Positions 1-64,000 of a stretch of DNA of 64,000 bases are shown in pieces. Both the position numbers and the translations under genes were made by a program. The notes beneath the pieces are model-generated. The model did no database searches and was not told the origin of the DNA. It saw only the letters and a list, made by a program, of their open reading frames with translations. This DNA comes from Escherichia coli (lineage in GTDB: Bacteria > Pseudomonadota > Gammaproteobacteria > Enterobacterales > Enterobacteriaceae), in assembly GCF_030013595.1 (NCBI RefSeq), contig NZ_CP122771.1, one strand, 5' to 3'. How positions within the stretch are numbered: position 1 is the first letter of the stretch; each line of letters begins with the position of its first letter.

Positions 1-88
1 GGAAGCCCGGCGGAAAATATTTCCCGGTGTGATGTTATGTGTTGAATGTCAGGCGTATCAGGAAAGACAGAGAAAACATTATGCATAA
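1..88 (+). CDS. traR: TraR, 3' end only (frame starts at nt 2; C-terminus ...CVECQAYQERQRKHYA)
   Basis: Translation of nt 2-88 gives the C4 zinc-finger tail characteristic of F TraR; lies directly upstream of traC as in F. Confidence 0.6.
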   Translation, partial: EARRKIFPGVMLCVECQAYQERQRKHYA

Positions 89-247
89 GTCAGTCGCAGA
101 ACATAGTGATTTAATTCCGGATGAACATGAGTGGATATTCAGAAAACAGAAATCTTTGTATATGCGCCGGGAAATGGCGCGTTAATTACAGGTATTCCCT
201 TCATGGCTACCGCATTTCTCGCTTTATTTTTCAACTAAGGAATTCAT

Positions 248-2875
248 GTGAATAACCCACTTGAGGCCGTCACTCAGGCGGTTAACTCCCTCGTCACAGC
301 ACTGAAACTGCCTGACGAATCCGCAAAGGCCAATGAAGTTCTGGGCGAAATGAGCTTCCCGCAGTTCAGCCGTCTGCTGCCGTACCGTGATTATAACCAG
401 GAATCCGGTCTGTTCATGAATGACACCACGATGGGCTTTATGCTGGAAGCCATTCCCATCAATGGGGCGAATGAGTCTATTGTGGAGGCGCTCGACCACA
501 TGCTGCGCACCAAACTGCCGCGCGGAGTGCCGTTCTGCATCCATCTGATGTCCAGTCAGCTTGTTGGTGACAGAATTGAATACGGGCTGCGTGAGTTCTC
601 CTGGTCCGGTGAACAGGCTGAACGGTTTAACGCCATTACCCGTGCCTATTATATGAACGCGGCAGCGACACAGTTTCCGCTGCCGGAGGGGATGAATCTG
701 CCCCTGACCCTGCGCCATTACCGGGTATTCTTCTCGTACTGTTCTCCCTCGAAGAAAAAAAGCCGGGCTGACATTCTGGAAATGGAAAACCTGGTGAAAA
801 TCATCCGGGCGTCGTTACAGGGGGCCAGTATCACCACACAGGCGGTGGATGCACAGGCCTTTATCGATATTGTCGGGGAGATGATTAACCATAACCCGGA
901 CTCCCTGTATCCGAAAAGACGTCAGCTGGACCCGTATTCTGATCTGAATTATCAGTGTGTGGAGGACAGTTTTGACCTGAAAGTCCGGGCGGATTACCTG
1001 ACGCTGGGCCTGCGTGAGAACGGCAGGAACAGCACGGCCCGCATCCTGAATTTCCATCTGGCCCGTAACCCGGAAATCGCCTTTCTGTGGAACATGGCCG
1101 ACAACTACAGCAACCTGCTGAACCCGGAACTGTCCATCTCCTGTCCGTTCATCCTGACGCTGACTCTGGTGGTGGAAGACCAGGTGAAAACTCACAGCGA
1201 AGCCAACCTGAAGTACATGGACCTGGAGAAAAAGTCGAAGACCTCCTATGCCAAATGGTTTCCGTCCGTGGAGAAAGAGGCGAAGGAGTGGGGGGAACTG
1301 CGTCAGCGGCTGGGCTCCGGTCAGTCCTCTGTCGTGTCCTACTTCCTCAACATCACAGCATTCTGCAAGGACAATAATGAAACGGCGCTGGAAGTGGAGC
1401 AGGACATCCTGAACAGCTTCCGTAAAAACGGTTTTGAGCTGATTTCACCGCGCTTTAACCACATGCGCAATTTCCTGACCTGTCTGCCCTTTATGGCCGG
1501 GAAAGGGTTGTTTAAACAGCTGAAAGAGGCCGGAGTGGTACAGCGCGCAGAGAGCTTTAATGTGGCCAACCTGATGCCGTTAGTGGCGGATAACCCCCTG
1601 ACACCGGCAGGTCTGCTGGCACCCACCTACCGTAACCAGCTGGCGTTTATCGATATTTTCTTCCGGGGGATGAATAACACCAACTACAACATGGCGGTCT
1701 GTGGCACCTCCGGGGCCGGTAAAACCGGGCTGATACAGCCACTTATCCGCAGCGTGCTGGACTCCGGGGGCTTTGCCGTGGTGTTCGACATGGGGGATGG
1801 CTACAAGTCCCTGTGTGAGAACATGGGCGGGGTGTATCTGGACGGTGAAACCCTGCGTTTTAACCCGTTTGCGAACATCACCGATATTGACCAGTCAGCG
1901 GAGCGTGTCCGCGACCAGTTGTCGGTGATGGCCAGCCCCAACGGTAACCTGGATGAAGTGCATGAAGGTCTGCTGCTGCAGGCGGTCAGGGCCTCCTGGC
2001 TGGCTAAAAAGAATAAGGCGCGCATCGATGATGTGGTGGATTTCCTGAAAAACGCCCGTGATAACGACCAGTATGTAGAGTCACCGACTATCCGCAGCCG
2101 TCTGGACGAAATGATTGTGCTGCTTGACCAGTACACTGCTAACGGCACTTATGGCCAGTATTTCAACTCCGATGAGCCGTCCCTGCGGGATGATGCGAAA
2201 ATGGTGGTGCTGGAGCTGGGCGGACTGGAAGACCGTCCGTCCCTGCTGGTTGCGGTGATGTTCAGCCTTATCATTTACATTGAGAACCGGATGTACCGCA
2301 CGCCGCGTAACCTCAAGAAACTGAACGTTATTGATGAAGGCTGGCGTCTGCTGGACTTCAAAAATCACAAGGTCGGTGAATTTATTGAGAAAGGCTACCG
2401 TACGGCCCGCCGTCATACCGGTGCCTATATCACCATCACACAGAACATCGTCGACTTTGACTCTGATAAGGCCTCCAGTGCTGCCCGCGCGGCATGGGGT
2501 AACTCCTCCTACAAAATTATCCTCAAACAGAGTGCGAAGGAGTTCGCGAAATACAACCAGCTGTATCCGGACCAGTTCCTGCCACTGCAGCGCGACATGA
2601 TTGGTAAGTTTGGTGCAGCCAAAGACCAGTGGTTCAGTTCCTTCCTGCTGCAGGTGGAAAACCATTCCTCCTGGCACCGTCTGTTTGTGGACCCGTTAAG
2701 CCGCGCCATGTACAGCTCTGACGGCCCGGATTTTGAGTTTGTGCAGCAGAAGCGTAAAGAGGGGCTGAGTATTCATGAGGCAGTGTGGCAGCTGGCGTGG
2801 AAGAAGTCAGGGCCGGAGATGGCTTCGCTGGAAGCCTGGCTGGAAGAACATGAGAAATACAGGAGTGTGGCATGA
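248..2875 (+). CDS. traC: TraC, VirB4-like conjugative ATPase (GTG start)
   Basis: 875-aa ORF with N-terminus MNNPLEAVTQAVNSLV and Walker A GTSGAGKT; matches recalled F TraC in sequence and size. Confidence 0.95.
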   Translation: MNNPLEAVTQAVNSLVTALKLPDESAKANEVLGEMSFPQFSRLLPYRDYNQESGLFMNDTTMGFMLEAIPINGANESIVEALDHMLRTKLPRGVPFCIHLMSSQLVGDRIEYGLREFSWSGEQAERFNAITRAYYMNAAATQFPLPEGMNLPLTLRHYRVFFSYCSPSKKKSRADILEMENLVKIIRASLQGASITTQAVDAQAFIDIVGEMINHNPDSLYPKRRQLDPYSDLNYQCVEDSFDLKVRADYLTLGLRENGRNSTARILNFHLARNPEIAFLWNMADNYSNLLNPELSISCPFILTLTLVVEDQVKTHSEANLKYMDLEKKSKTSYAKWFPSVEKEAKEWGELRQRLGSGQSSVVSYFLNITAFCKDNNETALEVEQDILNSFRKNGFELISPRFNHMRNFLTCLPFMAGKGLFKQLKEAGVVQRAESFNVANLMPLVADNPLTPAGLLAPTYRNQLAFIDIFFRGMNNTNYNMAVCGTSGAGKTGLIQPLIRSVLDSGGFAVVFDMGDGYKSLCENMGGVYLDGETLRFNPFANITDIDQSAERVRDQLSVMASPNGNLDEVHEGLLLQAVRASWLAKKNKARIDDVVDFLKNARDNDQYVESPTIRSRLDEMIVLLDQYTANGTYGQYFNSDEPSLRDDAKMVVLELGGLEDRPSLLVAVMFSLIIYIENRMYRTPRNLKKLNVIDEGWRLLDFKNHKVGEFIEKGYRTARRHTGAYITITQNIVDFDSDKASSAARAAWGNSSYKIILKQSAKEFAKYNQLYPDQFLPLQRDMIGKFGAAKDQWFSSFLLQVENHSSWHRLFVDPLSRAMYSSDGPDFEFVQQKRKEGLSIHEAVWQLAWKKSGPEMASLEAWLEEHEKYRSVA

Positions 2876-3258
2876 GTTCAACGCAGAAACCCGCCGACGT
2901 CACGGCAGAACGACGCAGCCACTGGTGGTGGACGGTGCCGGGATGCCTGGCAATGGTGTTACTGAACGCAGCCGTCAGTTACGGCATTGTCAGACTGAAT
3001 GCACCGGTGACTGTCGCCTTCAACATGAAACAGACCGTGGATGCGTTTTTTGACAGCGCCAGTCAGAAACAACTGTCAGAAGCGCAGTCAAAAGCCCTTT
3101 CAGCGCGTTTTAACACGGCACTGGAAGCCAGCCTGCAGGCGTGGCAGCAGAAACACCACGCGGTCATTCTGGTGTCGCCTGCTGTGGTACAGGGGGCACC
3201 GGATATCACCCGGGAAATCCAGCAGGATATTGCCCGGCGAATGAGGGCGGAACCATGA
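2872..3258 (+). CDS. trbI: TrbI
   Basis: 128-aa ORF overlapping the traC stop; position and size match F TrbI. Confidence 0.85.
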   Translation: MSSTQKPADVTAERRSHWWWTVPGCLAMVLLNAAVSYGIVRLNAPVTVAFNMKQTVDAFFDSASQKQLSEAQSKALSARFNTALEASLQAWQQKHHAVILVSPAVVQGAPDITREIQQDIARRMRAEP

Positions 3259-3887
3259 GATGCCGGGGGCTGATTGCCCTGCTGATATGGGGGCAGAGTG
3301 TGGCCGCCGCCGATCTTGGTACCTGGGGCGATCTGTGGCCGGTAAAGGAGCCGGACATGCTGACGGTGATCATGCAGCGCCTGACGGCACTGGAGCTGTC
3401 CGGTGAGATGGGCCGGAAAATGGATGTCTTTAAGGAGCGGGTGATCCGCAACAGTCTGCGGCCCCCTGCCGTGCCCGGTATCGGACGCACGGAGAAATAC
3501 GGTAGCCGGTTGTTTGACCCGTCCGTCAGACTGGCTGCGGATATCCGGGATAACGAAGGGCGGGTGTTTGCCCGTCAGGGTGAAGTGATGAATCCGCTGC
3601 AGTATGTTCCTTTTAACCAGACGCTGTATTTCATCAATGGCGATGATCCGGCGCAGGTGGCCTGGATGAAACGCCAGACGCCGCCCACACTGGAGAGCAA
3701 AATCATCCTCGTGCAGGGCAGTATCCCGGAGATGCAGAAGTCTCTGGACAGCCGTGTTTACTTTGACCAGAACGGTGTGCTCTGCCAGCGCCTCGGCATT
3801 GATCAGGTCCCGGCACGGGTGAGCGCCGTTCCCGGCGATCGCTTCCTGAAGGTGGAATTTATTCCGGCAGAGGAGGGCAGAAAATGA
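3255..3887 (+). CDS. traW: TraW pilus assembly protein
   Basis: ATG at 3255 overlaps the trbI stop; signal peptide MRCRGLIALLIWGQSVAAADLG; 210 aa as in F TraW. Confidence 0.9.
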   Translation: MRCRGLIALLIWGQSVAAADLGTWGDLWPVKEPDMLTVIMQRLTALELSGEMGRKMDVFKERVIRNSLRPPAVPGIGRTEKYGSRLFDPSVRLAADIRDNEGRVFARQGEVMNPLQYVPFNQTLYFINGDDPAQVAWMKRQTPPTLESKIILVQGSIPEMQKSLDSRVYFDQNGVLCQRLGIDQVPARVSAVPGDRFLKVEFIPAEEGRK

Positions 3888-4876
3888 AGCGAAGCCTGTG
3901 GCTGCTGATGTTATTCCTTCTCGCCGGTCATGTCCCTGCAGCGTCTGCGGATTCTGCCTGTGAGGGGCGTTTTGTAAACCCGATCACGGATATCTGCTGG
4001 AGCTGTATTTTCCCGCTCTCGCTGGGCAGTATCAAAGTCAGTCAGGGTAAGGTCCCCGACACGGCGAACCCGTCGATGCCCATTCAGATTTGTCCGGCAC
4101 CGCCGCCGCTGTTCAGGCGTATCGGGCTGGCCATTGGTTACTGGGAGCCGATGGCGCTGACGGACGTCACCCGGTCACCGGGATGCATGGTGAACCTGGG
4201 CTTCAGCCTGCCGGCTTTTGGTAAAACGGCACAGGGAACGGCGAAAAAAGATGAGAAGCAGGTGAACGGGGCGTTCTATCACGTTCACTGGTACAAATAC
4301 CCGCTGACGTACTGGCTTAACATCATCACATCGCTGGGCTGTCTGGAAGGTGGTGACCTGGATATCGCTTATCTTTCTGAAATTGACCCCACCTGGACGG
4401 ACAGCAGCCTGACCACCATTCTCAATCCGGAAGCTGTCATCTTTGCCAATCCGATAGCACAGGGAGCCTGCGCAGCAGATGCGATTGCCAGCGCCTTTAA
4501 TATGCCTCTCGATGTTCTGTTCTGGTGTGCCGGTTCGCAGGGAAGTATGTACCCGTTCAATGGCTGGGTGAGTAATGAGTCCAGTCCGTTGCAGTCCTCC
4601 CTGCTGGTCAGTGAACGCATGGCGTTCAAGCTGCACCGTCAGGGCATGATTATGGAAACCATCGGGAAAAATAACGCCGTCTGTAATGAATATCCGTCCC
4701 CAATCCTGCCCAAAGAACGCTGGCGTTACCAGATGGTGAATATGTATCCGGACAGCGGGCAGTGCCACCCGTTCGGGCGCAGCGTGACCCGCTGGGAAAC
4801 CGGGAAAAATCCGCCCAACACAAAGAAAAACTTCGGCTACCTGATGTGGCGTAAACGTAACTGTGTTTTCCTGTAA
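3884..4876 (+). CDS. traU: TraU
   Basis: 330-aa ORF, signal peptide, cysteine-rich; same size and position as F TraU. Confidence 0.95.
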   Translation: MKRSLWLLMLFLLAGHVPAASADSACEGRFVNPITDICWSCIFPLSLGSIKVSQGKVPDTANPSMPIQICPAPPPLFRRIGLAIGYWEPMALTDVTRSPGCMVNLGFSLPAFGKTAQGTAKKDEKQVNGAFYHVHWYKYPLTYWLNIITSLGCLEGGDLDIAYLSEIDPTWTDSSLTTILNPEAVIFANPIAQGACAADAIASAFNMPLDVLFWCAGSQGSMYPFNGWVSNESSPLQSSLLVSERMAFKLHRQGMIMETIGKNNAVCNEYPSPILPKERWRYQMVNMYPDSGQCHPFGRSVTRWETGKNPPNTKKNFGYLMWRKRNCVFL

Positions 4877-4901
4877 AACTACTAATTCTGAAGGATTTTT
4901 T

Positions 4902-5363
4902 ATGTATAAACAGGCAACAGAATTAATGCTGAACTTTAAAGACCGCATTCTGATTAAGGGGGAAGAAGATACCGGCAAGTCAACTCTCCTGACTGAAATA
5001 AGAATCAGTGATAGTGATTCCCGGTATTACAACTTTAAAACTCTTAACTCTGCGGGGTATAACCAGCTTTGTGATGAAAATATTGATGATTTTGATTTTC
5101 TGAATACACCTGAAAAGACGTTAATCCTTGATGGAGTCAGGCTGTGTGAAAAGAAAATGACATCAAAAGTTATCAGGTTAATTAAACAGGCCAGAAAATA
5201 TCATAAACGCCTGGTTGTGGTTGCAGACTCATGTGAGTCTGAGTTTATCGAACTGTTGTTTGATGGTGTTATTGCATTGTCCTTCAATTCTGACAGAGAA
5301 AGGAGCTGCAATGTTTATACGCCATCAAGGTGTCGTAATACAGATAATATTTATGCCAGGTAA
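4902..5363 (+). CDS. Hypothetical small P-loop NTPase-like protein
   Basis: AT-rich ORF with RBS aagga before ATG 4902; canonical Walker A GEEDTGKST after a hydrophobic strand and Walker B-like RLVVVADS; no tra-gene counterpart recalled at this position in F. Confidence 0.5.
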   Translation: MYKQATELMLNFKDRILIKGEEDTGKSTLLTEIRISDSDSRYYNFKTLNSAGYNQLCDENIDDFDFLNTPEKTLILDGVRLCEKKMTSKVIRLIKQARKYHKRLVVVADSCESEFIELLFDGVIALSFNSDRERSCNVYTPSRCRNTDNIYAR

Positions 5364-5392
5364 ATGTGTAAACAAAAACAGAGGAGGGTGTA

Positions 5393-5845
5393 ATGAGTAA
5401 TAATATAAAATATGGCTCCAGAATACTTGATATGGGTGTTCTGCTGGAGATGAAAGCGCTTGTGAATGCAAATGGTGGTGTGTCACGGTGCATTATGGAG
5501 TGCCGGCAGCTTGCCTGTGAGGTCCGTCATTCGCAACAATTACTGGATAAGCTGTCATGTATTGACGACTGGCTGTGCCGGTTTTCCTCAATAATGTATC
5601 ACCGTTTTGATAAAGAACAGATTCAGTGGCGGGAGGATGTGGACAGGAATTATCCCAGAGAAAAAGTTTATATTTTCAGTCCCGATGATGTCTCCGTCCA
5701 TAATAATGATATTAAAGACTCTGCCAATAACACATCAGGAATAACCGTGTCGGTTACAGCCAGTAAAATATTTGCAGGTCAGAAAGAGTTTGATGCTTTT
5801 TTAAAACTGGCAGAAAAACTGAGAGAAAACCCTACGGGTAATTAA
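5393..5845 (+). CDS. Hypothetical protein, likely co-operonic partner of the P-loop protein
   Basis: 150-aa AT-rich ORF 30 bp downstream of the previous gene with strong RBS gaggaggg; no recognisable motif. Confidence 0.5.
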   Translation: MSNNIKYGSRILDMGVLLEMKALVNANGGVSRCIMECRQLACEVRHSQQLLDKLSCIDDWLCRFSSIMYHRFDKEQIQWREDVDRNYPREKVYIFSPDDVSVHNNDIKDSANNTSGITVSVTASKIFAGQKEFDAFLKLAEKLRENPTGN

Positions 5846-5872
5846 ATTGTAATAATGCCATCAGGATATATC

Positions 5873-6511
5873 ATGAACTGGAAAATATTTGCACTTTTTG
5901 CCCTGACTGCAGGAATGCATATCACTGTTCATGCCTCAGACAATGTGAACACTCCTGAAAACCGCCAGTTCCTGAAGCAGCAGGAAAATTTAAGCAGACA
6001 ACTGCGTGAAAAACCTGACCATCAGCTGAAGGCCTGGGCGGAGAAACAGGTGCTGGAGAACCCCCTTCAGCGTTCAGATAACCATTTCCTGGATGAGCTG
6101 GTTCGTAAACAGCAGGCTTCGCAGGACGGGAAACCCCGGCAGGGGGCCCTGTATTTTGTGTCGTTTTCCATTCCCGAAGAGGGGCTGAAACGGATGCTGG
6201 GCGAAACCCGGCACTACGGTATACCCGCCACACTGCGGGGCATGGTGAACAATGACCTGAAGACCACCGCTGAAGCCGTGCTGTCCCTGGTGAAAGACGG
6301 CGCGACTGATGGTGTTCAGATCGACCCGACGCTGTTTTCACAGTACGGCATTCGCAGCGTACCGACACTGGTGGTGTTCTGCAGTCAGGGATACGACATC
6401 ATCCGGGGAAACCTGCGGGTCGGCCAGGCGCTGGAGAAAGTGGCCGCCACGGGTGACTGCCGGCAGGTGGCTCATGATTTACTGGCAGGGAAAGGAGATT
6501 CCGGGAAATGA
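5873..6511 (+). CDS. trbC: TrbC (periplasmic pilus assembly protein) with a divergent N-terminus
   Basis: From ...ASDNVNTPENRQFLKQQENLSRQLREKPDHQLKAW the protein matches recalled F TrbC; signal peptide MNWKIFALFALTAGMHITVHA differs from F; upstream ATG at 5855 is an alternative start. Confidence 0.85.
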   Translation: MNWKIFALFALTAGMHITVHASDNVNTPENRQFLKQQENLSRQLREKPDHQLKAWAEKQVLENPLQRSDNHFLDELVRKQQASQDGKPRQGALYFVSFSIPEEGLKRMLGETRHYGIPATLRGMVNNDLKTTAEAVLSLVKDGATDGVQIDPTLFSQYGIRSVPTLVVFCSQGYDIIRGNLRVGQALEKVAATGDCRQVAHDLLAGKGDSGK

Positions 6512-8358
6512 AACGTATGTTACCTCTGATACTGGCTCTGGTTGCCGGCATGGCACAGGCTGACAGCAACAGTGATTACCGGGCCGGTTCTGATTTTGCT
6601 CACCAGATCAAAGGACAGGGAAGCAGCAGTATTCAGGGCTTTAAGCCACAGGAGAGTATCCCCGGCTATAACGCGCATCCGGACGAGACAAAATATTACG
6701 GTGGCGTGACTGCCGGCGGGGATGGCGGCCTGAAAAATGACGGCACCACGGAATGGGCGACCGGTGAAACCGGAAAAACCATCACAGAGTCCTTCATGAA
6801 CAAGCCGAAAGACATTCTTTCACCGGATGCACCGTTCATTCAGACCGGCAGGGATGTGGTGAACCGGGCTGACAGCATTGTGGGAAACACAGGCCAGCAG
6901 TGTAGTGCACAGCAGATAAACCGCAGTGAATTCACAAACTATACCTGTGAACGGGACACGATGGTGGAGGAGTATTGCACACGGACTGCCAGGATCACCG
7001 GAGACTGGAAATACACAGATGAATATCGTGAGGTGACGATACCGCACTCACAGTTCCGGTTCAGTATGAACGGGCTGAAACTGGTGTTCAGTGTCACGGC
7101 TCCGGTAACCGGTACAGTGGAAAGTGCATCATTGTCTGTATACGCCGCTTTTTTCTTCCTGAACTCTCGTTATACCTTCATGAATTCAACGTTCAATGTT
7201 GGCCTGGTAAACGGGCAGTCGGGTACTTTCCCCCTGTCCGGGGCGACAGGTTTGCAGGTGACACAAGGGCAGGTTCTGACCGGCAGTGGCTGTACTGCTA
7301 ACGGTAACTGTCTTTCTGGCGGGAACGGTGACCGACAGGTTTATGAGAAACTGGCCAGCGGCGCGTCCACCTTTACACTGAAACTCAGGATGAAGGTCCG
7401 TGATAAAGAATGGGTTCCACGGGTGGAGTGGGTGGAGAGTTGTCCGTTTAATAAAGCGGATGGCGTGCTGAAAGGCACTGAGTGTTCAGAGCCGGGTGGT
7501 ACGAAAACTGGTGTGATGGAAGGTAAACCCTGGAGCATCACACAGGCGTGCTGGGCATACCGGGATAAATATGTCACACAGTCCGCAGATAATGGTACCT
7601 GTCAGAAATATGTCGATAATCCGGCCTGTACGCTGGCCTCACGTCAGTGCGCGTTTTATTCCGATGAGGGAACCTGTCTGCATGAGTATGCCACGTACTC
7701 CTGCGAGTCAAAAACATCAGGAAAAGTGATGGTCTGTGGTGGTGATGTCTTCTGCCTTGACGGTGAATGCGATAAGGCGCAGAGCGGAAAAAACAGTGAT
7801 TTTGGTGCAGCCGTATCACAGCTGGCTGCGCTTGCCGCTGCTGGTAAGGATGTTGCCGCCCTGAATGGTGTGGATGTCAGGGCTTTCACCGGCGAGGCGA
7901 AATTCTGCCGTAAGGCCGCAGCCGGCTTCAGTAACTGCTGTAAGGATGGTGGCTGGGGTCAGGATGTGGGTCTGGCGAAGTGTAACAGTGAAGAAAAGGC
8001 GCTGGGAAAGGCAAAGGACAACAAACTGACGGTGAGTGTTGGCGAGTTCTGTTCGAAAAAGGTACTCGGTGTCTGCCTGCAGAAAAAGCGCAGCTACTGC
8101 CAGTTTGATTCGAAACTGGCGCAGATAGTCCAGCAGCAGGGGCGTAACGGGCAGCTGCGTATCGGGTTTGGCAGCGCCAAAAGTCCTGACTGTCGTGGAA
8201 TAACCGTGGATGAACTGCAGCGTATTAAGTTCGACCAGCTGGACTTCACTAACTTCTACGAAGACCTGATGAATAACCAGAAAATCCCGGACAGTGGTGT
8301 TCTGACGCAGAAAGTGAAAGAACAGATTGCTGACCAGCTGAAACAGGCAGGACAGTAA
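6508..8358 (+). CDS. traN: TraN, outer-membrane mating-pair stabilisation protein
   Basis: 616 aa, signal peptide MKRMLPLILALVAGMAQA, cysteine-rich C-terminal half; matches F TraN. Confidence 0.95.
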   Translation: MKRMLPLILALVAGMAQADSNSDYRAGSDFAHQIKGQGSSSIQGFKPQESIPGYNAHPDETKYYGGVTAGGDGGLKNDGTTEWATGETGKTITESFMNKPKDILSPDAPFIQTGRDVVNRADSIVGNTGQQCSAQQINRSEFTNYTCERDTMVEEYCTRTARITGDWKYTDEYREVTIPHSQFRFSMNGLKLVFSVTAPVTGTVESASLSVYAAFFFLNSRYTFMNSTFNVGLVNGQSGTFPLSGATGLQVTQGQVLTGSGCTANGNCLSGGNGDRQVYEKLASGASTFTLKLRMKVRDKEWVPRVEWVESCPFNKADGVLKGTECSEPGGTKTGVMEGKPWSITQACWAYRDKYVTQSADNGTCQKYVDNPACTLASRQCAFYSDEGTCLHEYATYSCESKTSGKVMVCGGDVFCLDGECDKAQSGKNSDFGAAVSQLAALAAAGKDVAALNGVDVRAFTGEAKFCRKAAAGFSNCCKDGGWGQDVGLAKCNSEEKALGKAKDNKLTVSVGEFCSKKVLGVCLQKKRSYCQFDSKLAQIVQQQGRNGQLRIGFGSAKSPDCRGITVDELQRIKFDQLDFTNFYEDLMNNQKIPDSGVLTQKVKEQIADQLKQAGQ

Positions 8359-8381
8359 AGCAGGGAAAATAACCGGGGAAA

Positions 8382-8642
8382 ATGATGAAGGTCATATTCA
8401 CTTCTAATCGTATTGTTGATTTTATTATCCGGCTTTTGATTACAGCGATTGTCATTTCTCCGGTAATTATCTGGTCGTGGGATACGGTAAAAGAAACCAC
8501 GGCAGACGGGATGCTTGCCGCTGCTTTCGTTATCCTTTACTCCGGTGTGCTCCTGTTTATTCTGTATTTTTGTTTTTCTGCCCTGACTGACCTGCAGAAA
8601 CCTGATGAAAGAAAAAGTGATGAAAGGAATGAAGATGAATAA
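8382..8642 (+). CDS. trbE: TrbE
   Basis: 86-aa small membrane protein between traN and traF as in F. Confidence 0.75.
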   Translation: MMKVIFTSNRIVDFIIRLLITAIVISPVIIWSWDTVKETTADGMLAAAFVILYSGVLLFILYFCFSALTDLQKPDERKSDERNEDE

Positions 8643-9378
8643 AGCATTACTGCCACTGTTACTCTGCTGCTTTATTTTTCCGGCGTCAGGAAAAGATGCA
8701 GGCTGGCAGTGGTATAACGAGAAAATAAATCCGAAGGAAAAAGAAAATAAACCTGTACCTGCAGCCCCCCGTCAGGAACCGGATATTATGCAGAAACTGG
8801 CCGCACTGCAGACGGCAACAAAGCGGGCGCTGTACGAAGCCATTCTGTATCCCGGCGTGGATAATTTTGTGAAATATTTCCGGCTGCAAAATTACTGGAC
8901 TCAGCAGGCCGGGCTTTTCACCATGAGCGCCAGAAAGGCCATGCTGGCGCATCCCGAACTGGACTATAACCTGCAGTACAGCCATTACAACGGCACGGTC
9001 CGGAACCAGCTGGCGGCAGACCAGGCGCAGCAGCGACAGGCCATTGCGAAACTGGCTGAACACTACGGCATCATGTTTTTTTACCGGGGGCAGGACCCCA
9101 TCGACGGGCAACTGGCGCAGGTCATTAATGGCTTCCGGGATACGTATGGTCTGAGTGTTATTCCCGTTTCCGTGGATGGCGTGATTAATCCGCTGTTGCC
9201 GGATTCCCGGACTGACCAGGGGCAGGCGCAGCGCCTCGGCGTGAAATATTTCCCGGCCATGATGCTGGTTGACCCGAAACAGGGCAGTGTTCGCCCGTTA
9301 TCATACGGCTTTATTTCGCAGGACGACCTGGCAAAACAGTTCCTGAACGTTTCTGAAGATTTTAAACCCAATTTTTAA
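8635..9378 (+). CDS. traF: TraF, thioredoxin-fold pilus assembly protein
   Basis: ATG 8635 gives MNKALLPLLLCCFIFPASGKDAGWQWYNEK..., 247 aa as in F TraF. Confidence 0.9.
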   Translation: MNKALLPLLLCCFIFPASGKDAGWQWYNEKINPKEKENKPVPAAPRQEPDIMQKLAALQTATKRALYEAILYPGVDNFVKYFRLQNYWTQQAGLFTMSARKAMLAHPELDYNLQYSHYNGTVRNQLAADQAQQRQAIAKLAEHYGIMFFYRGQDPIDGQLAQVINGFRDTYGLSVIPVSVDGVINPLLPDSRTDQGQAQRLGVKYFPAMMLVDPKQGSVRPLSYGFISQDDLAKQFLNVSEDFKPNF

Positions 9379-9393
9379 TCGCGGATTTGATTT

Positions 9394-9741
9394 ATGAGTG
9401 AAGATTATTTGAAAATGTTTACAGGTGTTGTTCTGTTAATATTTGTCATTATTGCCGGTTATTTCTTTTCTGAGCGTAATGACAGGAAAATGTTTCTCCT
9501 GAGCTCACTGGTTTTCCTTGTTATTAATATCGCGTGTTTATATGTGCTTACCGCCAGTCTCTGGTTTCTGTGTGGTGCAATTATGAGTCAGGGCGCAGCA
9601 CTGGTTGTTTCAATAGTTGCGGCCGCATTACCGGACGTTACGAGCTTCGACAGGTTCAGAAGAATATTTATCTGTATTATGTTGTCATCGGTATGGTCCG
9701 GAGTGATGTGGTTTTTTATAAGGGGGCTTATGACAGGCTAA
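9394..9741 (+). CDS. trbA: TrbA
   Basis: 115-aa hydrophobic protein following traF; same size and position as F TrbA. Confidence 0.8.
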   Translation: MSEDYLKMFTGVVLLIFVIIAGYFFSERNDRKMFLLSSLVFLVINIACLYVLTASLWFLCGAIMSQGAALVVSIVAAALPDVTSFDRFRRIFICIMLSSVWSGVMWFFIRGLMTG

Positions 9742-9796
9742 GTCATATAAAACGGTCATAAAAACCATACAAAATAATGAGGTTGATTACTGAAGA

Positions 9797-10057
9797 TCAT
9801 ATGATAAACCATACCGCAATCCAGTGGCTTCTGAATAGCTCGCAAAAATAAATATAGATAATTGAAAATAACCATAATACAACGATGCCTGCTGCGATAC
9901 TTAATAAACTTATTACAAGATAGTCAGGGAAGGCATTGACCGGTAATGAATGTGATGCTGCATATATCAGCGCAATAATTGCCGCATTTCCCAGTAACGA
10001 CTCTCTTATTATGTTTCTGATTATTTCCAGTTTTTCTTTAAAAGATCGCTTTTCCAT
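9797..10057 (-). CDS. artA: ArtA-like membrane protein on the anti-tra strand
   Basis: Only convincing minus-strand ORF in the tra operon; AT-rich and hydrophobic; position between trbA and traQ matches F artA. Confidence 0.55.
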   Translation of the reverse strand: MEKRSFKEKLEIIRNIIRESLLGNAAIIALIYAASHSLPVNAFPDYLVISLLSIAAGIVVLWLFSIIYIYFCELFRSHWIAVWFII

Positions 10058-10137
10058 TTGTACCTCTGATTAATATCACACAAACGCGAATATTACAGAC
10101 ATGAATACTCTCATGTAAATAATAACCGGAGTTTAAC

Positions 10138-10422
10138 ATGATAAGTAAACGCAGATTCTCTTTACCCCGGCTTGATATTACGGGAATGTGGGTATTTTCC
10201 CTGGGTGTCTGGTTTCATATCGTCGCCCGTCTTGTTTACAGCAAACCCTGGATGGCTTTTTTTCTGGCGGAGCTGATTGCGGCCATCCTTGTGCTGTTCG
10301 GCGCATACCAGGTGCTGGATGCATGGATTGCCCGTGTCAGCCGGGAAGAGCGTGAGGCACTGGAAGCCAGGCAACAGGCCATGATGGCAGAGCAGCAGGA
10401 GGGCGGACATGTCTCTCACTAA
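10138..10422 (+). CDS. traQ: TraQ, pilin chaperone
   Basis: 94 aa with N-terminus MISKRRFSLPRLDITGMWVF as recalled for F TraQ. Confidence 0.85.
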   Translation: MISKRRFSLPRLDITGMWVFSLGVWFHIVARLVYSKPWMAFFLAELIAAILVLFGAYQVLDAWIARVSREEREALEARQQAMMAEQQEGGHVSH

Positions 10423-10954
10423 ATTACTGCCGGTCATTTTGTTGATGATGGCCACAGGTGTGCAGGCCTCCACCCGGGATGAAATTGAACGACTCTGGAA
10501 TCCGCAGGGTATGGCCGCGCAGCCTGCACAACCGGCAGCAGACACATCAGCCAGGACAGAAAAGCCGGCTCCCCGCTGGTTCCGCCTCAGCAACGGCAGG
10601 CAGGTTAACCTGGCCGACTGGAAGGTGGTGCTGTTTATGCAGGGGCATTGCCCTTACTGCCACCAGTTTGACCCGGTACTGAAGCAGTTGGCACAGCAGT
10701 ACGGCTTTTCCGTTTTTCCCTACACCCTGGATGGTCAGGGGGATACCGCCTTTCCGGAAGCATTACCGGTGCCACCGGAGGTGATGCAGACCTTCTTCCC
10801 GAATATCCCGGTGGCCACACCGACCACCTTCCTGGTCAACGTCAACACGCTTGAGGCATTACCGCTTTTACAGGGGGCAACGGATGCCGCCGGTTTTATG
10901 GCGCGGATGGATACCGTTCTGCAGATGTACGGAGGAAAAAAAGGTGCGAAATAA
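10409..10954 (+). CDS. trbB: TrbB, periplasmic thioredoxin-like disulfide isomerase
   Basis: 181 aa, signal peptide, CPYC active-site motif; size as F TrbB. Confidence 0.9.
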   Translation: MSLTKLLPVILLMMATGVQASTRDEIERLWNPQGMAAQPAQPAADTSARTEKPAPRWFRLSNGRQVNLADWKVVLFMQGHCPYCHQFDPVLKQLAQQYGFSVFPYTLDGQGDTAFPEALPVPPEVMQTFFPNIPVATPTTFLVNVNTLEALPLLQGATDAAGFMARMDTVLQMYGGKKGAK

Positions 10955-11225
10955 GCAGGTGGTGTTACTCATTGCCGGAATATCCGGCATCGCGACGGGA
11001 ATAATCGTCAGCCTGAATATCCCCTTTATCCGTCAGGGGCTTTTTTATCCCGCCAGCCCTGTAGAAATTGTCGTTTCGCTGTGCCTTACCTTTTCTGTTT
11101 CTGTTGTGTTTTTTGTGGGGGCAATTGTGGGATGGATTTTGGTGTCTGAAATATATTACAGCTGCATGACCAGTCTGAATAAATTATCAGAAATATCAGA
11201 GGGAACTTATAATGAAAGAAAATAA
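10944..11225 (+). CDS. trbJ: TrbJ (GTG start overlapping the trbB stop)
   Basis: 93-aa hydrophobic protein in frame from GTG 10944; position and size as F TrbJ. Confidence 0.65.
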   Translation: MRNKQVVLLIAGISGIATGIIVSLNIPFIRQGLFYPASPVEIVVSLCLTFSVSVVFFVGAIVGWILVSEIYYSCMTSLNKLSEISEGTYNERK

Positions 11226-11604
11226 AAATAATCCTGAACTCAAAATCAGAAGTACAGAACGAGATTATAAATACATTTCCAGAATTACTGACAGGTATGC
11301 TGTATTGTCTCTGGTATTCCTGACTGCCGGAATTGTTTTATGGATAGTTATGAATATTATTTTTGATGCCTGTATTGATTCGTGGAAAGCGGACCCGGAA
11401 TTAAATAACGTACGTTATATGTGGAACATCCTGATGTATGCCATTCCGTGTACGTTATGGGCGCTTGCATCCGGCTTTTTTGTTGCGGGTTATCTGCTGC
11501 CTTTATGTGCGTTACCAGTCAGAAATATCAGGATATTCCTGTTGAAACGCCGTATGCGCCGGGAGAACACATTAAGGGAGGGCAGCAATAATGCTTCGCA
11601 TTAA
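11212..11604 (+). CDS. trbF: TrbF
   Basis: 130-aa membrane protein between trbJ and traH as in F. Confidence 0.7.
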   Translation: MKENKNNPELKIRSTERDYKYISRITDRYAVLSLVFLTAGIVLWIVMNIIFDACIDSWKADPELNNVRYMWNILMYAIPCTLWALASGFFVAGYLLPLCALPVRNIRIFLLKRRMRRENTLREGSNNASH

Positions 11605-12964
11605 GCCTCTTTTTATTCTTTGTGCCGCCTTACTGACGGTGACGCCTGCAGCGTCAGCGGATGTGAACAGCGACATGAATCAGTTCTTTAACAAGCTGGG
11701 CTTCGCCTCCAATACCACACAGTCGGGCGTCTGGCAGGGGCAGGCTGCCGGCTATGCTTACGGCGGCTCCCTGTATGCCCGTACTCAGGTCAAAAATGTT
11801 CAGCTGATTTCCATGACGCTGCCGGATATCAATGCCGGATGTGGCGGCATCGATGCCTACCTCGGTTCGTTCAGTTTTATTAATGGCGAGCAGCTGCAGC
11901 GTTTTGTTAAGCAGATTATGAGCAATGCTGCCGGTTACTTCTTTGACCTTGCCCTGCAGACAACGGTGCCGGAAATTAAAACCGCAAAAGACTTCCTGCA
12001 GAAAATGGCAAGCGACATTAACAGTATGAACCTCAGTTCCTGCCAGGCGGCGCAGGGGATTATCGGCGGGCTTTTCCCCCGGACGCAGGTGTCCCAGCAA
12101 AAAGTCTGTCAGGACATTGCCGGTGAGAGCAATATTTTTGCTGACTGGGCGGCTTCCCGGCAGGGATGTACCGTTGGCGGTAAATCTGACAGCGTCAGGG
12201 ATAAAGCCAGCGACAAGGATAAGGAGCGGGTGACCAAAAACATTAACATCATGTGGAATGCGCTTTCCAAAAACAGAATGTTTGACGGCAACAAAGAGCT
12301 GAAAGAGTTTGTGATGACGCTGACCGGCTCACTGGTGTTTGGTCCCAACGGCGAAATCACACCGCTGTCGGCCAGAACCTCTGACCGCTCAATTATCCGG
12401 GCCATGATGGAAGGCGGCACAGCAAAAATTTATCACTGCAACGATTCTGATAAATGCCTGAAAGTGGTGGCTGACACACCGGTGACCATCAGCCGGGATA
12501 ATGCACTGAAGTCTCAGATTACTAAACTTCTGGCCAGCATTCAGAACAAAGCGGTCAGTGACACGCCTCTGGATGACAAGGAAAAAGGTTTTATTTCCAG
12601 TACCACCATCCCCGTCTTCAAATACCTGGTTGACCCGCAGATGCTCGGTGTTTCCAACAGTATGATTTACCAGCTGACGGACTATATCGGTTACGACATC
12701 CTGCTGCAGTACATTCAGGAGCTGATACAGCAGGCCCGGGCGATGGTGGCCACGGGAAATTATGACGAAGCAGTTATCGAACATATTAACGACAATATGA
12801 ATGATGCCACCCGGCAGATTGCGGCGTTTCAGTCACAGGTGCAGGTACAGCAGGATGCGCTGCTGGTTGTCGATCGTCAGATGAGCTACATGCGTCAGCA
12901 GCTTTCCGCCCGCATGCTCAGTCGTTACCAGAACAACTATCACTTCGGAGGGAGCACACTGTGA
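11591..12964 (+). CDS. traH: TraH
   Basis: 457 aa with signal peptide MLRIKPLFILCAALLTVTPAASA; matches F TraH. Confidence 0.95.
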   Translation: MLRIKPLFILCAALLTVTPAASADVNSDMNQFFNKLGFASNTTQSGVWQGQAAGYAYGGSLYARTQVKNVQLISMTLPDINAGCGGIDAYLGSFSFINGEQLQRFVKQIMSNAAGYFFDLALQTTVPEIKTAKDFLQKMASDINSMNLSSCQAAQGIIGGLFPRTQVSQQKVCQDIAGESNIFADWAASRQGCTVGGKSDSVRDKASDKDKERVTKNINIMWNALSKNRMFDGNKELKEFVMTLTGSLVFGPNGEITPLSARTSDRSIIRAMMEGGTAKIYHCNDSDKCLKVVADTPVTISRDNALKSQITKLLASIQNKAVSDTPLDDKEKGFISSTTIPVFKYLVDPQMLGVSNSMIYQLTDYIGYDILLQYIQELIQQARAMVATGNYDEAVIEHINDNMNDATRQIAAFQSQVQVQQDALLVVDRQMSYMRQQLSARMLSRYQNNYHFGGSTL

Positions 12965-15783
12965 ATGAAGTTTATGTGATTGCCGGTGGTGAGTGGTTGC
13001 GGAATAACCTGAATGCCATTGCCGCCTTTATGGGGACCCGGACGTGGGATTCCATTGAAAAAATTGCGCTCACATTGTCTGTTCTCGCGGTGGCCGTAAT
13101 GTGGGTACAGCGGCACAACGTGATGGATTTGCTGGGCTGGGTGGCCGTGTTTGTGCTTATCAGCCTACTGGTTAATGTCCGCACATCGGTGCAGATTATT
13201 GATAACAGTGACCTGGTCAAAGTTCACCGGGTGGATAATGTGCCGGTCGGACTGGCGATGCCACTTTCACTGACGACCCGTATCGGGCATGCAATGGTGG
13301 CCAGTTACGAGATGATCTTCACGCAACCGGACAGTGTCACCTACAGCAAAACGGGGATGCTGTTTGGCGCAGAACTGGTATCAAAAAGCACCGACTTTTT
13401 GTCCCGTAATCCGGAGATCGCCAATCTTTTCCAGGATTATGTGCAGAACTGCGTGATGGGGGATATTTACCTGAACCACAAATACACGCTGGAGGAACTG
13501 ATGGCCTCCGCTGATCCTTACACGCTGATTTTTTCCCGCCCCAGTCCGCTGCGGGGCGTTTATGACAGCAATAATAATTTCGTGACCTGTAAGGACGCGT
13601 CGGTTTCGCTGAAAGACAAGCTGAATCTGGACACACAGAGTGGCGGAAAAACATGGCATTATTATGCCCAGCAGCTATTTGGTGGACGCCCTGATCCGAA
13701 CCTGTTGTTCAGTACGCTGATTGGCGACAGTTACAGTTACTTCTATGGCTCAAGTAAATCAGCCAGCCAGATCATCCGCCAGAATGTCACCATCAATGCG
13801 CTGAAGGAGGGGATCACCAGTTATGCCGCACGTAATGGTGATTCGGCCAGCCTGGTGAATCTGGCCACCACATCATCGATGGAGAAGCAACGTCTGGCAC
13901 ATGTCTCCATCGGTCATGTGGCGATGCGGACACTGCCCATGACGCAGACCATCCTGACGGGGATCGCCATCGGTATTTTCCCGCTCCTGGTACTGGCGGC
14001 TGTCTTCAACAAACTGACGCTGTCCGTCCTGAAAGGCTATGTGTTTGCCCTGATGTGGTTGCAGTCATGGCCAATGTTGTACGCCATTCTGAACAGCGCC
14101 ATGACATTTTATGCGAAGCAGAATGGTGCACCGGTGGTGCTCTCGGAAATTTCACAGATACAGCTGAAATACTCCGATCTGGCTTCCACTGCCGGGTATC
14201 TTTCCATGATGATCCCGCCATTATCCTGGATGATGGTCAGGGGGCTCGGGGCAGGATTTTCCAGTGTGTACAGCCATTTCGCTTCCTCTGCTATCAGCCC
14301 GACCGCCAGTGCAGCAGGCAGTGTGGTTGACGGTAATTACTCCTACGGCAACATGCAGACGGAGAACGTGAACGGCTTCAGCTGGAGCACCAACAGCACC
14401 ACGTCGTTTGGTCAGATGATGTACCAGACCGGCAGTGGCGCAACCGCCACACAGACCCGTGACGGTAATATGGTGATGGATGCAAGCGGAGCTATGTCCC
14501 GGTTACCGGTCGGCATCAATGCAACGCGTCAGATTGCGGCAGCACAACAGGAAATGGCCCGGGAAGCATCGAACAGAGCAGAAAGTGCCCTGCATGGTTT
14601 CAGCAGCAGTATTGCCAGTGCCTGGAACACGCTCAGTCAGTTTGGTTCTAACCGGGGGAGCAGTGACTCTGTCACCGGTGGTGCTGACAGTACGATGAGT
14701 GCACAGGACTCCATGATGGCCAGCCGTATGCGCAGTGCAGTGGAAAGCTATGCGAAGGCGCATAATATCAGTAATGAGCAGGCGACTCAGGAACTGGCAT
14801 CCAGAAGTACGAGAGCTTCTGCCGGGATGTATGGAGATGCTCATGCTGAATGGGGGGTTAAACCTAAAATTCTTGGTGTTGGTGGCGGCTTAGGTGTTAA
14901 AGGTGGTGGTCGCGCTGGTATTGATTGGGAAGATAATGATGCGCATACGGCAAGTAGTAATACTCAGTCGAGCCATAATGCTCGTCATGATATCGATGCC
15001 AGAGCTACACAAGACTTTAAAGAGGCCAGCGATTACTTTACCAGTCGCAAGGTCAGTGAGTCCGGCAGCCATACTGACAATAATGCTGATTCCCGTGTGG
15101 ATCAGTTGTCTGCAGCCCTGAATTCAGCGAAGCAGAGTTACGACCAGTTCACGACGAATATGACCCGCAGCCATGAATATGCTGAAATGGCATCCCGTAC
15201 TGAAAGCATGAGTGGGCAGATGAGTGAAGACTTGTCGCAACAGTTTGCACAGTATGTAATGAAACACGCGCCACAGGATGCAGAAGCTATTCTGACAAAC
15301 ACCAGTTCACCGGAGATTGCAGAACGTCGTCGGGCGATGGCCTGGTCTTTTGTGCAGGAACAGGTACAGCCTGGTGTTGATAATGCCTGGCGGGAATCCC
15401 GTGGCGATATTGGTAAAGGAATGGAGAGCGTACCTTCGGGTGGTGGCAGTCAGGATATTATTGCTGACCATCAGGGACATCAGGCCATTATTGAGCAAAG
15501 AACGCAGGACAGTAATATCCGTAATGATGTAAAACATCAGGTTGATAATATGGTCACAGAATATAAAGGGAATATAGGTGATACTCAGAACAGCATACGT
15601 GGCGAGGAAAATATTGTAAGAGGACAGTATTCTGAGCTGCAGAATCACCATAAAACAGAGGCATTATCTCAGGATAATAAATATAATGAAGAAAAGTCGG
15701 CTCAGGAAAGAATGCCCGGGGCTGACAGTCCACAGGAACTTATGAAAAGGGCAAAGGAATATCAGGATAAGTATAAGCAATAA
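12961..15783 (+). CDS. traG: TraG (mating-pair stabilisation / entry exclusion target)
   Basis: 940 aa with N-terminal membrane domain and large periplasmic C-terminal domain; size as F TraG. Confidence 0.95.
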   Translation: MNEVYVIAGGEWLRNNLNAIAAFMGTRTWDSIEKIALTLSVLAVAVMWVQRHNVMDLLGWVAVFVLISLLVNVRTSVQIIDNSDLVKVHRVDNVPVGLAMPLSLTTRIGHAMVASYEMIFTQPDSVTYSKTGMLFGAELVSKSTDFLSRNPEIANLFQDYVQNCVMGDIYLNHKYTLEELMASADPYTLIFSRPSPLRGVYDSNNNFVTCKDASVSLKDKLNLDTQSGGKTWHYYAQQLFGGRPDPNLLFSTLIGDSYSYFYGSSKSASQIIRQNVTINALKEGITSYAARNGDSASLVNLATTSSMEKQRLAHVSIGHVAMRTLPMTQTILTGIAIGIFPLLVLAAVFNKLTLSVLKGYVFALMWLQSWPMLYAILNSAMTFYAKQNGAPVVLSEISQIQLKYSDLASTAGYLSMMIPPLSWMMVRGLGAGFSSVYSHFASSAISPTASAAGSVVDGNYSYGNMQTENVNGFSWSTNSTTSFGQMMYQTGSGATATQTRDGNMVMDASGAMSRLPVGINATRQIAAAQQEMAREASNRAESALHGFSSSIASAWNTLSQFGSNRGSSDSVTGGADSTMSAQDSMMASRMRSAVESYAKAHNISNEQATQELASRSTRASAGMYGDAHAEWGVKPKILGVGGGLGVKGGGRAGIDWEDNDAHTASSNTQSSHNARHDIDARATQDFKEASDYFTSRKVSESGSHTDNNADSRVDQLSAALNSAKQSYDQFTTNMTRSHEYAEMASRTESMSGQMSEDLSQQFAQYVMKHAPQDAEAILTNTSSPEIAERRRAMAWSFVQEQVQPGVDNAWRESRGDIGKGMESVPSGGGSQDIIADHQGHQAIIEQRTQDSNIRNDVKHQVDNMVTEYKGNIGDTQNSIRGEENIVRGQYSELQNHHKTEALSQDNKYNEEKSAQERMPGADSPQELMKRAKEYQDKYKQ

Positions 15784-15804
15784 TGCTGTTTTTGGGAGAT
15801 GATA

Positions 15805-16284
15805 ATGAGATGTTTAACCCATATTGCTCTGGTAGCGGTGATACAGTTTATCGCCTGTTATCTGGCTGGTTGGGAGAATGCCGAAACAATTTTTATGCTG
15901 TTCTTCATAGTACTATGGCAGGGACTGTTTATATGGTTGTTCTCTCAAATACGAAAAAAACGGAATGTGTCGGATGAGTTTAAGTTTAGTAAAGGCGTTT
16001 GGTATATAACGATGCCAGTATCTTCCTTACTCTCTCCATTATTAAGCCTGATGGTTTTTATCATTGGTACACTATACGAATTAAGGCGAGTTAGTGGTTG
16101 TGTAAGTGTAAGAGAATGGATGCAATCTCAGGTAAATGAACAAACTAATGAAGATTTGCATCTGGATTTTGATAATATGGATTTTCATCGTACTAATCCT
16201 GCAACAGGATTACCTATGTCAGGTATTGGTGTGGATATCGGTGGTAATTCATATGGTTATTGTTCAAAACGATATGATGAGTGA
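15805..16284 (+). CDS. traS: TraS, entry-exclusion inner-membrane protein
   Basis: AT-rich hydrophobic ORF between traG and traT; RBS gggag 6 nt before ATG 15805; TraS is position-conserved but sequence-variable. Confidence 0.65.
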   Translation: MRCLTHIALVAVIQFIACYLAGWENAETIFMLFFIVLWQGLFIWLFSQIRKKRNVSDEFKFSKGVWYITMPVSSLLSPLLSLMVFIIGTLYELRRVSGCVSVREWMQSQVNEQTNEDLHLDFDNMDFHRTNPATGLPMSGIGVDIGGNSYGYCSKRYDE

Positions 16285-16332
16285 ATCTTAATTTGTATAT
16301 TATGACGTTTTATTCAATATGAAGGAACATTG

Positions 16333-17064
16333 ATGAAAATGAAAAAATTGATGATGGTTGCACTGGTCAGTTCCACTCTGGCCCTTTCAGGGTGTGGTGC
16401 GATGAGCACAGCAATCAAGAAGCGTAACCTTGAGGTGAAGACTCAGATGAGTGAGACCATCTGGCTTGAACCCGCCAGCGAACGCACGGTATTTCTGCAG
16501 ATCAAAAACACGTCTGATAAAGACATGAGTGGGCTGCAGGGCAAAATTGCTGATGCTGTGAAAGCAAAAGGATATCAGGTGGTGACTTCTCCGGATAAAG
16601 CCTACTACTGGATTCAGGCGAATGTGCTGAAGGCCGATAAGATGGATCTGCGGGAATCTCAGGGATGGCTGAACCGTGGTTATGAAGGCGCAGCAGTTGG
16701 TGCAGCGTTAGGTGCCGGTATCACCGGATATAATTCCAGTTCTGCCGGTGCCACACTCGGTGTGGGCCTTGCTGCCGGTCTGGTGGGTATGGCTGCAGAT
16801 GCGATGGTGGAAGATGTGAACTATACCATGATCACGGATGTGCAGATTGCAGAGCGTACTAAGGCAACGGTGACAACGGATAATGTTGCCGCCCTGCGTC
16901 AGGGCACATCAGGTGCGAAAATTCAGACCAGTACTGAAACAGGTAACCAGCATAAATACCAGACCCGTGTGGTCTCAAATGCGAACAAGGTTAACCTGAA
17001 ATTTGAAGAGGCGAAGCCTGTTCTCGAAGACCAGCTGGCCAAATCAATCGCAAATATTCTCTGA
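16333..17064 (+). CDS. traT: TraT, surface-exclusion and serum-resistance lipoprotein
   Basis: Lipobox LALSGC; near-identity to recalled F TraT (…[49 protein letters not shown]…). Confidence 0.9.
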
Positions 17065-17072
17065 ACCTCGTC

Positions 17073-17097
17073 AGGAGGCTGGTCTGACCGGCCTCCT
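17073..17097 (+). terminator. Hairpin immediately after traT
   Basis: Inverted repeat AGGAGGCTGGTC / GACCGGCCTCCT directly downstream of the traT stop. Confidence 0.45.
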
Positions 17098-17266
17098 TGC
17101 TGACGCCTCGCGTTGCTCGTTGTCCAACCCCGGGACGTAACAAAATAAATTTTGTCACTTCCCGGCGTTTCCGAAATAAATATGAAAACACTGAGCGGTT
17201 GTGCAAATTCTTTGTGCGACCGTGAAGTGTTGCCGGCGAAGCCGGGATCTTCCGGAGAAAGTCATT

Positions 17267-18004
17267 ATGACATCAGACAATATCGCTGAATATGTTGGTG
17301 AGAATAATCAATTTACTGAGAAGCCTGTAACTGAATACCCCCCGGTGATACAGGATAATACAGTGACCACTAAAGACTATCTGTACAGCAATAATATTGA
17401 TACTGACCTTTTAGTGGTTATCGGAGGGCTTATTGTTATATTGTTTCTCATGATGCTTATCATGTACTTTATTAATTCTCTCAGGCATAAGGAATTAACT
17501 GAAATACTGACAAAAATATCTTTTCCTGAAAAATCCGGGAGCAATTCGCTTAAACCGGAAGCGGTCAGCTGTAATTTGTTGTCCCTGTGTGTGCTGGCAC
17601 CGGTATTCTTTACACCCAGAAAGCTGGCTGAAGTTTCCAGGGAGATCATCGTGGCGAGTGCGCAGGAAATTGCATGGACGCCGGGGAGCAGTCGTATTGA
17701 TGGCCACCAGGCGGAGAATATCACCTGGGCGATTTCATCGCAGTCTCCTGCCGATAAGTATGATCTCATCAATAAAACCTCCCGTGTTTCTCCTGACAGT
17801 GGCCGTTTTTATGAACCGGACACAGTTCTGGATCACCGTGAACGGGTACGCCTTTTTATTCAGATCCAGTTTCCGCATGGGAGTGACTGGTCTGAAGTAT
17901 TGCGCCTGACTGACATTGTTACAGAGAAGGTCTCTTCCGGCAGGGCTGCAGGCGGGTATCACCACCGACATACAGGGTACACCTGGTCTGTTTCTGTGAA
18001 TTAA
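17267..18004 (+). CDS. Hypothetical membrane protein between traT and traD
   Basis: RBS ggaga then ATG 17267; one predicted TM segment [22 protein letters not shown]; 246 aa. Confidence 0.5.
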
Positions 18005-18054
18005 CCCCACATCATCCTTTTCTGCCCTGTTCCAGATTTTCCCGGAGTTTCATC

Positions 18055-20280
18055 ATGAGTTTTAACGCAAAGGATATGACCCAGGGCGGTCAGATTGCGT
18101 CCATGCGTATCCGCATGTTCAGCCAGATCGCCAATATCATGCTTTACTGCCTGTTTATTTTTTTCTGGATACTCGTTGGTCTGATTTTATGGGTAAAAAT
18201 AAGCTGGCAGACGTTTGTGAACGGCTGTATTTACTGGTGGTGTACCACGCTGGAAGGCATGCGGGATTTAATCAAGTCCCAGCCAGTATATGAGATCCAG
18301 TATTACGGCAAAACCTTCCGGATGAACGCGGCTCAGGTACTGCATGATAAATACATGATCTGGTGCGGTGAGCAGCTATGGTCCGCATTCGTTCTGGCGT
18401 CTGTCGTGGCCCTGGTTATTTGCCTGATTACCTTCTTTGTTGTTTCCTGGATTCTGGGGCGTCAGGGTAAACAACAGAGCGAAAATGAAGTCACAGGTGG
18501 TCGTCAGCTGACAGACAATCCGAAAGATGTTGCCCGGATGCTGAAAAAAGACGGCAAGGACTCCGATATCCGGATTGGCGACCTGCCGATTATCCGAGAT
18601 TCCGAAATCCAGAACTTCTGTCTGCACGGCACAGTCGGGGCCGGTAAGTCGGAGGTTATCCGTCGTCTGGCCAACTACGCCCGTAAGCGTGGTGATATGG
18701 TGGTGATTTATGACCGTTCAGGGGAATTTGTTAAAAGTTACTATGATCCCTCCATCGATAAAATCCTGAATCCGCTGGATGCCCGCTGTGCCGCATGGGA
18801 TTTGTGGAAGGAGTGCCTGACACAGCCGGATTTTGATAATACCGCGAACACGCTGATCCCTATGGGTACAAAAGAGGACCCGTTCTGGCAGGGGTCAGGA
18901 CGTACCATTTTTGCGGAAGCGGCGTACCTGATGCGTAATGACCCCAACCGCAGCTACAGCAAACTGGTGGACACACTGCTTTCCATCAAAATCGAAAAAC
19001 TGCGTACCTTCCTGCGTAATTCACCGGCAGCCAACCTGGTGGAAGAGAAAATTGAGAAAACGGCGATTTCCATCCGTGCTGTGCTGACCAACTACGTGAA
19101 AGCCATCCGTTACCTGCAGGGGATTGAGCATAACGGTGAGTCTTTTACCATCCGTGACTGGATGCGTGGTGTCCGGGAAGATCAGAAAAACGGCTGGCTG
19201 TTTATCTCGTCGAATGCCGACACCCATGCCTCCCTGAAGCCGGTGATCTCCATGTGGCTGTCCATTGCCATTCGTGGTCTGCTGGCAATGGGAGAAAACC
19301 GTAATCGTCGTGTGTGGTTTTTCTGTGACGAGTTACCCACGTTACACAAACTGCCGGACCTGGTGGAGATCCTGCCGGAAGCCCGTAAGTTCGGTGGCTG
19401 TTATGTGTTTGGTATCCAGTCCTATGCCCAGCTGGAAGATATCTACGGTGAGAAAGCGGCGGCCACGCTGTTTGACGTCATGAACACCCGTGCCTTTTTC
19501 CGTTCTCCCAGCCATAAGATTGCAGAGTTCGCTGCCGGTGAAATTGGTGAGAAAGAGCACCTGAAAGCCAGCGAGCAGTATTCCTACGGTGCTGACCCGG
19601 TACGTGACGGGGTATCGACCGGTAAGGATATGGAGCGTCAGACGCTGGTCAGTTATTCCGACATTCAGTCTCTGCCGGATCTGACCTGTTATGTCACTCT
19701 GCCCGGACCGTATCCGGCAGTCAAACTCTCTCTGAAATATCAGGCACGTCCGAAGGTTGCCCCGGAGTTTATTCCGCGTGACATCAACCCGGAAATGGAG
19801 AACCGTCTGAGTGCCGTACTTGCCGCAAGGGAAGCAGAAGGTCGCCAGATGGCCAGCCTCTTCGAACCGGAGGTTGCCTCCGGAGAAGGCGTGACTCAGG
19901 CTGAACAGCCACAACAGCCACAACAGCCACAACAGCCACAACAGCCACAACAGCCACAACAGCCACAACAGCCACAACAGCCACAACAGCCACAACAGCC
20001 AGTGTCTTCTGTCATCAATGATAAGAAGTCAGATGCAGGTGTGAGTGTTCCGGCAGGGGGGATCGAGCAGGAGCTGAAAATGAAACCGGAAGAAGAGATG
20101 GAACAGCAACTGCCACCCGGGATCAGTGAATCCGGTGAAGTGGTGGATATGGCCGCTTATGAGGCATGGCAACAGGAAAATCATCCGGACATCCAGCAGC
20201 ATATGCAGCGTCGTGAAGAGGTGAACATTAATGTACACCGGGAGCGCGGGGAGGATGTTGAGCCGGGAGATGATTTCTGA
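18055..20280 (+). CDS. traD: TraD, type IV coupling protein
   Basis: 741 aa, N-terminal TM segments, Walker [10 protein letters not shown]-terminal QQP repeat tract and acidic tail as in F/R100 TraD. Confidence 0.95.
19906..19995 (+). repeat. Tandem 9-bp repeat (cagccacaa) x10 encoding the (QQP)n tract of TraD
   Basis: Ten perfect 9-bp units read directly in the sequence. Confidence 0.9.
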
Positions 20281-23200
20281 TGTTGAGTTTCAGCGTTGTT
20301 AAATCGGCAGGCAGTGCCGGAAACTATTACACCGACAAGGATAATTACTATGTGCTGGGCAGCATGGGAGAACGCTGGGCTGGTCAGGGGGCTGAACAGC
20401 TTGGGCTGCAGGGCAGCGTCGATAAGGATGTTTTTACCCGTCTTCTGGAGGGCAGGCTGCCGGACGGAGCGGATTTAAGCCGCATGCAGGATGGCAGTAA
20501 TAAGCATCGTCCCGGCTACGACCTGACCTTCTCCGCCCCCAAAAGTGTCTCCATGATGGCCATGCTCGGGGGGGATAAACGTCTTATTGATGCACATAAC
20601 CAGGCCGTGGATTTTGCTGTCCGTCAGGTGGAGGCGCTGGCTTCCACACGGGTGATGACGGACGGACAGTCAGAAACGGTGCTGACCGGTAATCTGGTGA
20701 TGGCACTGTTTAACCATGACACCAGTCGCGATCAGGACCCACAGTTACACACGCATGTGGTGGTGGCTAATGTCACGCAGCATAATGGCGAGTGGAAGAC
20801 ACTGAGCAGTGACAAAGTGGGGAAAACCGGATTTTCCGAGAACGTGCTCGCGAACCGGATTGCGTTCGGGAAAATATATCAGAGTGAGTTACGTCAGCGC
20901 GTTGAGGCGCTGGGTTATGAAACCGAAGTGGTCGGTAAGCACGGTATGTGGGAGATGCCGGGCGTACCGGTGGAGGCCTTTTCCAGTCGTTCACAGGCTA
21001 TCAGGGAGGCCGTCGGTGAAGACGCCTCGCTGAAATCCCGGGATGTGGCGGCGCTGGATACGCGTAAATCCAAACAGCACGTCGATCCGGAAATCAGAAT
21101 GGCTGAATGGATGCAGACGCTGAAGGAAACCGGGTTCGACATCCGGGCATATCGTGACGCGGCGGATCAGCGTGCGGAGATCCGCACGCTGACGCCCGGG
21201 CCTGCTTCACAGGACGGGCCGGATGTGCAGCAGGCGGTGACACAGGCGATTGCCGGATTAAGTGAACGAAAAGTGCAGTTCACGTACACGGACGTGCTGG
21301 CCAGAACGGTCGGCATACTGCCGCCGGAAAATGGTGTGATTGAACGGGCACGCGCCGGTATCGATGAGGCCATCAGCCGTGAGCAGCTTATCCCCCTCGA
21401 CCGTGAGAAGGGGCTGTTCACGTCCGGGATTCATGTGCTCGATGAGCTGTCAGTCCGGGCACTCAGTCGTGACATCATGAAACAGAACCGGGTGACCGTA
21501 CATCCGGAGAAAAGTGTTCCCCGGACGGCCGGTTACAGCGATGCCGTCAGCGTGCTGGCACAGGATCGCCCGTCGCTGGCCATTGTGTCCGGGCAGGGCG
21601 GTGCAGCCGGGCAGCGTGAGCGGGTGGCTGAACTGGTCATGATGGCCCGGGAGCAGGGGCGGGAGGTGCAGATTATCGCTGCTGACCGTCGCTCGCAGAT
21701 GAACATGAAGCAGGATGAGCGTCTGTCCGGTGAGCTGATAACCGGGCGGCGTCAGCTGCTGGAGGGCATGACCTTCACGCCGGGCAGTACCGTTATCGTC
21801 GACCAGGGCGAAAAACTCTCCCTGAAAGAGACGTTAACTCTGCTGGACGGTGCCGCACGGCATAACGTACAGGTCCTGATAATCGACAGCGGGCAGCGGA
21901 CCGGTACCGGCAGTGCGCTGATGGCCATGAAGGATGCCGGAGTGAACACATATCGCTGGCAGGGGGGAGAACAGCGACCGGCAACCATCATCAGTGAACC
22001 GGACCGTAATGTCCGCTATGCCCGGCTGGCCGGAGATTTTGCGGTCAGCGTGAAAGCCGGAGAAGAGAGCGTGGCGCAGGTCAGTGGAGTACGGGAACAG
22101 GCCATGCTGACTCAGACCATTCGCAGTGAGCTGAAAACACAGGGCGTACTCGGACATCCGGAGGTGACCATGACCGCGCTGTCACCGGTCTGGCTGGACA
22201 GCCGGAGTCGTTATCTGCGGGATATGTACCGCCCGGGGATGGTGATGGAGCAGTGGAACCCGGAGACACGCAGTCATGACCGCTATGTGATAGACCGGGT
22301 GACGGCGCAGAGTCACAGCCTGACCCTGCGGGATGCGCAGGGCGAAACGCAGGTGGTGCGTATTTCCTCCCTGGACAGCAGCTGGTCGCTGTTCCGGCCG
22401 GAAAAAATGCCGGTGGCAGACGGCGAGCGACTGAGGGTGACCGGGAAAATTCCCGGACTCCGAGTCTCCGGCGGTGACCGCCTGCAGGTGGCATCCGTCA
22501 GTGAAGATGTGATGACGGTTGTTGTGCCGGGGCGGGCTGAACCGGCCTCCCTGCCTGTGAGCGATTCACCGTTCACGGCACTGAAGCTGGAGAATGGCTG
22601 GGTGGAAACGCCCGGGCATTCCGTCAGCGACAGTGCGAAGGTTTTTGCCTCCGTCACACAGATGGCAATGGACAAGGCCACCCTGAACGGTCTGGCCCGC
22701 AGTGGTCGTGATGTCCGGCTGTATTCCTCACTGGATGAAACCCGTACTGCGGAAAAACTTGCCCGCCATCCGTCCTTTACGGTGGTTTCTGAGCAGATAA
22801 AGGCGCGGGCCGGTGAGACATCGCTGGAAACGGCTATCAGTCATCAGAAGTCCGCACTTAACACACCGGCACAGCAGGCCATTCATCTTGCCCTTCCGGT
22901 GGTGGAAAGTAAAAACCTGGCCTTCAGCCATGTGGACCTGCTGACAGAGGCAAAGTCGTTTGCTGCAGAAGGAACCAGTTTTGCTGACCTGGGGCGGGAA
23001 ATCAATGCGCAGATAAAACGCGGTGACTTACTGTATGTGGATGTGGCAAAAGGCTATGGCACAGGCCTGCTGGTTTCCCGTGCGTCGTATGAGGCAGAAA
23101 AGAGCATTCTTCGCCATATTCTCGAAGGTAAGGAGGCGGTCACGCCGCTGATGGAGAGAGTACCTGGCGAACTCATGGAGAAACTGACATCAGGACAGCG

Positions 23201-25550
23201 TGCCGCCACCCGCATGATACTGGAAACGTCCGACCGTTTCACGGTGGTGCAGGGCTATGCCGGTGTGGGTAAGACCACACAGTTCCGGGCGGTGATGTCA
23301 GCCGTGAACATGCTGCCGGAGAGTGAGCGTCCCCGTGTCGTTGGGCTGGGCCCCACGCACCGTGCGGTCGGGGAGATGCGCAGCGCCGGCGTGGATGCAC
23401 AGACACTGGCGTCCTTTCTGCATGACACGCAGCTGCAGCAGCGCAGCGGAGAAACGCCGGATTTCAGCAACACGCTGTTTCTGCTCGATGAGAGCTCAAT
23501 GGTGGGCAATACCGACATGGCACGGGCATACGCCCTGATTGCGGCCGGTGGTGGTCGTGCCGTGGCCAGCGGTGACACGGACCAGCTGCAGGCCATCGCG
23601 CCCGGTCAGCCTTTCCGTCTCCAGCAGACGCGCAGTGCTGCCGATGTGGTCATCATGAAGGAGATTGTGCGCCAGACGCCGGAGCTGCGGGAGGCGGTAT
23701 ACAGCCTGATTAACCGGGATGTGGAAAGGGCACTGTCCGGGCTTGAGAGTGTGAAACCGTCTCAGGTGCCACGTCAGGAGGGCGCATGGGTACCGGAGCA
23801 CTCCGTGACGGAGTTCAGTCACAGCCAGGAAGCGAAACTGGCAGAAGCGCAGCAGAAGGCGATGCTGAAAGGTGAGGCTTTTCCGGATATTCCCATGACA
23901 CTGTATGAAGCCATTGTCCGCGATTATACCGGCAGGACGCCGGAAGCACGGGAGCAGACGCTGATTGTCACGCATCTGAATGAGGACCGGCGCGTACTGA
24001 ACAGCATGATTCATGATGCACGGGAAAAGGCCGGTGAGCTGGGAAAAGAGCAGGTCATGGTGCCTGTCCTGAACACAGCGAATATACGCGACGGGGAGTT
24101 GCGTCGTCTCTCCACCTGGGAGACACATCGGGACGCACTTGCCCTGGTGGATAATGTGTATCACCGGATTGCCGGTATCAGCAAGGATGACGGGCTGATA
24201 ACTCTGCAGGATGCGGAAGGTAACACGCGGCTGATTTCGCCCCGGGAGGCGGTGGCTGAAGGCGTCACACTGTACACTCCGGACACCATCCGGGTGGGAA
24301 CCGGTGACCGGATGCGCTTCACGAAGAGTGACCGGGAGCGCGGTTATGTGGCCAACAGCGTCTGGACGGTGACAGCGGTTTCCGGTGACAGTGTCACGCT
24401 GTCGGACGGACAGCAGACCCGGGTGATTCGCCCCGCCCAGGAGCAGGCAGAGCAACATATTGACCTGGCCTATGCCATCACCGCCCACGGTGCGCAGGGG
24501 GCGAGTGAAACCTTTGCCATTGCGCTTGAAGGCACGGAAGGTAACCGGAAACTGATGGCCGGCTTTGAGTCAGCCTACGTGGCCCTGTCGCGTATGAAGC
24601 AGCATGTGCAGGTGTACACCGATAATCGTCAGGGCTGGACGGATGCCATTAACAATGCCGTACAGAAAGGAACTGCCCACGATGTGCTGGAGCCGAAACC
24701 GGACCGGGAGGTCATGAATGCAGAGCGGCTGTTCAGTACGGCGCGGGAGCTGCGGGACGTGGCGGCAGGGCGTGCCGTTCTTCGTCAGGCGGGGCTTGCC
24801 GGGGGAGACAGTCCTGCACGGTTTATTGCACCGGGACGTAAATATCCACAGCCGTATGTGGCACTGCCGGCGTTTGACCGTAACGGCAAATCAGCCGGTA
24901 TCTGGCTGAACCCGCTGACCTCGGATGACGGAAACGGGCTGCGGGGATTCAGCGGTGAAGGCCGTGTGAAAGGCAGCGGGGATGCGCAGTTCGTGGCCCT
25001 GCAGGGCAGCCGTAACGGAGAAAGCCTGCTGGCTGATAATATGCAGGAGGGTGTCCGGATTGCCCGTGATAATCCTGACAGCGGTGTGGTGGTAAGAATC
25101 GCCGGTGAAGGCCGTCCGTGGAATCCCGGTGCCATCACCGGTGGCCGCGTGTGGGGGGATATCCCGGACAACAGCGTCCAGCCGGGAGCCGGAAATGGCG
25201 AGCCGGTCACGGCAGAGGTACTGGCACAGCGGCAGGCTGAAGAGGCCATCCGCCGTGAAACGGAACGCCGTGCGGATGAAATTGTCCGTAAAATGGCAGA
25301 GAACAAACCTGACCTGCCGGATGGCAAAACAGAGCAGGCTGTCAGGGAGATTGCCGGGCAGGAGCGTGACCGGGCTGCCATAACTGAACGGGAAGCCGCG
25401 CTGCCGGAGAGTGTGCTGCGTGAATCACAACGGGAGCGGGAAGCGGTCCGGGAGGTTGCCCGGGAAAATCTGCTGCAGGAGCGTCTGCAGCAGATGGAGC
25501 GGGATATGGTTCGTGACCTGCAGAAAGAGAAAACCCTGGGCGGAGACTGA
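20280..25550 (+). CDS. traI: TraI, relaxase/helicase
   Basis: 1756 aa, N-terminus [24 protein letters not shown]; ATGA overlap with the traD stop; size identical to F TraI. Confidence 0.95.
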   Translation: MLSFSVVKSAGSAGNYYTDKDNYYVLGSMGERWAGQGAEQLGLQGSVDKDVFTRLLEGRLPDGADLSRMQDGSNKHRPGYDLTFSAPKSVSMMAMLGGDKRLIDAHNQAVDFAVRQVEALASTRVMTDGQSETVLTGNLVMALFNHDTSRDQDPQLHTHVVVANVTQHNGEWKTLSSDKVGKTGFSENVLANRIAFGKIYQSELRQRVEALGYETEVVGKHGMWEMPGVPVEAFSSRSQAIREAVGEDASLKSRDVAALDTRKSKQHVDPEIRMAEWMQTLKETGFDIRAYRDAADQRAEIRTLTPGPASQDGPDVQQAVTQAIAGLSERKVQFTYTDVLARTVGILPPENGVIERARAGIDEAISREQLIPLDREKGLFTSGIHVLDELSVRALSRDIMKQNRVTVHPEKSVPRTAGYSDAVSVLAQDRPSLAIVSGQGGAAGQRERVAELVMMAREQGREVQIIAADRRSQMNMKQDERLSGELITGRRQLLEGMTFTPGSTVIVDQGEKLSLKETLTLLDGAARHNVQVLIIDSGQRTGTGSALMAMKDAGVNTYRWQGGEQRPATIISEPDRNVRYARLAGDFAVSVKAGEESVAQVSGVREQAMLTQTIRSELKTQGVLGHPEVTMTALSPVWLDSRSRYLRDMYRPGMVMEQWNPETRSHDRYVIDRVTAQSHSLTLRDAQGETQVVRISSLDSSWSLFRPEKMPVADGERLRVTGKIPGLRVSGGDRLQVASVSEDVMTVVVPGRAEPASLPVSDSPFTALKLENGWVETPGHSVSDSAKVFASVTQMAMDKATLNGLARSGRDVRLYSSLDETRTAEKLARHPSFTVVSEQIKARAGETSLETAISHQKSALNTPAQQAIHLALPVVESKNLAFSHVDLLTEAKSFAAEGTSFADLGREINAQIKRGDLLYVDVAKGYGTGLLVSRASYEAEKSILRHILEGKEAVTPLMERVPGELMEKLTSGQRAATRMILETSDRFTVVQGYAGVGKTTQFRAVMSAVNMLPESERPRVVGLGPTHRAVGEMRSAGVDAQTLASFLHDTQLQQRSGETPDFSNTLFLLDESSMVGNTDMARAYALIAAGGGRAVASGDTDQLQAIAPGQPFRLQQTRSAADVVIMKEIVRQTPELREAVYSLINRDVERALSGLESVKPSQVPRQEGAWVPEHSVTEFSHSQEAKLAEAQQKAMLKGEAFPDIPMTLYEAIVRDYTGRTPEAREQTLIVTHLNEDRRVLNSMIHDAREKAGELGKEQVMVPVLNTANIRDGELRRLSTWETHRDALALVDNVYHRIAGISKDDGLITLQDAEGNTRLISPREAVAEGVTLYTPDTIRVGTGDRMRFTKSDRERGYVANSVWTVTAVSGDSVTLSDGQQTRVIRPAQEQAEQHIDLAYAITAHGAQGASETFAIALEGTEGNRKLMAGFESAYVALSRMKQHVQVYTDNRQGWTDAINNAVQKGTAHDVLEPKPDREVMNAERLFSTARELRDVAAGRAVLRQAGLAGGDSPARFIAPGRKYPQPYVALPAFDRNGKSAGIWLNPLTSDDGNGLRGFSGEGRVKGSGDAQFVALQGSRNGESLLADNMQEGVRIARDNPDSGVVVRIAGEGRPWNPGAITGGRVWGDIPDNSVQPGAGNGEPVTAEVLAQRQAEEAIRRETERRADEIVRKMAENKPDLPDGKTEQAVREIAGQERDRAAITEREAALPESVLRESQREREAVREVARENLLQERLQQMERDMVRDLQKEKTLGGD

Positions 25551-25569
25551 TACAGGAAGACAAACACTG

Positions 25570-26316
25570 ATGACAACGGATAACACGAACACGACACGTA
25601 ACGATTCACTGGCTGCCCGGACCGATACCTGGTTGCAGTCGTTTCTGGTCTGGTCACCCGGACAGCGGGATATCATCAAAACGGTGGCACTGGTGCTGAT
25701 GGTACTGGACCACATCAATCTGATATTCCAGCTGAAGCAGGAATGGATGTTTCTGGCCGGGCGTGGAGCCTTTCCGCTGTTTGCCCTGGTGTGGGGGCTG
25801 AATCTGTCCCGTCATGCGCATATCCGGCAACCGGCCATTAACCGGCTGTGGGGATGGGGGATTATTGCCCAGTTCGCATATTATCTGGCAGGCTTTCCCT
25901 GGTATGAGGGGAATATCCTGTTTGCCTTTGCAGTGGCGGCACAGGTGCTGACGTGGTGTGAAACGCGCAGTGGGTGGCGTACAGCAGCGGCCATTCTTCT
26001 GATGGCGCTGTGGGGGCCTTTGTCCGGCACCAGTTACGGCATTGCCGGGCTGCTGATGCTGGCAGTCAGCCACCGGCTGTACCGGGCGGAAGACAGAGCG
26101 GAACGTCTGGCGCTGGTCGCCTGCCTGCTGGCTGTTATTCCGGCGCTTAACCTTGCCACCAGTGATGCAGCGGCGGTGGCCGGTCTTGTGATGACGGTGC
26201 TGACCGTTGGTCTGGTGTCGTGTGCAGGAAAATCATTACCCCGTTTCTGGCCCGGGGATTTTTTCCCGGTATTCTACGCCTGTCATCTGGCTGTGCTGGG
26301 CGTTCTGGCGCTGTGA
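25570..26316 (+). CDS. traX: TraX, pilin N-acetylase
   Basis: ATG 25570 gives MTTDNTNTTRNDSLAARTDTWLQSFLV...; polytopic membrane protein, 248 aa as in F. Confidence 0.9.
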   Translation: MTTDNTNTTRNDSLAARTDTWLQSFLVWSPGQRDIIKTVALVLMVLDHINLIFQLKQEWMFLAGRGAFPLFALVWGLNLSRHAHIRQPAINRLWGWGIIAQFAYYLAGFPWYEGNILFAFAVAAQVLTWCETRSGWRTAAAILLMALWGPLSGTSYGIAGLLMLAVSHRLYRAEDRAERLALVACLLAVIPALNLATSDAAAVAGLVMTVLTVGLVSCAGKSLPRFWPGDFFPVFYACHLAVLGVLAL

Positions 26317-26370
26317 CGGGTGTGGTATCTTTGACCGCAAGAGGATGATTCGTCAGAGGCAGAACACAGC

Positions 26371-26931
26371 ATGACAGAGCAGAAGCGACCGGTACTGACA
26401 CTGAAGCGGAAAACGGAAGGGGAGACGCCTGTCCGCAGGCGGAAAACCATCATCAATGTCACCACGCCACCAAAGTGGAAGGTGAAAAAGCAGAAGCTGG
26501 CCGAGAAAGCAGCCCGGGAAGCAGAGCTGGCGGCAAAAAAAGCGCAGGCCAGACAGGCACTGTCCATTTATCTGAATCTGCCCACGCTGGATGAGGCCGT
26601 GAATACCCTGAAACCCTGGTGGCCGGGATTGTTTGACGGTGACACGCCCCGGCTTCTGGCCTGCGGTATCCGGGACGTGTTACTGGAAGACGTGGCGCAG
26701 CGGAATATCCCGCTCTCGCATAAAAAACTGCGCAGGGCGCTGAAGGCCATCACCCGTTCAGAAAGCTATCTGTGTGCCATGAAAGCCGGTGCCTGCCGGT
26801 ATGACACGGAAGGGTATGTGACGGAGCATATTTCTCAGGAGGAGGAAGCGTATGCGGCAGCGCGTCTGGATAAAATCCGCCGCCAGAACCGGATAAAGGC
26901 AGAACTTCAGGCCGTGCTTGATGAGAAATAA
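26371..26931 (+). CDS. finO: FinO, RNA chaperone of fertility inhibition (intact)
   Basis: 186 aa with N-terminus [25 protein letters not shown]; full length, not IS-interrupted as in F. Confidence 0.95.
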
Positions 26932-27062
26932 AAAAAAGCCTCCATCAGAGAGGAGGCAGGGAAATAAGGCTTAAAAGGAAATAACTTCCGTACCCGAAAG
27001 GAAGCCAATTCAGTAGATTATTTAACACCATAATACTGACGGGTTAAAGAGGAGTGATAAAG

Positions 27063-27275
27063 ATGAATGGATTCAGAAACAGTTCACGGAACGGTCAGGT
27101 CTGGTGCTGGCAGCGTGCCGGAAGCCGGGCCGTTATTCTGGAAGTCAGTGGTCGCTGGATGGAAGCGGCAGAAGCATGGCGACGGGCTGCCAGTGTTGCA
27201 CCCCGGACAGACTGGCAGCAGTTTGCCCGAAAAAGGGCTGAACACTGCCACCGGCGCTGCCGGGGAAGGGTGTAA
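27063..27275 (+). CDS. Small hypothetical Arg/Trp-rich protein (70 aa)
   Basis: Strong RBS aaagaggag upstream of ATG 27063; basic protein MNGFRNSSRNGQVWCWQRAGSR...; coding status uncertain. Confidence 0.3.
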   Translation: MNGFRNSSRNGQVWCWQRAGSRAVILEVSGRWMEAAEAWRRAASVAPRTDWQQFARKRAEHCHRRCRGRV

Positions 27276-27561
27276 CGAAAAAAGCAGCCTTCATTACTCC
27301 AGGTATTCAGAAGGCTGAATAATGCATGAGATTTTTCTTTTTTATATCTGGCCTGGCAGTATGACCAGTCAGCAGTCATTATCACAGGATTATTGCTGTA
27401 TTAAGTAATAGCGTGCTGTTTTGTGATTGATTTCATAAAACAAGACGTCGTTTAATATGCGCCTGAATATTCACGAGGGAAGTCTTTCTTTTTATATGGT
27501 GCTCCCGGAAATAAAATATTTTTTGTTATTGCTCACCCTGTTATGAATAAAAGGTAAAAAC

Positions 27562-28239
27562 ATGGAAGAAAATAATACGAGTACAGATAAAAACACCCTG
27601 ACAGCCCTTATTGATTATGAAAACTGTGGCAGCCTGAAAAATATTTCCCTTGAGCAGTATGGGGAACTGATTATTTTTGTCGGGCCACAGCAGAACGTCG
27701 TTGTTCTTCCTGCAGACTCTTTTCCTGAAGGTGCGAGAATCACTATCAGGCAGGTGAGTGGTGTGTCCAGGAATAATGTCGATTTTCATCTTGTTCTGGA
27801 GCTGGGGCGGATAAGCTGTTGTGCAGCAGGGAAAGATAAAACATACCACATCATTTCATCGGATAAGGGATATGACGGTGTTATCAGGACGCTGAAAGAA
27901 GCCGGTATTACCTGCATTCGTCGTGATGTACCGGAAAGTATTGCTGCTGCCGGTGAGTCTGGTGCAGACAAAAGTAACTGCCTGAAACAACCTTCTGTTC
28001 CTGAAAGTGATATCGTCAGCCGTTGGGCAGGAAAGCTGCAGCAGATAGCCGGCAGCGGAGCCGGTAATATGCCTGTGTCCGTCGAAACATTTAATAATTA
28101 TTTAAAGTCACACATGCGTGACGAATGGAACAAAACCCGGGCAGTGGCGATAAGGAATGAACTGGTTCGTCGGGGAGTCACAGAAGTCAGGGAGAAAAAG
28201 ATAATCTGGAAAAAGGCGAAAAAGGAGAATAAAGCATGA
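27562..28239 (+). CDS. Hypothetical protein (225 aa)
   Basis: ATG with AT-rich promoter-like upstream region; basic C-terminal tail; no family recognised with confidence. Confidence 0.5.
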   Translation: MEENNTSTDKNTLTALIDYENCGSLKNISLEQYGELIIFVGPQQNVVVLPADSFPEGARITIRQVSGVSRNNVDFHLVLELGRISCCAAGKDKTYHIISSDKGYDGVIRTLKEAGITCIRRDVPESIAAAGESGADKSNCLKQPSVPESDIVSRWAGKLQQIAGSGAGNMPVSVETFNNYLKSHMRDEWNKTRAVAIRNELVRRGVTEVREKKIIWKKAKKENKA

Positions 28240-28267
28240 GGTATCGCAGCTGTGCTCAGATAAAAAC

Positions 28268-28302
28268 AGCCCCCGTTGCGGTTGCGGAGCGAAGGGGGCT
28301 GA
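28268..28302 (+). terminator. Hairpin after the 225-aa gene
   Basis: CAGCCCCC ... GGGGGCTG stem 30 bp after the stop codon. Confidence 0.45.
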
Positions 28303-28555
28303 AAAGGGGAATTAAGGATGATTGTTATTATGGTGAACCAGAAGGTTATCCCTGTCTGTAAGCTGAATCGGACTAAACGACATAATACCTGTAACATCAC
28401 TGAAACATCAGCGGTATATGTGGTGTGTATGAATATCCCGGCAGCATTAATTCTTCTGTGAGGAAATGCATTGATAAGAAACAGAATAAGTCGGTGGTAA
28501 GGAAAATGAATTTATTAATTCAGTATCCGTTTATCAGATAAAAAAGGGAAAGAGT

Positions 28556-29149
28556 ATGGTGAAACTGATTATTTTTATTCTCATTGTTCTGATTATTGCA
28601 GCGTTACTTATCCGGATTATCCTCAGAAGTGTAAATCAGCATTCTCCTTTGCTGATGCAATTGCATGCGGCAGGTATACGGACCGGTGATGCAGAGCGAA
28701 TACTGTCCAGCGGTGAATACTGGCAACGTCAGAAGACGCTGCTGACAGAAAGGGAAGTCAGTTTTATGAAAGGACTGTTCAGAATTGTGGATATGAAGCG
28801 GTGGTATCTGTGTCCGCAGGTACGGGTCGCGGATATCGTCCAGCTGAACGAGAATATCCGGCCACGATCACGCCAGTGGTGGCAGTTATTCAGAATGGTG
28901 TCTCAGTGGCATGTTGATGTGGTTATCGTTGAGCGGCGTTCGTTCAGTATTGTTGCAGCAGTAGAGCTGGATGATGCCAGCCATTTACGACCGGAACGCA
29001 GACGCCGGGATATTCTTCTGGAAGAGGTTCTGAGGCAGGCTGGTATTCCGTTGCTCAGAAGCCACGATGCCAGAAAACTGCTGCAGATGACCGGAGAATG
29101 GCTGAATACAACAGGGGCTGATCAGCAGTCCCCGGAACATCGTAGCTGA
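28556..29149 (+). CDS. Membrane-anchored protein with a PD-(D/E)xK-like motif, DUF2726-like
   Basis: N-terminal TM helix MVKLIIFILIVLIIAALLIRII; motif HVDVVIVERRSFSIVAAVELDDASH suggests a restriction-endonuclease-like fold; assignment from recall only. Confidence 0.5.
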   Translation: MVKLIIFILIVLIIAALLIRIILRSVNQHSPLLMQLHAAGIRTGDAERILSSGEYWQRQKTLLTEREVSFMKGLFRIVDMKRWYLCPQVRVADIVQLNENIRPRSRQWWQLFRMVSQWHVDVVIVERRSFSIVAAVELDDASHLRPERRRRDILLEEVLRQAGIPLLRSHDARKLLQMTGEWLNTTGADQQSPEHRS

Positions 29150-29303
29150 CGCCTTCGCGTTGCTCAGTTGTCCAACCCCGGGAGCGGGAAAAAGCAAGTT
29201 TTCCCCGCTCCCGGCGTTTCTGTAATAAAAAACGGGAAATGGTGGTCACAGAGTAAATGCCGGAACCACCTGTACCCAAACTTTATATAATAATGGTGAA
29301 TAT

Positions 29304-29768
29304 ATGAAATATGATGATGTATCAGAATTGATGATTAAGCGTGAACACAATATTCTTATTATGGGGAATTCTGCCTCCCACATTGATAAATTTTTTAAGG
29401 GATATTCTATACCAGGTTCTAAATATTATGATTTCACTCAGATTAACAGTGATTCAGATGTAGAGAGAAATGAGCATGCTGTCTCATTTATCAGGGATGC
29501 AATGAATAGTGAAGAGCACACAATCATTTTTAATTGTGTTGGGTGGCATGATTTAGGTGGTGGATCAGCAGTATCACAGTTTGCAATGATGGTCAGAAAA
29601 TTTGGTAAACAACTTATTGTCGCTGTAAGTGAAAAGGATGCCATCAAATTAAAAGATAACTTTAATATTATTGGAACGTTGTCATATGGTAAAGAAAATT
29701 TTATTGCCATGAGTCATACGAAAAGCGAGTTAACTGGAGGGAAATGTCGGTACCGGATTAAAAATTGA
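29304..29768 (+). CDS. Hypothetical AT-rich orphan protein (154 aa)
   Basis: ATG preceded by AT-rich region and a strong upstream hairpin; no recognisable family. Confidence 0.45.
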   Translation: MKYDDVSELMIKREHNILIMGNSASHIDKFFKGYSIPGSKYYDFTQINSDSDVERNEHAVSFIRDAMNSEEHTIIFNCVGWHDLGGGSAVSQFAMMVRKFGKQLIVAVSEKDAIKLKDNFNIIGTLSYGKENFIAMSHTKSELTGGKCRYRIKN

Positions 29769-29967
29769 TGTAAATAAAAAGCATACTTATTGGCTGGAGT
29801 GACGCCTTCGTGCTTCTGTAGTAAAAAGCGGGAAAGGCAGGTAATAGTCAGCAACAGGGAATGTGGTATTATCGCGGCGGGTGTCTGAGCCTTTCTGGTT
29901 CAGGCAAGACGCAGGTACCAGAAATGCGAAGACCCCACTCGTTAATCCATTAACTCGTGAGGCCTGC

Positions 29968-30174
29968 ATGAAGTACCTTAACACTACTGATTGTAGCCTC
30001 TTCCTTGCAGAGAGGTCAAAGTTTATGACGAAATATGCCCTTATCGGGTTGCTCGCCGTGTGCGCCACGGTGTTGTGTTTTTCACTGATATTCAGGGAAC
30101 GGTTATGTGAGCTGAATATTTACAGGGGAAATACAGTGGTGCAGGTAACTCTGGCCTACGAAGCACGGAAGTAA
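29968..30174 (+). CDS. SrnB' overlapping leader ORF (mok-like) of the srnB locus
   Basis: ATG 29968 in frame with the toxin; MKYLNTTDCSLFLAERSKF... precedes the toxin Met. Confidence 0.5.
   Translation: MKYLNTTDCSLFLAERSKFMTKYALIGLLAVCATVLCFSLIFRERLCELNIYRGNTVVQVTLAYEARK
30025..30174 (+). CDS. srnB: SrnB, Hok/Gef-family membrane toxin
   Basis: 49-aa peptide MTKYALIGLLAVCATVLCFSLIFRERLCELNIYRGNTVVQVTLAYEARK matches recalled F SrnB/Hok family. Confidence 0.8.
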   Translation: MTKYALIGLLAVCATVLCFSLIFRERLCELNIYRGNTVVQVTLAYEARK

Positions 30175-30457
30175 GCTGCCGGGCGGGGACGGAAGTCCCC
30201 GCTTTCCGGAAGTGTGAGGTATTTCAGGGGCAGACACCCGACATGCCAGAAACAGCCGGTCCCGCCCGGGGCCGGCATCCTGGTTAAGGCATTTCCTGCT
30301 TTTCAGTCATTTCATTATCAAAATCACATTAAACGGTCGTAATCAGACATGATTTGTGCGCCAACACAGATCTTCGTCACAATTCTCAAGTCGCTGATTT
30401 CAAAAAACTGTAGTATCCTCTGCGAAACGATCCCTGTTTGAGTATTGAGGAGGCGAG

Positions 30458-30706
30458 ATGTCGCAGACAGAAAATGCAGTGACTTCCTCATCAGGTACAA
30501 AGCGAGCATACAGAAAAGGTAATCCTCTGACGCTTGCAGAACGTCAGCAGGCATCCCTGGCAAGAAAACGAGCTACACATAAAGAACTCAGAGTGTTCAT
30601 TCCTGCTGCGTTAAAAGCGCAATTGCAGGTGATGTGTGAAGCTGAGGGCGTTACCCAGGCTGAGATGATTGCCGAACTGATAAAGCAGAAGAGTGCTTTT
30701 AGCTAA
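30458..30706 (+). CDS. repA2: CopB (RepA2), transcriptional repressor of repA
   Basis: 82 aa with N-terminus [24 protein letters not shown] as recalled for IncFII CopB. Confidence 0.85.
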
Positions 30707-30949
30707 CTAAAATGTAGCGACATCACATTCTTGCCTGTTTCTGGTGTGCGTGATAGATTGCTGATCGTTTAAGGAATTTTGTGGCTGGCCACGCCGTAAG
30801 GTGGCAGGGAACTGGTTCTGATGTGGATTTACAGGAGCCAGAAAAGCGAAAACCCCGATAATCTTTCTATGTTTGGCGACGAAGAAGATTACCGGGGCCA
30901 TCTAAAAACCGTATAGCCAACAATTCAGCTATGCGGGGAGTATAGTTAT

Positions 30950-31024
30950 ATGCCCGGAAAAGTTCAAGACTTCTTTCTGTGCTCACTCCTTCTGCGCATT
31001 GTAAGTGCAGGATGGTGTGACTGA
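30950..31024 (+). CDS. tap: Tap leader peptide (RepA6) translationally coupled to repA1
   Basis: 24-codon [27 protein letters not shown] whose stop overlaps the repA1 GTG start, as in R1/R100. Confidence 0.55.
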
Positions 31025-31874
31025 TCTTCAACAAACGTATTACCGCCAGGTAAAGAACCCGAATCCGGTGTTCACACCCCGTGAAGGTGCCGGAACACTG
31101 AAGTTCTGCGAAAAACTGATGGAAAAGGCGGTGGGCTTCACCTCCCGTTTTGATTTCGCTATTCATGTGGCGCATGCCCGTTCGAAGGGACTGCGTCGGC
31201 GCATGCCACCGGTGCTGCGTCGACGGGCTATTGATGCACTGCTGCAGGGGCTGTGTTTCCACTATGACCCGCTGGCCAACCGTGTCCAGTGCTCCATCAC
31301 CACGCTGGCCATTGAGTGCGGGCTGGCGACGGAGTCTGCTGCCGGAAAACTCTCTATCACCCGAGCCACCCGCGCCCTGACGTTCCTCGCAGAGCTGGGC
31401 CTGATTACCTACCAGACGGAATATGACCCGCTTATCGGGTGCTACATTCCGACCGACATCACGTTCACACCGGCACTGTTTGCCGCTCTCGATGTGTCTG
31501 AGGTGGCGGTGGCAGCTGCGCGCCGCAGTCGTGTGGAATGGGAAAACAGACAGCGCAAGAAGCAGGGACTGGATGCACTGGGTATGGATGAACTGATAGC
31601 GAAAGCCTGGCGTTTTGTGCGTGAGCGTTTCCGCAGTTACCAGACAGAGCTTAAGTCCCGGGGAATAAAGCGTGCCCGTGCGCGTCGTGATGCGGACAGG
31701 GAACGTCAGGATATTGTCACCCTGGTGAAACGGCAGCTGACGCGCGAAATCGCGGAAGGGCGCTTCACTGCTAATCGTGAGGCAGTAAAACGCGAAGTGG
31801 AGCGTCGTGTGAAGGAGCGCATGATTCTGTCACGTAACCGTAATTACAGCCGGCTGGCCACAGCTTCCCCCTGA
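31017..31874 (+). CDS. repA1: RepA1, IncFII replication initiator (GTG start)
   Basis: 285 aa starting [30 protein letters not shown]; matches recalled R100 RepA1. Confidence 0.9.
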
Positions 31875-32049
31875 AAGTGACTTCTCCTGAATAATCCGGC
31901 CCGCGCCGGAGGCATTCGCACGCCTGAAGCCTGTCAGCGAACAAAAAAGCAGCACTGCATACAAAAAACAATCTCATCATCCACCTTCAGGTGCATCCGG
32001 TTCCCCCTGTTTTTGATGCAAAACACCTCCCACAGACGGGTAATTTTGC

Positions 32050-32058
32050 TTATCCACA
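32050..32058 (+). promoter_or_regulatory. DnaA box (TTATCCACA) in the probable oriR downstream of repA1
   Basis: Perfect consensus 9-mer about 175 bp after the repA1 stop, where the IncFII origin lies. Confidence 0.4.
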
Positions 32059-32786
32059 TTTAACTGCAAGGGACTTCCCCATAAGGTTACAACCGTTCAT
32101 GTCATAAAGCGCCAGCCGTCAGCGTTACAGGGTGCAATGTATCTTTTAAACACCTGTTTATATCTCCTTTAAACTACTTAATTACATTCATTTAAAAAGA
32201 AAACCTATTCACTGCCTGTCCTGTGGACAGACAGATATGCACCTCCCACCGCAAGCGGCGGGCCCCGACCAGAAACTATTTAGTTACAACACTCAAATAC
32301 AACCACCGGAAGAACCCCGGTCCCGCGCAGAACTGAAACCACAAAGCCCCTCCTCATAACTGAAAAGCGAGGCCGCCCCCGCCCAAAGGGCGGGAACAAC
32401 ATCGCTTTTAATTATGAATGTTGTAACTACATTATCATCGCTGCCAGTTCTCTGGCTGGAAGTCCTCAGTACACGCTCGTAAGCGGCCCTCACGGCCCGC
32501 TAACGCGGAGATACGCCCCGACTTCGGGTAAACCCTTGTCGGGACCACTCCGACCGCGCACAGAAGCTCTCTCATGGCTGAAAGCGGGTATGGTCTGGCA
32601 GGGCCGGGGATGGGTAAGGTGAAATCTATCAATCAGTACCGGCTTACGCCGGGCTTCGGCGGTTTTACTCCTGTATCATATGAAACAACAGAGTGCCGCC
32701 TTCCATGCCGCTGATGCGGCATATCCTGGTGACGATATCTGAATCGTTATATACTGTGTATATACGTAGTAATGACGAGGTGATAA

Positions 32787-33056
32787 ATGGCACAGGTTAA
32801 TATGAGTTTAAGAATCGACGCTGAACTGAAGGATGCTTTTATGGCCGCTGCAAAAAGCATGGACCGTAATGGCTCTCAGTTAATCCGGGATTTTATGCGC
32901 CAGACCGTTGAACGGCAGCATAATACCTGGTTCCGTGACCAGGTTGCGGCAGGACGTCAGCAACTCGAGCACGGCGATGTGCTTCCCCATGACATGGTCG
33001 AATCTTCTGCTGCTGCATGGCGGGATGAGATGAGCAGGAAGATTGCCGGTAAATGA
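32787..33056 (+). CDS. Ribbon-helix-helix antitoxin (RelB/ParD-like)
   Basis: 89 aa, MAQVNMSLRIDAELKDAFMAAAKSMDRNGSQLIRDFMRQ is a typical RHH; stop overlaps the downstream start (ATGATG). Confidence 0.7.
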   Translation: MAQVNMSLRIDAELKDAFMAAAKSMDRNGSQLIRDFMRQTVERQHNTWFRDQVAAGRQQLEHGDVLPHDMVESSAAAWRDEMSRKIAGK

Positions 33057-33217
33057 TGGAGATATTTTGGACCATGCTGGCCAGCCAGGACAGGAAGCGC
33101 ATTCGTGAGTACATTGCGGAGCAGAACCTGATGGTCGCCATTGAACTGGACGAACGGATTGGTTATTTCGGACGAACGCACCGGCTTACGCCGGTTTTAC
33201 ATCTGTACTACATGTAA
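33056..33217 (+). pseudogene. Truncated RelE/ParE-like toxin (53 codons)
   Basis: Reading frame MEIFWTMLASQDRKRIREYIAEQNLMVAIELDERIGYFGRTHRLTPVLHLYYM runs into the repeat motif accggcttacgccgg and stops; too short for a functional toxin. Confidence 0.45.
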
Positions 33218-33264
33218 CCTCATACACACATAAATGAGTAACATACTGATTAATATGGTAAATC

Positions 33265-34188
33265 ATGACGATTGAAAGCTTTTTTATTGGCACCCGCCGC
33301 TCTGATAAACGTTACGGGCCTCAGAGCAAGGATATGCAGGTTTCTGAATTCATTTCTCTGATTTCTCCCCAAAATGCCCCTCATAAGGTTGTGTTACCTG
33401 ATTTTACTGGTCTGGCAATTCAGCTTGATGCACAAATCAGGAACCAGTTTCATCAACTGAAAGAGGATGAGCACTTCCTTCGATATCGGCAGTTGTCGGA
33501 AAGGTGGTATCAGGCGGACTCTATTAGTGACAGAAACAACCGCAGTAAGCGTTTTGAGAAGATCATGGATGACTCACTTGATTTTTTGCTTTACAGCCAA
33601 GACGTCATGCCTAACATCAATCCAGATGATCTCCAATGGCATGATTACGAAAAGGCTAGCAGTAAGGGTAAAATGTACTGTGTAGCGCTTCTGTTCCATG
33701 TCATTGCACGGGCTGCATATGAACCCGAATCTGTGGGTAAAGATCCGACACTTCCAGAATATTGCCGGTGGATGAAAAATTGGATAGAGAAAACATTAGG
33801 TCATGATTTTTTAGATAGAATGATGATCTATTGTGCGCTGTTTGCCCCAGCGTATTTTCCCGCGTTACAACGTCTGAGCGGAGAGAAAGAAACGCGTGAT
33901 GTCCATGAATTCCTGGCTGAGCATGTTCGCACTTTAGCTCAAAAAAATTCTTCAGAGGTAAATTATAGAGATCAACGGCAATTCACGTTTGGCTACACCA
34001 TGTTCACGAAGCAACAATTTGAATTTCTGGGCATGATGCGCGATGTCCATTACCGGATTGATTGTATTGAACAGCTCCTTCTGGACCTTATAGAACGTAA
34101 GGTTGTGGATTTCACTGATGCATCTGTTGCAGGCACGTGGATTGAGAAGCAAATTCAGCGGCTTGAATCAAACGACGTAAAGCAGTAA
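33265..34188 (+). CDS. Hypothetical protein (307 aa), orphan
   Basis: Long ORF with ATG start immediately after the truncated toxin; no recognisable family. Confidence 0.5.
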   Translation: MTIESFFIGTRRSDKRYGPQSKDMQVSEFISLISPQNAPHKVVLPDFTGLAIQLDAQIRNQFHQLKEDEHFLRYRQLSERWYQADSISDRNNRSKRFEKIMDDSLDFLLYSQDVMPNINPDDLQWHDYEKASSKGKMYCVALLFHVIARAAYEPESVGKDPTLPEYCRWMKNWIEKTLGHDFLDRMMIYCALFAPAYFPALQRLSGEKETRDVHEFLAEHVRTLAQKNSSEVNYRDQRQFTFGYTMFTKQQFEFLGMMRDVHYRIDCIEQLLLDLIERKVVDFTDASVAGTWIEKQIQRLESNDVKQ

Positions 34189-34807
34189 CCCTCTGAACTG
34201 TAAATTGGGTAGTCAGATTTAATTATTGGCACCTGTTCATAGGTGCCACCTTTCTGAAAGAATGTATCCTAATTTTTCGATATCCAAACTGACCCCTATT
34301 TTAGATGTTTCATTTATCACACCCTAAAGCTGAATATTTATCACAAGCCATTTTTACCGATAAATAACTAAGGCGATCAATGCCAATGGACTTACAATAA
34401 TAAACAGATTCTTTTTTGCTATTCAGGTTCGTAACACGGGGTCTGAAGTCCAATGGAACGAAAACGTACGTTAGTGAAGTAACTGTATGATATATCAAGA
34501 CATAATGGACATAGAAAAACGCCATCAAAACGGTGTCTTTTTAATCGAAAATTGGCACTTAACGGACGGCATTGTCTACTAATCGATTTTTAGACGATAA
34601 TTTTCCTCTTACCGTACATTTTCGTACGGTTGGCCCTCAAACCCCGATTTGAACTCAATCGGATAACCTGAATGCAATACCGCAATGGCGATAATTTAAA
34701 AGCGATAGCCGTTGACGCAAAATCAATCCGTTACGCATCTCTATTGGTTAAATAATGCGCTTAACGTACAAAATTTTCCCATATCCAAACTGACCCCTTA
34801 AAGGACA

Positions 34808-35155
34808 TCAACACGCATTCGGCGTTTTTTCTTGTCCAATTGTGATTTTCGTGAGCTCCGTATCAGTGAAATTTCCCTTTCCTGATTCTGTGTCAAAGTC
34901 ACCAGGTTTGAACCGGTGTACATCCTGCCATATAGAGAAACAGGTGTGGCAGGTGACAGGCAGTTCTCCATCAGCCACCTTTTCGCAGTTTTCAATCAGT
35001 ACCCGTTCCTTATTGTATTGTAAGTTATAACCACTTGTGCAAAGCGTTTCATACCCGTGAGCGCCTGTCACGATATGTGTGGCAATCCGTTCCCTGACTT
35101 TTCCGTTCACTAATAACTGTTCACGTGTGGTGATCGTTCGCATTCTCTTCCTCAT
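34808..35155 (-). CDS. Hypothetical protein (115 aa) with Cys/His pattern
   Basis: Minus-strand ORF convergent with the 307-aa gene; RBS-like ggaaa before ATG; cysteines and histidines suggest possible metal binding. Confidence 0.4.
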   Translation of the reverse strand: MRKRMRTITTREQLLVNGKVRERIATHIVTGAHGYETLCTSGYNLQYNKERVLIENCEKVADGELPVTCHTCFSIWQDVHRFKPGDFDTESGKGNFTDTELTKITIGQEKTPNAC

Positions 35156-35480
35156 CAGCTTTCCTGTAGAAGCCTCCTGACTATAAGGCTCCGGATATCT
35201 TACCCGCTCATTTTGGCTGGAGGTAGTGGTGGCGTCAGAGGATGAATTACTGACATTGTATATGAAGCTTTGAGTTTTTTCTGGATTTCATCAGTGTTTA
35301 TCTTTATTTGTTCTTGTTTGTTCTCTTTTGTGCTGTTGGAGTCGGTTTTTGTCTGTGTTTTTCTTTATTTTTCCATTTGTGGCCGATATCAGGTCTTTAC
35401 CGATACGTTGTTTTAGGTGATAATCGTTTTTGATCTCGTATTTTTCTAAAAAAATCCATTTTATTTATGTGAGGTTCTAG

Positions 35481-36461
35481 ATGCGTATCTTTGTAGACGA
35501 CGGCTCTACCAACATCAAACTGGCCTGGGTTGAAGACGGTGCAGTGAAAACGTTAATTAGTCCGAATAGTTTTAAGCCGGAATGGTCTATGACGCTGCAG
35601 GGACTGACTGATGCCACTGTACCCGCTTCCGCAAACTATGAGATTGATGGAGAAAAATACAGCTTTGATCAATTGAGTCCGGATGCAGTGCGCACCACAG
35701 AAACGCGTTATCAGTACAGCGACGTTAATGTGGTTGCTATTCATCATGCGTTGATGCAGTCAGGTATTGCTCCACAACCTGTTGATATTGTTGTGACTTT
35801 ACCTTTAGGTGAGTATCTGGATGAGAACGATCAGCCAAATCTGGCTAATATCGAACGTAAGAAAAATAATGTCCGGCGAACTGTAACAGTTCAGGGGCGT
35901 GAAAACTTTACCATTCGTAAAGTCAGTGTCTTGCCTGAGTCCGTGCCTGCCGGTTTTGACGTGCTGAAAGATCTGAATGATCTGGAGTCGCTGTTGATTG
36001 TTGATATCGGTGGAACGACCCTTGATATTGCACATGTCCGCAGCAAAATGTCAGGTTTCACAAAAACCTATTGTGACCCCAAGACTGGCGTCTCCATCAT
36101 TACTGAAGCAGTTAAGCATGCGATGGATGTGAATGTGAGTACACGAACCAGTTCTTATTTTGCAGATCGTCTAATCCAGGGCCGGGATGACAATGAATTC
36201 CTGACCCGTTATATCCCGAATGCAGAACAGCGTGAGCGGATCCTGACAGTATTACGTGACCGGGAAAAAAAACTGCAGCATCGTGTGGCGGATTCAGTAG
36301 GACGCTTTGCTGGTTTTACTCATGTTATGGTTGTTGGCGGTGGTGCCAGCCTTGTGGCTGGGGCAGTAAAAAAAGCGACAGGAGTGGGTGATAACCGTTT
36401 CTTTGTCAGTGACAATCCTCAGTTCGATCTGGTGTTGGGAATGATGGCAATGAAGGGATGA
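35481..36461 (+). CDS. stbA: StbA/ParM actin-like partition ATPase
   Basis: 326 aa; MRIFVDDGSTNIKLAW... and DIGGTTLDI motifs match recalled R1 ParM / R100 StbA. Confidence 0.85.
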   Translation: MRIFVDDGSTNIKLAWVEDGAVKTLISPNSFKPEWSMTLQGLTDATVPASANYEIDGEKYSFDQLSPDAVRTTETRYQYSDVNVVAIHHALMQSGIAPQPVDIVVTLPLGEYLDENDQPNLANIERKKNNVRRTVTVQGRENFTIRKVSVLPESVPAGFDVLKDLNDLESLLIVDIGGTTLDIAHVRSKMSGFTKTYCDPKTGVSIITEAVKHAMDVNVSTRTSSYFADRLIQGRDDNEFLTRYIPNAEQRERILTVLRDREKKLQHRVADSVGRFAGFTHVMVVGGGASLVAGAVKKATGVGDNRFFVSDNPQFDLVLGMMAMKG

Positions 36462-36886
36462 GTATGGCTGATAATCGTAAGTGCTCTTTTTATATTTATC
36501 CGGAACGAAATGCAGCTGATCGGGTGGCTGACAGGTTTCTTGAAAAATTGCCTCAGAAAGAACGTGGTCGGGCAATGCGGGCCATGATGTTGTGTGGTGC
36601 TGCATTGATGAAGCAGGATGAACGATTGCCGTTCCTGATAGCTGAATTCCTGACAGACAGCACGTCTATGCAGGATATTCAACGAATTATCAGTAGTACG
36701 CTACCACAACAGGAAAATGGTGAAGTCGTTCGTTTGCTGGAGGCATTTCTGCAGTCTGCTGGTAATAATGCAAAAGCGATCCTGCCTGCGGTTGATTCTG
36801 CTACGCAAGAAATATCTGCTCCAGTCGATCAGAATCTCCTGGAAACAAGAAACAACATTAAGAACTTGTTTCCGGATGATGAATAA
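36458..36886 (+). CDS. stbB: StbB/ParR partition adaptor
   Basis: 142-aa ORF overlapping the stbA stop; position as ParR/StbB. Confidence 0.65.
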   Translation: MSMADNRKCSFYIYPERNAADRVADRFLEKLPQKERGRAMRAMMLCGAALMKQDERLPFLIAEFLTDSTSMQDIQRIISSTLPQQENGEVVRLLEAFLQSAGNNAKAILPAVDSATQEISAPVDQNLLETRNNIKNLFPDDE

Positions 36887-36904
36887 GAACTGAACTCTGT
36901 TAAA

Positions 36905-36928
36905 GGACGCTGTTGCGTCCTTTTTTCT
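36905..36928 (+). terminator. Rho-independent terminator after stbB
   Basis: GGACGC-tgtt-GCGTCC followed by a T-run. Confidence 0.6.
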
Positions 36929-37258
36929 TTTCCGACAAAGGATGTCGCCGGGCTCCTCTTTTTACTGCGCCGGCTGACGCGGCGCGGCAGGAACGCTGCC
37001 TGTGGTCAGTATCCCGCGTCCGGCCGGGCACGGGACGGGCGCTTTTACCGCTCCCGGCTGGCGTCGGTGGCAGTGTACGCCAGCCCGTCGCCCTTTTCTG
37101 ATGAACGCCCTTCAAGCCGCTTTCGCGGCATATCCTCGCCGTCAAACAGACGACGGCTGCGGTATTCCACGGTCGGCCTGACCCGTTATCGGACGCGGTG
37201 AACAGCCCACAGGCCGCGGGGAACGGGCGCCACAGGGGCGCCCTCCCGGTGCTCTCTG
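36924..37258 (+). repeat. Leading-region repeat type A, copy 1 (Frpo/ssi-like)
   Basis: About 335 bp nearly identical to 38244-38567; GC-rich with multiple hairpins, upstream of a leading-region gene. Confidence 0.7.
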
Positions 37259-37286
37259 CTGAAGCAGAAGTGAGAGGAGAATTCCC

Positions 37287-38213
37287 ATGCCAAACTGGTG
37301 CTCAAATCGTATGCATTTTTCTGGTGAACCGGCACAGATTGCTGAGATTAAACGACTGGCCAGCGGTGCAGTCACACCGTTTTATCGCCGCGCCACAAAT
37401 GAAGGTATTCAGCTGTTTCTGGCCGGAAGTGCCGGACTTCTGCAGACCACTGAAGATGTGCAGTTTGAACCGTGCCCCGGAGTGACGGCTGCCGGACGTG
37501 GTGTTGTATCGCCGGAGAATATCGCGTTCACCTGCTGGCTGACACACCTGCAGAACGGTGTGCTACTGGATGAACAAAACTGCCTGATGCTGCATGAACT
37601 CTGGCTGCAGAGTGGTACTGGCCAGCGTCGCTGGGAAGGATTACCGGATGAGGTCAGGGAAACCATCACCGTGCATTTCACCGCCAAAAGAGGTGACTGG
37701 TGTGGCTTCTGGAGTAACGAGGATGTATCGGTGTGGTGGAACCGTCTGTGTGACAATGTACTGCCGGAAAAAACCATGCCGTTTGACCTGCTGACGGTTC
37801 TGCCCACCCGCCTGGATGTTGAAGTGAATGGCTTTAACGGTGGTGTTCTGAATGGTGTTCCTTCTGCGTATCACTGGTATACGGAACAGTATGGCGTGAA
37901 GTGGCCTGTGGGGTATGAGGTGAATATCAGCCGTCAGGGAGAAAACTTCATTCAGGTGGATTTCGACACGCCGTGGTGTCAGCCGGAAAGCAACGTTGTT
38001 GCAGAATTAAGCCGCCGTTTCGGCTGCACGCTGGAGCACTGGTACGCCGAACAGGGCTGCAATTTCTGTGGCTGGCAGTTGTATGAGCGCGGAGAGCTCG
38101 TTGATGTGCTGTGGGGGGAACTGGAATGGTCTTCCCCGACAGATGACGATGAGCTGCCGGAAGTCACCGGACCTGCGTGGATAGTCGACAAGGTGGCGCA
38201 TTATGGCGGATGA
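37287..38213 (+). CDS. Conserved leading-region protein (308 aa, Trp/Cys-rich)
   Basis: RBS gagagga before ATG 37287; first gene after repeat type A copy 1. Confidence 0.6.
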   Translation: MPNWCSNRMHFSGEPAQIAEIKRLASGAVTPFYRRATNEGIQLFLAGSAGLLQTTEDVQFEPCPGVTAAGRGVVSPENIAFTCWLTHLQNGVLLDEQNCLMLHELWLQSGTGQRRWEGLPDEVRETITVHFTAKRGDWCGFWSNEDVSVWWNRLCDNVLPEKTMPFDLLTVLPTRLDVEVNGFNGGVLNGVPSAYHWYTEQYGVKWPVGYEVNISRQGENFIQVDFDTPWCQPESNVVAELSRRFGCTLEHWYAEQGCNFCGWQLYERGELVDVLWGELEWSSPTDDDELPEVTGPAWIVDKVAHYGG

Positions 38214-38227
38214 AGTATGACGGAGAC

Positions 38228-38250
38228 GGGCGGGCAACCGCCCGTTTCTT
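38228..38250 (+). terminator. Terminator-like hairpin after the 308-aa gene
   Basis: GGGCGG-gcaa-CCGCCC followed by a T-run. Confidence 0.5.
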
Positions 38251-38567
38251 TTCCGGTAAAGGATGTCGCCGTGCTCCTCTTTTTACTGCGCCGGCTGACG
38301 CGGCGCGGCATAAACGCTGCCTGTGGTCAGTGTCCCGCGTCCGGCGGGCACGGGACGGACGCTTTTACCGCTCCCGGCTGGCGTCAGTGACAGTGTACGC
38401 CAGCCCGTCGCCCTTTCTGATGAACGCCCTTCAAGCCGCTTTCGCGGCATAGCCTTGCCGTCAAACAGACGACGGCTGCGGTATTCCACGGTCGGCCTGA
38501 CCCGTTACCGGACGCGGTGAACAGCCCACAGGCCGCGGGGAACGGGCACCACAGGGGTGCCCTCCCG
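38244..38567 (+). repeat. Leading-region repeat type A, copy 2 (Frpo/ssi-like)
   Basis: Near-identical to 36924-37258. Confidence 0.7.
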
Positions 38568-38595
38568 GTGCCCTCTGTAAGAGAAGGAGGCTTTT

Positions 38596-39279
38596 ATGTC
38601 CCGTTTTATCCTGGGTGACTGCGTGCGAGTTATGGCCACGTTTCCGGACAATGCTGTCGATTTCATCCTCACCGACCCGCCGTATCTCGTCGGTTTCCGT
38701 GACCGTTCCGGGCGCACCATTGCCGGTGACGTTAACGATGACTGGCTGCAACCTGCCAGTAATGAGATGTACCGCGTACTCAAAAAAGACGCGTTAATGG
38801 TGAGCTTCTATGGCTGGAACCGCGTCGATCGCTTTATGGCCGCCTGGAAAAATGCGGGATTCAGCGTGGTTGGCCACCTGGTGTTTACCAAAACCTACAC
38901 ATCGAAGGCCGCATATGTGGGCTATCGCCACGAATGCGCCTACATCCTGGCAAAAGGACGTCCGGCGCTGCCTCAGAAGCCATTGCCCGACGTGCTGGGC
39001 TGGAAATATTCAGGCAACCGCCATCACCCGACGGAAAAGCCTGTTACCAGCCTGCAACCGCTCATTGAGAGCTTCACACATCCGAACGCGATTGTGCTGG
39101 ACCCGTTTGCAGGCAGCGGCTCAACATGCGTCGCCGCCCTCCAGTCCGGACGCCGGTATATCGGTATCGAGCTGCTTGAACAGTATCACCGTGCCGGACA
39201 GCAACGACTGGCCGCCGTGCAACGGGCCATGCAGCAGGGGGCCGCGAATGATAACTGGTTTGAACCGGAGGCGGCGTAA
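38596..39279 (+). CDS. Orphan DNA methyltransferase (DPPY motif IV, then FAGSGST motif I)
   Basis: 227 aa with ILTDPPYLVGF and LDPFAGSGSTCVAA; no adjacent restriction endonuclease. Confidence 0.8.
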   Translation: MSRFILGDCVRVMATFPDNAVDFILTDPPYLVGFRDRSGRTIAGDVNDDWLQPASNEMYRVLKKDALMVSFYGWNRVDRFMAAWKNAGFSVVGHLVFTKTYTSKAAYVGYRHECAYILAKGRPALPQKPLPDVLGWKYSGNRHHPTEKPVTSLQPLIESFTHPNAIVLDPFAGSGSTCVAALQSGRRYIGIELLEQYHRAGQQRLAAVQRAMQQGAANDNWFEPEAA

Positions 39280-39501
39280 ATGAACTATGCCGGACACGAA
39301 AAACTTCGCGCCGAAGTGGCGGAGGTGGCCAACACCATGTGTGACCTTCGGGCCAGGCTGAACGATATGGAGCATCGCTGTCGCTTTGATTCCGATGTGC
39401 TTGTTGAACGCCTGACACGCCAGACGCTGTATCGCGCCAATCGCCTGTTCATGGAGGCATATACCGAAATTCTGGAACTGGATTCCTGCTTCAAAGATTG
39501 A
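39280..39501 (+). CDS. Hypothetical small leading-region protein (73 aa)
   Basis: ATG immediately after the methyltransferase stop (TAAATG). Confidence 0.45.
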   Translation: MNYAGHEKLRAEVAEVANTMCDLRARLNDMEHRCRFDSDVLVERLTRQTLYRANRLFMEAYTEILELDSCFKD

Positions 39502-39512
39502 GGAGAGAGAGT

Positions 39513-39947
39513 ATGTACGGAACATGCGAAACGCTGTGCCGGGAGCTGGCAGCAAAGTATCCGGGAGACACGCCACTGATGCTGGTTATCTGGTCTCCGG
39601 AAGATATTCAGGCACTGGCTGACGGTATGGAAATTTCTCTGACCGATCATGAAATCAGGACCGTCCTGGCGCGCATGGAGGACATCCCGGAAGACCAGCG
39701 GACTGAATCCGGTATTTCTTCCGCCGCGGTGATGGAGATTATCAGCAACGTGAGCGAAAACCGCCAGGTGACCGTCCCTGCTGAACTGCTGGCGTCCCTG
39801 ATTCAGACCGCTGAACAGGCACTGTGGAAACGTGAGTGGGCCGCCCGTGATAACGGCCTCGCCGTCCCGGAATGCGTTACCCGCCGTCAGGCGGTGGTTA
39901 ATCAGGCCCGCACCCTGCTGAAAAACAACACACACGAAAACAACTGA
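39513..39947 (+). CDS. Hypothetical leading-region protein, paralog of 41662-42084
   Basis: RBS gaggagagaga before ATG 39513; shares MYxT... N-terminus and RQVTVPA motif with the paralog. Confidence 0.55.
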
Positions 39948-39997
39948 TGTTATCGCCGCCTGCCCTGCGGGCGGCGATACAGGGAGAACGCTTAATC

Positions 39998-40777
39998 ATG
40001 AACGAAAACAGCACGCTGAACGCACTGATTTGTCGTCACGCCCGTAACCTGCTGCTGGCGCAGGGCTGGCCGGAGGAGACGGATGTTGATCAGCGAGATC
40101 CACAGAACTATCCGGGCTGGATCAGCATTTACGTGCGGCTGGATGCGCCCCGGCTGGCGACGTTACTTATCAACCGTCACGGCGGCGTACTGCCGCCGCT
40201 CCTGGCCTCCGCCATTCAGAGACTGACCGGAACCGGGGCGGAACTGGTACTGTCCGGCAGTCAGTGGCAGTCGCTGCCGGTACTTCCGGCAGACGGAACG
40301 CAGGTGTCTTTCCCGTATGCCGGAGAATGGCTGACCGAAGACGAAATCAGGGCTGTTCTTGATGCGGTGCACGATGCGGTACGAAGCATCTGTTACCAGG
40401 TGGCAGAAGATGCGCGGCGTATCCGTGCGGCGCTGACCACCACCGGTCAGACGTTGCTGACCCGCCAGACGCGCCGCTTTCGCCTGGTCGTGAAGGAAAG
40501 CGATCACCCCTGCTGGCTCGATGAAGATGACGAAAACCTGCCCGTGGTGCTCGATGCCATCGTGAACCGGGGAGCACGTTTTTCGTCGGTGGAAATGTAT
40601 CTGGTCAGTGAGTGTATTGAGCATATCCTGTCCAGTGGGCTGGCCTGCGATGTGCTGCGTATACCGGATGAACCGCCCCGCCGCTGGTTTGACCGTGGTG
40701 TTCTGCGGGAAGTTGTCCGGGAAGCCCGGGCCGAAATCCGCAGCATGGCGGATGCCCTGACAAAAATCAGGGGCTGA
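39998..40777 (+). CDS. Hypothetical leading-region protein (259 aa)
   Basis: ATG 39998 preceded by agggaga; uninterrupted ORF. Confidence 0.55.
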
Positions 40778-41189
40778 TGATGGCGGGGAAAATCCCCGCC
40801 TTTTTCCTGCCGGTCCCCGGACAGAGCACAAAGGAAGTCGCCGCCGGCTCCGCTTTACCCGGCCATGCAGGCATGGCCTTGTGGGTTTTCAGTTATGTGG
40901 CCACAGTGTCGTGTGCGGGCTGTGCCGTGCCTCCATCTTAGCCGGGCTGGCGTTGATGCAAGGGTACGCTTCGCCGCTGCGGTCACCCGGTCCCTCCTTC
41001 CCGTCTGCCGTGATTTTCCGGTCGTTCACCCGCTCAGATTTCGCGGTCTCACCCTCCAACTCCCGCCAGCCGTGTGCGTCAGGCTGCGGCTTCCCTTGCG
41101 CCCTGTGCATCCCCGCCTTATCGCCCGGCTTTTATGGAGGCACGGCACCGCCCGGTGTCGCGGAATATGTGAACAACGGAGGAAATCCC

Positions 41190-41615
41190 ATGCAGTATGC
41201 AAAATCTGTCATTCTGAACGTTGAAGAGTGCGACCGTCTGTCTTTTCTGCCTTACCTGTTTGGCAACGATTTTCTGTATGCCGAGGCATCTGTGTACGCG
41301 CTGGCGAAAAAAATGATGCCGGAATATGAAGGCGGATTCTGGCACTTCATCCGCCTGCCGGACGGTGGCGGTTACATGATGCCGGATGGCGACCGTTTTC
41401 ATCTGGTCAACGGTGAAAACTGGTTTGACCGTACGGTCAGCGCCGATGCCGCAGGCATCATTCTGACCTCCCTTGTGATTAACCGCCAGTTGTGGCTGTA
41501 CCACGACAGCGGGGATGCGGGACTGACACACCTGTACCGGATGCGCGATGCGCAGTTGTGGAGCCACATCGAATTTCACCCCGAATGTAACGCGATTTAC
41601 GCGGCACTGGACTGA
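41190..41615 (+). CDS. ArdB/KlcA-family antirestriction protein
   Basis: 141 aa; motifs [20 protein letters not shown] and [10 protein letters not shown] resemble recalled KlcA/ArdB. Confidence 0.75.
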
Positions 41616-41661
41616 TTAACGGACGGGGCGGCAATGCCGTCCCTGTAAAGGCGACGAGAAC

Positions 41662-42084
41662 ATGTACTGTACTGTTAAAGAAATTATCCGCGAAGTGCTG
41701 GATACAGACGTGCCGGACAGTGAATGCGTTTTTGCCGTGGTGCTGACCCGTGGGGATGTGCGTCACATAGCCCAGGACTGGAACCTGTCAGACGATGAGC
41801 TGGAAACCGTCATGCAGCGGCTGGACGATGCCTTTGAGCATGGTGCGGATGTCAGCGTTGTTCACGACGTTGTTCGTGAACTGATGGAAGAAAAGCGCGC
41901 CAGCCGTCAGGTGACAGTCCCGGCGGTGATGCTGGAAAAAGTGATGGCGCTGGCAGGCAGTGAAATGAAGCGCCTGTATGCCGTCGGGAGTGAGAACGGG
42001 GGCGACGGTGACGCATTCGTCAGGGAAGAACGCGAAGCAATGGACGTTGTGTTACAGGCGCTGGACGGGGAGCACATGTCATGA
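41662..42084 (+). CDS. Hypothetical leading-region protein, paralog of 39513-39947
   Basis: 140 aa; shares N-terminal MYCT and RQVTVPA motif with the paralog. Confidence 0.55.
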   Translation: MYCTVKEIIREVLDTDVPDSECVFAVVLTRGDVRHIAQDWNLSDDELETVMQRLDDAFEHGADVSVVHDVVRELMEEKRASRQVTVPAVMLEKVMALAGSEMKRLYAVGSENGGDGDAFVREEREAMDVVLQALDGEHMS

Positions 42085-42272
42085 ATATCAGCACAGAAAC
42101 CCGCGAAATTCTGCGTAATTACAGGGCCGTGATTAATGCACGACGTCGTGAGATGGGGCAGAAACCGCTCACCACCGCGCAGGTTGTTGATGAAATCTGC
42201 GATTTTGTGGCGAATCAGCAGGCGGTTTTCCTCGGTGGTCACTACATCCTGCAGGGTAACAGAAACAGATGA
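42081..42272 (+). CDS. Hypothetical small protein (63 aa)
   Basis: ATGA overlap with the preceding gene. Confidence 0.4.
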   Translation: MNISTETREILRNYRAVINARRREMGQKPLTTAQVVDEICDFVANQQAVFLGGHYILQGNRNR

Positions 42273-42458
42273 TACAGAGGCAGGCGGTGGAGGCCGCCTG
42301 TCAGCCCGCGCGAAAACCCCTGGCAGGCTGGCGCCTGCCGGAAGGGAAGCGGGCCACGCTGGCGCGTCGCCCGTTACCCTTCCCGTTTGTGATGTGTCCG
42401 GAATGTTTTTTTCTGATGGTATGACCCTGTTCCTGTTGTTGTTGTTGTTCTTTTCTCT

Positions 42459-43072
42459 GCTGCCCTGATTCTGACTACTGCAGTGTTGTCCTGTCTGCCT
42501 GCGCACCTTCGGCTCCCGGCTGCCTGGCGGCATCCGGTCGTCAGGCCCGACTCCGACAGGCAGCTGCTGGCGCACCCGCCAGTCTCCGCCGAACCCGCTG
42601 GCGCGGTTTCGGGCTGTCGCTACGGTCCGATGCGTGAAAACCCCGGGCTTGCAGCGACCGTTCCGGTCGCGCCACCCTTGTCGCGCCGTGGCCTGCGCTC
42701 CCGGCATCCCGGCAAAAGGCCGCCGGGATGTAAGGCGCAACGCCGTTTCGCGCACGCGCTCTCCGTCGTTGCGGCGGGTCCCTGCTCATTGCCTGCCGGG
42801 TGCCACACACCCGTATGAGTCCCTGTCGCCGGGGGCTGATACAGCCACAACCTGCCGCACTGACTGTCCAGGGTAAATGAACAGCCCACAAAATTTTTTA
42901 CCCAAAACCCGGTAAAAAATTTTGCGTTCTGCCCGGGACAGGTGCGTCAGGCCGTGGCAGTGATGCCCCTTGCGGCGAAGGTTCTCAAACGGGTGAAGTT
43001 CATACCACAGGGAATACAGCAGCAGGTTCCCGCGAAACGTCAAAACCGCGGCTCCCGAAACTCAACGGGTGA
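42459..43072 (+). repeat. Leading-region repeat type B, copy 1 (Frpo-like; contains a 14-bp perfect hairpin at 42888-42926)
   Basis: About 600 bp shared with 45926-46373 and 56247-56835; conserved hairpin CAAAATTTTTTACC/GGTAAAAAATTTTG. Confidence 0.7.
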
Positions 43073-43303
43073 TGTTCTTTAAAAATCAGGATTTATTTCA
43101 GGCTCCGGCAATATGCATTTATTTGTTCTGTCAGTCATCCGGCTGGCAGGTAATGAGAACGCAGGAACAGAAGGAGGAAAACACCGGAGAACGTCAGACG
43201 CAGATATGAAAAAAGCAGGTCAGGGACCTGCTTAATCCACACCGCAGAGACTGCACGAACAGTCTTTACGGTTTCATTAATTAACGTCATAAGAGGCTAA
43301 ATT

Positions 43304-43534
43304 ATGACAGTAAGTATTGTTTCACCTTCCGCAGCGGCTGTAAAGCCCCGCCGTCATCCCCGTTTCAGACGCGAAGACATCCCCGCGCCGGAAATTGACC
43401 CCGTGCTGAAAGCCTTCGGGCGACACATTGCCCGGAGTTTTCACCGGGGGCGTGGTGTACACATCCCCGCCATGAAAAACACGACCTTCGGGCAGGTGCT
43501 CCGCACACTCGAACTGAAACGCGCTTTTAACTGA
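43304..43534 (+). CDS. Hypothetical small basic protein (76 aa)
   Basis: ATG with upstream gaggc; first ORF after repeat B copy 1. Confidence 0.4.
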   Translation: MTVSIVSPSAAAVKPRRHPRFRREDIPAPEIDPVLKAFGRHIARSFHRGRGVHIPAMKNTTFGQVLRTLELKRAFN

Positions 43535-43585
43535 TGAGGTGAGCCGCCCCGCGAGGGGCGGCAACAGACGGAAGGAGAACATTTT

Positions 43586-44947
43586 ATGACATTAGCAGCA
43601 ATCACCATGACCGCCCCGGAAGCCGCCAGCCCTGTGCAGATGTACCGCGCGACCTACTCACCGGATGACAACAAACTGCGCCTGTATGCCGTGTCACGTC
43701 TTGACCCGGAGACGTATAAAAAAGTGCATGATGCCGGTTTCCGCTGGGCACCAAAACAGGAGCTGTTTGTCGCGCTAGCCTGGACACCGGGCCGGGAAGA
43801 CGTGCTCCTCTCACTTGCCGGAGAGATTGAGGATGAAGACAGCACGCTCGCTGAACGTCAGGAAGCACGGGCGGAGCGGTTTACCGGATACAGCGGAAAG
43901 CGGGCCAGTGAATCCGCACAGGCACTTGATGAAGTGGAAAGACTGGCCGCGATGATCCCGCCCGGTCAGCCCATTCTTGTGGGGCATCACAGCGAACGCC
44001 GCACCCGTCGTGATGCGCAGCGTATTGAAAACGGCATGAAACGAGCAGTGATGCTCTTTGAACGTGCGGAATACTGGGAAGAGCGGGCGCGGTCGGCACG
44101 GCTTCACGCGAAGTATAAAGAACGTCCGGACGTTCGCTGGCGTCGCATCAAAAAAATCGAAGCTGATTTGCGCAAGGCTGAAAAGACCATCGCACAGTCG
44201 CAGAAATATCTGACGATGTGGCGGGCTGAATCGCTGGATCTGAATATGGCAAAATTCATCAGCAGTTATGACCGTATCAGTGCCTGTTTCCCGCTGGATA
44301 CGTATCCGCGCCCGGCAGAAAAAAGCCAGTATGAAGGGAGCCGGTCGTTATGGTCGGCCCTGGATGATGACATCATCACCACGGAGCAGGCCCGCGAAAT
44401 TGCGATCCGCTGTCATGAACGGCAGATTCAGCATCAACAACGCTGGGTTAACCACTATCAGAACCGCCTGATCTATGAGCGTACCATGCTGGACGAAAGC
44501 GGCGGCGTGGTTACCCGGACACAGGATTTTGAGCCGGGCGGACAGGTTTTCAGCCGGGGCGAGTGGCTGACCATCATCCGTGTGAACAAAAGCAACGGGG
44601 CGGTGAGTTCAGTCACAACGCCGAATTACAGTTTCCTCGGGTACAGCGGCACGATGAAAGTGACGCCCGATCGCATCACGGACTACAAAGCACCATCGGC
44701 AGAAGAGGCTGCCGTCGCCAGCCAGGCCGCGAAGCGTCCGCCGGTAGTCAACTATCCGGGGGAAGGTTTCCGGGAAATGACAAAGGCACAGTGGGCCGCC
44801 CTGCCCCGGGACTGTAAGGCCGTGCGCAGTGTGGCAGAAGCAGAAGACCACGGGGCATACCGCTACCGCCGCACAATGGACAATAATTTCCGTCTGGTGA
44901 ATGTGTATATCACCGACATGAAAATTACGGAAATCCCACAGAAATAA
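43586..44947 (+). CDS. Conserved leading-region protein (453 aa)
   Basis: RBS aaggaga before ATG 43586; long uninterrupted ORF. Confidence 0.6.
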   Translation: MTLAAITMTAPEAASPVQMYRATYSPDDNKLRLYAVSRLDPETYKKVHDAGFRWAPKQELFVALAWTPGREDVLLSLAGEIEDEDSTLAERQEARAERFTGYSGKRASESAQALDEVERLAAMIPPGQPILVGHHSERRTRRDAQRIENGMKRAVMLFERAEYWEERARSARLHAKYKERPDVRWRRIKKIEADLRKAEKTIAQSQKYLTMWRAESLDLNMAKFISSYDRISACFPLDTYPRPAEKSQYEGSRSLWSALDDDIITTEQAREIAIRCHERQIQHQQRWVNHYQNRLIYERTMLDESGGVVTRTQDFEPGGQVFSRGEWLTIIRVNKSNGAVSSVTTPNYSFLGYSGTMKVTPDRITDYKAPSAEEAAVASQAAKRPPVVNYPGEGFREMTKAQWAALPRDCKAVRSVAEAEDHGAYRYRRTMDNNFRLVNVYITDMKITEIPQK

Positions 44948-44993
44948 GGTATATCCCCCCGGGAAATCCCCGGGGGATGACGGAGATAATGAC

Positions 44994-45557
44994 ATGCACA
45001 GTCAGTTAAGAGAACGTATCCGGCTGATGCGCGCAAGGCTGGATAACGCCGCGCCGGTTGCTGAAATCCGGGCTGAATCTCAGCTTTTTGTGACTCCTGC
45101 CCCGGTCTGTGATCGCCTGGTGACGCTGGCGGAGATCAGCAACCGTGATCACATTCTGGAACCCTCTGCCGGCACCGGGGCCATACTGCGGGCGATTCGG
45201 GATACCGCGCCGGGGGCCATGTGTGATGCGGTGGAAATCAACAGCGGGCTGGTCCGGTATCTGCGGGAAAATTTTAACGGTGTCAGGGTTCAGTGTGGCG
45301 ACTTCATGGAATGGCAGCCGGTGCAGTATTACAGCCGGGTTATCATGAATCCGCCGTTCAGCCACGGGCAGGATATCCGGCATATCCTGCGGGCCTTTTC
45401 CCTGTTGCGTCCGGGTGGCGTGCTGGTCGCCGTCTGTCTCAACGGACCACGCCAGCAGGAGAAGCTGTTGCCGTTTTCTGACGTCCGCGAGGAGCTGCCG
45501 CGCGGCACGTTTGCTTATACCCGTGTTCCGACGATGATTATTCGTCTGCGGGCCTGA
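44994..45557 (+). CDS. Orphan SAM-dependent DNA methyltransferase (EPSAGTGA motif I, then NPPF motif IV)
   Basis: 187 aa with ILEPSAGTGAIL and VIMNPPFSHG; no partner endonuclease. Confidence 0.7.
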   Translation: MHSQLRERIRLMRARLDNAAPVAEIRAESQLFVTPAPVCDRLVTLAEISNRDHILEPSAGTGAILRAIRDTAPGAMCDAVEINSGLVRYLRENFNGVRVQCGDFMEWQPVQYYSRVIMNPPFSHGQDIRHILRAFSLLRPGGVLVAVCLNGPRQQEKLLPFSDVREELPRGTFAYTRVPTMIIRLRA

Positions 45558-45721
45558 AGACGCCGGGCAGGCGGGAGGATAAATGCCTGTCTGTCCGCGC
45601 CGGGAAAAGACCGCGCGCCGGTGGCGCTGAAAGGGGCCGCGCTGACGCGCCGCCCCTTTCATTACGCGGACGTTCTGACGGGGGCTTCTGTCTTTTCAGA
45701 CCTGTCATTTGCCTGTTACTG

Positions 45722-45775
45722 ATGATGTTGTTGTTCCTGCTACTGCTACTGCTACTGCTACTGCTACTGCTACTG
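45722..45775 (+). repeat. Microsatellite (GTT)n followed by (CTGCTA)6 upstream of repeat B copy 2
   Basis: Six perfect tandem CTGCTA units read directly; the equivalent position in copy 1 (42432-42450) carries (GTT)5. Confidence 0.85.
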
Positions 45776-45925
45776 TTCTTCTTTTTTCTGATGCTCTCAT
45801 TACTGTCTGTTTTGTTGTTCTCCTGCTTATGCCTTTTCCGGGCGTCCCCCTGGCGGGGCGGGCTGTCGTGAACGGAGCCAGCGAAGCTGTCTCCGCCCTG
45901 GCGGGCTTCCATCCCTGACGCCAAA

Positions 45926-46373
45926 CCCCCTGGCTTGCAGCGACCGTTCCGGTCGCGCCGCCTCTGTCGCGCCGTGACCTGCGCTCCCGGCATCCCGGCA
46001 AAAGGCCGCCGGGATGTGAGGGGCAACGCCGTTTCGCGCACGCGCTCTTCGTCGTTGCGGCGGGTGCCTGCCCGTTGTTGTATCCGGTGCCCTGCACCCG
46101 TTTAAGCCCCTGTCGCCGGGGGCAAAGACAGCCACAACCGTCTCCGCCAGTCCAGGGGTGAAATGCACATCCCACAAAAGTTTTTGCCCAAAAGCCGGCA
46201 AAAACTTTTGTGGTCTGCCCCCGGACAGTCGTTTCCGGCCGTGGCAGTGATGCCCCTTGCGGCGAAGGTTCTCAAACGGGTGATGGTTAATACCGGAGGG
46301 AACAAACGGCAGGTCCCCGCAAAACGTCAAAACCGCGGCTCCCGAAACTCAACGGGTGATGGGGGCTGAAAAC
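45926..46373 (+). repeat. Leading-region repeat type B, copy 2 (5'-truncated; hairpin at 46174-46212)
   Basis: Aligns with copy 1 from ...ggcttgcagcgaccgttcc onward; hairpin arms carry compensatory changes. Confidence 0.7.
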
Positions 46374-46394
46374 ATCAACAGAAGGAGACACATC

Positions 46395-46925
46395 ATGGCA
46401 GTTCGTGGAATTAACAAGGTCATTCTTGTCGGTCGCCTGGGAAAAGATCCGGAAGTCCGTTACATCCCCAACGGGGGCGCAGTGGCAAACCTGCAGGTGG
46501 CCACGTCAGAAAGCTGGCGTGACAAACAGACGGGGGAGATGCGGGAGCAGACGGAATGGCATCGCGTGGTGTTGTTCGGCAAGCTCGCGGAAGTGGCTGG
46601 TGAATATTTGCGTAAGGGTGCGCAGGTCTACATCGAGGGGCAACTCCGTACCCGTAGCTGGGACGACAACAACGGCGTCACCCGTTACATCACTGAAATC
46701 CTTGTTAAAAACACGGGCACCATGCAGATGCTGGGACGTGCCGCAGGTACTCAGACTCAGCCGGAAGAGGCGCAACAGTTCAGCGGTCAGCCTCAGCCGG
46801 AATCACAGCCGGAACCGAAAAAAGGTGGCGCGAAAACGAAAGGCCGTGGACGTAAGGCCGCGCAGCCGGAGCCTCAGCAGCCGTCTGAACCCGCGTATGA
46901 CTTCGATGACGACATTCCGTTCTAA
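46395..46925 (+). CDS. ssb: Plasmid single-stranded DNA-binding protein
   Basis: [48 protein letters not shown]... OB-fold and acidic C-terminal tail DFDDDIPF. Confidence 0.9.
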
Positions 46926-46953
46926 CGAAAGACAGTGACAACCGCCCCGTCCA

Positions 46954-47214
46954 GTGCGGGGCATCACCGGAGATATGAGGATGAGCGAATATTTCAGAAT
47001 ATTTCAGGGGCTGCCTGACGGCTCCTTTACCCGCGAACAGGCTGAAGCCGTTGCCGCACAGTACCGGAATGTCTTTATCGAGGATGATCAGGGAACGCAT
47101 TTTCGCCTGGTTGTCCGCAATAACAGTGGCCTGGTCTGGCGTACCTGGAATTTTGAGGACGGTGCCGGGTACTGGATGAACCATGTCATCCGGAATTTCG
47201 GCATTCTTAAGTAA
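46954..47214 (+). CDS. Hypothetical small leading-region protein (86 aa)
   Basis: ORF immediately after ssb; internal ATG at 46981 is an alternative start. Confidence 0.45.
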
Positions 47215-47277
47215 GAGAGGTGCCGGACGGGAACGCGTCCGGCAGACATACAACCATCCCGGTCAAAGGAGAAATAT

Positions 47278-49236
47278 ATGTCAGTTACAGAGTCTAAGAC
47301 AAAAACGGAGCGTAAATCCAGCCGTAAACCTGCAAAAACGCAGGAAACAGTCCTGTCTGCCCTGCTGGCGCAGACGGAGGAAGTGAGCGTGCCGCTGGCC
47401 TCACTGATTAAATCACCGCTGAATGTGCGCACGGTGCCGTATTCTGCGGAGTCCGTCAGCGAACTGGCGGACTCCATTAAAGGTGTCGGCCTGTTACAGA
47501 ATCTGGTTGTTCATGCCCTGCCAGGTGACCGTTACGGTGTCGCCGCAGGCGGTCGCCGACTGGCAGCACTCAACATGCTGGCAGAGCGCAACATCCTTCC
47601 GGCTGACTGGCCTGTACGCGTGAAGGTCATTCCGCAGGAGCTGGCGACTGCCGCATCGATGACCGAGAACGGTCAGCGTCGGGATATGCACCCTGCCGAA
47701 CAGATTGCCGGATTCCGCGCAATGGCGCAGGAAGGCAAAACACCTGCACAAATCGGTGATTTGCTGGGCTATTCACCCCGCCACGTTCAGCGAATGCTGA
47801 AACTGGCTGACCTTGCGCCTGTCATCCTCGATGCGCTGGCAGAAGACCGCATCACCACCGAACACTGTCAGGCGCTGGCGCTGGAGAACGACACCGCGCG
47901 TCAGGTGCAGGTGTTTGAAGCCGCCTGTCAGTCGGGATGGGGCGGTAAACCGGAAGTACAGACCATTCGTCGTCTGGTGACCGAAAGTGAAGTGGCGGTG
48001 GCGGGGAACAGTAAATTCCGCTTCGTGGGGGCTGATGCCTTCTCGCCAGACGAACTGCGCACCGATTTGTTCAGCGACGACGAAGGTGGCTATGTGGACT
48101 GCGTGGCGCTCGATGCCGCCCTGCTGGAAAAACTCCAGGCTGTCGCAGAGTTCCTTCGGGAAGCCGAAGGCTGGGAATGGTGCGCCGGACGCATGGAGCC
48201 TGTCGGTGAGTGCCGTGAGGATGCCGGAACATACCGCTGTCTGCCGGAGCCGGAAGCGGTGCTGACGGAGGCGGAAGAAGAACGTCTGAACGAACTGATG
48301 ACGCGTTACGACGCGCCGGAAAACCAGTGTGAGGAATCTGACCTGCTGGAAGCAGAAATGAAGCTGATGCGCTGCATGGCGAAGGTCAGGGCGTGGACGC
48401 CGGAGATGCGTGCCGGAGGTGGAGTGGTGGTGTCCTGGCGTTATGGCAACGTGTGTGTCCAGCGTGGTGTGCAGTTGCGCAGTGAGGATGACGTGGCTGA
48501 CGACGCTGACCGTACGGAACAGGTGCAGGAGAAAGCGTCAGTGGAGGAAATCAGTCTGCCACTGCTGACGAAAATGTCTTCCGAACGCACGCTGGCAGTC
48601 CAGGCAGCACTGATGCAGCAACCGGACAAATCTCTGGCACTGCTGGCATGGACGCTCTGCCTGAATGTGTTTGGCAGCGGAGCGTACAGTAAACCAGCAC
48701 AAATCAGCCTGGAATGTAAACATTATTCGCTGACCAGCGATGCGCCATCGGGGAAGGAAGGTGCCGCATTCATGGCGCTGATGGCAGAAAAAGCCCGTCT
48801 TGCTGCCCTGTTACCGGAGGGATGGTCACGGGACATGACGACATTCCTGTCACTCAGTCAGGAGGTGCTGTTATCCCTGCTCAGTTTCTGCACCGCATGC
48901 AGCCTTAACGGTGTCCAGACCCGTGAGTGTGGTCACACGTCACGCAGTCCGCTTGACACGCTGGAAACCGCCATCGGCTTTCACATGCGAGACTGGTGGC
49001 AGCCGACAAAAGCAAACTTCTTCGGACACCTGAAAAAGCCGCAGATTATCGCAGCCCTGAATGATGCCGGACTGTCCGGTGCCGCACGGGATGCAGAGAA
49101 GATGAAGAAAGGTGATGCGGCTGAACATGCAGAGCACCATATGAAAGACAACCGCTGGGTGCCTGGCTGGATGTGTGCACCACGTCCACAGACGGATACC
49201 ACTGAACGCACCGATAACCTGGCTGATGCCGCCTGA
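47278..49236 (+). CDS. ParB-like nuclease-domain protein (652 aa)
   Basis: RBS aaaggaga before ATG; N-terminal ParB/Srx-like region (LQNLVVHALPGDRYGVAAGGRRLAAL). Confidence 0.75.
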   Translation: MSVTESKTKTERKSSRKPAKTQETVLSALLAQTEEVSVPLASLIKSPLNVRTVPYSAESVSELADSIKGVGLLQNLVVHALPGDRYGVAAGGRRLAALNMLAERNILPADWPVRVKVIPQELATAASMTENGQRRDMHPAEQIAGFRAMAQEGKTPAQIGDLLGYSPRHVQRMLKLADLAPVILDALAEDRITTEHCQALALENDTARQVQVFEAACQSGWGGKPEVQTIRRLVTESEVAVAGNSKFRFVGADAFSPDELRTDLFSDDEGGYVDCVALDAALLEKLQAVAEFLREAEGWEWCAGRMEPVGECREDAGTYRCLPEPEAVLTEAEEERLNELMTRYDAPENQCEESDLLEAEMKLMRCMAKVRAWTPEMRAGGGVVVSWRYGNVCVQRGVQLRSEDDVADDADRTEQVQEKASVEEISLPLLTKMSSERTLAVQAALMQQPDKSLALLAWTLCLNVFGSGAYSKPAQISLECKHYSLTSDAPSGKEGAAFMALMAEKARLAALLPEGWSRDMTTFLSLSQEVLLSLLSFCTACSLNGVQTRECGHTSRSPLDTLETAIGFHMRDWWQPTKANFFGHLKKPQIIAALNDAGLSGAARDAEKMKKGDAAEHAEHHMKDNRWVPGWMCAPRPQTDTTERTDNLADAA

Positions 49237-49290
49237 TGAACAACCACACCGCCCCGCCGGAGACGGGGCGGCAGCAAGGGAGATACCGTG

Positions 49291-49725
49291 ATGAAAACTG
49301 AACTGACCCTGAATGTATTACAGACCATGAGTGCACAGGAATATGAAGATATCCGGGCAGCCGGAAGTGATGAACGTCGTGAGCTGACACACGCCGTGAT
49401 GCGGGAACTGGATGCGCCGGACAACTGGACGATGAACGGCGAGTACGGCAGCGAGTTCGGCGGCTTTTTCCCCGTCCAGGTCCGCTTCACGCCTGCCCAC
49501 GAACGTTTTCACCTGGCGTTATGTTCACCGGGCGATGTCTCTCAGGTCTGGGTGCTGGTTCTGGTGAATGCCGGTGGTGAGCCGTTTGCGGTGGTTCAGG
49601 TGCAGCGGCGGTTTGTACCGGAAGCTGTCAGCCATTCACTGGCACTGGCGGCGTCACTGGATGGGCAGGGGTACAGCGTTAACGACATCATCCATATCCT
49701 GATGGCGGAAGGAGGTCAGGCATGA
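49291..49725 (+). CDS. psiB: PsiB, plasmid SOS-inhibition protein B
   Basis: [36 protein letters not shown]... matches recalled F PsiB (144 aa). Confidence 0.9.
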
Positions 49726-50441
49726 GCGCACGTTCACAGGCACTGGTTCCCCTCAGCGCAGAGCAACAGGCCGCATGGCGGGCGGTGGCGGAGACGGAAA
49801 AACGCCGCCATCAGGGAAACTCGCTGGCGGAATATCCGTATGCGGGGGCGTTTTTCCGCTGTCTGAACGGAAGCCGCAGGATATCGCTGTCTGACCTGCG
49901 ATTTTTCATGCCGTCCCTGACCGCAGAAGAACTGCACGGCAACCGTCTTCAGTGGCTGTATGCCATCGATGTGCTGATTGAAACACAGGGCGAGGTCTGC
50001 CTCCTTCCCCTTCCCGGTGATGCAGCAGAGCGGCTGTTCCCGTCGGTGCGGTTCCGTGTCAGGGAACGCAGTCGCCATAAATCCGCGCTGGTCATGCAGA
50101 AGTACAGCCGCCAGCAGGCACGGGAGGCAGAGCAGAAAGCCCGTGCGTACCAGGCGCTGGTTGCTCAGGCTGAAATCGAACTGGCATTCCATTCGCCGGA
50201 GACGGTCGGAAGCTGGCATGCCCGCTGGAGTGACCGGGTGGCGGAGCATGACCTGGAAACGCTGTTCTGGCAGTGGGGTGAGCGTTTTCCGTCACTGGCC
50301 GGAATGGAACGCTGGCAGTGGCAGGATATGCCGTTCTGGCAGGTCATCGCAGAGGCTGGTATGGCGGCAAGGGTGGTCGGTCATGCTGTTCGTGAGATGG
50401 AGCGGTGGATGGTGCCGAACAAACTCCGGGAGGCAGCGTGA
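49722..50441 (+). CDS. psiA: PsiA
   Basis: 239-aa ORF overlapping the psiB stop; size and position as F PsiA. Confidence 0.9.
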
Positions 50442-50474
50442 TGCGTAAGCGGCTCGCCAGAACCGTATTGATAT

Positions 50475-52046
50475 TTACTGAGAGGTCAGATCAACTTTCC
50501 AGGGCAACAGATCGCGTACCCGGTTTGCCGGCCAATCCTGGATATGCTCAATGACGTAACGCAGCCATTTTTCTGGTTCCACATTGTTCAGACGGCATGT
50601 GCCGATCAGCGAGTACAACACCGCCGCATGTTCGCCACCGCTGTCGGAACCCGCGAAGAGCCAGTTTTTCCGGCCTACGGCCACTCCCCGTAAGGCGTTC
50701 TCTGCGATGTTGTTGTCGATTTCCACCCAGCCATTACTGCAGTACACGTTCAGGGCCTCCCACTGTTTCAGCAGGTATGCGAACGCTTTTGCCGTATCCG
50801 AGTGACGCGACAGTGTTTTCATCTGTTCCTGTATCCAGTCATACAGTGACTGCATCAGTGGAGCCGCTCTGGCTTTTCTTGCTGCCAGACGCTGTTCTGC
50901 TGAACATCCCCGGACTTCTGCCTCGATGACATACAGTTCACCGATACGCTGCAGGGCTTCCGTGGTGATGTCGGTTGGCACTCTTGCATGCACATCGTGG
51001 ATTTTTCTCCGGGCATGGGCCATACACGCGGCTTCCGTTATTCTGCCGGATTCGTATAACGCCCGGTAACCACCGTAAGCATCTGCCTGAAGCACACCGC
51101 TGTAACCGGCCAGGTGATTCTGTGGATGGATACCTTTCCGGTCCGGGCTGTACGCGAACCAGACCGCCGGGGGCATCTGTGAACCGGCGTTACGGTCATC
51201 ACGGACATAGACCCACAGCCGGGCAGTTCTTGTTTTACCACTGCCCGGCTCCTGGACCGGAACGGGGATATCATCCGCATGGACTTTACCGGGCATCAGC
51301 ACATACTGGCGCAGCACGTCATACAGCGGCTCCAGCAGTTCAGCAACGGCACCGGTCCAGCGCCCCAGCGTGGCGCGGCTCAGTTCCACGCCCTGACGAA
51401 GGTATATTTCTGACTGGCGGTATAACGGCAGATGGTCTGCATACTTCCCGGTGACGATATGAGCCAGAAGCCCCGCTCCGGCATAACTGCGTGCAATGGG
51501 TTTTGAAGGTACTGGTGCCTGCACGATATGGTCGCACCGGCAACAGGCCAGTTTCGGACGTTGTGTTTCGATAACCTTAAAAGCGCTGCTGATAAGCTCC
51601 AGTTGCTCTGACACATCACACCCCAGAGGACTGAGGTCACCACCACAGGCCGGGCAGCATTCCTCTTCCGGCCGGATGACCCGGGTTTCACGGGGAAGTG
51701 AGGCCGGTAACGGCTTACGGGCTGAAGACTGGCGCAGGGCGGATGGCAGTACCGGGTCATATTGCTCATCCAGCGTTTCCGCCATTTCTTCCTGAAGTGC
51801 GCTGATTCGCTCCTGGGCTTCCTGTATCTGCCGTTCGGTTTTAGCGCGAAGTTTTTCTGAGCTTTTACCGAACTGCATGCGCTGCAGTTTCGCAACCAGC
51901 GCCTTCAGCCGGTTGATTTCGGAAGCATAAGCCGCCACCCGCTGTGAGAGCAGGCGGTTGTATTTCGCCATCTGGCGGATGGTGTCCTGTTGCGTCTGCA
52001 ACAGTGCCCGCAGGCGGGCATTCTCATGAGCAAGTGAGGTGTCCAT
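50475..52046 (-). CDS. IS66-family transposase (TnpC)
   Basis: 523 aa with N-terminal coiled coil, CxxC...CC zinc-finger region and DDE-type core typical of IS66 TnpC. Confidence 0.9.
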
Positions 52047-52065
52047 ATCCTCACTTTACAACGGG

Positions 52066-52413
52066 TTATATGCGGATGCCAGCGCGTTCCGTTCGTTTCG
52101 GGTGCTTCCAGTCGATGCCTTCGAGAAGCATGGACAACTGAGCCGGAGTAAGGTGAACCTTTCCATCGCGGGTGACCGGCCAGACGAAGCGGCCCCGCTC
52201 CAGGCGTTTGGTGAAGAGGCACAGTCCGTCACTGTCAGCCCACAGCACTTTTATCTGGTCACCCCGGCGTCCGCGGAAGATGAACAGATGCCCGGAGAAC
52301 GGGTCATCCTTCAGGACGTTCTGAACTTTTGAGGCCAGGCCGTTAAAGCCATTTCGCATATCGGTGATACCGGCAACCAGCCAGATACGCGAACCGGCAG
52401 GGAGAGATATCAT
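52066..52413 (-). CDS. IS66-family accessory protein TnpB (Orf2)
   Basis: 115 aa, MISLPAGSRIWLVAGITDMRNGFNGLA... typical IS66 Orf2. Confidence 0.85.
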   Translation of the reverse strand: MISLPAGSRIWLVAGITDMRNGFNGLASKVQNVLKDDPFSGHLFIFRGRRGDQIKVLWADSDGLCLFTKRLERGRFVWPVTRDGKVHLTPAQLSMLLEGIDWKHPKRTERAGIRI

Positions 52414-53063
52414 CAGTGGCTGCTCCCTTTCATTTCGCGGATAAGTGTCTGTAATAACGCCGGTGTCAGTTCACCTTTCAGCCTGAGAGTTCCGGCCGGC
52501 AGAACCAGCTCGCAGCACAGACTGTCTGGCAGTGTATTTATCTGTTCAGGTATCTGCACTGGTGCCGGGATTTTATTATCCGGCTCCGGAGTTAACGTCA
52601 CGGGAAGTAGCGATGTTTCATGTTCGCCGGGCGGTTGCAGGCCACCGTTACGCCAGAGATGCCGCCAGTTAAAGAGCAGGTTATCGTTAATTCCATTCTC
52701 TCGAGCTATTTGTGCGACACAAGCACCGGGTAAAAGAGTTTGCTGAACCAGTCTCCATTTAAACTCCGGTGAAAATCGGTTCCGGCGGGGTTTCTCTGCT
52801 TTCACAGGCTGAGTCACGGTCGGGGCTGAAGGGTATCGCCCCGGGAAAAGAGCCCGGGCCAGTTGCCCGCAGGAATATTCACCGGAAAGAGGCCAGTCAG
52901 TGAATACCTGGTGAAATCGCCTCACCAGAGAAAAAATGGCGGTTTTGCTGACACCGGTCTGCGCAGAAATGCGCGGGTACGACAGTGACTCGTCAAATCT
53001 CAGCTGTAGCACACGCAGGATCAATTCCGGATTGTCTGCCAGTACCGCTTTTCGTGCATTCAT
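52413..53063 (-). CDS. IS66-family accessory protein TnpA (Orf1, HTH)
   Basis: 216-aa ORF overlapping the tnpB start; first gene of the IS66 operon. Confidence 0.75.
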   Translation of the reverse strand: MNARKAVLADNPELILRVLQLRFDESLSYPRISAQTGVSKTAIFSLVRRFHQVFTDWPLSGEYSCGQLARALFPGRYPSAPTVTQPVKAEKPRRNRFSPEFKWRLVQQTLLPGACVAQIARENGINDNLLFNWRHLWRNGGLQPPGEHETSLLPVTLTPEPDNKIPAPVQIPEQINTLPDSLCCELVLPAGTLRLKGELTPALLQTLIREMKGSSH

Positions 53064-53374
53064 CTTAAATGTCCCTTTACTGCGAAAATGGACATTAGTA
53101 TCGGAAACAGGAAAGGGAGGCGAAAGACGGTTTAAATGAGACGGTTACCGTGATGCGGCAACAATCACATGGATTTCCCGTGAACGGTCTGAATGAGCGG
53201 ATTATTTTCAGGGAAAGTGAGTGTGGTCAGCGTGCAGGTATATGGGCTATGATGTGCCCGGCGCTTGAGGCTTTCTGCCTCATGACGTGAAGGTGGTTTG
53301 TTGCCGTGTTGTGTGGCAGAAAGAAGATAGCCCCGTAGTAAGTTAATTTTCATTAACCACCACGAGGCATCCCT

Positions 53375-53587
53375 ATGTCTAGTCCACATCAGGATAGCCT
53401 CTTACCGCGCTTTGCGCAAGGAGAAGAAGGCCATGAAACTACCACGAAGTTCCCTTGTCTGGTGTGTGTTGATCGTGTGTCTCACACTGTTGATATTCAC
53501 TTATCTGACACGAAAATCGCTGTGCGAGATTCGTTACAGAGACGGACACAGGGAGGTGGCGGCTTTCATGGCTTACGAATCCGGTAA
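53375..53587 (+). CDS. mok: Mok (FlmC) leader ORF overlapping hok
   Basis: 70-codon ORF overlapping hok in a different frame, as in hok/sok loci. Confidence 0.5.
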
Positions 53588-53591
53588 GTAG
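53433..53591 (+). CDS. hok: Hok (FlmA) post-segregational killing toxin
   Basis: 52 aa [52 protein letters not shown] matches recalled Hok. Confidence 0.9.
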
Positions 53592-53902
53592 CAACCTGGA
53601 GGCGGGCGCAGGCCCGCCTTTTCAGGACTGATGCTGGTCTGACTACTGAAGCGCCTTTATAAAGGGGCTGCTGGTTCGCCGGTAGCCCCTTTCTCCTTGC
53701 TGATGTTGTACGGGCATGAACAACCTGACTTCAGGAAGGTCGTTTCCCTTCAGGAACGGGGATGAACGCGCGCCTGCGGCGCCCGTTCTTTTCCCCCGCC
53801 TTCTCTGGTTATGGCCTGTCAGAAATCACATCACCTTCCCTGTGATTATTCTCTTTTTCTTCCTGCTCTGATTCTGACTACTGCAGTGTTGTCCTGTCTG
53901 CC

Positions 53903-56246
53903 GGGTCGGGTAGCAGCGGCACATTGCTGCGCCGCCGCCCCCTAAGAACGGAGCGTGCGAGTTTTCCCGCACTCCGCTCAAGCCTTTATAAGTGCTTTCG
54001 GTGAGCACCGGCTTCCCTGCTGTGTAACTGTCGGTGGCAGTTCGGATGTAACAACTCGAGATTGGTCAGTTCGTCACTGCCGCCCATAACTTTCCTGATC
54101 CGGTGATGTATATTCCATCCGGTCTGGTTGGTTATGAGTTGTCCGCACTGCGGACAGTGTTTCCCCTGCCTCTTCCAGAGTTGAACTACTGTCTTCATCT
54201 TCTTTGATTTGCCTTTCCAGATTAGATCCAGACGACGTTCAAAGTAGATTTCCATTCCGGGGGTGTATGGTGTTGCTTCGCCTTTGATTTTTATATGGCG
54301 CTTTATCGGTGTTTCCATTGCCCGGAAGAGTGTCAGAATTTTCCCTTCCGGGGTTATGGCTTTAAAGATCCAGCGCCTGCCTTCAAAGGAGAAGTATCGT
54401 CCGGCGATCCACCGCAATCCTTTCCGGGGATGCCGTCTTACACACCATCGCCATATAGCTCGCCAGATTTGGGTGTCGACATAATTAAATGTTTCTTTCG
54501 CCACGACGTGTCGGTGATAGGTAGCCCATCCCCGGATCACCGGGTTTAGCTGGCCTATCAGTTTCCATGCCGGGAGCGTCGGATTGCGTTTAATTATTTC
54601 TCTGACTTTACAGAGGAAGTTCTTCAGGTTTTTCTTCGACGGTTTAATCAGCATTTTACCGTTGTACTTCCTGACGTTCTGCCCTAAAAAGTCGAAGCCT
54701 TTATCTATATGTGTGATCGCTGTTTTTTCTTCCGACAGTTCCAGCCCTCGTTCGCGCATGAAAGCTGCAATCAGTGGTCTGACCTCATTTTCCAGCAATT
54801 CACGGGAGCTGCCTGAACAGATGAAATCATCAGCATATCTCACATAATTCACCTGGTGCTTTGCACTGTGATAACCACTTTTCCTGAACGTTTGCATCAG
54901 TTCCTTCTCCAGTCCGTCCAGAGCCATGTTGGCGAGAACAGGGGATATGATGCCTCCCTGCGGTGTCCCGCTGTTCGTATGGTTAAACACGCCTCTTTCC
55001 ATGTAACCTGCTTTCAACCATTTTTTAAGCAGTCTCCTGTCCATCGGAATATGGGAAAGCAGCCAGTCATGGCTGATGTTATCGAAACACCCTTTAATAT
55101 CGCCCTCCAGTATCCATTTGGGCGATACTTTCTGGCTCATCCGCAGAAAAATGGACTCAATGGCGTCATGCGTGCTGCGCATTGGTCTGAAACCATAGCT
55201 GTTATGGTCAGCAGTGGTCTCGGATACGGGTTCCAGAGCCAGCAGCCACAGTGCCTGCATGGCCCGGTCCCTCATTGTGGGTATGCCCAGCGGTCGCGTT
55301 TTGCCGTTTGATTTTGGGATATGTATTCGCCGTAGTGGCTGTGGCCTGTAACCACACAGATTCAGGCTGCATATTCCTTCCCATTTCTCCTTCGGTGTGT
55401 GCCATATTTTTCCGTCAATACCGGGTGTCCTTTTACCGGTATTTTCAGTTACACGCCTGACAGCCACGGCTTTGCCGGAGAATGAGCGGGTGAGGATGCG
55501 CTGTAGTTCTCTGACCTGCCGCCATTGTTGCTGTCGGGTTGCCTTTGCAATCCGTAACTGTAGCTTTCGCACCCGGGCATGGCATGCTTTCCAGTTTATG
55601 GTGTGCCAGCCTGTCGGGTGGGGTATCGTGGACACACTGATGTGTGTATTCATCTCGCTGATATCCTTTTGACTGCTTTACAGCTTTTCATGCAATTAAA
55701 GACCAGACGGAAGTCTGCCCGCTTTCGCGTCGGGGAACCTGCCCCGTATCCCGGTTATTACGGCCGGGCATTCGCTTTTTCCGTCCTCCTATGCCCGCAC
55801 CGCTAACAGTGTTCCTTGCGGTTCACCTGCCTGTGAGGCAGCGATACGGGTTTACCAGGTTCCGCTTAACATACAGAGGGTCAGGGCGGGTTCTGTCTCT
55901 TCACCGGGGGTCTCTGCGCCCATGTGCTCCCTGTGCGCGAGGTAGCAACCGGACCCCGTACCTTTTGGTTCAGGCCTGTCAGCATCTTTGGCCTGTTGCC
56001 GATAACGGTGTTTATCAACAGTTCACATGTGTTAACCCTTCTGACCAGCCTTGCTCTCCTGCCGCATGATGCTTGCAGCAAGGTAAAGCCCCTCACGGGG
56101 CTTTACCCGGGCTGACGCCCGGCTCTCGTTGTCCCGGGAGCTTCAGACCCCGCCGTTGCCGGCAACGCCTGTCCCGGTAGGCTACAGCTAATGGGATAGC
56201 TGGTTTTATCAATGTAAAACAATACGTTAAGCGACTTCCTGTCGCA
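53903..56246 (-). mobile_element. Group II intron (about 2.34 kb) inserted in a type B leading-region repeat; low-coordinate boundary uncertain by about 10 bp
   Basis: Minus-strand 5' end GTGCGAC at 56246; domain V GAGCGGAGTGCGGGAAAACTCGCACGCTCCGTTC at 53946-53979; flanks rejoin to match uninterrupted copy 1 at 42459-42510. Confidence 0.8.
53986..55653 (-). CDS. Group II intron-encoded protein (reverse transcriptase / maturase / HNH endonuclease)
   Basis: 555 aa with RT motifs (YADD), maturase X region and C-terminal HNH-like Cys/His cluster. Confidence 0.9.
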   Translation of the reverse strand: MNTHISVSTIPHPTGWHTINWKACHARVRKLQLRIAKATRQQQWRQVRELQRILTRSFSGKAVAVRRVTENTGKRTPGIDGKIWHTPKEKWEGICSLNLCGYRPQPLRRIHIPKSNGKTRPLGIPTMRDRAMQALWLLALEPVSETTADHNSYGFRPMRSTHDAIESIFLRMSQKVSPKWILEGDIKGCFDNISHDWLLSHIPMDRRLLKKWLKAGYMERGVFNHTNSGTPQGGIISPVLANMALDGLEKELMQTFRKSGYHSAKHQVNYVRYADDFICSGSSRELLENEVRPLIAAFMRERGLELSEEKTAITHIDKGFDFLGQNVRKYNGKMLIKPSKKNLKNFLCKVREIIKRNPTLPAWKLIGQLNPVIRGWATYHRHVVAKETFNYVDTQIWRAIWRWCVRRHPRKGLRWIAGRYFSFEGRRWIFKAITPEGKILTLFRAMETPIKRHIKIKGEATPYTPGMEIYFERRLDLIWKGKSKKMKTVVQLWKRQGKHCPQCGQLITNQTGWNIHHRIRKVMGGSDELTNLELLHPNCHRQLHSREAGAHRKHL

Positions 56247-56835
56247 CGCGCACCTTCGGCTCCCGGCTGCCTGGCGGCATCCGGTCGTCAGGCCCGACTC
56301 CGACAGGCAGCTGCTGGCGCACCTGCCAGTCTCCGCCGAACCCGCTGGCGCGGTTTCGGGCTGTCGCTACGGTCCGATGCGTGAAAACCCCGGGCTTGCA
56401 GCGACCGTTCCGGTCGCGCCGCCTCTGTCGCGCCGTGGCCTGCGCTCCCGGCATCCCGGCAAAAGGCCGCCGGGATGTAAGGCGCAACGCCGTTTCGCAA
56501 ACCGCGCTTCACGTCGTTGCGGCGGGTCCCTGCCCGTTGTTGTGTCCGGTGCCATTCACCTGTTTAAGCCCCTGTCGCCGGGGGCATAGACAGCCACAAC
56601 CGTCTCCGCCAGTCCAGGGGTGAAATGCACATCCCGCAAAACTTTTTGCCCAGAAGCAGGCAAAAACTTTTGCGGTCTGCCCCCGGACAGTCGTTTCCGG
56701 CCGTGGCAGTGATGCCCCATGCGGCGAAGGTTCTCAAACAGGTGATGGTGAATACCGGAGGGAACAAAAGGCAGGTCCCCGCAAAACGTCAAAACCGCGG
56801 CTCCCGAAACTCAACAGATGATGGGGGCTGAAAAC
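56247..56835 (+). repeat. Leading-region repeat type B, copy 3 (its 5' portion at 53862-53902 is separated by the intron; hairpin at 56635-56674)
   Basis: Aligns with copy 1 from gcgcaccttcggctcccggctgcctggcgg onward. Confidence 0.7.
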
Positions 56836-56855
56836 CAGAGAGAGGAGAAAGCAGG

Positions 56856-57143
56856 ATGAGTACCCGAAATATCCACGTTAACACCGCGTCGTACACGCTT
56901 CTTGTTGCCGGGAAGAAAAAAAACACCGGGGAAGAGTGGGACGTCCTGGAATTCAGCAGCCTGACTGAGCTGAAAAAATATCGCAAAAGCCACCCGGAAA
57001 AGATGGCCTTCAGTTATAGCTACGCGCTCAGTCAGGGTGTGGATAAGCAGTTCCGCCATATCAACATTGCGGAAGCCGATCACTTCAAACAGTTCCTGCG
57101 TCAGATTAAGCGTGCCGGCCTCGATATCCGGGCGATCTGCTGA
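56856..57143 (+). CDS. Hypothetical leading-region protein (95 aa)
   Basis: RBS gagaggaga before ATG 56856; first ORF after repeat B copy 3. Confidence 0.5.
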   Translation: MSTRNIHVNTASYTLLVAGKKKNTGEEWDVLEFSSLTELKKYRKSHPEKMAFSYSYALSQGVDKQFRHINIAEADHFKQFLRQIKRAGLDIRAIC

Positions 57144-57260
57144 CCGGATGTGATGAATACCCCTCCTGATTGTTGCAATCTTGTTAATGGAGATCGGGGG
57201 GATGATATTAAGCGGAAAAATTTTTTATTAAATTTATTCTTTCATAAAGGAGTAGCTGTT

Positions 57261-58082
57261 ATGCGATTAGCTTCCCGTTTTGGTCGGTATAATTCCATCC
57301 GCCGTGAACGTCCTTTAACGGATGATGAATTAATGCAGTTCGTGCCTTCGGTATTTTCCGGTGATAAACATGAGTCCCGGAGTGAACGTTATACGTATAT
57401 TCCAACAATCAATATCATCAATAAGTTACGTGATGAAGGTTTCCAGCCATTCTTTGCCTGTCAGAGTCGGGTTCGTGATTTGGGACGTCGCGAATACAGT
57501 AAACATATGTTACGTCTTCGCAGGGAAGGGCATATTAACGGACAGGAAGTTCCTGAAATTATCCTGCTTAATTCACATGATGGTTCATCCAGTTATCAGA
57601 TGATCCCCGGAATTTTTCGTTTTGTCTGCACAAATGGCCTGGTGTGCGGAAATAATTTTGGCGAAATCCGCGTTCCACATAAAGGTGATATTGTCGGGCA
57701 GGTTATCGAGGGAGCGTATGAAGTGCTCGGTGTCTTTGATAAGGTCACTGATAATATGGAGGCGATGAAAGAAATTCATCTTAACAGTGACGAGCAACAT
57801 TTATTTGGCAGAGCTGCACTGATGGTCAGGTATGAAGATGAAAATAAAACGCCAGTGACACCTGAACAGATAATTACTCCCCGTCGTCGGGAAGACAAAC
57901 AGAACGATCTCTGGACAACCTGGCAGCGGGTTCAGGAGAATATGATAAAAGGTGGATTATCGGGGCGAAGTGCCTCCGGGAAAAATACCAGGACAAGAGC
58001 CATTACAGGTATTGATGGTGATATAAGAATCAACAAGGCGTTATGGGTGATTGCCGAACAGTTCAGAAAGTGGAAGTCATGA
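57261..58082 (+). CDS. Conserved leading-region protein (273 aa)
   Basis: RBS aagga then ATG 57261; uninterrupted ORF. Confidence 0.55.
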   Translation: MRLASRFGRYNSIRRERPLTDDELMQFVPSVFSGDKHESRSERYTYIPTINIINKLRDEGFQPFFACQSRVRDLGRREYSKHMLRLRREGHINGQEVPEIILLNSHDGSSSYQMIPGIFRFVCTNGLVCGNNFGEIRVPHKGDIVGQVIEGAYEVLGVFDKVTDNMEAMKEIHLNSDEQHLFGRAALMVRYEDENKTPVTPEQIITPRRREDKQNDLWTTWQRVQENMIKGGLSGRSASGKNTRTRAITGIDGDIRINKALWVIAEQFRKWKS

Positions 58083-58091
58083 TAATATAAG

Positions 58092-58120
58092 TAAAGCCCC
58101 GAAAAAATTTTCGGGGTTTT
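58092..58120 (+). terminator. Rho-independent terminator
   Basis: AAAGCCCCGAAAAAATTTTCGGGGTTTT perfect hairpin with T-run, 10 bp after the stop. Confidence 0.7.
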
Positions 58121-58378
58121 ACTTATATTATCATTTTTCGGCATTGCTGTGTCGTCTGATATACCTCAATTTCATCGACCGGCTTTCCGGTTGTCTGTAA
58201 ATATTGTGCCCGCGAAAAATGGTCTGGCAGGAGGCTGCGCAGTTACCGGGTATATATAAGATGGGTTCCCGCTTCGCGGGGCTTCGGCCAGTCAGTATTG
58301 TCACTCATATGATATTTTTGTGTGTGGCCTTCCATGCCGCTTTTGCGGCATAACCGGTATCTGACAATGTCTGTAAGA

Positions 58379-58888
58379 TTAATTGTTCTGCACGCTGTTA
58401 ATTTCCGGAAGTGATTTCTTCGTGGCCGGAAGCCGGATACCTTTACTGCTTTTTATCCCGGTATAAATCCGGTAAACCTCTGATGCGTAGGCAAGACGTC
58501 TCTGGTTCTGGCGTTCGGATTTCCTGAATCCTGCATTGTATGCACCAACGGCCTCCCAGGTGACGCCCCATTTTTTAAATGCTATTGCCAGATAATAAGC
58601 ACCGGTATAAATGTTCATGCAGGGATCTGTTGTCAGATGTTCCGGCTTAATTCCATAGCGGGCCAGTTCGTTAAAATGCTGGGAATCTACCTGCATCAGT
58701 CCGCTGCCATATCCCGTTACCGGATTAATACCGATGGCATTAACCCGGTAACGGGATTCTTTCCATGATATTGCTCTCAGTAAATCAGGATCTATTTTGT
58801 AATCCCGGCCTGCAAGATCAAAGCAATCAGTGGCATGGCAGATCTCATTTATAAACATCAGGCAGATGGCTAACATCCATTTTTTCAT
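58379..58888 (-). CDS. Lytic transglycosylase (SLT domain; F orf169 / gene X equivalent)
   Basis: 169 aa from ATG 58888; signal peptide; SLT motifs [10 protein letters not shown] and GLMQV; adjacent to oriT. Confidence 0.85.
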
Positions 58889-58934
58889 TTTTCCACCTCT
58901 GGTGACTTTATCCGTAAATAATTTAACCCACTCC

Positions 58935-59200
58935 ACAAAAAGGCTCAACAGGTTGGTGGTTCTCACCACCAAAAGCACCACACACTACGCAAAAACAAGT
59001 TTTTGCTGATTTGCCTTTTAAATCATGTAATTAACAAATGCTATTTATATTTAATAATTCTGAATTATTAAATAGAGAGTCGTTGGCGATCCTGTTACGA
59101 CCCTATAGCGACCCTTATTAGGATCAGTACTGACAATTTTCATGAAAAACATTGATATATATTAGGGGCGCCACTAGCGCCGGATCGCATTTTTTTATAG
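58935..59200 (+). other. oriT region with R100-type nic sequence (nic near 58979/58980 on the minus strand)
   Basis: Minus-strand TTTGCGTAGTGTGT^GGTGCTTTTGGTGGTGAGAACCACC matches recalled F-family oriT with R100-type nic core; followed by AT-rich region and inverted repeats before traM. Confidence 0.7.
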
Positions 59201-59303
59201 GATGATCCTAGAGGCGCTGCTAGGAGTGTCTTTCTTACTTGTAAACACTATATGCATATTTATAGTGAAAAGTTCATTGCTTAATTATGAAAGGTTTTAT
59301 CTT

Positions 59304-59687
59304 ATGGCCAGAGTAATTTTGTATATCAGTAATGATGTCTATGACAAAGTAAATGCGATAGTTGAACAGCGTCGTCAGGAGGGGGCAAGAGATAAAGATA
59401 TAAGTGTTTCGGGAACAGCTTCAATGCTTCTTGAACTGGGGCTTCGCGTACATCAGGCTCAGATGGAGCGTAAAGAGTCTGCATTTAATCAGACTGAGTT
59501 TAATAAATTACTTCTTGAATGTGTTGTAAAAACACAGTCATCAGTAGCGAAAATTTTGGGTATTGAGTCTCTAAGTCCCCATGTCTCCGGGAATCCAAAG
59601 TTTGAATATGCCAATATGGTTGAAGATATTCGTGAGAAGGTGTCATCTGAGATGGAACGATTTTTTCCAAAAAATGATGAGGAATAA
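59304..59687 (+). CDS. traM: TraM, oriT-binding relaxosome protein
   Basis: 127 aa MARVILYISNDVYDKVNAIVEQRRQEGARDKDISVSGTASMLLELGLRV... Confidence 0.9.
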   Translation: MARVILYISNDVYDKVNAIVEQRRQEGARDKDISVSGTASMLLELGLRVHQAQMERKESAFNQTEFNKLLLECVVKTQSSVAKILGIESLSPHVSGNPKFEYANMVEDIREKVSSEMERFFPKNDEE

Positions 59688-59794
59688 AAAAGAATTAAAA
59701 GTTGATTTACTTCAAATAACAGGATTTTGATCTGGTTCAATTTGATGACAATTAACCACATAAAGGGTATATTAATTATGTGGTTAATGCCACG

Positions 59795-59875
59795 TTAAAA
59801 ATTTAGTTTAAATCGCCGATGCAGGGAGAGCGACCTCCCTGCATCGACTGTCCATAGAATCCTTTGAGAGGAGGT
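59795..59875 (-). ncRNA. finP: FinP antisense RNA (approximate position)
   Basis: Region upstream of the traJ start contains hairpin TGCAGGGAG...CTCCCTGCA (59819-59845) where the traJ leader/finP stem-loops are expected; coordinates inferred. Confidence 0.35.
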
Positions 59876-59879
59876 TCCT

Positions 59880-60551
59880 ATGTATCCGACGGATCGTAGA
59901 CAACTTAATACTGAACGTCAAATATATTTGGATAAACAGTCTTTTGTAGATGTTTTTTCAATCCCTGCTTGCGTTCGAAATACTAATGGAGATTTTATCG
60001 GCTACAATGAAAAATTCTCTAAAGAATTTATAGGTAGTCTTGATATCAAAGAGTGGTTTTACTCCCTTCCTGTACAAGTAGCTACATCGTTTTTAAGAGA
60101 AGAACTGGATGCTATGTCTTTGCCTTCGTCCATGAATAAAATACAGAGCGTGGCTATAGGTGATAAACTCTGGCTGGTACAATTTATACCATTAATATAT
60201 GGGGAGGTGGTTAATGTTTTATGGCTTTTTTTCTGCAAAAATTCTAATGTGATAGTGGATTATTGTAGAGGATTACGTTCAAATATAACAAATGACAGAA
60301 TGCTTGAATTTAAAAACAAATCAACGGAAATCCAATGGAAAGTTTTTATTCTTTATTCATTTGGTTTTTGTCATGAATCGATAGCATCTCTTTTGTCTAT
60401 TACTAATGGTTCTTCCCGGAATGCAATTTCAGAAGTGTATAAGTTTTTCGGTATACATTCAAAACATGATTTGTTAATGATTTTTCATACAAGTAGGATG
60501 CATAGTTTATTTTTTGATGAATTGTTTTTTATTTTAAAATGTGCTGAATAG
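59880..60551 (+). CDS. traJ: TraJ, positive regulator of the tra operon
   Basis: 223-aa AT-rich ORF between traM and traY; RBS gagagg before ATG. Confidence 0.85.
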
Positions 60552-60687
60552 TTGATGTTTTGTTTTTGTTAAAAACAAGGTGACATTATGTCACCTTGTT
60601 TTGTTAATGTAATTTACTCTATTTTTGTTTCTATTTTTATGGATTCGTATAATTATATTTAATTATCTAAGTGGCTGAGGAGGAGAC

Positions 60688-60915
60688 TTGAGCAGAAATA
60701 TAATAAGGCCTGCTCCGGGCAATAAAGTTTTACTGGTATTGGACGATGCTACTAATCACAAGCTCTTAGGTGCCCGGGAGCGCAGCGGGAGAACAAAAAC
60801 TAATGAGGTGCTAGTCAGGTTACGTGATCATCTGAGCCGTTTTCCTGACTTTTATAATCTGGATGCAATAAAGGAGGGAACAGGGGAAACTGATTCGATA
60901 ATTAAAGATCTTTAA
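60688..60915 (+). CDS. traY: TraY, RHH relaxosome accessory protein (TTG start, 75 aa)
   Basis: RBS gaggaggag before TTG 60688; 75 aa as in R100-type TraY. Confidence 0.8.
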   Translation: MSRNIIRPAPGNKVLLVLDDATNHKLLGARERSGRTKTNEVLVRLRDHLSRFPDFYNLDAIKEGTGETDSIIKDL

Positions 60916-60972
60916 GTTTATTAATCTATCCACAATAGAGGTAACTTATGAATGCTATTTTGAGTGTTCAGG

Positions 60973-62029
60973 GGCTTTGTTGAATAAATCGAACTTTTGC
61001 TGAGTTGAAGGATCAGATCACGCATCCTCCCGACAACACAGACCATTCCGTGGCAAAGCAAAAGTTCAGAATCACCAACTGGTCCACCTACAACAAAGCT
61101 CTCATCAACCGTGGCTCCCTCACTTTCTGGCTGGATGATGAAGCGATTCAGGCCTGGTATGAGTCGGCAACGCCTTCATCACGAGGAAGGCCCCAGCGCT
61201 ATTCTGATCTCGCCATCACCACCGTTCTGGTGATTAAACGCGTATTCCGGCTGACCCTGCGGGCTGCGCAGGGCTTTATTGATTCCATTTTTTCTCTGAT
61301 GAACGTTCCGCTACGCTGCCCGGATTACAGCTGTGTCAGCAGGCGGGCAAAGTCGGTTAATGTCAGTTTCAAAACGCCCACCCGGGGTGAAATCGCACAC
61401 CTGGTAATTGATTCCACCGGGCTGAAGGTCTTCGGTGAAGGCGAGTGGAAAGTCAAAAAGCATGGCCAGGAACGCCGCCGTATCTGGCGTAAGCTGCATC
61501 TCGCCGTTGACAGTAAAACACATGAAATCATCTGCGCTGACCTGTCGCTGAACAACGTTACGGACTCAGAGGCCTTCCCCGGGTTAATCCGGCAAACCCA
61601 CCGGAAAATCAGGTCAGCCGCCGCCGATGGCGCTTACGATACCCGGCTATGTCACGATGAACTGCGGCGTAAGAAAATCAGCGCGCTTATCCCTCCCCGA
61701 AAAGGTGCGGGTTACTGGCCCGGTGAATATGCAGACCGTAACCGTGCAGTGGCTAATCAGCGAATGACCGGGAGTAATGCGCGGTGGAAATGGACAACAG
61801 ATTACAACCGTCGCTCGATAGCGGAAACGGCGATGTACCGGGTAAAACAGCTGTTCGGGGGTTCACTGACGCTGCGTGACTACGATGGTCAGGTTGCGGA
61901 GGCTATGGCCCTGGTACGAGCGCTGAACAAAATGACGAAAGCAGGTATGCCTGAAAGCGTGCGTATTGCCTGAAAACACAACCCGCTACGGGGGAGACTT
62001 ACCCAAAATCTGATTTATTCAACAAAGCC
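60973..62029 (+). mobile_element. IS903 (IS5 family, 1057 bp) with 9-bp target duplication GTGTTCAGG
   Basis: Terminal inverted repeats GGCTTTGTTGAATAAATCG at both ends; GTGTTCAGG at 60964-60972 and 62030-62038. Confidence 0.9.
61005..61973 (+). CDS. IS903 transposase
   Basis: 322-aa ORF filling the element; DDE-type IS5-family transposase. Confidence 0.9.
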   Translation: MKDQITHPPDNTDHSVAKQKFRITNWSTYNKALINRGSLTFWLDDEAIQAWYESATPSSRGRPQRYSDLAITTVLVIKRVFRLTLRAAQGFIDSIFSLMNVPLRCPDYSCVSRRAKSVNVSFKTPTRGEIAHLVIDSTGLKVFGEGEWKVKKHGQERRRIWRKLHLAVDSKTHEIICADLSLNNVTDSEAFPGLIRQTHRKIRSAAADGAYDTRLCHDELRRKKISALIPPRKGAGYWPGEYADRNRAVANQRMTGSNARWKWTTDYNRRSIAETAMYRVKQLFGGSLTLRDYDGQVAEAMALVRALNKMTKAGMPESVRIA

Positions 62030-62386
62030 GTGTTCAGGGTGCTTCTGCGCCCGTCAAAAAGAAGTCGTTTTTTTCTAAATTCACTCGTCTGAATATGCTT
62101 CGCCTGGCTCGCGCTGTGATCCCGGCTGCTGTTCTGATGATGTTCTTCCCGCAGCTGGCGATGGCCGCCGGCAGTAGTGGTCAGGACCTGATGGCAAGCG
62201 GTAACACCACGGTTAAGGCGACCTTCGGTAAGGACTCCAGTGTTGTTAAATGGGTTGTTCTGGCTGAAGTTCTGGTCGGTGCTGTCATGTACATGATGAC
62301 CAAAAACGTCAAGTTCCTGGCCGGTTTTGCCATCATCTCTGTATTTATTGCTGTGGGTATGGCCGTCGTTGGCCTGAAATAAAACG

Positions 62387-62698
62387 ATGTCGGGAGACGA
62401 GAATAAACTTAAGAAATATCGTTTCCCGGAAACACTGACCAACCAGAGCCGCTGGTTTGGCCTGCCACTGGATGAGCTGATCCCCGCAGCAATCTGTATT
62501 GGCTGGGGTATCACAACATCGAAATATCTGTTCGGTATTGGTGCAGCGGTTCTGGTTTATTTCGGGATTAAAAAACTGAAAAAAGGGCGGGGCAGTTCCT
62601 GGTTACGTGACCTGATTTACTGGTATATGCCAACAGCCCTGCTGCGCGGTATTTTTCATAATGTTCCCGATTCGTGTTTCCGGCAGTGGATTAAATAG
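62387..62698 (+). CDS. traL: TraL
   Basis: ...[59 protein letters not shown]... matches recalled F TraL. Confidence 0.9.
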
Positions 62699-62719
62699 AA
62701 CTGATACCAGGATTGTTAT

Positions 62720-63286
62720 ATGGAACACGGTGCCCGTTTAAGTACCAGTCGTGTAATGGCCATCGCCTTTATATTTATGTCAGTGCTTATTGTTCTCAGC
62801 CTCTCTGTTAACGTCATTCAGGGGGTGAATAACTACCGTCTTCAGAATGAGCAACGCACTGCGGTGACGCCAATGGCATTTAATGCCCCCTTTGCCGTGT
62901 CACAGAATAGTGCCGATGCCTCTTATTTACAGCAGATGGCGCTGTCATTTATTGCCCTCCGTCTGAATGTTTCATCAGAAACTGTCGATGCCTCACATCA
63001 GGCGCTTCTGCAATATATTCGTCCGGGGGCACAGAACCAGATGAAAGTTATTCTGGCCGAAGAAGCCCAGCGTATTAAAAACGATAACGTGAATTCTGCT
63101 TTTTTCCAGACCAGTGTCCGTGTCTGGCCTCAGTATGGCCGTGTGGAAATTCGTGGAGTGCTTAAAACCTGGATTGGTGATTCAAAACCTTTCACTGATA
63201 TCAAACATTACATCCTTATTCTGAAGCGGGAAAACGGGGTGACCTGGCTGGATAATTTCGGGGAAACAGACGATGAGAAAAAATAA
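62720..63286 (+). CDS. traE: TraE
   Basis: 188 aa with N-terminal TM segment; size and position as F TraE. Confidence 0.9.
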
Positions 63287-64000
63287 TACAGCAATAATAT
63301 TCGGCGGCCTGTTTTTTTCCTGCAGCGTGATGGCCGGAGCCGGTACGCTGGCCCCCACAGTGGTGCCAATGGTGAACGGTGGTCAGGCCAGTATTGCCAT
63401 CAGTAATACCAGCCCGAATCTGTTTACCGTTCCCGGTGACCGGATTATCGCCGTGAACAGTCTGGATGGTGCCCTGACCAATAATGAGCAGACCGCCTCC
63501 GGCGGTGTGGTGGTTGCCACCGTCAACAAAAAGCCCTTTACGTTCATTCTGGAAACAGAACGTGGTCTGAATCTTTCCATTCAGGCCGTTCCCCGTGAAG
63601 GCGCGGGGCGTACCATTCAGCTGGTCAGTGACCTGCGCGGAACCGGAGAAGAAGCCGGTGCGTGGGAAACGTCCACGCCTTACGAATCCCTGCTTGTGAC
63701 CATCAGCCAGGCCGTCCGTGGCGGAAAATTACCCGCAGGCTGGTATCAGGTCCCAGTGACAAAGGAAACCCTGCAGGCCCCGGCGGGGCTGTCTTCAGTG
63801 GCAGATGCCGTATGGACGGGGAATCACCTGAAGATGGTCCGCTTTGCCGTGGAAAATAAAACGCTGTCTGCTCTGAGTATCCGGGAAAGTGACTTCTGGC
63901 AGCCGGGAACCCGTGCCGTGATGTTCAGCCAGCCTGCCAGCCAGTTACTGGCTGGTGCGCGCATGGATGTGTATGTCATCCGTGACGGGGAGGGCAACTG
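63273..64000 (+). CDS. traK: TraK, 5' part (runs off the window)
   Basis: ATG 63273 overlaps the traE end; signal peptide [21 protein letters not shown]; secretin-like N-domain. Confidence 0.85.

Follow-up and report, generated by a model that had tools for sequence, protein, structure and literature searches.

A putative single-gene cassette on Escherichia coli plasmids and its relatives beside nuclease-ATPase genes

The described systems closest to the locus reported here are the TRL operon of Photorhabdus, the anti-phage protein Ppl, and the OLD family with P2 Old, Gabija and PARIS. TrlF belongs to the temperature-restriction operon of Photorhabdus, where its partner TrlG combines AlbA_2 and HATPase_c_4 domains (bioRxiv 10.1101/2020.06.02.129163). 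We analysed a window of 64,000 nucleotides from an Escherichia coli plasmid (NZ_CP122771.1), in which an initial annotation had pointed to an orphan reading frame of 307 codons, here called ORF307, beside a decayed toxin-antitoxin locus. An adjacent ATPase gene on the same strand is present in distant clades of the ORF307 family and absent beside ORF307 itself. The window plasmid contains no TrlF-like or OLD-like gene. Reading frames above 600 aa occur in the window only in the tra-gene stretch or as the ParB-like gene at 47278-49236, and those of 500-555 aa encode the IS66 transposase and the group II intron reverse transcriptase. In this plasmid, ORF307 is thus a solo member of its family.

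The reading frame was found exactly as annotated, and its start codon is backed by the alignment of homologues, all of which begin MTIE/MTLE...FIGTR. Because full-length homologues of 21-98% identity align with it end to end and dN/dS between diverged alleles is 0.06-0.19, ORF307 is, as had been claimed, a genuine protein-coding gene, and it is intact; over long distances, selection on it is purifying. Its product is a soluble, acidic (pI 5.9), all-helical protein of 36 kDa. The gene is moderately AT-rich, with 43.5% GC against 52.2% for the window; the inserted block in which it lies has 41.1%, and repA 57.9%. Near-identical copies in PLSDB plasmids carry the annotation 'hypothetical protein'. 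A literature look-up by protein accession returned no papers, and the papers on yacAB do not mention ORF307.

In agreement with the initial annotation, no motif could be assigned: neither Pfam, NCBIfam, PADLOC and PHROGs nor PDB sequences gave a significant match. The best scores were those of Phage_pRha in Pfam-A (E 0.74), phrog_25443 in PHROGs v4 (E 0.065) and the J-domain chain 2ej7 among PDB sequences (E 0.42); NCBIfam and PADLOC v2 (a library dated 2023) gave zero matches. A DnaJ J-domain at residues 64-112, from the profile match to 2ej7, was rejected, HPD being replaced by non-conserved residues and the score being at chance level. All 30 family members searched are devoid of Pfam domains, and none of the searches brought up homology to a characterised housekeeping or plasmid-maintenance protein, the finding that the initial annotation had named as refuting its reading. 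The AF2 model of the protein (pLDDT 80, pTM 0.81) is a soluble all-helical bundle for which structure comparison gave no convincing solved relative. JukB (PDB 9jht_B), the effector of the Juk anti-jumbo-phage system, shares 6% sequence identity with ORF307; this match was not recovered by Foldseek, similar scores are reached by many unrelated helical bundles, and a jukA-like gene was noticed beside none of the family members.

Table 1. Positions of the features discussed, in the window and at loci carrying relatives of ORF307
Feature	Sequence	Position	Strand	Remark
yacA	window	32787-33056	+	RelB/DinJ-type RHH antitoxin gene, intact
yacB stub	window	33053-33217	+	RelE/ParE-type toxin gene; 54 codons; from alignment to intact yacB
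Leader	window	33168-33264	+	97 nt, brought in with the gene
ORF307	window	33265-34188	+	ATG start, TAA stop, 307 aa
Stem-loop	window	34228-34247	+	GGCACCT-gttcat-AGGTGCC, 3' of the ORF307 stop
Tail of inserted block	window	34271-34798	none	mosaic, non-coding; bracketed by a 27-nt direct repeat
115-codon ORF (annotated 111 aa, WP_001340323.1)	window	34808-35155	-	5' of and divergent from parM
parM/stbA	window	35481-36461		3' of ORF307
stbB	window	36458-36886		3' of ORF307
IS66-family element	window	50475-53063	-	TnpA accessory protein and transposase
Group II intron	window	53986-55653	-	RT/maturase
TrlF-like ATPase and family member	L043	2035-6032
TrlF-like ATPase and family member	L045	2180-6017
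TrlF-like ATPase and family member	L021	1532-5515
TrlF-like ATPase and family member	L017	1-3696
160-aa, OLD-like and family genes	L039 (Pectobacterium)	4453-8005
160-aa, OLD-like and family genes	L024 (Escherichia sp.)	4696-8915
160-aa, OLD-like and family genes	L035 (Pantoea)	2473-8020
193-aa gene	L006	7263-7844		after SMODS+S_4TM; 42% identity to that of L035
193-aa gene	L035 (Pantoea)	10535-11116		after SMODS+S_4TM; 42% identity to that of L006
Family gene and SNase gene	L044 (Enterobacter kobei plasmid)	4998-6484
334-aa gene	L002 (Aeromonas)	6991-7995

ORF307 is preceded by IncFII-type copB and repA, then by yacA and a stub of yacB; on its other side lie parM/stbA and stbB, so the neighbours are as first described (Table 1). 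YacA is so named in identical plasmids and gives a weak RelB/DinJ match in NCBIfam, and a palindromic operator-like sequence can be read 5' of its gene. In the yacB stub, codons 1 to about 38 are authentic and are followed by a foreign tail of 16 codons and a stop; RefSeq flags the same stub as a partial pseudogene. Compared with the intact yacB of pAL.H8, the window is near-identical up to 33166 and unrelated beyond. The homology to yacB thus ends at 33166/33167, 98 nt ahead of the ORF307 start. That the region between replicon and stbAB is variable is confirmed by thousands of plasmids, which match the window to 32776 or 33167 and then diverge, yacAB-bearing plasmids matching up to 33167 only. 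Homology to other parM-upstream regions restarts at 34795-34805.

The initial annotation had further proposed that arrival of the gene was linked to truncation of the toxin, and this proposal is supported: the yacB junction is present in 55 of the 56 that bear ORF307. When a query across the junction was searched, 55 plasmids covered its full length and about 1,860 others matched its yacB part alone, so that the junction occurs in 55 of some 1,900 yacB-bearing plasmids. It persists in plasmids of E. coli, Shigella, Salmonella and E. albertii with different replicon types. Since plasmids that differ in RepA type, pETEC_73 and other ETEC plasmids among them, have this junction in common, and the homology to yacB ends there, the alignments indicate that one ancestral event brought in a block of 1.63 kb and 41% GC (33168-34798) and truncated yacB.

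Within this block, the leader contains a hairpin plus T-run at 33180-33199, and a promoter scan of its 97 nt found no consensus promoter. The Shine-Dalgarno sequence of ORF307 is weak (TGGT versus AGGA in relatives). Transcription reaching ORF307 is likely to be read-through from the yacA promoter. The stem-loop 3' of the gene is kept, with a compensatory change, at the locus of a 67%-identical homologue and probably serves the cassette as terminator. In more distant alleles (68-73% nucleotide identity) homology is confined to ORF307, and 5' of family genes no promoter or operator conservation was found beyond the RBS. With distant homology limited in this way to reading frame, RBS and conserved stem-loop, the mobile unit would essentially consist of RBS, gene and terminator.

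The two copies of the direct repeat that brackets the tail (34271-34297 and 34772-34798) are identical at 25 of 27 positions and spaced 501 nt apart; their core, ATATCCAAACTGACCCCT, is exact, and none such is expected by chance. No dif/cer-like core for Xer was found in 34101-34900 with up to 6 mismatches allowed, and an Rfam search of 32000-35600 returned zero matches. Two sub-modules of the tail (34438-34645 and 34646-34798) turn up independently of each other in many further plasmids. The former, of about 208 nt, is found 3' of colicin lysis genes, beside S-4TM effector genes, and in small plasmids, one of them from Aeromonas salmonicida. The latter, of 153 nt, is unannotated among 1,330 matching Enterobacterales plasmids. 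As to other features of the window, the ORF of WP_001340323.1 is conserved alongside parM on IncF plasmids as well as on an IncI-gamma/K1 plasmid without ORF307, and has no family match in NCBIfam, PADLOC or PHROGs. The IS66 element and the group II intron sit as insertions in the leading region, in the stretch that separates the ParB-like gene from oriT.

We then consider distribution of the gene. Identical or near-identical ORF307 is carried by 56 of 72,556 PLSDB plasmids, 52 of them conjugative and all from Escherichia, Shigella or Salmonella, and any family member by about 154 plasmids of this collection. Among 5,426 complete E. coli genomes, 72 contain ORF307, in 84 places of which every one is on a plasmid and none on a chromosome. 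Searches with the single sequence gave 19 clusters at 90% identity and a profile search gave 41 family clusters; a further profile iteration, with 33 sequences, left the family unchanged and brought in no protein with a Pfam domain. In a set of 1.84 billion proteins, the whole family comes to 29 representatives at 50% identity, and a scan of 100,044 species-representative genomes located a single locus. No copy was found in 50,697 phage genomes or in a scan of IMG/VR. Taxonomically, members belong solely to Enterobacterales or Aeromonas.

Clustering of 33 family members separated a 'solo' clade, which holds ORF307 and has 46-68% identity within, from several deeper clades. Members of the solo clade are found on about 60 IncHI2 megaplasmids, divergent from parA and with a RES toxin gene 2.7 kb and ppl 3.7 kb away; on Klebsiella IncR/IncF plasmids, between IS elements; in a Morganella prophage, adjoining a gene for a CoiA-type nuclease; and on a conjugative plasmid of Citrobacter, where the copy follows a 193-aa gene and has SMODS+S_4TM and a colicin operon nearby. 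Another copy, from Klebsiella, lies 49 nt after vapBC. Nearly all copies of the family sit in defence or toxin-antitoxin islands: type I R-M, SMODS+S_4TM, Ppl, putAbiC, Abi_C, 'Abi family protein', RES, VapBC, TacAT, CcdAB and a caspase-like peptidase are all encoded within about 5 kb of family members.

A gene for a TrlF-family PHP-ABC ATPase stands directly 5' of the family member on Klebsiella (L017, L021-23, L043) and Serratia (L045) plasmids and in metagenomic contigs. The partner ATPases score 538.7 bits, the NCBIfam TrlF cut-off being 350, and also resemble Ppl. This pairing has evidently survived deep divergence, since the Serratia and Klebsiella ATPases are only about 25-31% identical over parts and their family partners 39%. 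One Klebsiella island carries a TrlF-like pair plus a paralogue from the solo clade. In the Serratia locus, the family member is followed by a gene for an 'Abi family protein'.

Pectobacterium, Escherichia sp. and Pantoea share a three-gene order in which a gene for a 160-aa protein is followed by that of an OLD-like ATPase-Toprim protein (667-678 aa) and by a family member. The ATPase matches the PADLOC models of Old (8e-22), GajA and AriA. The 160-aa protein has a hydrophobic C-terminal tail and received no Pfam assignment, and PADLOC v2 holds no model that matches either it or the family member. Between Pectobacterium and Escherichia sp., the 160-aa and OLD-like genes are 81-82% identical. 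The family members that follow these ATPases, themselves 81% identical, nevertheless share just 29%, a contrast which would be compatible with cassette swapping in a shared slot as well as with partnership. The gap between OLD-like gene and family member is 53 nt in Pectobacterium; gaps from ATPase gene to family gene are mostly 190-730 nt, and their adjacency could reflect a shared insertion slot. On the Enterobacter kobei plasmid, the family gene and a thermonuclease (SNase) gene overlap at the start codon of the latter, an arrangement that suggests a candidate two-gene unit.

The slot after the conserved 193-aa gene contains a family member in one locus (L006) and a PD-T4-5 homologue in Pantoea (L035); the 193-aa protein may regulate a slot whose cargo varies. 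By eye, its N-terminus is RHH-like in Citrobacter, and an assignment as RHH found no support in Pfam or NCBIfam. In Aeromonas, 6 nt separate the end of the 334-aa gene from the family member, the site being a prophage border adjoining type I R-M; the N-terminus of the 334-aa protein is RelB/DinJ-like, and its C-terminal region is large and uncharacterised. No homology was found between this protein and the 193-aa protein of Citrobacter.

Four residues are invariant in the family (W81, L142, L143 and R149), and R11, G18, P19, P45, D46, Y74, P116, Y138, D160, C167, R264, L275 and F283 are nearly so. Comparison of close alleles revealed a different picture from the long-range one. From three near-identical alleles the window copy differs by 1, 4 and 2 changes, 100% of them nonsynonymous. 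With ETEC alleles included, 23 of the 26 variable codons of E. coli IncF alleles are nonsynonymous (23 versus 3 synonymous) and dN/dS reaches 1.3-2.2; this short-range excess is compatible with neutrality, the sites being too few to tell the two apart. About 30% of the E. coli copies are truncated (some 22 of the 72 carrying genomes), several by IS elements, and IS-truncated copies are found alongside intact yacA; an intact frame is found in 50 of the 72 genomes and 43 of the 56 plasmids. At codon 85 (33517-33519), the window allele has Asp, other E. coli alleles examined having Gly. In the close family alignment Gly85 reaches at least 90%, within the motif W-x-Q-A-G-S, and G85D may be a damaging change specific to the window copy.

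Our tentative explanation, to which we give a probability of roughly 0.45, is that ORF307 is mobile defence-type cargo acting as a non-enzymatic sensor or regulator. ORF307 would be a mobile single-gene cassette of RBS, gene and terminator, and a stand-alone member of a small helical family within the gene pool of bacterial conflict, that of defence islands. In deep branches, the family protein is a conserved neighbour of the TrlF/Ppl-like PHP-ABC ATPase, the OLD-like ATPase-Toprim protein and SNase. Since it displays no recognisable catalytic motif and its neighbours bear nucleases, its role would most likely be that of a non-enzymatic, protein-binding sensor or regulator module, and solo forms would ride plasmids and islands as cargo for exclusion of phage or foreign DNA. 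The cassette recombined into yacB, destroying the toxin, and ORF307 would now probably be read through from the YacA-controlled yacA promoter.

The TrlF-like, OLD-like and SNase pairings, the slot shared with PD-T4-5, the defence-rich neighbourhoods, the exclusive plasmid location in E. coli, the lack of phage copies and the low dN/dS between diverged alleles all argue for a defence role. Close alleles rich in nonsynonymous changes are a pattern often seen in arms-race genes. Against it stand the lack of any PADLOC match, the mostly wide gaps between ATPase and family genes, the divergent family members behind near-identical OLD-like genes in so far as they point to cassette swapping, the short-range changes being compatible with neutrality, the solo state of the window's clade in IncHI2, IncR and prophage contexts, the proportion of truncated copies, G85D in the window allele and the lack of a partner ATPase on the plasmid. 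The defence or addiction role put forward in the initial annotation therefore stands in so far as the genomic association of relatives points to it; no motif supports it, and it is from this association that we infer the role.

The same relatives could be read in the opposite sense, as anti-defence: the family protein would restrain or regulate the nuclease-ATPase, and solo copies on conjugative plasmids would be captured regulators that neutralise TrlF- or OLD-type immunity. Confinement of solo copies to mobile elements (all 84 places in E. coli) is consistent with this, as are the acidic, helical character of a protein without enzymatic motif, its nonsynonymous-rich close alleles, and the position of ORF307 on the leading side of oriT (nic region 58962-58981), transcribed towards oriT and co-oriented with ssb and a DNA methyltransferase gene. 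However, some 25 kb separate ORF307 from oriT, and it lies on the far side of stbAB, beside the replicon, which would place it outside the classical leading region. Its relatives are located in defence islands by defence genes and not among genes of the ardA/psiB type, and phage genomes are devoid of the family; we consider an anti-defence role unlikely. It is distinctly unlikely that the family is a hitherto unrecognised regulatory or sensor subunit common to several nuclease-based immune systems (TrlF/Ppl-like PHP-ATPases, a new three-gene system of OLD-like type and an SNase pair), with solo copies on conjugative plasmids, such as this IncF plasmid and IncHI2 megaplasmids, as decoys switching these off in recipients; if true, ORF307 would serve plasmids in counter-immunity and would descend from a subunit of the immune system itself. 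Nor is it probable that ORF307 is a mere passenger, a once-functional cassette drifting towards loss in this plasmid lineage. The nonsynonymous excess among close alleles, the truncated copies, the substitution of a near-invariant glycine in the window allele, the weak Shine-Dalgarno sequence and a promoter of its own that was not found would all suit such a drift, but most copies keep an intact frame, most alleles keep G85, and the junction persists across host species and replicon types.

As to a toxin, ORF307 might inhibit growth and be checked by YacA, in a hybrid pair of toxin-antitoxin type where it replaces YacB. In several contexts a same-strand gene for a DNA-binding or toxin-antitoxin protein does lie directly 5' of the family gene, be it yacA in the window, the Aeromonas gene with its RelB/DinJ-like start, vapBC in Klebsiella or the Citrobacter 193-aa gene with its RHH-like appearance. 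These RHH or toxin-antitoxin genes, seen in 3-4 contexts, belong however to different, unrelated families, with no cognate antitoxin conserved across the ORF307 family, and the 193-aa protein is without database support as RHH. Close relatives on IncHI2 and Klebsiella IncR plasmids, in the Morganella prophage and in Pantoea stand alone, no partner gene preceding them, and the truncation of copies beside intact yacA is something an addiction pair predicts neither way. Such a pair seems very doubtful to us. We are similarly sceptical about a lone abortive-infection effector, whether pore-former or HEPN-type RNase, as neither hydropathy nor motifs support either. A pore-former of the colicin, Cry domain I or PirB type was rejected, the maximum 19-residue Kyte-Doolittle score being just 1.1-1.5 across the family; moreover, the central conserved helix bears the invariant R149, which counts against a membrane-spanning helix. 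The case for HEPN comes from an AbiU2-like structural neighbour of similar length in AFDB (TMq 0.63, E 5e-7), AbiU2 being an abortive-infection gene (PMC3710099). The Rx4-6H motif of AbiU2-type HEPN domains is, however, not conserved in the family, where no conserved His follows 4-6 residues after R149 or R264, and Pfam HEPN_AbiU2 matched none of 30 members.

We return to the reading of ORF307 as defence-type cargo. If the association holds, a new protein family would accompany at least two kinds of nuclease-ATPase immune genes, and two candidate systems would lie outside PADLOC v2, one of a TrlF-like protein with a helical partner, the other of the 160-aa protein, an OLD-like protein and a helical partner. 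A 'hypothetical protein' of clinically important IncF plasmids (ETEC, EHEC, Shigella) would also receive its first hypothesis of function, the same hypothesis covering IncHI2 megaplasmids of the mcr-9 type, and solo and paired copies would form a natural experiment on reuse of immune subunits by mobile elements. ORF307 is, in our opinion, a plausible candidate for an immunity or counter-immunity gene, a well-framed candidate rather than a discovery.

How, finally, does the family compare with known systems? It is undescribed in every library searched, and PADLOC v2 does not seem to list its association with TrlF/Ppl-like and OLD-like genes. PD-T4-5, a single-gene defence candidate of PADLOC, occupies the same position as family member P0011, after a homologue of the 193-aa gene and beside SMODS+S_4TM; relatedness of the two was rejected (hhalign probability 0.07%, no sequence relationship). 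Like the OLD-family systems P2 Old, Gabija (GajA/GajB) and PARIS (AriA/AriB), the loci of three genera join an ATPase-Toprim protein to a family member in defence islands. They differ in that the partner is neither a UvrD-type helicase nor a DUF4435 Toprim protein, in that a 160-aa protein precedes the ATPase, and in the gaps of 53-730 nt or more at which the family gene follows. In distant members, the succession of PHP-ABC ATPase and partner gene resembles the TRL operon (trlR-trlF-trlG) and the single-protein Ppl. Neither the AlbA_2 nor the HATPase_c_4 domain of TrlG occurs in the ORF307 family; at these loci, it is a protein of this family that stands in TrlG's place.

What the first reader, a model, noticed from the sequence alone, without database searches (positions are those of the whole stretch)
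34265..35160. 510-bp non-coding segment bounded by 20-bp direct repeats, with a convergent Cys/His-containing 115-aa gene
Near-identical motifs ttt(c)gatatccaaactgacccct occur at 34265-34287 and 34775-34797. The AT-rich segment between them has no sizeable ORF but contains short perfect hairpins (for example CCGTAC-attttc-GTACGG near 34610). It could be a structured ncRNA, a miniature element bounded by its duplicated target, or a protein-binding array; the adjacent minus-strand ORF (34808-35155) could be its partner.
Basis: seen in the sequence. Interest (0 to 1): 0.55.

Follow-up and report, generated by a model that had tools for sequence, protein, structure and literature searches.

The report
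Debris of two known miniature transposons
The "repeat-bounded non-coding segment" is leftover sequence from two already catalogued miniature Tn3-family transposons (a complete IS101 and a cut-off MITESen1) in the variable region of an F-like plasmid, so it is ordinary mobile-element debris and not a new RNA or protein-binding device.

Summary
A 27-nt motif occurs twice (34271-34297 and 34772-34798, 25/27 identical, 501 bp apart), with no sizeable ORF between the copies.

The repeats are not a target duplication. Each is the outer tip of a Tn3-family 38-bp terminal inverted repeat of the MITESen1 type, and both face the same way.

The segment has four pieces:
- **34271-34296:** a solo 26-bp repeat stub.
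- **34297-34437:** a 141-bp relic of another plasmid's backbone.
- **34438-34645:** a complete 208-bp IS101, 92.8% identical to the pSC101 reference.
- **34646-34797:** the right-hand ~150 bp of MITESen1.

The "perfect hairpin" near 34610 lies inside the right terminal repeat of IS101. IS101 has no 5-bp target duplication, and related plasmids share only its left flank or only its right flank. It therefore marks a recombination or deletion breakpoint.

No Rfam family matches the segment. The window holds no Tn3-family transposase, so these elements could move only with a helper supplied in trans.

The neighbouring minus-strand ORF is a real, conserved gene of unknown function. Its distant homologues have no such element beside them, so it is not a partner.

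Both elements are published. Interest is low.

The parts
34271..34296 (-). Solo stub: the outer 26 bp of a MITESen1-type Tn3-family terminal inverted repeat (GGGGTCAGTTTGGATATCGAAAAATT on the minus strand).
   Evidence: 25/27 identical to the right copy. The outer 17 nt are identical to MITESen1 repeats in L002, L005, L006 and L007. The inner 12 positions of the would-be 38-bp repeat (34259-34270) do not match (25/38 overall). 26-28 nt match at 100% in about 350 plasmids.
34297..34437 (.). 141-bp relic of another plasmid's backbone, trapped between two transposon ends
   Evidence: 97.9% identical to CP057019.1 (L011:4001-4141). There the sequence runs on uninterrupted at both ends.
34438..34645 (+). 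Complete IS101 variant (208 bp), a non-autonomous Tn3-derived miniature element. Left repeat 34438-34475, right repeat 34608-34645. It contains the hairpin at 34613-34630.
   Evidence: 194/209 (92.8%) identical end to end to the pSC101 IS101 sequence in Table S2 of PMC13367494. The terminal repeats match IS101's left and right repeats at 36/38 each. The arms are reported as inverted repeat I1. BLAST hits in other plasmids, including a 4.8-kb ColE1-type plasmid, start and stop at these ends.
34646..34797 (+). Truncated MITESen1: about positions 105-256 of the 256-bp element, including its right terminal repeat at 34760-34797.
   Evidence: 129/150 (86%) identical to the ISfinder MITESen1 sequence quoted in PMC13367494. 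99.3% identical to the intact 258-bp copy in pCFSAN004180G (L006:4895-5152). Right repeat 35/38.
34808..35155 (-). Conserved hypothetical gene (111 aa from the ATG at 35143, 115 aa from 35155). It is a neighbour of the elements, not part of them.
   Evidence: 115 homologous protein clusters in Enterobacterales, down to 46% identity. No Pfam, NCBIfam, PHROG or PADLOC family. C39, C69, C72, H27 and H33 are invariant. Homologues in other contexts have no TIME adjacent.
33168..34270 (+). Accessory module carrying the 307-aa ORF (33265-34188) and its terminator-like hairpin. It begins where IncFII backbone homology breaks inside yacB and ends at the repeat stub.
   Evidence: Backbone homology in 2217 plasmids stops at window 33167. 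39 records share ORF end, stub and spacer; in the two of them that were fetched (L009, L010) the match runs on through IS101. The ORF has no family hits.

Best explanation
[quoted passage not shown] It contains a complete IS101 (34438-34645) joined directly to the right-hand ~150 bp of MITESen1 (34646-34797). It also contains a 26-bp solo stub of a second MITESen1-type terminal repeat (34271-34296) and a 141-bp relic of foreign backbone (34297-34437). Shown here: the identity and boundaries of each piece, their independent distribution in other plasmids, the lack of a 5-bp target duplication around IS101, and the fact that other plasmids share only one flank of IS101. Inferred: IS101 first inserted elsewhere, and its right end was then joined to the inside of MITESen1 either by intramolecular replicative transposition, which deletes the intervening DNA, or by recombination between IS101 copies (homologous, or at its internal res site). 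The same kind of exchange later combined the left-flank and right-flank lineages. The elements encode nothing. They can move only if a Tn1000/Tn3-type transposase is supplied in trans, and none is present in the window. The stub and the truncated MITESen1 each have a single end, and those ends face the same way, so they are most likely immobile.
For: IS101 is identical end to end at 92.8% to the published reference, and MITESen1 at 86% over positions 107-256 (reference sequences). An intact 258-bp MITESen1 in L006 is 99.3% identical to 34646-34798 and has both repeats. Only four Tn3-family repeat-like sequences exist in the 64-kb window, and all lie in this segment. BLAST against 72,556 plasmids splits the segment exactly at the element ends: IS101-only hits cover 34438-34645, and MITESen1-only hits run from about 34646 to 34797. 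The spacer is continuous backbone in L011. The flanks of IS101 are AACAC/GATTT here, TTCTC/GATTT in L002 and AACAC/GGGAG in L009/L010, and the IS101 copies themselves are identical. L009 and L010 share the left flank only and L002 shares the right flank only. The IS101|MITESen1 junction is in 32 records, stub+spacer in 39 and the whole arrangement in 9. No Rfam hit lies in the segment. No Tn3-family transposase is in the window: the ORFs of 600 aa or more that were tested are TraC, TraG and a ParB-like protein, and the 1756-aa ORF corresponds to the traI annotated in the near-identical plasmid L001; the ORFs at 6508-8358 and 18055-20280 were not tested. The literature describes IS101 as a 209-bp TIME with a functional res site that is mobilised by Tn1000, and MITESen1 as a 256-bp TIME (PMC13367494).
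Against: No target-site duplications survive, so no insertion event can be shown directly. The two predicted ancestral simple-insertion junctions (MITESen1-left|IS101 and IS101|AACACTAACTCC...) were not found in PLSDB. The left repeat copy is only 26 bp, so its identity as a transposon end rests on a short match, and how it was truncated is unknown. The IS101 copy differs from the reference by a 4-nt block and a 1-nt deletion in the internal region, so its res site may not work. Nothing here excludes incidental transcription of the segment.
Confidence: 0.93

Rival explanations
1. The segment encodes a structured non-coding RNA whose hairpins are functional RNA helices.
For: The minus strand folds somewhat better than shuffles (z = -2.1), and a terminator-like hairpin lies at 34519-34536.
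Against: No Rfam family matches. The long helix is simply the pair of IS101 terminal repeats. The plus strand has z = -0.97. Promoter-like sites are no more frequent than in shuffles. The sub-pieces are distributed independently among plasmids.
Confidence: 0.02
2. The whole 500-bp unit is a single miniature element bounded by its duplicated target site, or it is a mobilisable composite (TIME-COMP) bounded by the two repeats.
For: There are two near-identical 27-nt repeats 501 bp apart. TIME-COMPs bounded by MITESen1 copies are known.
Against: The repeats are transposon terminal repeats, not target DNA. Tn3-family duplications are 5 bp. Both repeats face the same way, and one is a 26-bp stub lacking the inner transposase-binding part. 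Only 9 of 72,556 plasmids have the whole unit, while its parts occur separately in thousands.
Confidence: 0.02
3. It is a single-stranded-DNA promoter (Frpo/ssi type) or a Xer/cer-like recombination site belonging to the plasmid backbone.
For: The location is in an F-like plasmid upstream of parM and the leading region. The transferred-strand fold forms a long imperfect hairpin. From memory, the stretch CGTACAA-N8-CATATCCAAAC loosely resembles a XerC/XerD core.
Against: The hairpin arms are IS101's repeats and the 'Xer-like' stretch is MITESen1's right repeat. No related copies occur elsewhere in the window's leading region. No -35/-10 pair was found in the stem (and inspection). Both elements also occur in small non-conjugative ColE1-type plasmids.
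Confidence: 0.02

Closest known systems
IS101 of pSC101 (209-bp Tn3-derived miniature element; Fischhoff et al. 1980; Ishizaki & Ohtsubo 1985, as cited in PMC13367494)
   Same: Length (208 against 209 bp), both 38-bp terminal repeats (36/38 each), 92.8% identity end to end, and no coding capacity.
   Different: 15 differences, including a 4-nt block (GGCA for TTTC) and a 1-nt deletion in the internal region that holds the res site in the reference. There is no 5-bp target duplication here, and the right end is fused to the inside of another TIME.
MITESen1 (256-bp TIME; ISfinder; Pong & Hall 2021, as cited in PMC13367494)
   Same: The right 150 bp, including the right terminal repeat (35/38). 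86% identical to the reference and 99.3% to an intact copy in pCFSAN004180G.
   Different: The left ~105 bp, including the left terminal repeat, are missing, so it is a one-ended remnant. A second, 26-bp repeat stub of the same type lies 501 bp to the left.
TIME-COMPs (composite units bounded by two TIMEs; Szuplewska et al. 2014, PMC4133298; Gomi & Yano 2026, PMC13367494)
   Same: TIME-derived ends flank other DNA in a plasmid accessory region.
   Different: No pair of complete TIMEs, no outward-facing pair of repeats, no flanking 5-bp repeats and no cargo gene between the ends.

Membership tests
IS101 (TIME) | About 209 bp with full-length sequence similarity to the pSC101 element | tested here: met
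   208 bp, 194/209 identical from position 1 to 209.
IS101 (TIME) | Tn3/gamma-delta-type 38-bp terminal inverted repeats starting with GGGG | tested here: met
   34438-34475 and 34608-34645 match at 36/38 each. The arms are 78% complementary to each other.
IS101 (TIME) | No transposase gene (non-autonomous) | tested here: met
   The longest ORF overlapping the element is 72 aa. The window has no further Tn3-family terminal repeats, and none of the large ORFs that were identified is a Tn3-family transposase; two ORFs of 616 and 741 aa were not tested.
IS101 (TIME) | Internal functional res site | tested here: inconclusive
   The internal sequence is retained but carries a 4-nt substitution block and a 1-nt deletion. 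Resolvase half-site-like motifs lie at 34484, 34503-34511, 34573 and 34610-34618. Function cannot be tested in silico.
IS101 (TIME) | 5-bp target-site duplication of a simple insertion | tested here: not met
   AACAC on the left, GATTT on the right. This speaks against a simple insertion at this site, not against the element's identity.
MITESen1 (TIME) | 256-bp element with two Tn3-family terminal repeats | tested here: not met
   Only about positions 105-256 are present and the left repeat is absent. It is filed as a truncated remnant.
MITESen1 (TIME) | Sequence similarity to the ISfinder reference, including the right repeat | tested here: met
   129/150 identical and right repeat 35/38. 99.3% identical to the intact copy in L006.
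TIME-COMP | Two TIME copies providing outward-facing ends, with 5-bp flanking direct repeats | tested here: not met
   Both MITESen1-type ends face the same way and one is a 26-bp stub.
Known RNA families (Rfam 15) | Covariance-model match | tested here: not met
   No match at E<=1 within 34189-34807. The only significant hit in 30000-40000 is CopA at 30844-30932.

The most novel reading that the evidence does not exclude
IS101, which in the pSC101 reference carries a working res site, may act in F-like plasmids as a portable recombination junction. It sits exactly at the border between the conserved parM/leading-region backbone and the variable accessory region. Identical IS101 copies join different left modules (the 307-aa ORF module, or a DUF262/HEPN nuclease pair) to different right modules (parM backbone, or an HTH gene, strAB and sul2). 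Module swapping at this spot could therefore be driven by resolvase-mediated or homologous recombination between IS101 copies rather than by transposition.
Probability: 0.25. Interest if true: 0.35.

Novelty: already known. Interest (0 to 1): 0.08.

Why it matters
It matters mainly for annotation. TIMEs are not annotated by standard pipelines: the plasmid gene tables consulted here listed nothing or 'hypothetical protein' under these matches. Their terminal repeats and hairpins are therefore easily mistaken for novel RNAs or binding sites. Recognising them explains the repeat, the hairpins and the abrupt homology breakpoints in this region of IncF plasmids. It also marks a recombination breakpoint where accessory modules (resistance genes, putative defence genes) are exchanged. 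No new biology is implied.

Tried and rejected
1. **Frpo/ssi single-stranded promoter.** I folded both strands as ssDNA, looked for related copies elsewhere in the window and scanned for promoters. The idea was rejected once the hairpin arms proved to be IS101's terminal repeats.

2. **cer/Xer-like site.** From memory, CGTACAA-N8-CATATCCAAAC loosely resembles a Xer core. It was rejected because the stretch is the MITESen1 right repeat, aligned base for base.

3. **ncRNA.** An Rfam scan with permissive thresholds found nothing in the segment.

4. **A left-hand partner repeat for the stub.** I looked for one that would make the 307-aa ORF module a transposon. No other Tn3-family repeat-like sequence exists in the window.

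5. **Ancestral simple-insertion junctions.** Chimeric queries for MITESen1-left|IS101 and IS101|L011 backbone found none in PLSDB. The one apparent full-coverage hit (pE2855-5) was a different cluster of TIME fragments.

6. **Chimeric IS101 as a trace of res-site crossover.** The copies in the window, L002, L009 and L010 are identical, so the test is uninformative.

7. **Function of the 115-aa and 307-aa ORFs.** Pfam found nothing for the 115-aa ORF, and NCBIfam, PHROGs and PADLOC found nothing for either ORF.

Full report
**Context.** The window is an F-like (IncFII-replicon) conjugative plasmid.
- CopA antisense RNA lies at 30844-30932.
- A near-identical 59.6-kb Escherichia albertii plasmid is annotated with traI, traX, finO, repA2, tap and repA. 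These are followed by yacA, a 307-aa hypothetical gene, a 111-aa hypothetical gene on the other strand, parM, parR, and then leading-region genes (DNA methylase, antirestriction protein, ssb).
- The finding lies in the intergenic stretch 34189-34807, between the 307-aa ORF and the minus-strand ORF.

- The repeat is at 34271-34297 and 34772-34798, 25/27 identical, with starts 501 bp apart.
- Its exact 17-mer core occurs only at these two places in 64 kb, where about 0.1 matches would be expected even with 3 mismatches allowed.
- The interval is AT-rich (GC 0.376 against 0.522 for the window), and its longest ORF is 72 aa.
- The hairpin CCGTAC-ATTTTC-GTACGG is at 34613-34630.

**What the pieces are.** BLAST against 72,556 plasmids did not treat the segment as one unit.
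- Hundreds of records match only 34438-34645.
- Thousands match only from about 34646 to 34797.
- Only 9 records hold the whole arrangement.
- Both sub-pieces also occur in 4.5-5.3-kb ColE1-type plasmids.

The first piece is bounded by 37-nt imperfect inverted repeats that read GGGGTCTGAAG...ACGTTAGT, the Tn3/gamma-delta type of terminal repeat. The minus strand of 34760-34797 reads GGGGTCAGTTTGGATATGGGAAAATTTTGTACGTTAAG, again a 38-bp Tn3-family repeat.

In pCFSAN004180G the second piece is the right part of a 258-bp element with both inverted repeats (L006:4895-5152). Complete copies of 254-258 bp also occur in L004, L005 and L007.

[quoted passage not shown] Aligned to these:
- 34438-34645 matches IS101 over its full length (194/209, 92.8%).
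- 34648-34797 matches MITESen1 positions 107-256 (129/150, 86%). Against the intact L006 copy it is 99.3% identical from 34646.

A scan of the whole window with eight Tn3-family terminal repeats found only four convincing sites, all inside this segment:
- IS101 left repeat, 36/38.
- IS101 right repeat, 36/38.
- MITESen1 right repeat, 35/38.
- The left copy at 34259-34296, 25/38.

In that left copy only the outer 26 nt match and the inner 12 do not. The "perfect hairpin" is part of IS101's right terminal repeat and is also present in the pSC101 reference.

**The spacer.** 34297-34437 is 97.9% identical to a stretch of plasmid CP057019.1 (L011:4001-4141). There the sequence continues without any element at either end. 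It is a relic of foreign backbone, cut on the left by the repeat stub and on the right by IS101.

**History (inferred).**
- IS101 has no 5-bp target duplication. Its flanks are AACAC/GATTT here, TTCTC/GATTT in pVE155 (L002) and AACAC/GGGAG in L009 and L010, while the four IS101 copies are identical.
- L009 and L010 share everything to the left, through the end of IS101, and then diverge into an HTH gene, strAB and sul2.
- L002 shares everything from the first base of IS101 rightwards, but has a DUF262/HEPN-nuclease pair on the left.
- The IS101|MITESen1 junction is in 32 records, and stub+spacer is in 39.
- IS101 is therefore a breakpoint. Its right end was most likely joined to the inside of MITESen1 by intramolecular replicative transposition with deletion, or by recombination between IS101 copies. 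The window plasmid looks like a recombinant of an L009-type left arm and an L002-type right arm.
- The predicted ancestral simple insertions were not found in PLSDB, so the order of events is not proven.
- Further left, IncFII backbone homology stops at 33167 inside yacB. The whole stretch 33168-34797 is therefore accessory mosaic.

**Mobility.** The window has no other Tn3-family terminal repeats. Among the six ORFs of at least 600 aa, the three tested are TraC, TraG and a ParB-like protein, the 1756-aa ORF corresponds to the traI annotated in the near-identical plasmid L001, and the two others, which lie in the transfer-gene part of the window, were not tested. None of those identified is a Tn3-family transposase. 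According to the literature, IS101 is mobilised by Tn1000 and has a functional res site, whereas no res-like similarity was found for MITESen1. The copy here carries a 4-nt block change and a 1-nt deletion in the internal region, so whether its res site works is open.

**Alternatives.**
- **Structured ncRNA.** No Rfam hit. The fold z-scores are modest (-2.1 and -0.97) and are explained by the IS101 repeats. Promoter-like sites occur at the shuffled-sequence rate.
- **Frpo-type ssDNA promoter or Xer/cer site.** I considered both because of the plasmid context. Both were dropped once the sequences aligned base for base with TIME repeats, and no related copies were found elsewhere in the window.
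- **Composite transposon.** This is excluded by the orientation of the two ends and the truncation of one of them.

**The neighbouring ORF.** 34808-35155 is a genuine, conserved gene of 105-111 aa.
- 115 protein clusters are found across Escherichia, Klebsiella, Pantoea, Erwinia and Yersinia, and the 13 homologues aligned are 46-78% identical to it.
- TITT, ATHIVTGAHGYETLC and P-TC--C motifs are conserved, with three Cys and two His invariant.
- It has no Pfam, NCBIfam, PHROG or PADLOC family.
- Homologues in other contexts (next to Ter-domain or integrase genes, or in Pantoea contigs) have no TIME adjacent. It is a neighbour by accident, not a partner.

**Verdict.** The only mildly interesting angle is that IS101 marks a recurrent module-exchange point in IncF plasmids.

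Noticed in passing
window 33053-33217 (breakpoint at 33167): The yacB (RelE/ParE-type) toxin gene is truncated to 54 codons. Homology to the common IncFII yacA-yacB backbone, seen in 2217 plasmids, stops at 33167 inside it, while the antitoxin gene yacA (32787-33056) is intact.
   Followed up: partly
window 33265-34188 (+): This 307-aa ORF has no hit in NCBIfam, PHROGs or PADLOC (Pfam was not run on it). It is followed by a terminator-like hairpin (GGCACCTGTTCATAGGTGCC, about 34221-34249) and travels as a module in about 40-55 plasmids.
   Followed up: partly
window 34808-35143/35155 (-): This is a conserved 105-111-aa protein family of Enterobacterales plasmids with three invariant Cys and two invariant His, which may bind zinc. 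It has no described family. It sits directly upstream of, and divergent from, parM here, but lies in other contexts elsewhere.
   Followed up: partly
L002 (pVE155, NZ_AP018354.1) 4776-8209: A DUF262 protein and a HEPN-like nuclease (a putative defence pair) lie between a complete MITESen1-like element and the IS101 copy. The MITESen1-like element (about L002:4817-5073) is itself abutted by a Tn3/Tn2 terminal repeat with only 5 bp between them.
   Followed up: partly
L012 (pE2855-5, NZ_AP018801.1) 2324-2738: A complete IS101, a Tn21/IMU-like terminal-repeat fragment and a truncated MITESen1 (positions 1-141) are packed within about 415 bp. Tn3-family ends seem to cluster at the same spots in IncF plasmids.
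   Followed up: no
window 35283-35381: T-rich direct repeats (GTGTTT[A/T]TCTTTATTT...) lie just upstream of parM (35481-36461). By position they are probably the parC-type centromere/promoter region of the ParMR system.
   Followed up: no
PLSDB-wide: Sequences related to MITESen1 and IS101 at 73-99% identity hit 3704 of 72,556 plasmids. Published counts with stricter criteria are 2.28% and 0.42% of RefSeq Enterobacteriaceae genomes. Diverged or truncated TIME copies therefore seem much more common than catalogued.
   Followed up: no
window 30844-30932 (-): CopA-like antisense RNA of the IncFII replicon, 91.3 bits, E = 1.3e-16.
   Followed up: yes

Follow-up and report, generated by a model that had tools for sequence, protein, structure and literature searches.

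Plasmid region and repeat elements

The window, that is, the whole stretch of 64 000 nucleotides of Escherichia coli DNA that was analysed, is 99.4% identical to the IncF conjugative plasmid NZ_CP122686. All of its leading-region genes are carried on the plus strand, according to the list of open reading frames (ORFs) and the annotation of NZ_CP122686. The oriT nick-site motif GCGTAGTGTGTGGTGCTTT was matched on the minus strand (58972–58990), with the leading region to its left and the tra genes, FinP and the traJ 5′UTR to its right. The window represents an IncF leading region, with the minus strand as its transferred (T) strand; from the position of the nick motif, the T strand is the template for the plus-strand leading-region genes. 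A homologue of F ssiE (58196–58384, minus strand; 97.9% to D90180) adjoins oriT.

Two families of repeats, both assigned to the minus strand, were found in front of leading-region genes. Type A is present as copy A1 (36924–37261), which precedes and probably drives a DUF1281 gene (37287–38213, plus strand), and as copy A2 (38245–38580), the putative promoter of a DNA methylase gene of the M.EcoGIX family (38596–39279, plus strand); both genes were taken from the ORF list and the NZ_CP122686 annotation. The two copies, correctly recognised in the initial annotation, are 95% identical across 335 nt (36924–37258 and 38245–38577) and end 26–29 nt before the DUF1281 start (37287) and 16–19 nt before the methylase start (38596), respectively.

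Type B comprises copies B1 (42489–43074, also delimited as 42637–43074; long hairpin 42780–43040), B2 (45923–46373; hairpin 46060–46325) and B3 (56237–56835; hairpin 56520–56785), which are 85–94% identical among themselves. A 47-nt core occurs three times in the window, against zero expected in shuffles. The ssb gene (46395–46925) starts about 22 nt beyond the end of B2, and a 95-aa ORF (56856–57143) about 21 nt beyond that of B3; this ORF is followed by a DUF932 gene (57150–58082; both plus strand). Downstream of B1 lie a 76-aa ORF, a DUF3560 gene and a SAM methyltransferase gene; the first ORF (43304) is 230 nt away, and an antisense RNA is annotated in the gap. About 30 nt left of B3 lies an inserted group II intron. 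The initial annotation had placed three type B copies between 36924 and 46373; all three are real, but B3 lies about 10 kb outside that range. Its statement that the copies stand upstream of leading-region genes holds, at 16–29 nt for A1, A2, B2 and B3 and at 230 nt for B1.

Relation to known single-strand promoters

The F ssiD/Frpo sequence (D90178) listed in Supplementary Table 2 of PMC11541004 was used as query. B3, B2 and B1 aligned to it on the minus strand over about 340–350 nt with 96.0, 92.0 and 78.2% identity, and were for that reason assigned to the class 1 (Frpo/ssp1) single-strand promoters. Their positions match the F Frpo1 and Frpo2 sites: in F (Frpo1, Frpo2; ssp1a/ssp1b; Masai & Arai 1997; Couturier et al. 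2023, PMC9849209) the elements occupy the same places, before ssb and before a ygeA/ygeB-like pair, and form a long imperfect hairpin of the same design, A/T-rich at its apex. Frpo1 and Frpo2 of F are needed for early expression in transconjugants, and sigma-70 RNA polymerase is known to transcribe them as single strands but not as duplex (PMC9849209). B3 is the Frpo1 orthologue (97.5% to F 63.5–64.0 kb). The copies are mosaic, the ssb-proximal B2 being nearer to F Frpo1 (93.6%) than to Frpo2 (88.5%), and B1 nearest to the Frpo2 locus (92.5%). F lacks the 76-aa ORF/DUF3560/SAM-methyltransferase module, whereas the window plasmid has its third copy, B1, in front of that module.

The ssi1–3 elements of ColIb-P9/pESBL (IncI1 class 1; Bates et al. 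1999; Nasim et al. 2004; Wen et al. 2025) belong to the same family. Type B is 76–78% identical to ColIb-P9 ssi over 115 nt of the central hairpin, both have the invariant duplex CTGTCC/GGAC(A/T)G together with an A/T-rich apex, and the GC-rich extension flanking B1 and B3 on the left matches pESBL at 93–96% identity; the basal stem and gene-proximal end, in contrast, are wholly unlike between IncF-type and IncI1-type class 1 copies.

Type A showed no similarity to F ssiD/Frpo by BLAST and consequently falls outside class 1. The initial annotation had proposed alignment with F Frpo as a check; similarity was found for type B, but not for type A, whose lack of it is formally what had been named as evidence against the proposal. 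Type A corresponds to a different kind of element. The M.EcoGIX-upstream hairpin of pESBL is described by Wen et al. 2025 (PMC12672017) as a distinct ‘class 3’ ssDNA promoter, backed by RNA-seq induction and a 5′RACE start site in pESBL, and a 2026 preprint (10.64898/2026.01.09.698686) presents ssp3 as a portable ssDNA promoter that drove a foreign gene when swapped in. Type A is 94–97% identical to class 3 of pESBL and F. A2 (96.9% to pESBL L005 1605–1987; 95.3% to the F counterpart) holds the canonical place, before a methylase 89% identical to M.EcoGIX; A1 is 96.7% identical to the F counterpart and 94.0% to the pESBL hairpin. The assignment of type A to class 3/ssp3 is supported by these likenesses; it would be Frpo-like in action and a separate family.

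Because A1 precedes DUF1281 and not a methylase, it is regarded as a paralogous class 3 copy in another context. There is one class 3 copy in pESBL and one in F, against two in the window plasmid; A1 is the extra copy and takes the place of the usual DUF1281 upstream region, the DUF1281 gene of pESBL having no type A ahead of it. In the passages of PMC12672017 consulted, DUF1281 was not found named among the induced operons. The A1-to-DUF1281 junction occurs in at least 369 plasmid records and also in divergent Citrobacter loci, in which the type A paralogues are old and divergent. Hundreds to thousands of sequenced plasmids share the A1–DUF1281 and B1–DUF3560/methyltransferase arrangements.

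A third family, overlooked in the initial annotation, is represented by a class 2 (ssp2-type) hairpin at 40860–41190 (minus strand; inverted repeat I1 and homology), upstream of a klcA/ardB-like antirestriction gene (41191–41616). It is 95.9% identical to the klcA-upstream and 94.1% to the ardA-upstream element of pESBL, 96.9% to F and 81% to Frpo'4 of PMC11541004, and folds at –81.3 on the minus strand versus –73.2 on the plus strand. Class 2/ssp2 elements before klcA (yfgB) and ardA, 94–97% identical between the window and pESBL/F, are outside types A and B. In F, class 2/ssp2 is reported also to hold up complementary-strand synthesis until UvrD clears the hairpin (10.64898/2026.01.09.698686).

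A 30-nt module, GG(A/T)TATGCCGC-N4-GCGGC(A/T)TG(G)AAGGC, is common to the type A core, the ssiE homologue (58.3 kb) and an element at 32.7 kb, with four occurrences, all on the T strand. F ssiE is presumably to be classed with the primase-dependent ‘G sites’ (Nomura et al. 1991). The match extends over about 30 nt only (nhmmer E 0.003 and 0.02), outside which the elements are unrelated; BLAST of ssiE against the window matched no type A copy, and the small GCCGC/GCGGC hairpin of type A is lost in its betaproteobacterial relatives. Type A was not placed among the primase-dependent G-site/ssiE-type signals, as the module alone is in common and neither overall homology nor their multi-hairpin architecture was recovered.

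More broadly, the repeats might be mainly ssi signals that prime the complementary strand, through RNA polymerase transcripts or DnaG primase, with gene expression incidental. Frpo was originally isolated under the name ssiD, in vitro its transcripts serve as primers for DNA synthesis (as summarised in PMC12672017), early conversion downstream of ssp1 is rifampicin-sensitive in vivo (10.64898/2026.01.09.698686), and the invariant core of type A has the module just described. Yet a co-oriented gene with a ribosome-binding site lies directly 3′ of every copy, and ssp3 placed before yfgB restores anti-restriction function (preprint 10.64898/2026.01.09.698686); as the main role of the repeats, priming is considered improbable. 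Since priming and transcription are compatible, an ssi role is more aptly taken as an additional function of the single-strand promoter than as an alternative to it.

Folding of the single strands

With DNA parameters, the minus strand of A1 folded at –96.1 kcal/mol (z –5.06) and that of A2 at –91.3 kcal/mol (z –4.10); the type B hairpins (261–266 nt) gave –73.4 (B1; z –7.98), –86.2 (B2; z –10.31) and –86.7 kcal/mol (B3; z –11.20). No shuffle folded as well as any of the five. The search of PMC12672017 (300-nt windows, DNA parameters, below –75 kcal/mol), was repeated. The deepest 300-nt minima of the 25-kb leading region were the repeats (–89.3, –89.5, –94.7, –92.8 and –97.8; background –48 ± 14); the class 3 copies lay below the threshold on the T strand (A1 –89.3, A2 –89.5). 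Near 45375 a shallower minimum (–76.2) was likewise under –75. The T strand folded better than its complement, by 0.5–15.5 kcal/mol, in all 16 elements taken from the window, F and pESBL, and most class 1 copies also had more G·T pairs on that strand. The stable single-strand fold anticipated for each copy was thus found (z –4.1 to –11.2), with the T strand favoured.

This strand preference bears on the proposal that the hairpins work as RNA, namely as structured 5′ leaders (attenuators, stability elements or sRNA targets) transcribed from ordinary duplex promoters upstream. Plus-sense RNA would fold by the same inverted repeats, and a small, strongly covarying hairpin nearest the type A genes (alignment columns 22–38; four of six pairs double-changed) lies downstream of the predicted start and is thus probably transcribed. 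Against this, the plus-sense strand folds worse than the T strand in all 16 elements, and the wobble pairs stand on the T strand, so that the mRNA would have A·C mismatches in their place (as in B1). An intrinsic terminator lies just 5′ of A1 (36902–36923), no conventional linear sigma-70 consensus promoter was found within or upstream of the repeats, and Rfam has no family for the repeat regions. Such leaders are judged highly improbable as an explanation.

Conservation of the structures

Consensus structures were calculated by RNAalifold with RNA parameters, the class 1 structure being projected from one window copy. The compensatory change reported for type B was recovered: B2 has cacaaaa (46173–46179) paired with ttttgtg (46206–46212), and B3, the copy outside the original range, has cgcaaaa (56635–56641) paired with ttttgcg (56668–56674). 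B1 combines cacaaaa with ttttgcg, an A·C mismatch on the plus strand and a G·T wobble on the minus strand. In 23 type B homologues this pair was G·T in ten, G–C in nine and A–T in one. Across B1–B3, seven pairs were double-changed yet still paired and seven were changed on one side via G·T; columns varied in 22% of paired versus 48% of unpaired positions. In the 23 homologues, 80.4% of cells were paired versus 41–48% in controls, and 116 cells were double-changed versus 45–67.

Between A1 and A2, 17 of the 20 variable columns are unpaired, one pair is exchanged (G–C for A–T) and one goes from G–C to G·T. In 19 type A homologues (down to 73% identity), 97.5% of cells were paired versus 35–46% in slid controls, and 13 pairs (61 cells) were double-changed, a figure reached by none of 500 shuffles. 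Helices 5 and 6, which form the class 3 junction, hardly vary, so covariation says little on the junction helices.

The same data bear on whether the repeats are functionless or selfish DNA (REP/MITE-like, or recombination scars) or else protein-coding, as annotated. RefSeq labels the type A region a hypothetical protein in F, pESBL and thousands of plasmids, and the mosaic make-up of the copies suggests that they have recombined with one another. The homologues, however, differ by frameshifting indels of 1–2 nt, substitutions fall mostly at unpaired positions and are compensatory in stems, and terminal inverted repeats and target duplications are absent. Type A is more than 90% conserved in at least 5000 plasmid records and 94–97% identical between IncF and IncI1, whereas the downstream methylase proteins are 89% identical. 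Selfish or coding DNA is an extremely improbable reading of the repeats.

Predicted promoter elements and start sites

In the class 3 copies, candidate promoter boxes were located on the minus strand. For A1 (37008–37115) these are a composite –35, made up of TTGA (37115→37112) and CC (37034, 37033), and a –10-like GATACT (37013→37008), equivalent to alignment columns 152–155, 233–234 and 254–259, with a predicted start near 37211. For A2 (38329–38434) they are TTGA (38434→38431), CC (38354, 38353) and GACACT (38334→38329), with a predicted start near 38530. The composite TTGA|CC with a –10-like hexamer at 17–19 nt spacing occurs in 19 of 19 enterobacterial and five of seven betaproteobacterial copies, and all five betaproteobacterial MFE folds leave the A at –10 position 2 unpaired. 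We provisionally infer that a TTGA|CC –35 may be assembled across a three-way junction, on a continuous template GGTCA(A/G) and with a (G/C)A(C/T)ACT –10 whose A and T are unpaired, and that this is conserved in Burkholderiales. A weak point is that the class 3 three-way-junction fold is the MFE with DNA parameters in only two of the 19 enterobacterial copies and lies 0–7.5 kcal/mol above the MFE in the others (4.2 kcal/mol in A2).

A wider reading of class 3 is offered tentatively and is, as a whole, rather doubtful: an unusual sigma-70 promoter build, a preserved architecture, a portable cassette and a possible primase entry site in one element. The template strand would run continuously as 5′-GGTCA(A/G)-3′, the non-template TTGA|CC coming from two stacked helices, with a branch of 44–77 nt extruded between –35 bases four and five; the –10-like (G/C)A(C/T)ACT would have its key A and T already unpaired. 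The architecture would span enterobacterial IncF/IncI plasmids to Achromobacter, Bordetella and Paraburkholderia, where the methylases are only 61–67% identical, and the cassette would have been copied repeatedly before other genes (DUF1281). As the invariant type A core has the 30-nt module of ssiE/G-site-type signals, it could double as a primase entry site.

In class 1, the best linear boxes were weak (TTGAGA-17-CATCAC and TTGACG-17-TTTTGT). The invariant TGGAC(A/T) duplex beside the A/T-rich apex is a plausible candidate –35; no convincing –10 was found in class 1 copies.

Proposed mechanism and significance

We consider it very probable that the repeats are single-strand DNA promoters of the F-like leading region, in support of the initial annotation, with type B as F ssiD homologue and type A as class 3. 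Homology, strand, position, fold stability and covariation were observed in the window; promoter activity specific to ssDNA is carried over from the literature on orthologues. That activity would extend to A2, B2 and B3 from orthologues (92–97% identity) and to A1 and B1 from paralogues, in new contexts.

On conjugation, the minus strand would be led into the recipient by its 5′ end, beginning at the nick (about 58.98 kb). While the complement is still lacking, each repeat would fold on the entering strand into an imperfect stem-loop of 260–340 nt, the paired stem of which would mimic a duplex sigma-70 promoter. Host RNA polymerase would initiate at the hairpin, with the entering strand as template, and transcribe rightwards into the adjacent genes: from type A into DUF1281 and the M.EcoGIX-type methylase, from B1 into the small ORF, the DUF3560 gene and the SAM methyltransferase gene, from B2 into ssb through psiB/psiA, and from B3 into the ygeA/ygeB-like pair. 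The transcripts may additionally prime complementary-strand synthesis. Once the complementary strand is synthesised, the hairpins would become ordinary duplex and the promoters would be switched off, so that a brief burst of establishment and anti-defence proteins would result. One weak point is B1, with only 78% identity to ssiD, its distance from the first ORF and the antisense RNA gene between.

The repeats belong, as additional and orthologous copies, to two kinds of hairpin promoter that are already known. For annotation, five repeats and one further hairpin that are blank or ‘hypothetical protein’ in databases would become regulatory elements, which together define at least six early transcription units. 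The DUF1281 and DUF3560/SAM-methyltransferase units were not found in the F and pESBL studies consulted, which makes both of them candidates for a role in establishment or anti-defence. The comparative set (19 class 3 and 23 class 1 homologues, and the betaproteobacterial relatives) yields box and start-site predictions that can be tested. Single-strand promoters rule the first minutes of a conjugative plasmid in its new host, setting when anti-restriction, anti-SOS and methylase proteins are produced in a burst; on this burst depends the success of transfer, that of resistance plasmids included.

Plasmid context and transferred strand

An IncF, MOBF conjugative plasmid matches the region at 99.4% identity, and the region recurs at ≥90% identity in at least 5000 plasmid records. 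In the annotation of that plasmid (NZ_CP122686), the leading-region genes were ordered parM/stbB, DUF1281, methylase, klcA-type antirestriction gene, ssb and parB-like gene, followed by psiB, hok/sok, DUF932 and lytic transglycosylase, and then by traM/traJ. The oriT nick motif GCGTAGTGTGTGGTGCTTT was located on the minus strand (58972-58990), with FinP and the traJ leader to its right. This layout marks the minus strand as the transferred (T) strand; the region left of the nick is the first to enter, and this strand serves as template for every plus-strand leading gene.

Repeat copies and adjoining genes

The two repeat families claimed in the initial annotation were recovered by using a repeat finder and BLAST, and are mutually unrelated. 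Type A comprises copies A1 (36924-37258) and A2 (38245-38577; 95% identity over 335 nt); type B comprises B1 (42489/42637-43074), B2 (45923-46373) and B3 (56237-56835), at 85-94% identity. The range 36924-46373 proposed for both families was right in substance and only partly right in its coordinates, since B3, which carries the quoted cgcaaaa/ttttgcg pair, lies about 10 kb beyond it. A position immediately upstream of genes had been proposed for all copies. The gap to the start codon is 16-29 nt for four of them, in front of DUF1281 (A1; 37287), the DNA methylase (A2; 38596), ssb (B2; 46395) and a 95-aa ORF (B3; 56856), and B1 is 230 nt away from its first ORF (start 43304).

Several further features were observed beside the repeats. 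An intrinsic-terminator-like hairpin with a T run directly precedes each type A copy; the one before A1 (36902-36923) was called by the scan and the one before A2 (∼38224-38252) was recognised by eye only. Such hairpins would keep upstream transcription from reaching the type A units. Between B1 and the 5' end of the 76-aa ORF that B1 would drive, Rfam matches AS-pc01 (antisense to pHK01_035; 98.9 bits) at 43210-43309 on the minus strand, and a terminator-like hairpin (43233-43213) falls within this match. Tracts rich in pyrimidines, along with short tandem repeats (cctgttgttgttgtt; ctgctactgctactg), were found directly left of B1 and B2 (42426-42461 and 45709-45837). A GC-rich stretch (∼70%; 150-290 nt) left of the class 1 hairpin (42489-42780 and 56237-56520) occurs in B1, in B3 and in the ssi elements of IncI1 (93-96% identity to pESBL), but B2 lacks it; both of its strands form strong folds, at about -88 kcal/mol per 300 nt. 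A group II intron (53905-56203, minus strand) is situated ∼30 nt left of B3, between B3 and hok/sok (sok, 53259-53435). Its Rfam matches cover domains D1-D4 (56054-56203) and the 3' domains (53905-53981), and a 555-aa ORF (53986-55653) presumably encodes its reverse transcriptase/maturase.

Assignment of type B to class 1

The F ssiD/Frpo sequence was taken from Supplementary Table 2 of Samuel et al. 2024 (PMC11541004). The likeness to F Frpo anticipated in the initial annotation was borne out on alignment: the minus strand of type B matched ssiD at 96.0% (B3, 56827-56478), 92.0% (B2, 46365-46019) and 78.2% (B1, 43063-42731). ColIb-P9 ssi sequences showed 76-78% identity over the central 115 nt. 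The F plasmid (NC_002483) carries two homologues of type B, one before ssb and one before the 95-aa/DUF932 pair, which correspond to Frpo2 and Frpo1 of Couturier et al., respectively. Homology to ssiD, together with the positions of Frpo1 and Frpo2 in F, identifies type B as a putative class 1 (Frpo/ssp1) single-strand promoter. Mosaicism marks the class 1 copies: B2 is nearer F Frpo1 (93.6%) than F Frpo2 (88.5%), and the extra copy B1 is closest to F Frpo2 (92.5%), which suggests recombination or gene conversion between copies.

Assignment of type A to class 3, and a class 2 hairpin

The description of type A as Frpo-like can be kept for its probable mode of action, as a class 3/ssp3 element, but not for its ancestry: it forms a separate family, and similarity to ssiD is absent from it. 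In both F and the IncI1 plasmid pESBL-EA11, the segment that directly precedes the methylase gene shares 94-97% identity with type A, and the methylase of the window is 89% identical to M.EcoGIX. Wen et al. 2025 (PMC12672017) describe early induction of the M.EcoGIX operon by RNA-seq and, upstream of M.EcoGIX, a large hairpin unrelated to Frpo with a start site mapped inside it by 5'RACE; they call this hairpin the class 3 ssDNA promoter and state that F conserves both class 2 and class 3. In a 2026 preprint (10.64898/2026.01.09.698686), the F elements are named ssp1a/b, ssp2 and ssp3, and ssp3 was used as a portable promoter driving yfgB. On sequence grounds, type A is assigned to class 3/ssp3.

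The class 3 hairpin is covered by a RefSeq "hypothetical protein" CDS in F (locus L002, 5785-6090), in pESBL (locus L005, 1595-1906) and in thousands of plasmids. Such a protein over type A is ruled out by indels that shift the frame between homologues; these indels and the covariation pattern together indicate a spurious gene call.

A class 2/ssp2 hairpin, absent from the initial annotation, was found on the minus strand at 40860-41190, immediately before the klcA/ardB-type antirestriction gene. Identity to the pESBL and F copies is 94-97%, and the 32-nt arms of the hairpin are 88% complementary, with many A.G mismatches on the T strand.

Folding, strand asymmetry and covariation

The published folding scan was repeated with DNA parameters over 34.0-59.5 kb (300-nt windows; threshold -75 kcal/mol). 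The five repeats were the deepest T-strand minima (-89.3, -89.5, -94.7, -92.8 and -97.8 kcal/mol; scan background -48 ± 14 kcal/mol), and their dinucleotide-shuffle z-scores were -5.1, -4.1, -8.0, -10.3 and -11.2. A weaker window at ∼45375 (-76.2 kcal/mol), equally stable on both strands, also passed the threshold; the class 2 hairpin reached -74.8 kcal/mol.

The T strand was more stable than its complement in 16 of 16 elements from the window, F and pESBL, by 0.5-15.5 kcal/mol. G.T pairs are commoner on the T strand of most class 1 copies, where mismatches are mostly purine-purine. The stem from which the initial annotation took its example fits this, since in B1 its apparent A.C mismatch on the plus strand becomes a G.T wobble on the T strand. 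Such asymmetry speaks against the main stems acting at the RNA level.

Type A homologues were collected by a genome scan with the methylase protein, which yielded 38 loci in other species; 19 distinct homologues, down to 73% identity, were compared. In the type A consensus fold (n=19), 97.5% of cells were paired, compared with 35-46% when partners were slid, and 13 pairs and 61 cells were double-changed (slid controls, 0-5 pairs and 0-16 cells); none of 500 shuffles matched these values. The compensatory changes reported for type B recurred among 23 class 1 homologues, with 116 double-changed cells versus 45-67 and 80.4% pairing versus 41-48%, on a structure projected from B3, which entails a bias, and with IncI1 rows that align poorly. 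RNAalifold recovered just 35 pairs from the mixed IncF/IncI1 class 1 alignment because of indels in the apex. Within the window, 17 of the 20 differences between A1 and A2 fall at unpaired positions, and the paired columns of the B copies vary half as often as the unpaired ones.

Proposed promoter elements

According to the literature on orthologues, the entering T strand would fold so that the stem imitates a duplex sigma-70 promoter; RNA polymerase would then transcribe the T strand into the adjoining genes, and complementary-strand synthesis would abolish the hairpin and switch the promoter off. Linear consensus scans of both strands detected no conventional sigma-70 promoter inside the repeats, and a position-weight scan of all homologues gave weak sites only; a simple contiguous promoter for class 3 was rejected on these results. 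TA(C/A)A(C/A)T, conserved in the helix 11 loop, was rejected as a -10 box because the template strand is absent opposite it.

For class 3 we propose a -35 box, TTGACC, assembled across a three-way junction, plus a -10-like hexamer. In the consensus fold derived from the alignment, a long basal stem would end at the junction, and the template strand would continue through 5'-GGTCA(A/G)-3' opposite TTGA at the helix end and CC at the start of the next helix, these two segments being separated by a 77-nt branch; TTGACC would arise from coaxial stacking of both helices. The -10-like (G/C)A(C/T)ACT would follow 18-19 nt further in a mismatch-rich stretch, with A at position 2 and T at position 6 unpaired. 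A purine occupies the predicted +1 of every type A copy (19 of 19). Predicted starts in the window lie at ∼37211 and ∼38530, so that the 5' leaders would be 76 and 66 nt long and would include the small hairpin closest to the genes, which covaries strongly. With DNA parameters, forcing all RNAalifold consensus pairs cost 7-30 kcal/mol, and the core helices alone were near-optimal; the junction was the minimum-energy fold in two of 19 enterobacterial copies and lay 0-7.5 kcal/mol above it in the remainder. The junction helices hardly vary across homologues.

The only invariant class 1 duplex is CTGTCC/GGAC(A/T)G, beside the A/T-rich apex, which is the stem picked out in the initial annotation. 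TGGAC(A/T) is a plausible class 1 -35 box and the apex would fit an UP-like element; no class 1 -10 box was identified by alignment of homologues and position-weight scanning.

Probable relatives in Burkholderiales

The arrangement TTGA|CC - 17 nt - GA(C/T)(T/G)GT was read from independent minimum-energy folds in five of seven loci upstream of Achromobacter, Bordetella and Paraburkholderia methylase homologues (61-67% identity), with a branch of 44-49 nt of unrelated sequence. The T/template-strand fold was 13-19 kcal/mol more stable than its complement in six of the seven. Hairpins precede the methylases on the minus strand at ∼9650-10000 (loci L031, L032, L033, L036, L038 and L039) and retain the type A motifs GTGGAATA, TATGCCGCGAAAG and CTTGAA. 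The class 3 family thus seems to reach Burkholderiales elements.

A 30-nt module shared with ssiE

A regular-expression search for the 30-nt module GG(A/T)TATGCCGC-N4-GCGGC(A/T)TG(G)AAGGC returned four occurrences in the window, all on the T (minus) strand. Two lie within the invariant cores of the type A copies (37109-37132 and 38428-38451), one in the homologue of F ssiE beside oriT (58328-58352, within 58196-58384; 97.9% identity to D90180), and one at 32.7 kb (32699-32723) in an element that resembles ssiE and lies downstream of the RepFIIA replicon. The type A profile detected the latter two elements at E values of 0.003 and 0.02. We take both to be primase-dependent "G sites".

Extra copies and significance

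F and pESBL carry one class 3 copy each, whereas the window has a second one before DUF1281. In most DUF1281-bearing plasmids the match starts only at the DUF1281 ribosome-binding site; the type A-to-DUF1281 junction occurs in at least 369 plasmid records and also in Citrobacter loci, with old, divergent paralogues. B1 precedes a module that F lacks (43304-45557; 76-aa ORF, DUF3560 and SAM methyltransferase), and at least 2259 plasmid records cover ≥80% of an 11-kb query containing it. The extra copies are further members of known families, not new kinds.

The single-strand promoter interpretation is supported, type B corresponding to Frpo and type A to the class 3/ssp3 element described in 2025, and all essentials of the repeats are already in the literature. 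Candidate novelties are the class 3 box model (published box positions are in figures only), the reach of the family into Burkholderiales and the 30-nt module shared with ssiE.

Follow-up and report, generated by a model that had tools for sequence, protein, structure and literature searches.

A leading-region island of an IncF-type conjugative plasmid from Escherichia coli and the probable pairing of its DUF3560 protein with a neighbouring methyltransferase

Described leading regions and the setting of the island

The anti-defence reading of conjugative leading regions has already been published (Fomenkov 2020; Samuel 2024; Wen 2025; 2026 preprints). Orphan methyltransferases, DUF1380, DUF1281, DUF905 and DUF3560 are among the largest families enriched in these regions (Samuel 2024, PMC11541004). 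M.EcoGIX is a single-strand-specific m6A methyltransferase by which the entering single strand is methylated; the protection from restriction that it gives pESBL depends on oriT orientation, and the enzyme is experimentally an orphan (Fomenkov 2020, PMC7736820). For the F plasmid, zygotic induction of the ssb-psiA operon from Frpo2 has been published, the operons of KlcA and of the M.EcoGIX homologue are induced in transconjugants (PMC12672017), and ssp2 serves as both promoter and replication roadblock (bioRxiv 10.64898/2026.01.09.698686). Deletion of the F ssDNA promoter 5′ of the klcA/ardB homologue (yfgB) lowered transfer 36-fold when the recipient had EcoGIII and 5-fold when it had EcoKI (bioRxiv 10.64898/2026.01.09.698686). 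The in vivo effect of the KlcA/ArdB family depends on dose and restriction system. The IncF plasmid pRK100, annotated with two methylases and klcA, is still restricted 290-fold on average, and in the same study deletion of klcA on pB10 or of ardB on RIP113 had an undetectable effect. Any protection is therefore partial and dependent on the restriction system.

The DNA analysed here (the window) is a 64,000-nucleotide stretch of E. coli contig NZ_CP122771.1. An R100-type nick sequence, TTTGCGTAGTGTGTGGTGCTTT, occupies minus-strand positions 58972-58993. It is the single match to the F nick sequence, from which it differs by 2 mismatches, and the chance expectation is 0 in 100 shuffles. Because this oriT nick region lies on the minus strand, the minus strand is the one transferred and lower coordinates are leading; the transferred strand is therefore the template for every gene in the region, all of which lie on the plus strand. 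Measured along the transferred strand, 13.4-20.4 kb separate the island (38596-45557) from the nick, so the leading-region location that the original prediction had guessed is demonstrated. Beyond the nick, traM, traJ and FinP lie at 59.2-60.5 kb, and the plasmid context of the window includes tra genes, FinP/traJ, CopA and sok. The part of the window from 36.9 to 50.4 kb is the canonical leading region of an IncF-type conjugative plasmid. At least 5000 PLSDB plasmids, most of them conjugative IncF plasmids, carry the 6.96-kb island at 90% identity or more.

The F leading region has the ssDNA promoters Frpo1/Frpo2 (ssp1), ssp2 and ssp3 (Masai & Arai 1997; Couturier 2023; Wen 2025, PMC12672017; Samuel 2024, PMC11541004). 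The locus is collinear with it (92-94% identity: 94% over 37270-42422 and 92.5% over 45819-50445), and its genes are oriented in the same way with respect to the transferred strand. It is also collinear with the IncI1 plasmid pESBL. The operon of ssb, DUF905 (yfjA/yubL), ParB-like yfjB/herB, psiB and psiA (46395-50441, plus strand) was assigned from the 92.5% identity to F, annotations and the ParB domain. As had been claimed, ssb (46395-46925), psiB (49291-49725) and psiA (49722-50441) lie near the methyltransferases on the same strand. F differs in lacking the IS66 element and the group II intron that the window has nearer the nick. These two insertions displace the island about 5 kb farther from the nick in this plasmid. 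Except for the split-enzyme detail given below, a leading region with methyltransferases and anti-restriction genes is ordinary and previously described.

Hairpins in the transferred strand

Five same-strand operons follow one another, and 5′ of each the transferred (minus) strand contains a large hairpin-forming element. The hairpins are homologous to published single-stranded-DNA promoters (the F Frpo regions and the pESBL class 2 and class 3 elements), and their DNA-fold z-scores in that strand range from -4.3 to -8.6 across those folded. No sigma-70 consensus promoter was found on the plus strand of the 13.8 kb scanned.

The class-3 type, defined in PMC12672017, is present in two copies that are 93-96% identical. 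Copy A (36924-37258), 5′ of the DUF1281 gene, has its structure in the minus strand, with transcription toward higher coordinates; it shares 96.7% identity with the F DNA directly 5′ of the methylase gene there, and 94% with the pESBL DNA that precedes M.EcoGIX. Copy B (38245-38577, minus strand), 5′ of methyltransferase 1, is homologous to the same pESBL element, and the minus strand at 38214-38595 folds at -105 kcal/mol (z -4.9), with 0 of 100 shuffles equally stable. The same element stands 5′ of the methyltransferase gene here and in pESBL, whereas in the window it is duplicated, with the second copy 5′ of the DUF1281 gene. The class-2 (ssp2-type) hairpin 5′ of klcA (40831-41183, minus strand) has an inverted repeat at 40916-40947 / 41123-41154 and a fold z-score of -4.3, and is 94% identical to the pESBL sequence 5′ of ardA, matching published class 2. 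Two Frpo-type (class 1) hairpins, also on the minus strand, form direct repeats. Compared with F, the upstream copy (42638-43074) is 92.5% identical to Frpo2, the region 5′ of ssb, and 82% identical to the Frpo1 region; it repeats 45923-46361 directly and folds at -139 kcal/mol (z -7.4); the copy 5′ of ssb (45923-46373) is about 92% identical to F Frpo regions and folds at -143 kcal/mol (z -8.6).

The methyltransferase 1 and klcA operons

Methyltransferase 1 (38596-39279, 227 aa), a homologue of F YubD, is 89% identical to M.EcoGIX of pESBL. It matches Pfam N6_N4_Mtase (E 1.9e-37) and, above cutoff, the NCBIfam DNA methyltransferase PRK13699 (E 5e-149), and its motif IV DPPY (residues 27-30) precedes motif I FAGSGS (171-176), which is the beta order. 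It is accordingly assigned as an M.EcoGIX-type beta-class N6-adenine DNA methyltransferase. M.EcoGIX has the same length, the same beta-class order with DPPY, and the same neighbours, DUF1281 on the 5′ side and YubE, DUF1380, an ORF of about 260 aa and klcA on the 3′ side. The replicon of M.EcoGIX is IncI1, whereas that of methyltransferase 1 is IncF.

The 5′ neighbour is a DUF1281 / YubB (Api92-like) protein (37287-38213, 308 aa), identified by a match to PDB 2ijr "api92" (E 1.2e-49) and by the DUF1281 annotation in matching plasmids. On the 3′ side, a YubE-family small protein (39280-39501, 73 aa; PHROG 4830, E 2e-36) has its start codon immediately after the methyltransferase 1 stop, and in L006, a divergent plasmid, the gene at the syntenic position bears Pfam PF27407 YubE. 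It is followed by DUF1380 paralogue a (39498/39513-39947, 144 aa, pI 4.7; PHROG 9024, E 4e-73, and DUF1380 annotation) and by the last gene of the operon, a 258-aa ORF (39998-40777; PHROG 8919, E 1e-140) for which Pfam, NCBIfam, PADLOC and PDB searches gave no match. A terminator-like hairpin lies 3′ of this ORF, at 40782-40800.

The next operon starts with the anti-restriction protein KlcA/ArdB (41190-41615, 141 aa), confirmed by matches to PDB 2kmg KlcA (E 1.4e-17) and 2wj9 ArdB (E 3.6e-8), by 94% identity to the pESBL protein and by a PHROG anti-restriction family. It shows no notable difference from KlcA (IncP), ArdB (pKM101, R64) and F YfgB, shares the length of 141 aa, and is preceded by a class-2 hairpin as in F and pESBL. 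DUF1380 paralogue b (41662-42084, 140 aa, pI 4.4, net charge -17; DUF1380 annotation) follows, and a 63-aa ORF (42081-42272), a hypothetical protein in the annotations of F, pESBL and close plasmids, has a start that overlaps the DUF1380b stop; NCBIfam, PHROG and other family searches gave no match for it. The paralogous pair reported to share RQVTVPA is real: both proteins are DUF1380, with 27% identity over 116 residues (E 8e-10) that includes this motif. The three intervals of unknown genes in the original prediction are likewise present, but are corrected to seven ORFs, each with a Shine-Dalgarno sequence: YubE, DUF1380a and the 258-aa ORF in 39280-40777, DUF1380b and the 63-aa ORF in 41662-42272, and a 76-aa ORF and DUF3560 in 43304-44947.

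The anti-defence reading of the region is supported by agreement with published experiments on near-identical genes. On the other hand, YfjB/HerB, a neighbouring leading-region protein, reprograms host transcription and does not block defence (PMC13370423), and an unknown in the leading region is therefore not automatically anti-defence. YubE, both DUF1380 proteins and the 258-, 63- and 76-aa ORFs might instead be other establishment factors, possibly in strand conversion control, replication priming, SOS or host-physiology modulation, or as regulators or chaperones of adjacent enzymes. Both this alternative and the roles envisaged under it are considered possible but rather unlikely. The conserved HerB/YfjB and the lack of PADLOC or anti-defence family matches among these proteins are in line with it, and the order of methyltransferase 1, YubE, DUF1380 and the ORF of about 260 aa is retained even at 35% DUF1380 identity, which fits accessory roles tied to the methyltransferase. 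However, the families of these ORFs are strongly enriched in leading regions beside proven anti-defence genes, both DUF1380 proteins are acidic like many DNA-mimic anti-restriction proteins, and when the klcA operon of F, DUF1380b included, is not expressed, transfer into restricting hosts falls.

The DUF3560 and methyltransferase 2 module

A 2.7-kb module of AS-pc01, the 76-aa ORF, DUF3560 and methyltransferase 2 is bracketed by the two Frpo-type repeats, 42638-43074 on its left and 45923-46373 on its right. Both F and pESBL lack it. It is common, with at least 4406 PLSDB records covering at least 80% of the module. AS-pc01 antisense RNA (43210-43309, minus strand) is a full-length match to Rfam RF02875 (98.9 bits; gathering score 79), with a minus-strand promoter-like site at 43344-43316 and a terminator at 43233-43213. 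It overlaps the Shine-Dalgarno sequence and ATG of the module's first gene, the very basic 76-aa ORF (43304-43534, plus strand, pI 11.9), which is recognised by that Shine-Dalgarno sequence and a hypothetical annotation and gave no match in PADLOC and other family searches. The DUF3560 protein (43586-44947, plus strand, 453 aa) was assigned from Pfam PF12083 in homologues; its AlphaFold model has a pLDDT of 93.8, and a search for structural neighbours gave only coiled-coil matches, none informative.

Methyltransferase 2 (44994-45557, plus strand, 187 aa) is a class I SAM methyltransferase (Pfam MTS, E 3e-6) in which motif I EPSAGTG (56-61) precedes motif IV NPPF (119-122). The two methyltransferases thus differ in motif order as originally noted, DPPY then FAGSGS in the first and EPSAGTG then NPPF in the second. 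The latter order is shared with gamma-class N6-adenine methyltransferases such as M.TaqI, whose catalytic domain is the top solved sequence match (E 1.8e-6); by structure, the closest solved relatives are a type I HsdM subunit and M.TaqI. The best PHROG hits are methyltransferase domains that lie inside polyvalent proteins, 1259-3431 aa long, of phages and plasmids. In contrast to M.TaqI and these domains, methyltransferase 2 has only 187 aa and no target-recognition domain, and is assigned as an N6-adenine-type SAM-dependent amino-methyltransferase core.

Both methyltransferases of the original prediction are present. For the second, DNA is the presumed substrate; its core resembles rRNA adenine dimethylases and HemK almost as closely as it does M.TaqI. 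DUF3560 and methyltransferase 2 could modify RNA (e.g. rRNA adenine) or protein (HemK-like, glutamine) and reprogram the host rather than counter restriction, which we judge improbable. In NCBIfam the core comes closest to the rRNA methyltransferases Erm and KsgA and to PrmC, every score falling well short of its cutoff; the Pfam matches are MTS and RrnaAD, with no DNA methylase family; the profile has Dim1 as its top solved-structure match; and the neighbouring HerB reprograms the host. However, N6-adenine DNA methyltransferases (M.TaqI, type I HsdM, PacII) are indicated by NPPF and by the closest matches in single-sequence and structure comparisons. The PHROG families that match better bear the annotation of DNA methyltransferase domains from giant phage/plasmid proteins, and the PADLOC matches are to mad2 and to DNA methyltransferases of the type II and orphan kinds. 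Moreover, fused DUF3560 relatives occur in phage early regions beside RecT/YqaJ, the usual site of anti-restriction methylases.

These fused relatives also bear on DUF3560 itself. Among the best 150 of 3922 DUF3560 relatives found, 101 have at least 560 aa, and 94 of the 101 carry a C-terminal domain like methyltransferase 2 (35-48% identical); a domain related to methyltransferase 1 was found in 0 of the 101. One fusion protein showed DUF3560 and MTS in Pfam. Because of the 94 fusions, DUF3560 and methyltransferase 2 are probably one split enzyme and not two independent factors, and we propose that the DUF3560 protein is the non-catalytic partner. Their adjacency is retained in L006, at protein identities of 68% and 56%. 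A model of the concatenated pair had a pTM of only 0.64, whereas DUF3560 modelled by itself reached 0.82, which means that their docking is not predicted with confidence. The role of a partner to the core appears to be filled by a separate protein, DUF3560, which in most relatives is fused to it. The idea that the unknowns are candidate anti-defence factors is supported by published work, but DUF3560 is likely to be removed from them as a separate factor.

An endonuclease partner was searched for with NCBIfam and PADLOC restriction/defence models, which gave no match among the neighbouring plus-strand ORFs or the six longest minus-strand ORFs, in agreement with the claim that neither methyltransferase has one. 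It is very hard to credit that one or both belong to a restriction-modification or other defence system with an overlooked nuclease, as the PADLOC label "MTase_II" for methyltransferase 1 and the weak match of methyltransferase 2 to mad2 of the MADS defence system might suggest: all plus-strand neighbours are accounted for, the six minus-strand ORFs have no family match, the same gene order occurs without a nuclease in F, pESBL and the plasmids L001, L002 and L006, and M.EcoGIX, the near relative of methyltransferase 1, is an orphan.

We are highly confident in the overall explanation, an IncF leading region in which single-stranded-DNA promoters drive early protective genes and a probable split enzyme. 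The identities, the architecture, the strand logic, the hairpins and the relationship to the fusions come from the present analysis, and published work on near-identical genes provides the early expression from single strands, the activity of M.EcoGIX and the way in which the klcA operon counters restriction. In mating, the minus strand would pass into the recipient with its 5′ end leading, beginning at the nick (about 58.98 kb), and hairpins of classes 1-3 (Frpo/ssi/ssp) would fold into double-strand-like promoters, from which the genes would be transcribed ahead of complementary-strand synthesis, to fall silent once the DNA is duplex. Methyltransferase 1 would put m6A promiscuously, in SAY context, on the entering single strand, leaving the new duplex partly protected from many restriction enzymes, and KlcA/ArdB would relieve type I restriction. 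The small acidic and basic proteins (YubE, two DUF1380, and the 258-, 63- and 76-aa ORFs) would also be made. AS-pc01, lying over the module's first start codon, can be made only once the plus strand exists and may shut off the module after establishment. The second methylation unit would consist of the 187-aa core and the DUF3560 protein, as a split form of a widespread DUF3560-methyltransferase fusion of about 670 aa, with DUF3560 giving a substrate-binding or targeting function absent from the core. What is new in this analysis is that the DUF3560 "unknown" looks like the detached partner of methyltransferase 2.

Leading-region position of the island

The greater part of an IncF-type conjugative plasmid is contained in the window. 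Its tra operon occupies the plus strand between 248 and ~26.9 kb and includes the 1756-aa TraI, parM/stbB lies at 35481-36886, and CopA, sok, FinP and the traJ leader were recognised by Rfam. Other plasmid antisense RNAs matched by Rfam, all on the minus strand and outside the interval 38596-45557, were AS-pc02 (27172-27355), AS-traI (23129-23205) and AS-traG (13680-13765). An R100-type oriT nick sequence was located on the minus strand at 58972-58993, with 2 mismatches to the F sequence (0 expected by chance). Because the nick is on the minus strand, it is this strand that is transferred, 5′ end first and in the direction of lower coordinates, and that is the template of plus-strand genes. 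The interval 38596-45557 lies 13.4-20.4 kb from the nick, demonstrating the leading-region location that the original prediction had claimed for it. An IS66-family element (50475-53063, minus strand; 523-aa transposase with 115-aa and 216-aa accessory ORFs) was also observed within the leading region, directly after psiA. A group II intron (53905-56203, minus strand), with Rfam matches to D1-D4 and domain V/VI and a 555-aa reverse-transcriptase ORF at 53986-55653, lies between hok/sok (53259-53435) and a DUF932 gene. The two elements shift the anti-defence genes ~5 kb further from the nick.

The interval had been described as an anti-defence island holding two methyltransferases (38596-39279 and 44994-45557), a KlcA/ArdB protein (41190-41615) and a pair of paralogues sharing the motif RQVTVPA, and all of these items were present. 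The anti-defence interpretation is supported by published work on near-identical sequences (PMC7736820, PMC11541004, PMC12672017 and a 2026 preprint). Leading regions on the transferred-strand template are enriched for anti-defence genes, orphan methyltransferases, SSBs and toxin-antitoxin genes (Samuel et al., 2024, PMC11541004), and DUF905, DUF1380, DUF1281 and DUF3560 are among the 30 largest enriched families (supplementary table, PMC11541004). The observation is confirmed and its interpretation supported; both are already published for near-identical sequences, so no new biology arises at the level originally stated.

The 6.96-kb interval matched at least 5000 PLSDB records at ≥90% identity, mostly conjugative plasmids of Escherichia, Klebsiella and Salmonella, and at least 80% of it was covered in at least 3106 records. 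The F plasmid is collinear with the window, at 94.3% identity over 37270-42422 and 92.5% over 45819-50445, and the corresponding region of the IncI1 plasmid pESBL is collinear as well.

Promoter-type hairpins and the genes they precede

Every operon here has a long upstream element that folds with unusual stability as single-stranded DNA of the transferred strand. Three classes of single-stranded-DNA promoter have been mapped in pESBL (2025 study, PMC12672017). In the window, a class 3 element was assigned at 38214-38595 (fold z -4.9), a class 2 (ssp2) element at 40778-41189 (z -4.3) and class 1 (Frpo/ssi) elements at 42600-43100 (z -7.4) and 45886-46386 (z -8.6), all on the transferred strand; for each class 1 element, 0 of 100 shuffles were equally stable. 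The F Frpo elements are close relatives: the sequence preceding ssb in F matches 42639-43074 at 92.5% identity, and the F Frpo1 region is 91.8% identical to 45770-46373. The pESBL elements upstream of M.EcoGIX and ardA are likewise homologous to window elements. The class 3 element is present in duplicate (93-96% identical), at 36924-37258 before the DUF1281 gene and at 38245-38577 before methyltransferase 1; given this upstream copy, the DUF1281 gene may also be expressed early from single-stranded DNA. A consensus scan of 36800-50600 (13.8 kb) found no sigma-70 promoter on the plus strand and 3 sites on the other strand, with 4.6 expected in total; as weak evidence, the plus-strand result fits hairpin dependence of transcription. 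Pyrimidine-rich imperfect (CTG/GTT)n tracts, purine-rich on the transferred strand, were observed at 42426-42461 and 45712-45837, just upstream of each Frpo-type copy.

Methyltransferase 1 (38596-39279, 227 aa) is an N6_N4 DNA methylase (Pfam PF01555, E 1.9e-37; NCBIfam PRK13699, E 5e-149). It is of the beta class, with DPPY (motif IV, residues 27-30) N-terminal to FAGSGS (motif I, residues 171-176). Methyltransferase 2 shows EPSAGTG and then NPPF, so that the differing motif order claimed for the two enzymes holds. M.EcoGIX of pESBL-EA11 is 89% identical to methyltransferase 1 across all 227 residues, and the context is also of the M.EcoGIX type: a plus-strand gene, templated by the transferred strand, with the upstream hairpin (z -4.9) homologous to the pESBL element. 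M.EcoGIX, also of the beta class, methylates adenine (m6A) promiscuously in single strands, in SAY context (Fomenkov et al., PMC7736820); it is silent in the donor and shields pESBL from recipient restriction only with the native oriT orientation (PMC7736820). In F transconjugants, the operons of the KlcA and M.EcoGIX homologues were both induced (PMC12672017).

The ArdB/KlcA-like protein at 41190-41615 was identified by its matches to PDB 2kmg (E 1.4e-17), PDB 2wj9 (E 3.6e-8) and the anti-restriction family PHROG 10132 (E 5.5e-20); the syntenic gene of the divergent plasmid L006 carries PF03230. Upstream of the F klcA/ardB homologue, ssp2 acts as a promoter and a replication roadblock (2026 preprint, bioRxiv 10.64898/2026.01.09.698686), and its deletion in F lowered transfer by a factor of 36 when the recipient had EcoGIII and of 5 when it had EcoKI (bioRxiv 10.64898/2026.01.09.698686). 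One study detected no effect of klcA on pB10 or of ardB on RIP113 and found an IncF plasmid that has two methylases and klcA to be strongly restricted all the same, indicating that the protection is partial.

The three intervals described as unknown hold seven ORFs, each with a Shine-Dalgarno sequence: YubE (39280-39501, 73 aa), DUF1380a (39513-39947), a 258-aa ORF (39998-40777), DUF1380b (41662-42084), a 63-aa ORF (42081-42272), a basic 76-aa ORF (43304-43534) and the DUF3560 protein (43586-44947, 453 aa). The RQVTVPA proteins proved to be true paralogues, both DUF1380 (PF07128), with 27% pairwise identity (E 8e-10) and matches to PHROG 9024 at E 4e-73 and 6e-6; in either group, homologues bear PF07128 or the name DUF1380. 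None of the unknown ORFs matched PADLOC or NCBIfam, and a 276-aa reading frame had no match in Pfam. Profile and sequence searches of solved structures with the DUF1380 proteins and the 258-aa ORF returned designed helical proteins only, or none, and a literature search under the F 'yub' gene names found no related paper. The ParB-like gene yfjB/herB, a neighbour at 47278-49236, has been shown to act by reprogramming host transcription and not by inhibiting a defence (PMC13370423). By analogy, the other unknown ORFs may serve establishment in ways that do not involve anti-defence.

DUF3560 and the second methyltransferase

Both methyltransferases had been predicted to stand without a partner endonuclease, and this was borne out: neighbouring ORFs of both strands, including the six longest antisense ORFs, matched no nuclease or defence family in NCBIfam or PADLOC. 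A type II restriction-modification system, in which a cognate endonuclease adjoins the methyltransferase, was not found, and a hidden restriction enzyme was rejected because there was no candidate ORF.

Methyltransferase 2 (44994-45557, 187 aa) is a class I SAM methyltransferase in which EPSAGTG (motif I, residues 56-61) precedes NPPF (motif IV, residues 119-122), the gamma-class order. Its alignment to the 421-aa M.TaqI is confined to residues 22-122 of that enzyme, and the protein ends at residue 187; homologues are consistently about 187 aa, and no C-terminal target-recognition domain was found in the polypeptide. Judged from its sequence, methyltransferase 2 is a catalytic core only. By sequence and by structure it is matched best by N6-adenine DNA methyltransferases, pointing to DNA as the probable substrate, with rRNA dimethylases and HemK (RNA/protein methyltransferases) scoring only slightly weaker.

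An exhaustive search with the DUF3560 protein returned 3922 relatives. Among the best 150 of these, 101 are at least 560 aa long, and 94 of the 101 carry a C-terminal domain like methyltransferase 2 (35-48% identity, E 1e-16 to 1e-39); none of them carries a domain related to methyltransferase 1. For one fused relative (P0263), Pfam assigned DUF3560 plus MTS. In the window the two genes lie 46 nt apart, and they are adjacent also in L006 and L007; L006 keeps the split form at only 68% and 56% protein identity. The halves are thus homologous to the fusion family, in the same order and encoded by adjacent genes, as expected of its split form. The gene-fusion (Rosetta-stone) argument was based solely on representatives of 42-56% identity. 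Singleton DUF3560-methyltransferase and YubE-DUF1380 'fusions', more than 90% identical to the window proteins, were set aside: each is known from one sequence on a short contig, for which a frameshift or a gene-calling error is the simplest explanation. Fused forms were located on phage-like contigs, beside terminase or portal genes and in early regions with RecT/YqaJ. Fused 671-aa proteins were seen in the early region of the phage-like metagenomic contigs L009 (8001-10016) and L010 (2073-4088), with YqaJ/RecT recombination genes and small ORFs nearby. A tblastn search of 50,697 deposited phage genomes with DUF3560 gave one weak partial match only.

The model of the DUF3560 protein (pLDDT 93.8, pTM 0.82) begins with a small alpha/beta domain, continues as a long helical bundle bearing the near-invariant loop GQPILVGHHS (also given as GQPILVGHHSE) and ends in a beta-rich domain. 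A Foldseek search of AFDB50 gave no informative structural neighbours, only family members, some mislabelled 'hydrolase'. The concatenated DUF3560 and methyltransferase 2 AlphaFold model reached pLDDT 90 and pTM 0.64, and the relative placement of its parts is not confident. The gene-fusion pattern suggests that the two proteins physically associate, and DUF3560 and methyltransferase 2 appear to be separately encoded parts of a single enzyme, which is the point added by this analysis.

Chromosomal CRISPR spacers of Klebsiella pneumoniae are reported against the DUF3560 gene (three spacers), against the SAM-methyltransferase gene next to it and against a hypothetical gene upstream of the latter (PMC6965323). 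Spacers against the genes of 43586-45557 indicate that hosts direct adaptive immunity at this cassette.

The accessory cassette and its antisense RNA

F and pESBL both lack 43075-45770. This 2.7-kb cassette contains AS-pc01, the 76-aa ORF, DUF3560 and methyltransferase 2, and at least 80% of it is covered in at least 4406 PLSDB records. Frpo-type direct repeats of ~440 nt bracket it at 42638-43074 and 45923-46361, with segments 79-96% identical, and recombination between the two copies would give exactly the F arrangement. From this repeat layout, leading-region operons seem to come and go as cassettes flanked by promoters.

AS-pc01 (RF02875) was found on the minus strand at 43210-43309, scoring 98.9 bits against a gathering threshold of 79 over model positions 1-99; a promoter-like site at 43344-43316 and a terminator at 43233-43213 belong to it. 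The RNA is antisense to the start codon (ATG) and ribosome-binding site of the first gene of the DUF3560/methyltransferase-2 operon, the 76-aa ORF. Because its template is the plus strand, the RNA would be made only after complementary-strand synthesis. AS-pc01 may thus help to silence the cassette after establishment, once the DNA is duplex.

A further reading is tentative and, as a whole, less likely than not. DUF3560 and the 187-aa core would form a two-subunit adenine methyltransferase of an uncharacterised kind, in which DUF3560, as a new fold, would take care of DNA loading or of target recognition. Plasmids (split form) and phages (fused form) would share this unit as a second methylation system for protection on entry, with a mechanism distinct from that of M.EcoGIX. 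An Frpo hairpin would switch it on in the single strand, and AS-pc01 would switch it off once the complementary strand exists.

The island is one component of the machinery by which F-like resistance plasmids become established in a new host in the face of restriction and the SOS response, a role known from near-identical sequences. Roughly half the genes of this very widespread block are without an assigned function (YubE, the two DUF1380 proteins and the 258-aa, 63-aa and 76-aa ORFs). The split DUF3560-methyltransferase unit and its antisense RNA are worth carrying forward: a plausible target and rationale can now be named for AS-pc01, and DUF3560 and methyltransferase 2 are a concrete testable pair; if produced together rather than singly, they may show what methylation this cassette, carried by thousands of clinical IncF plasmids, performs.
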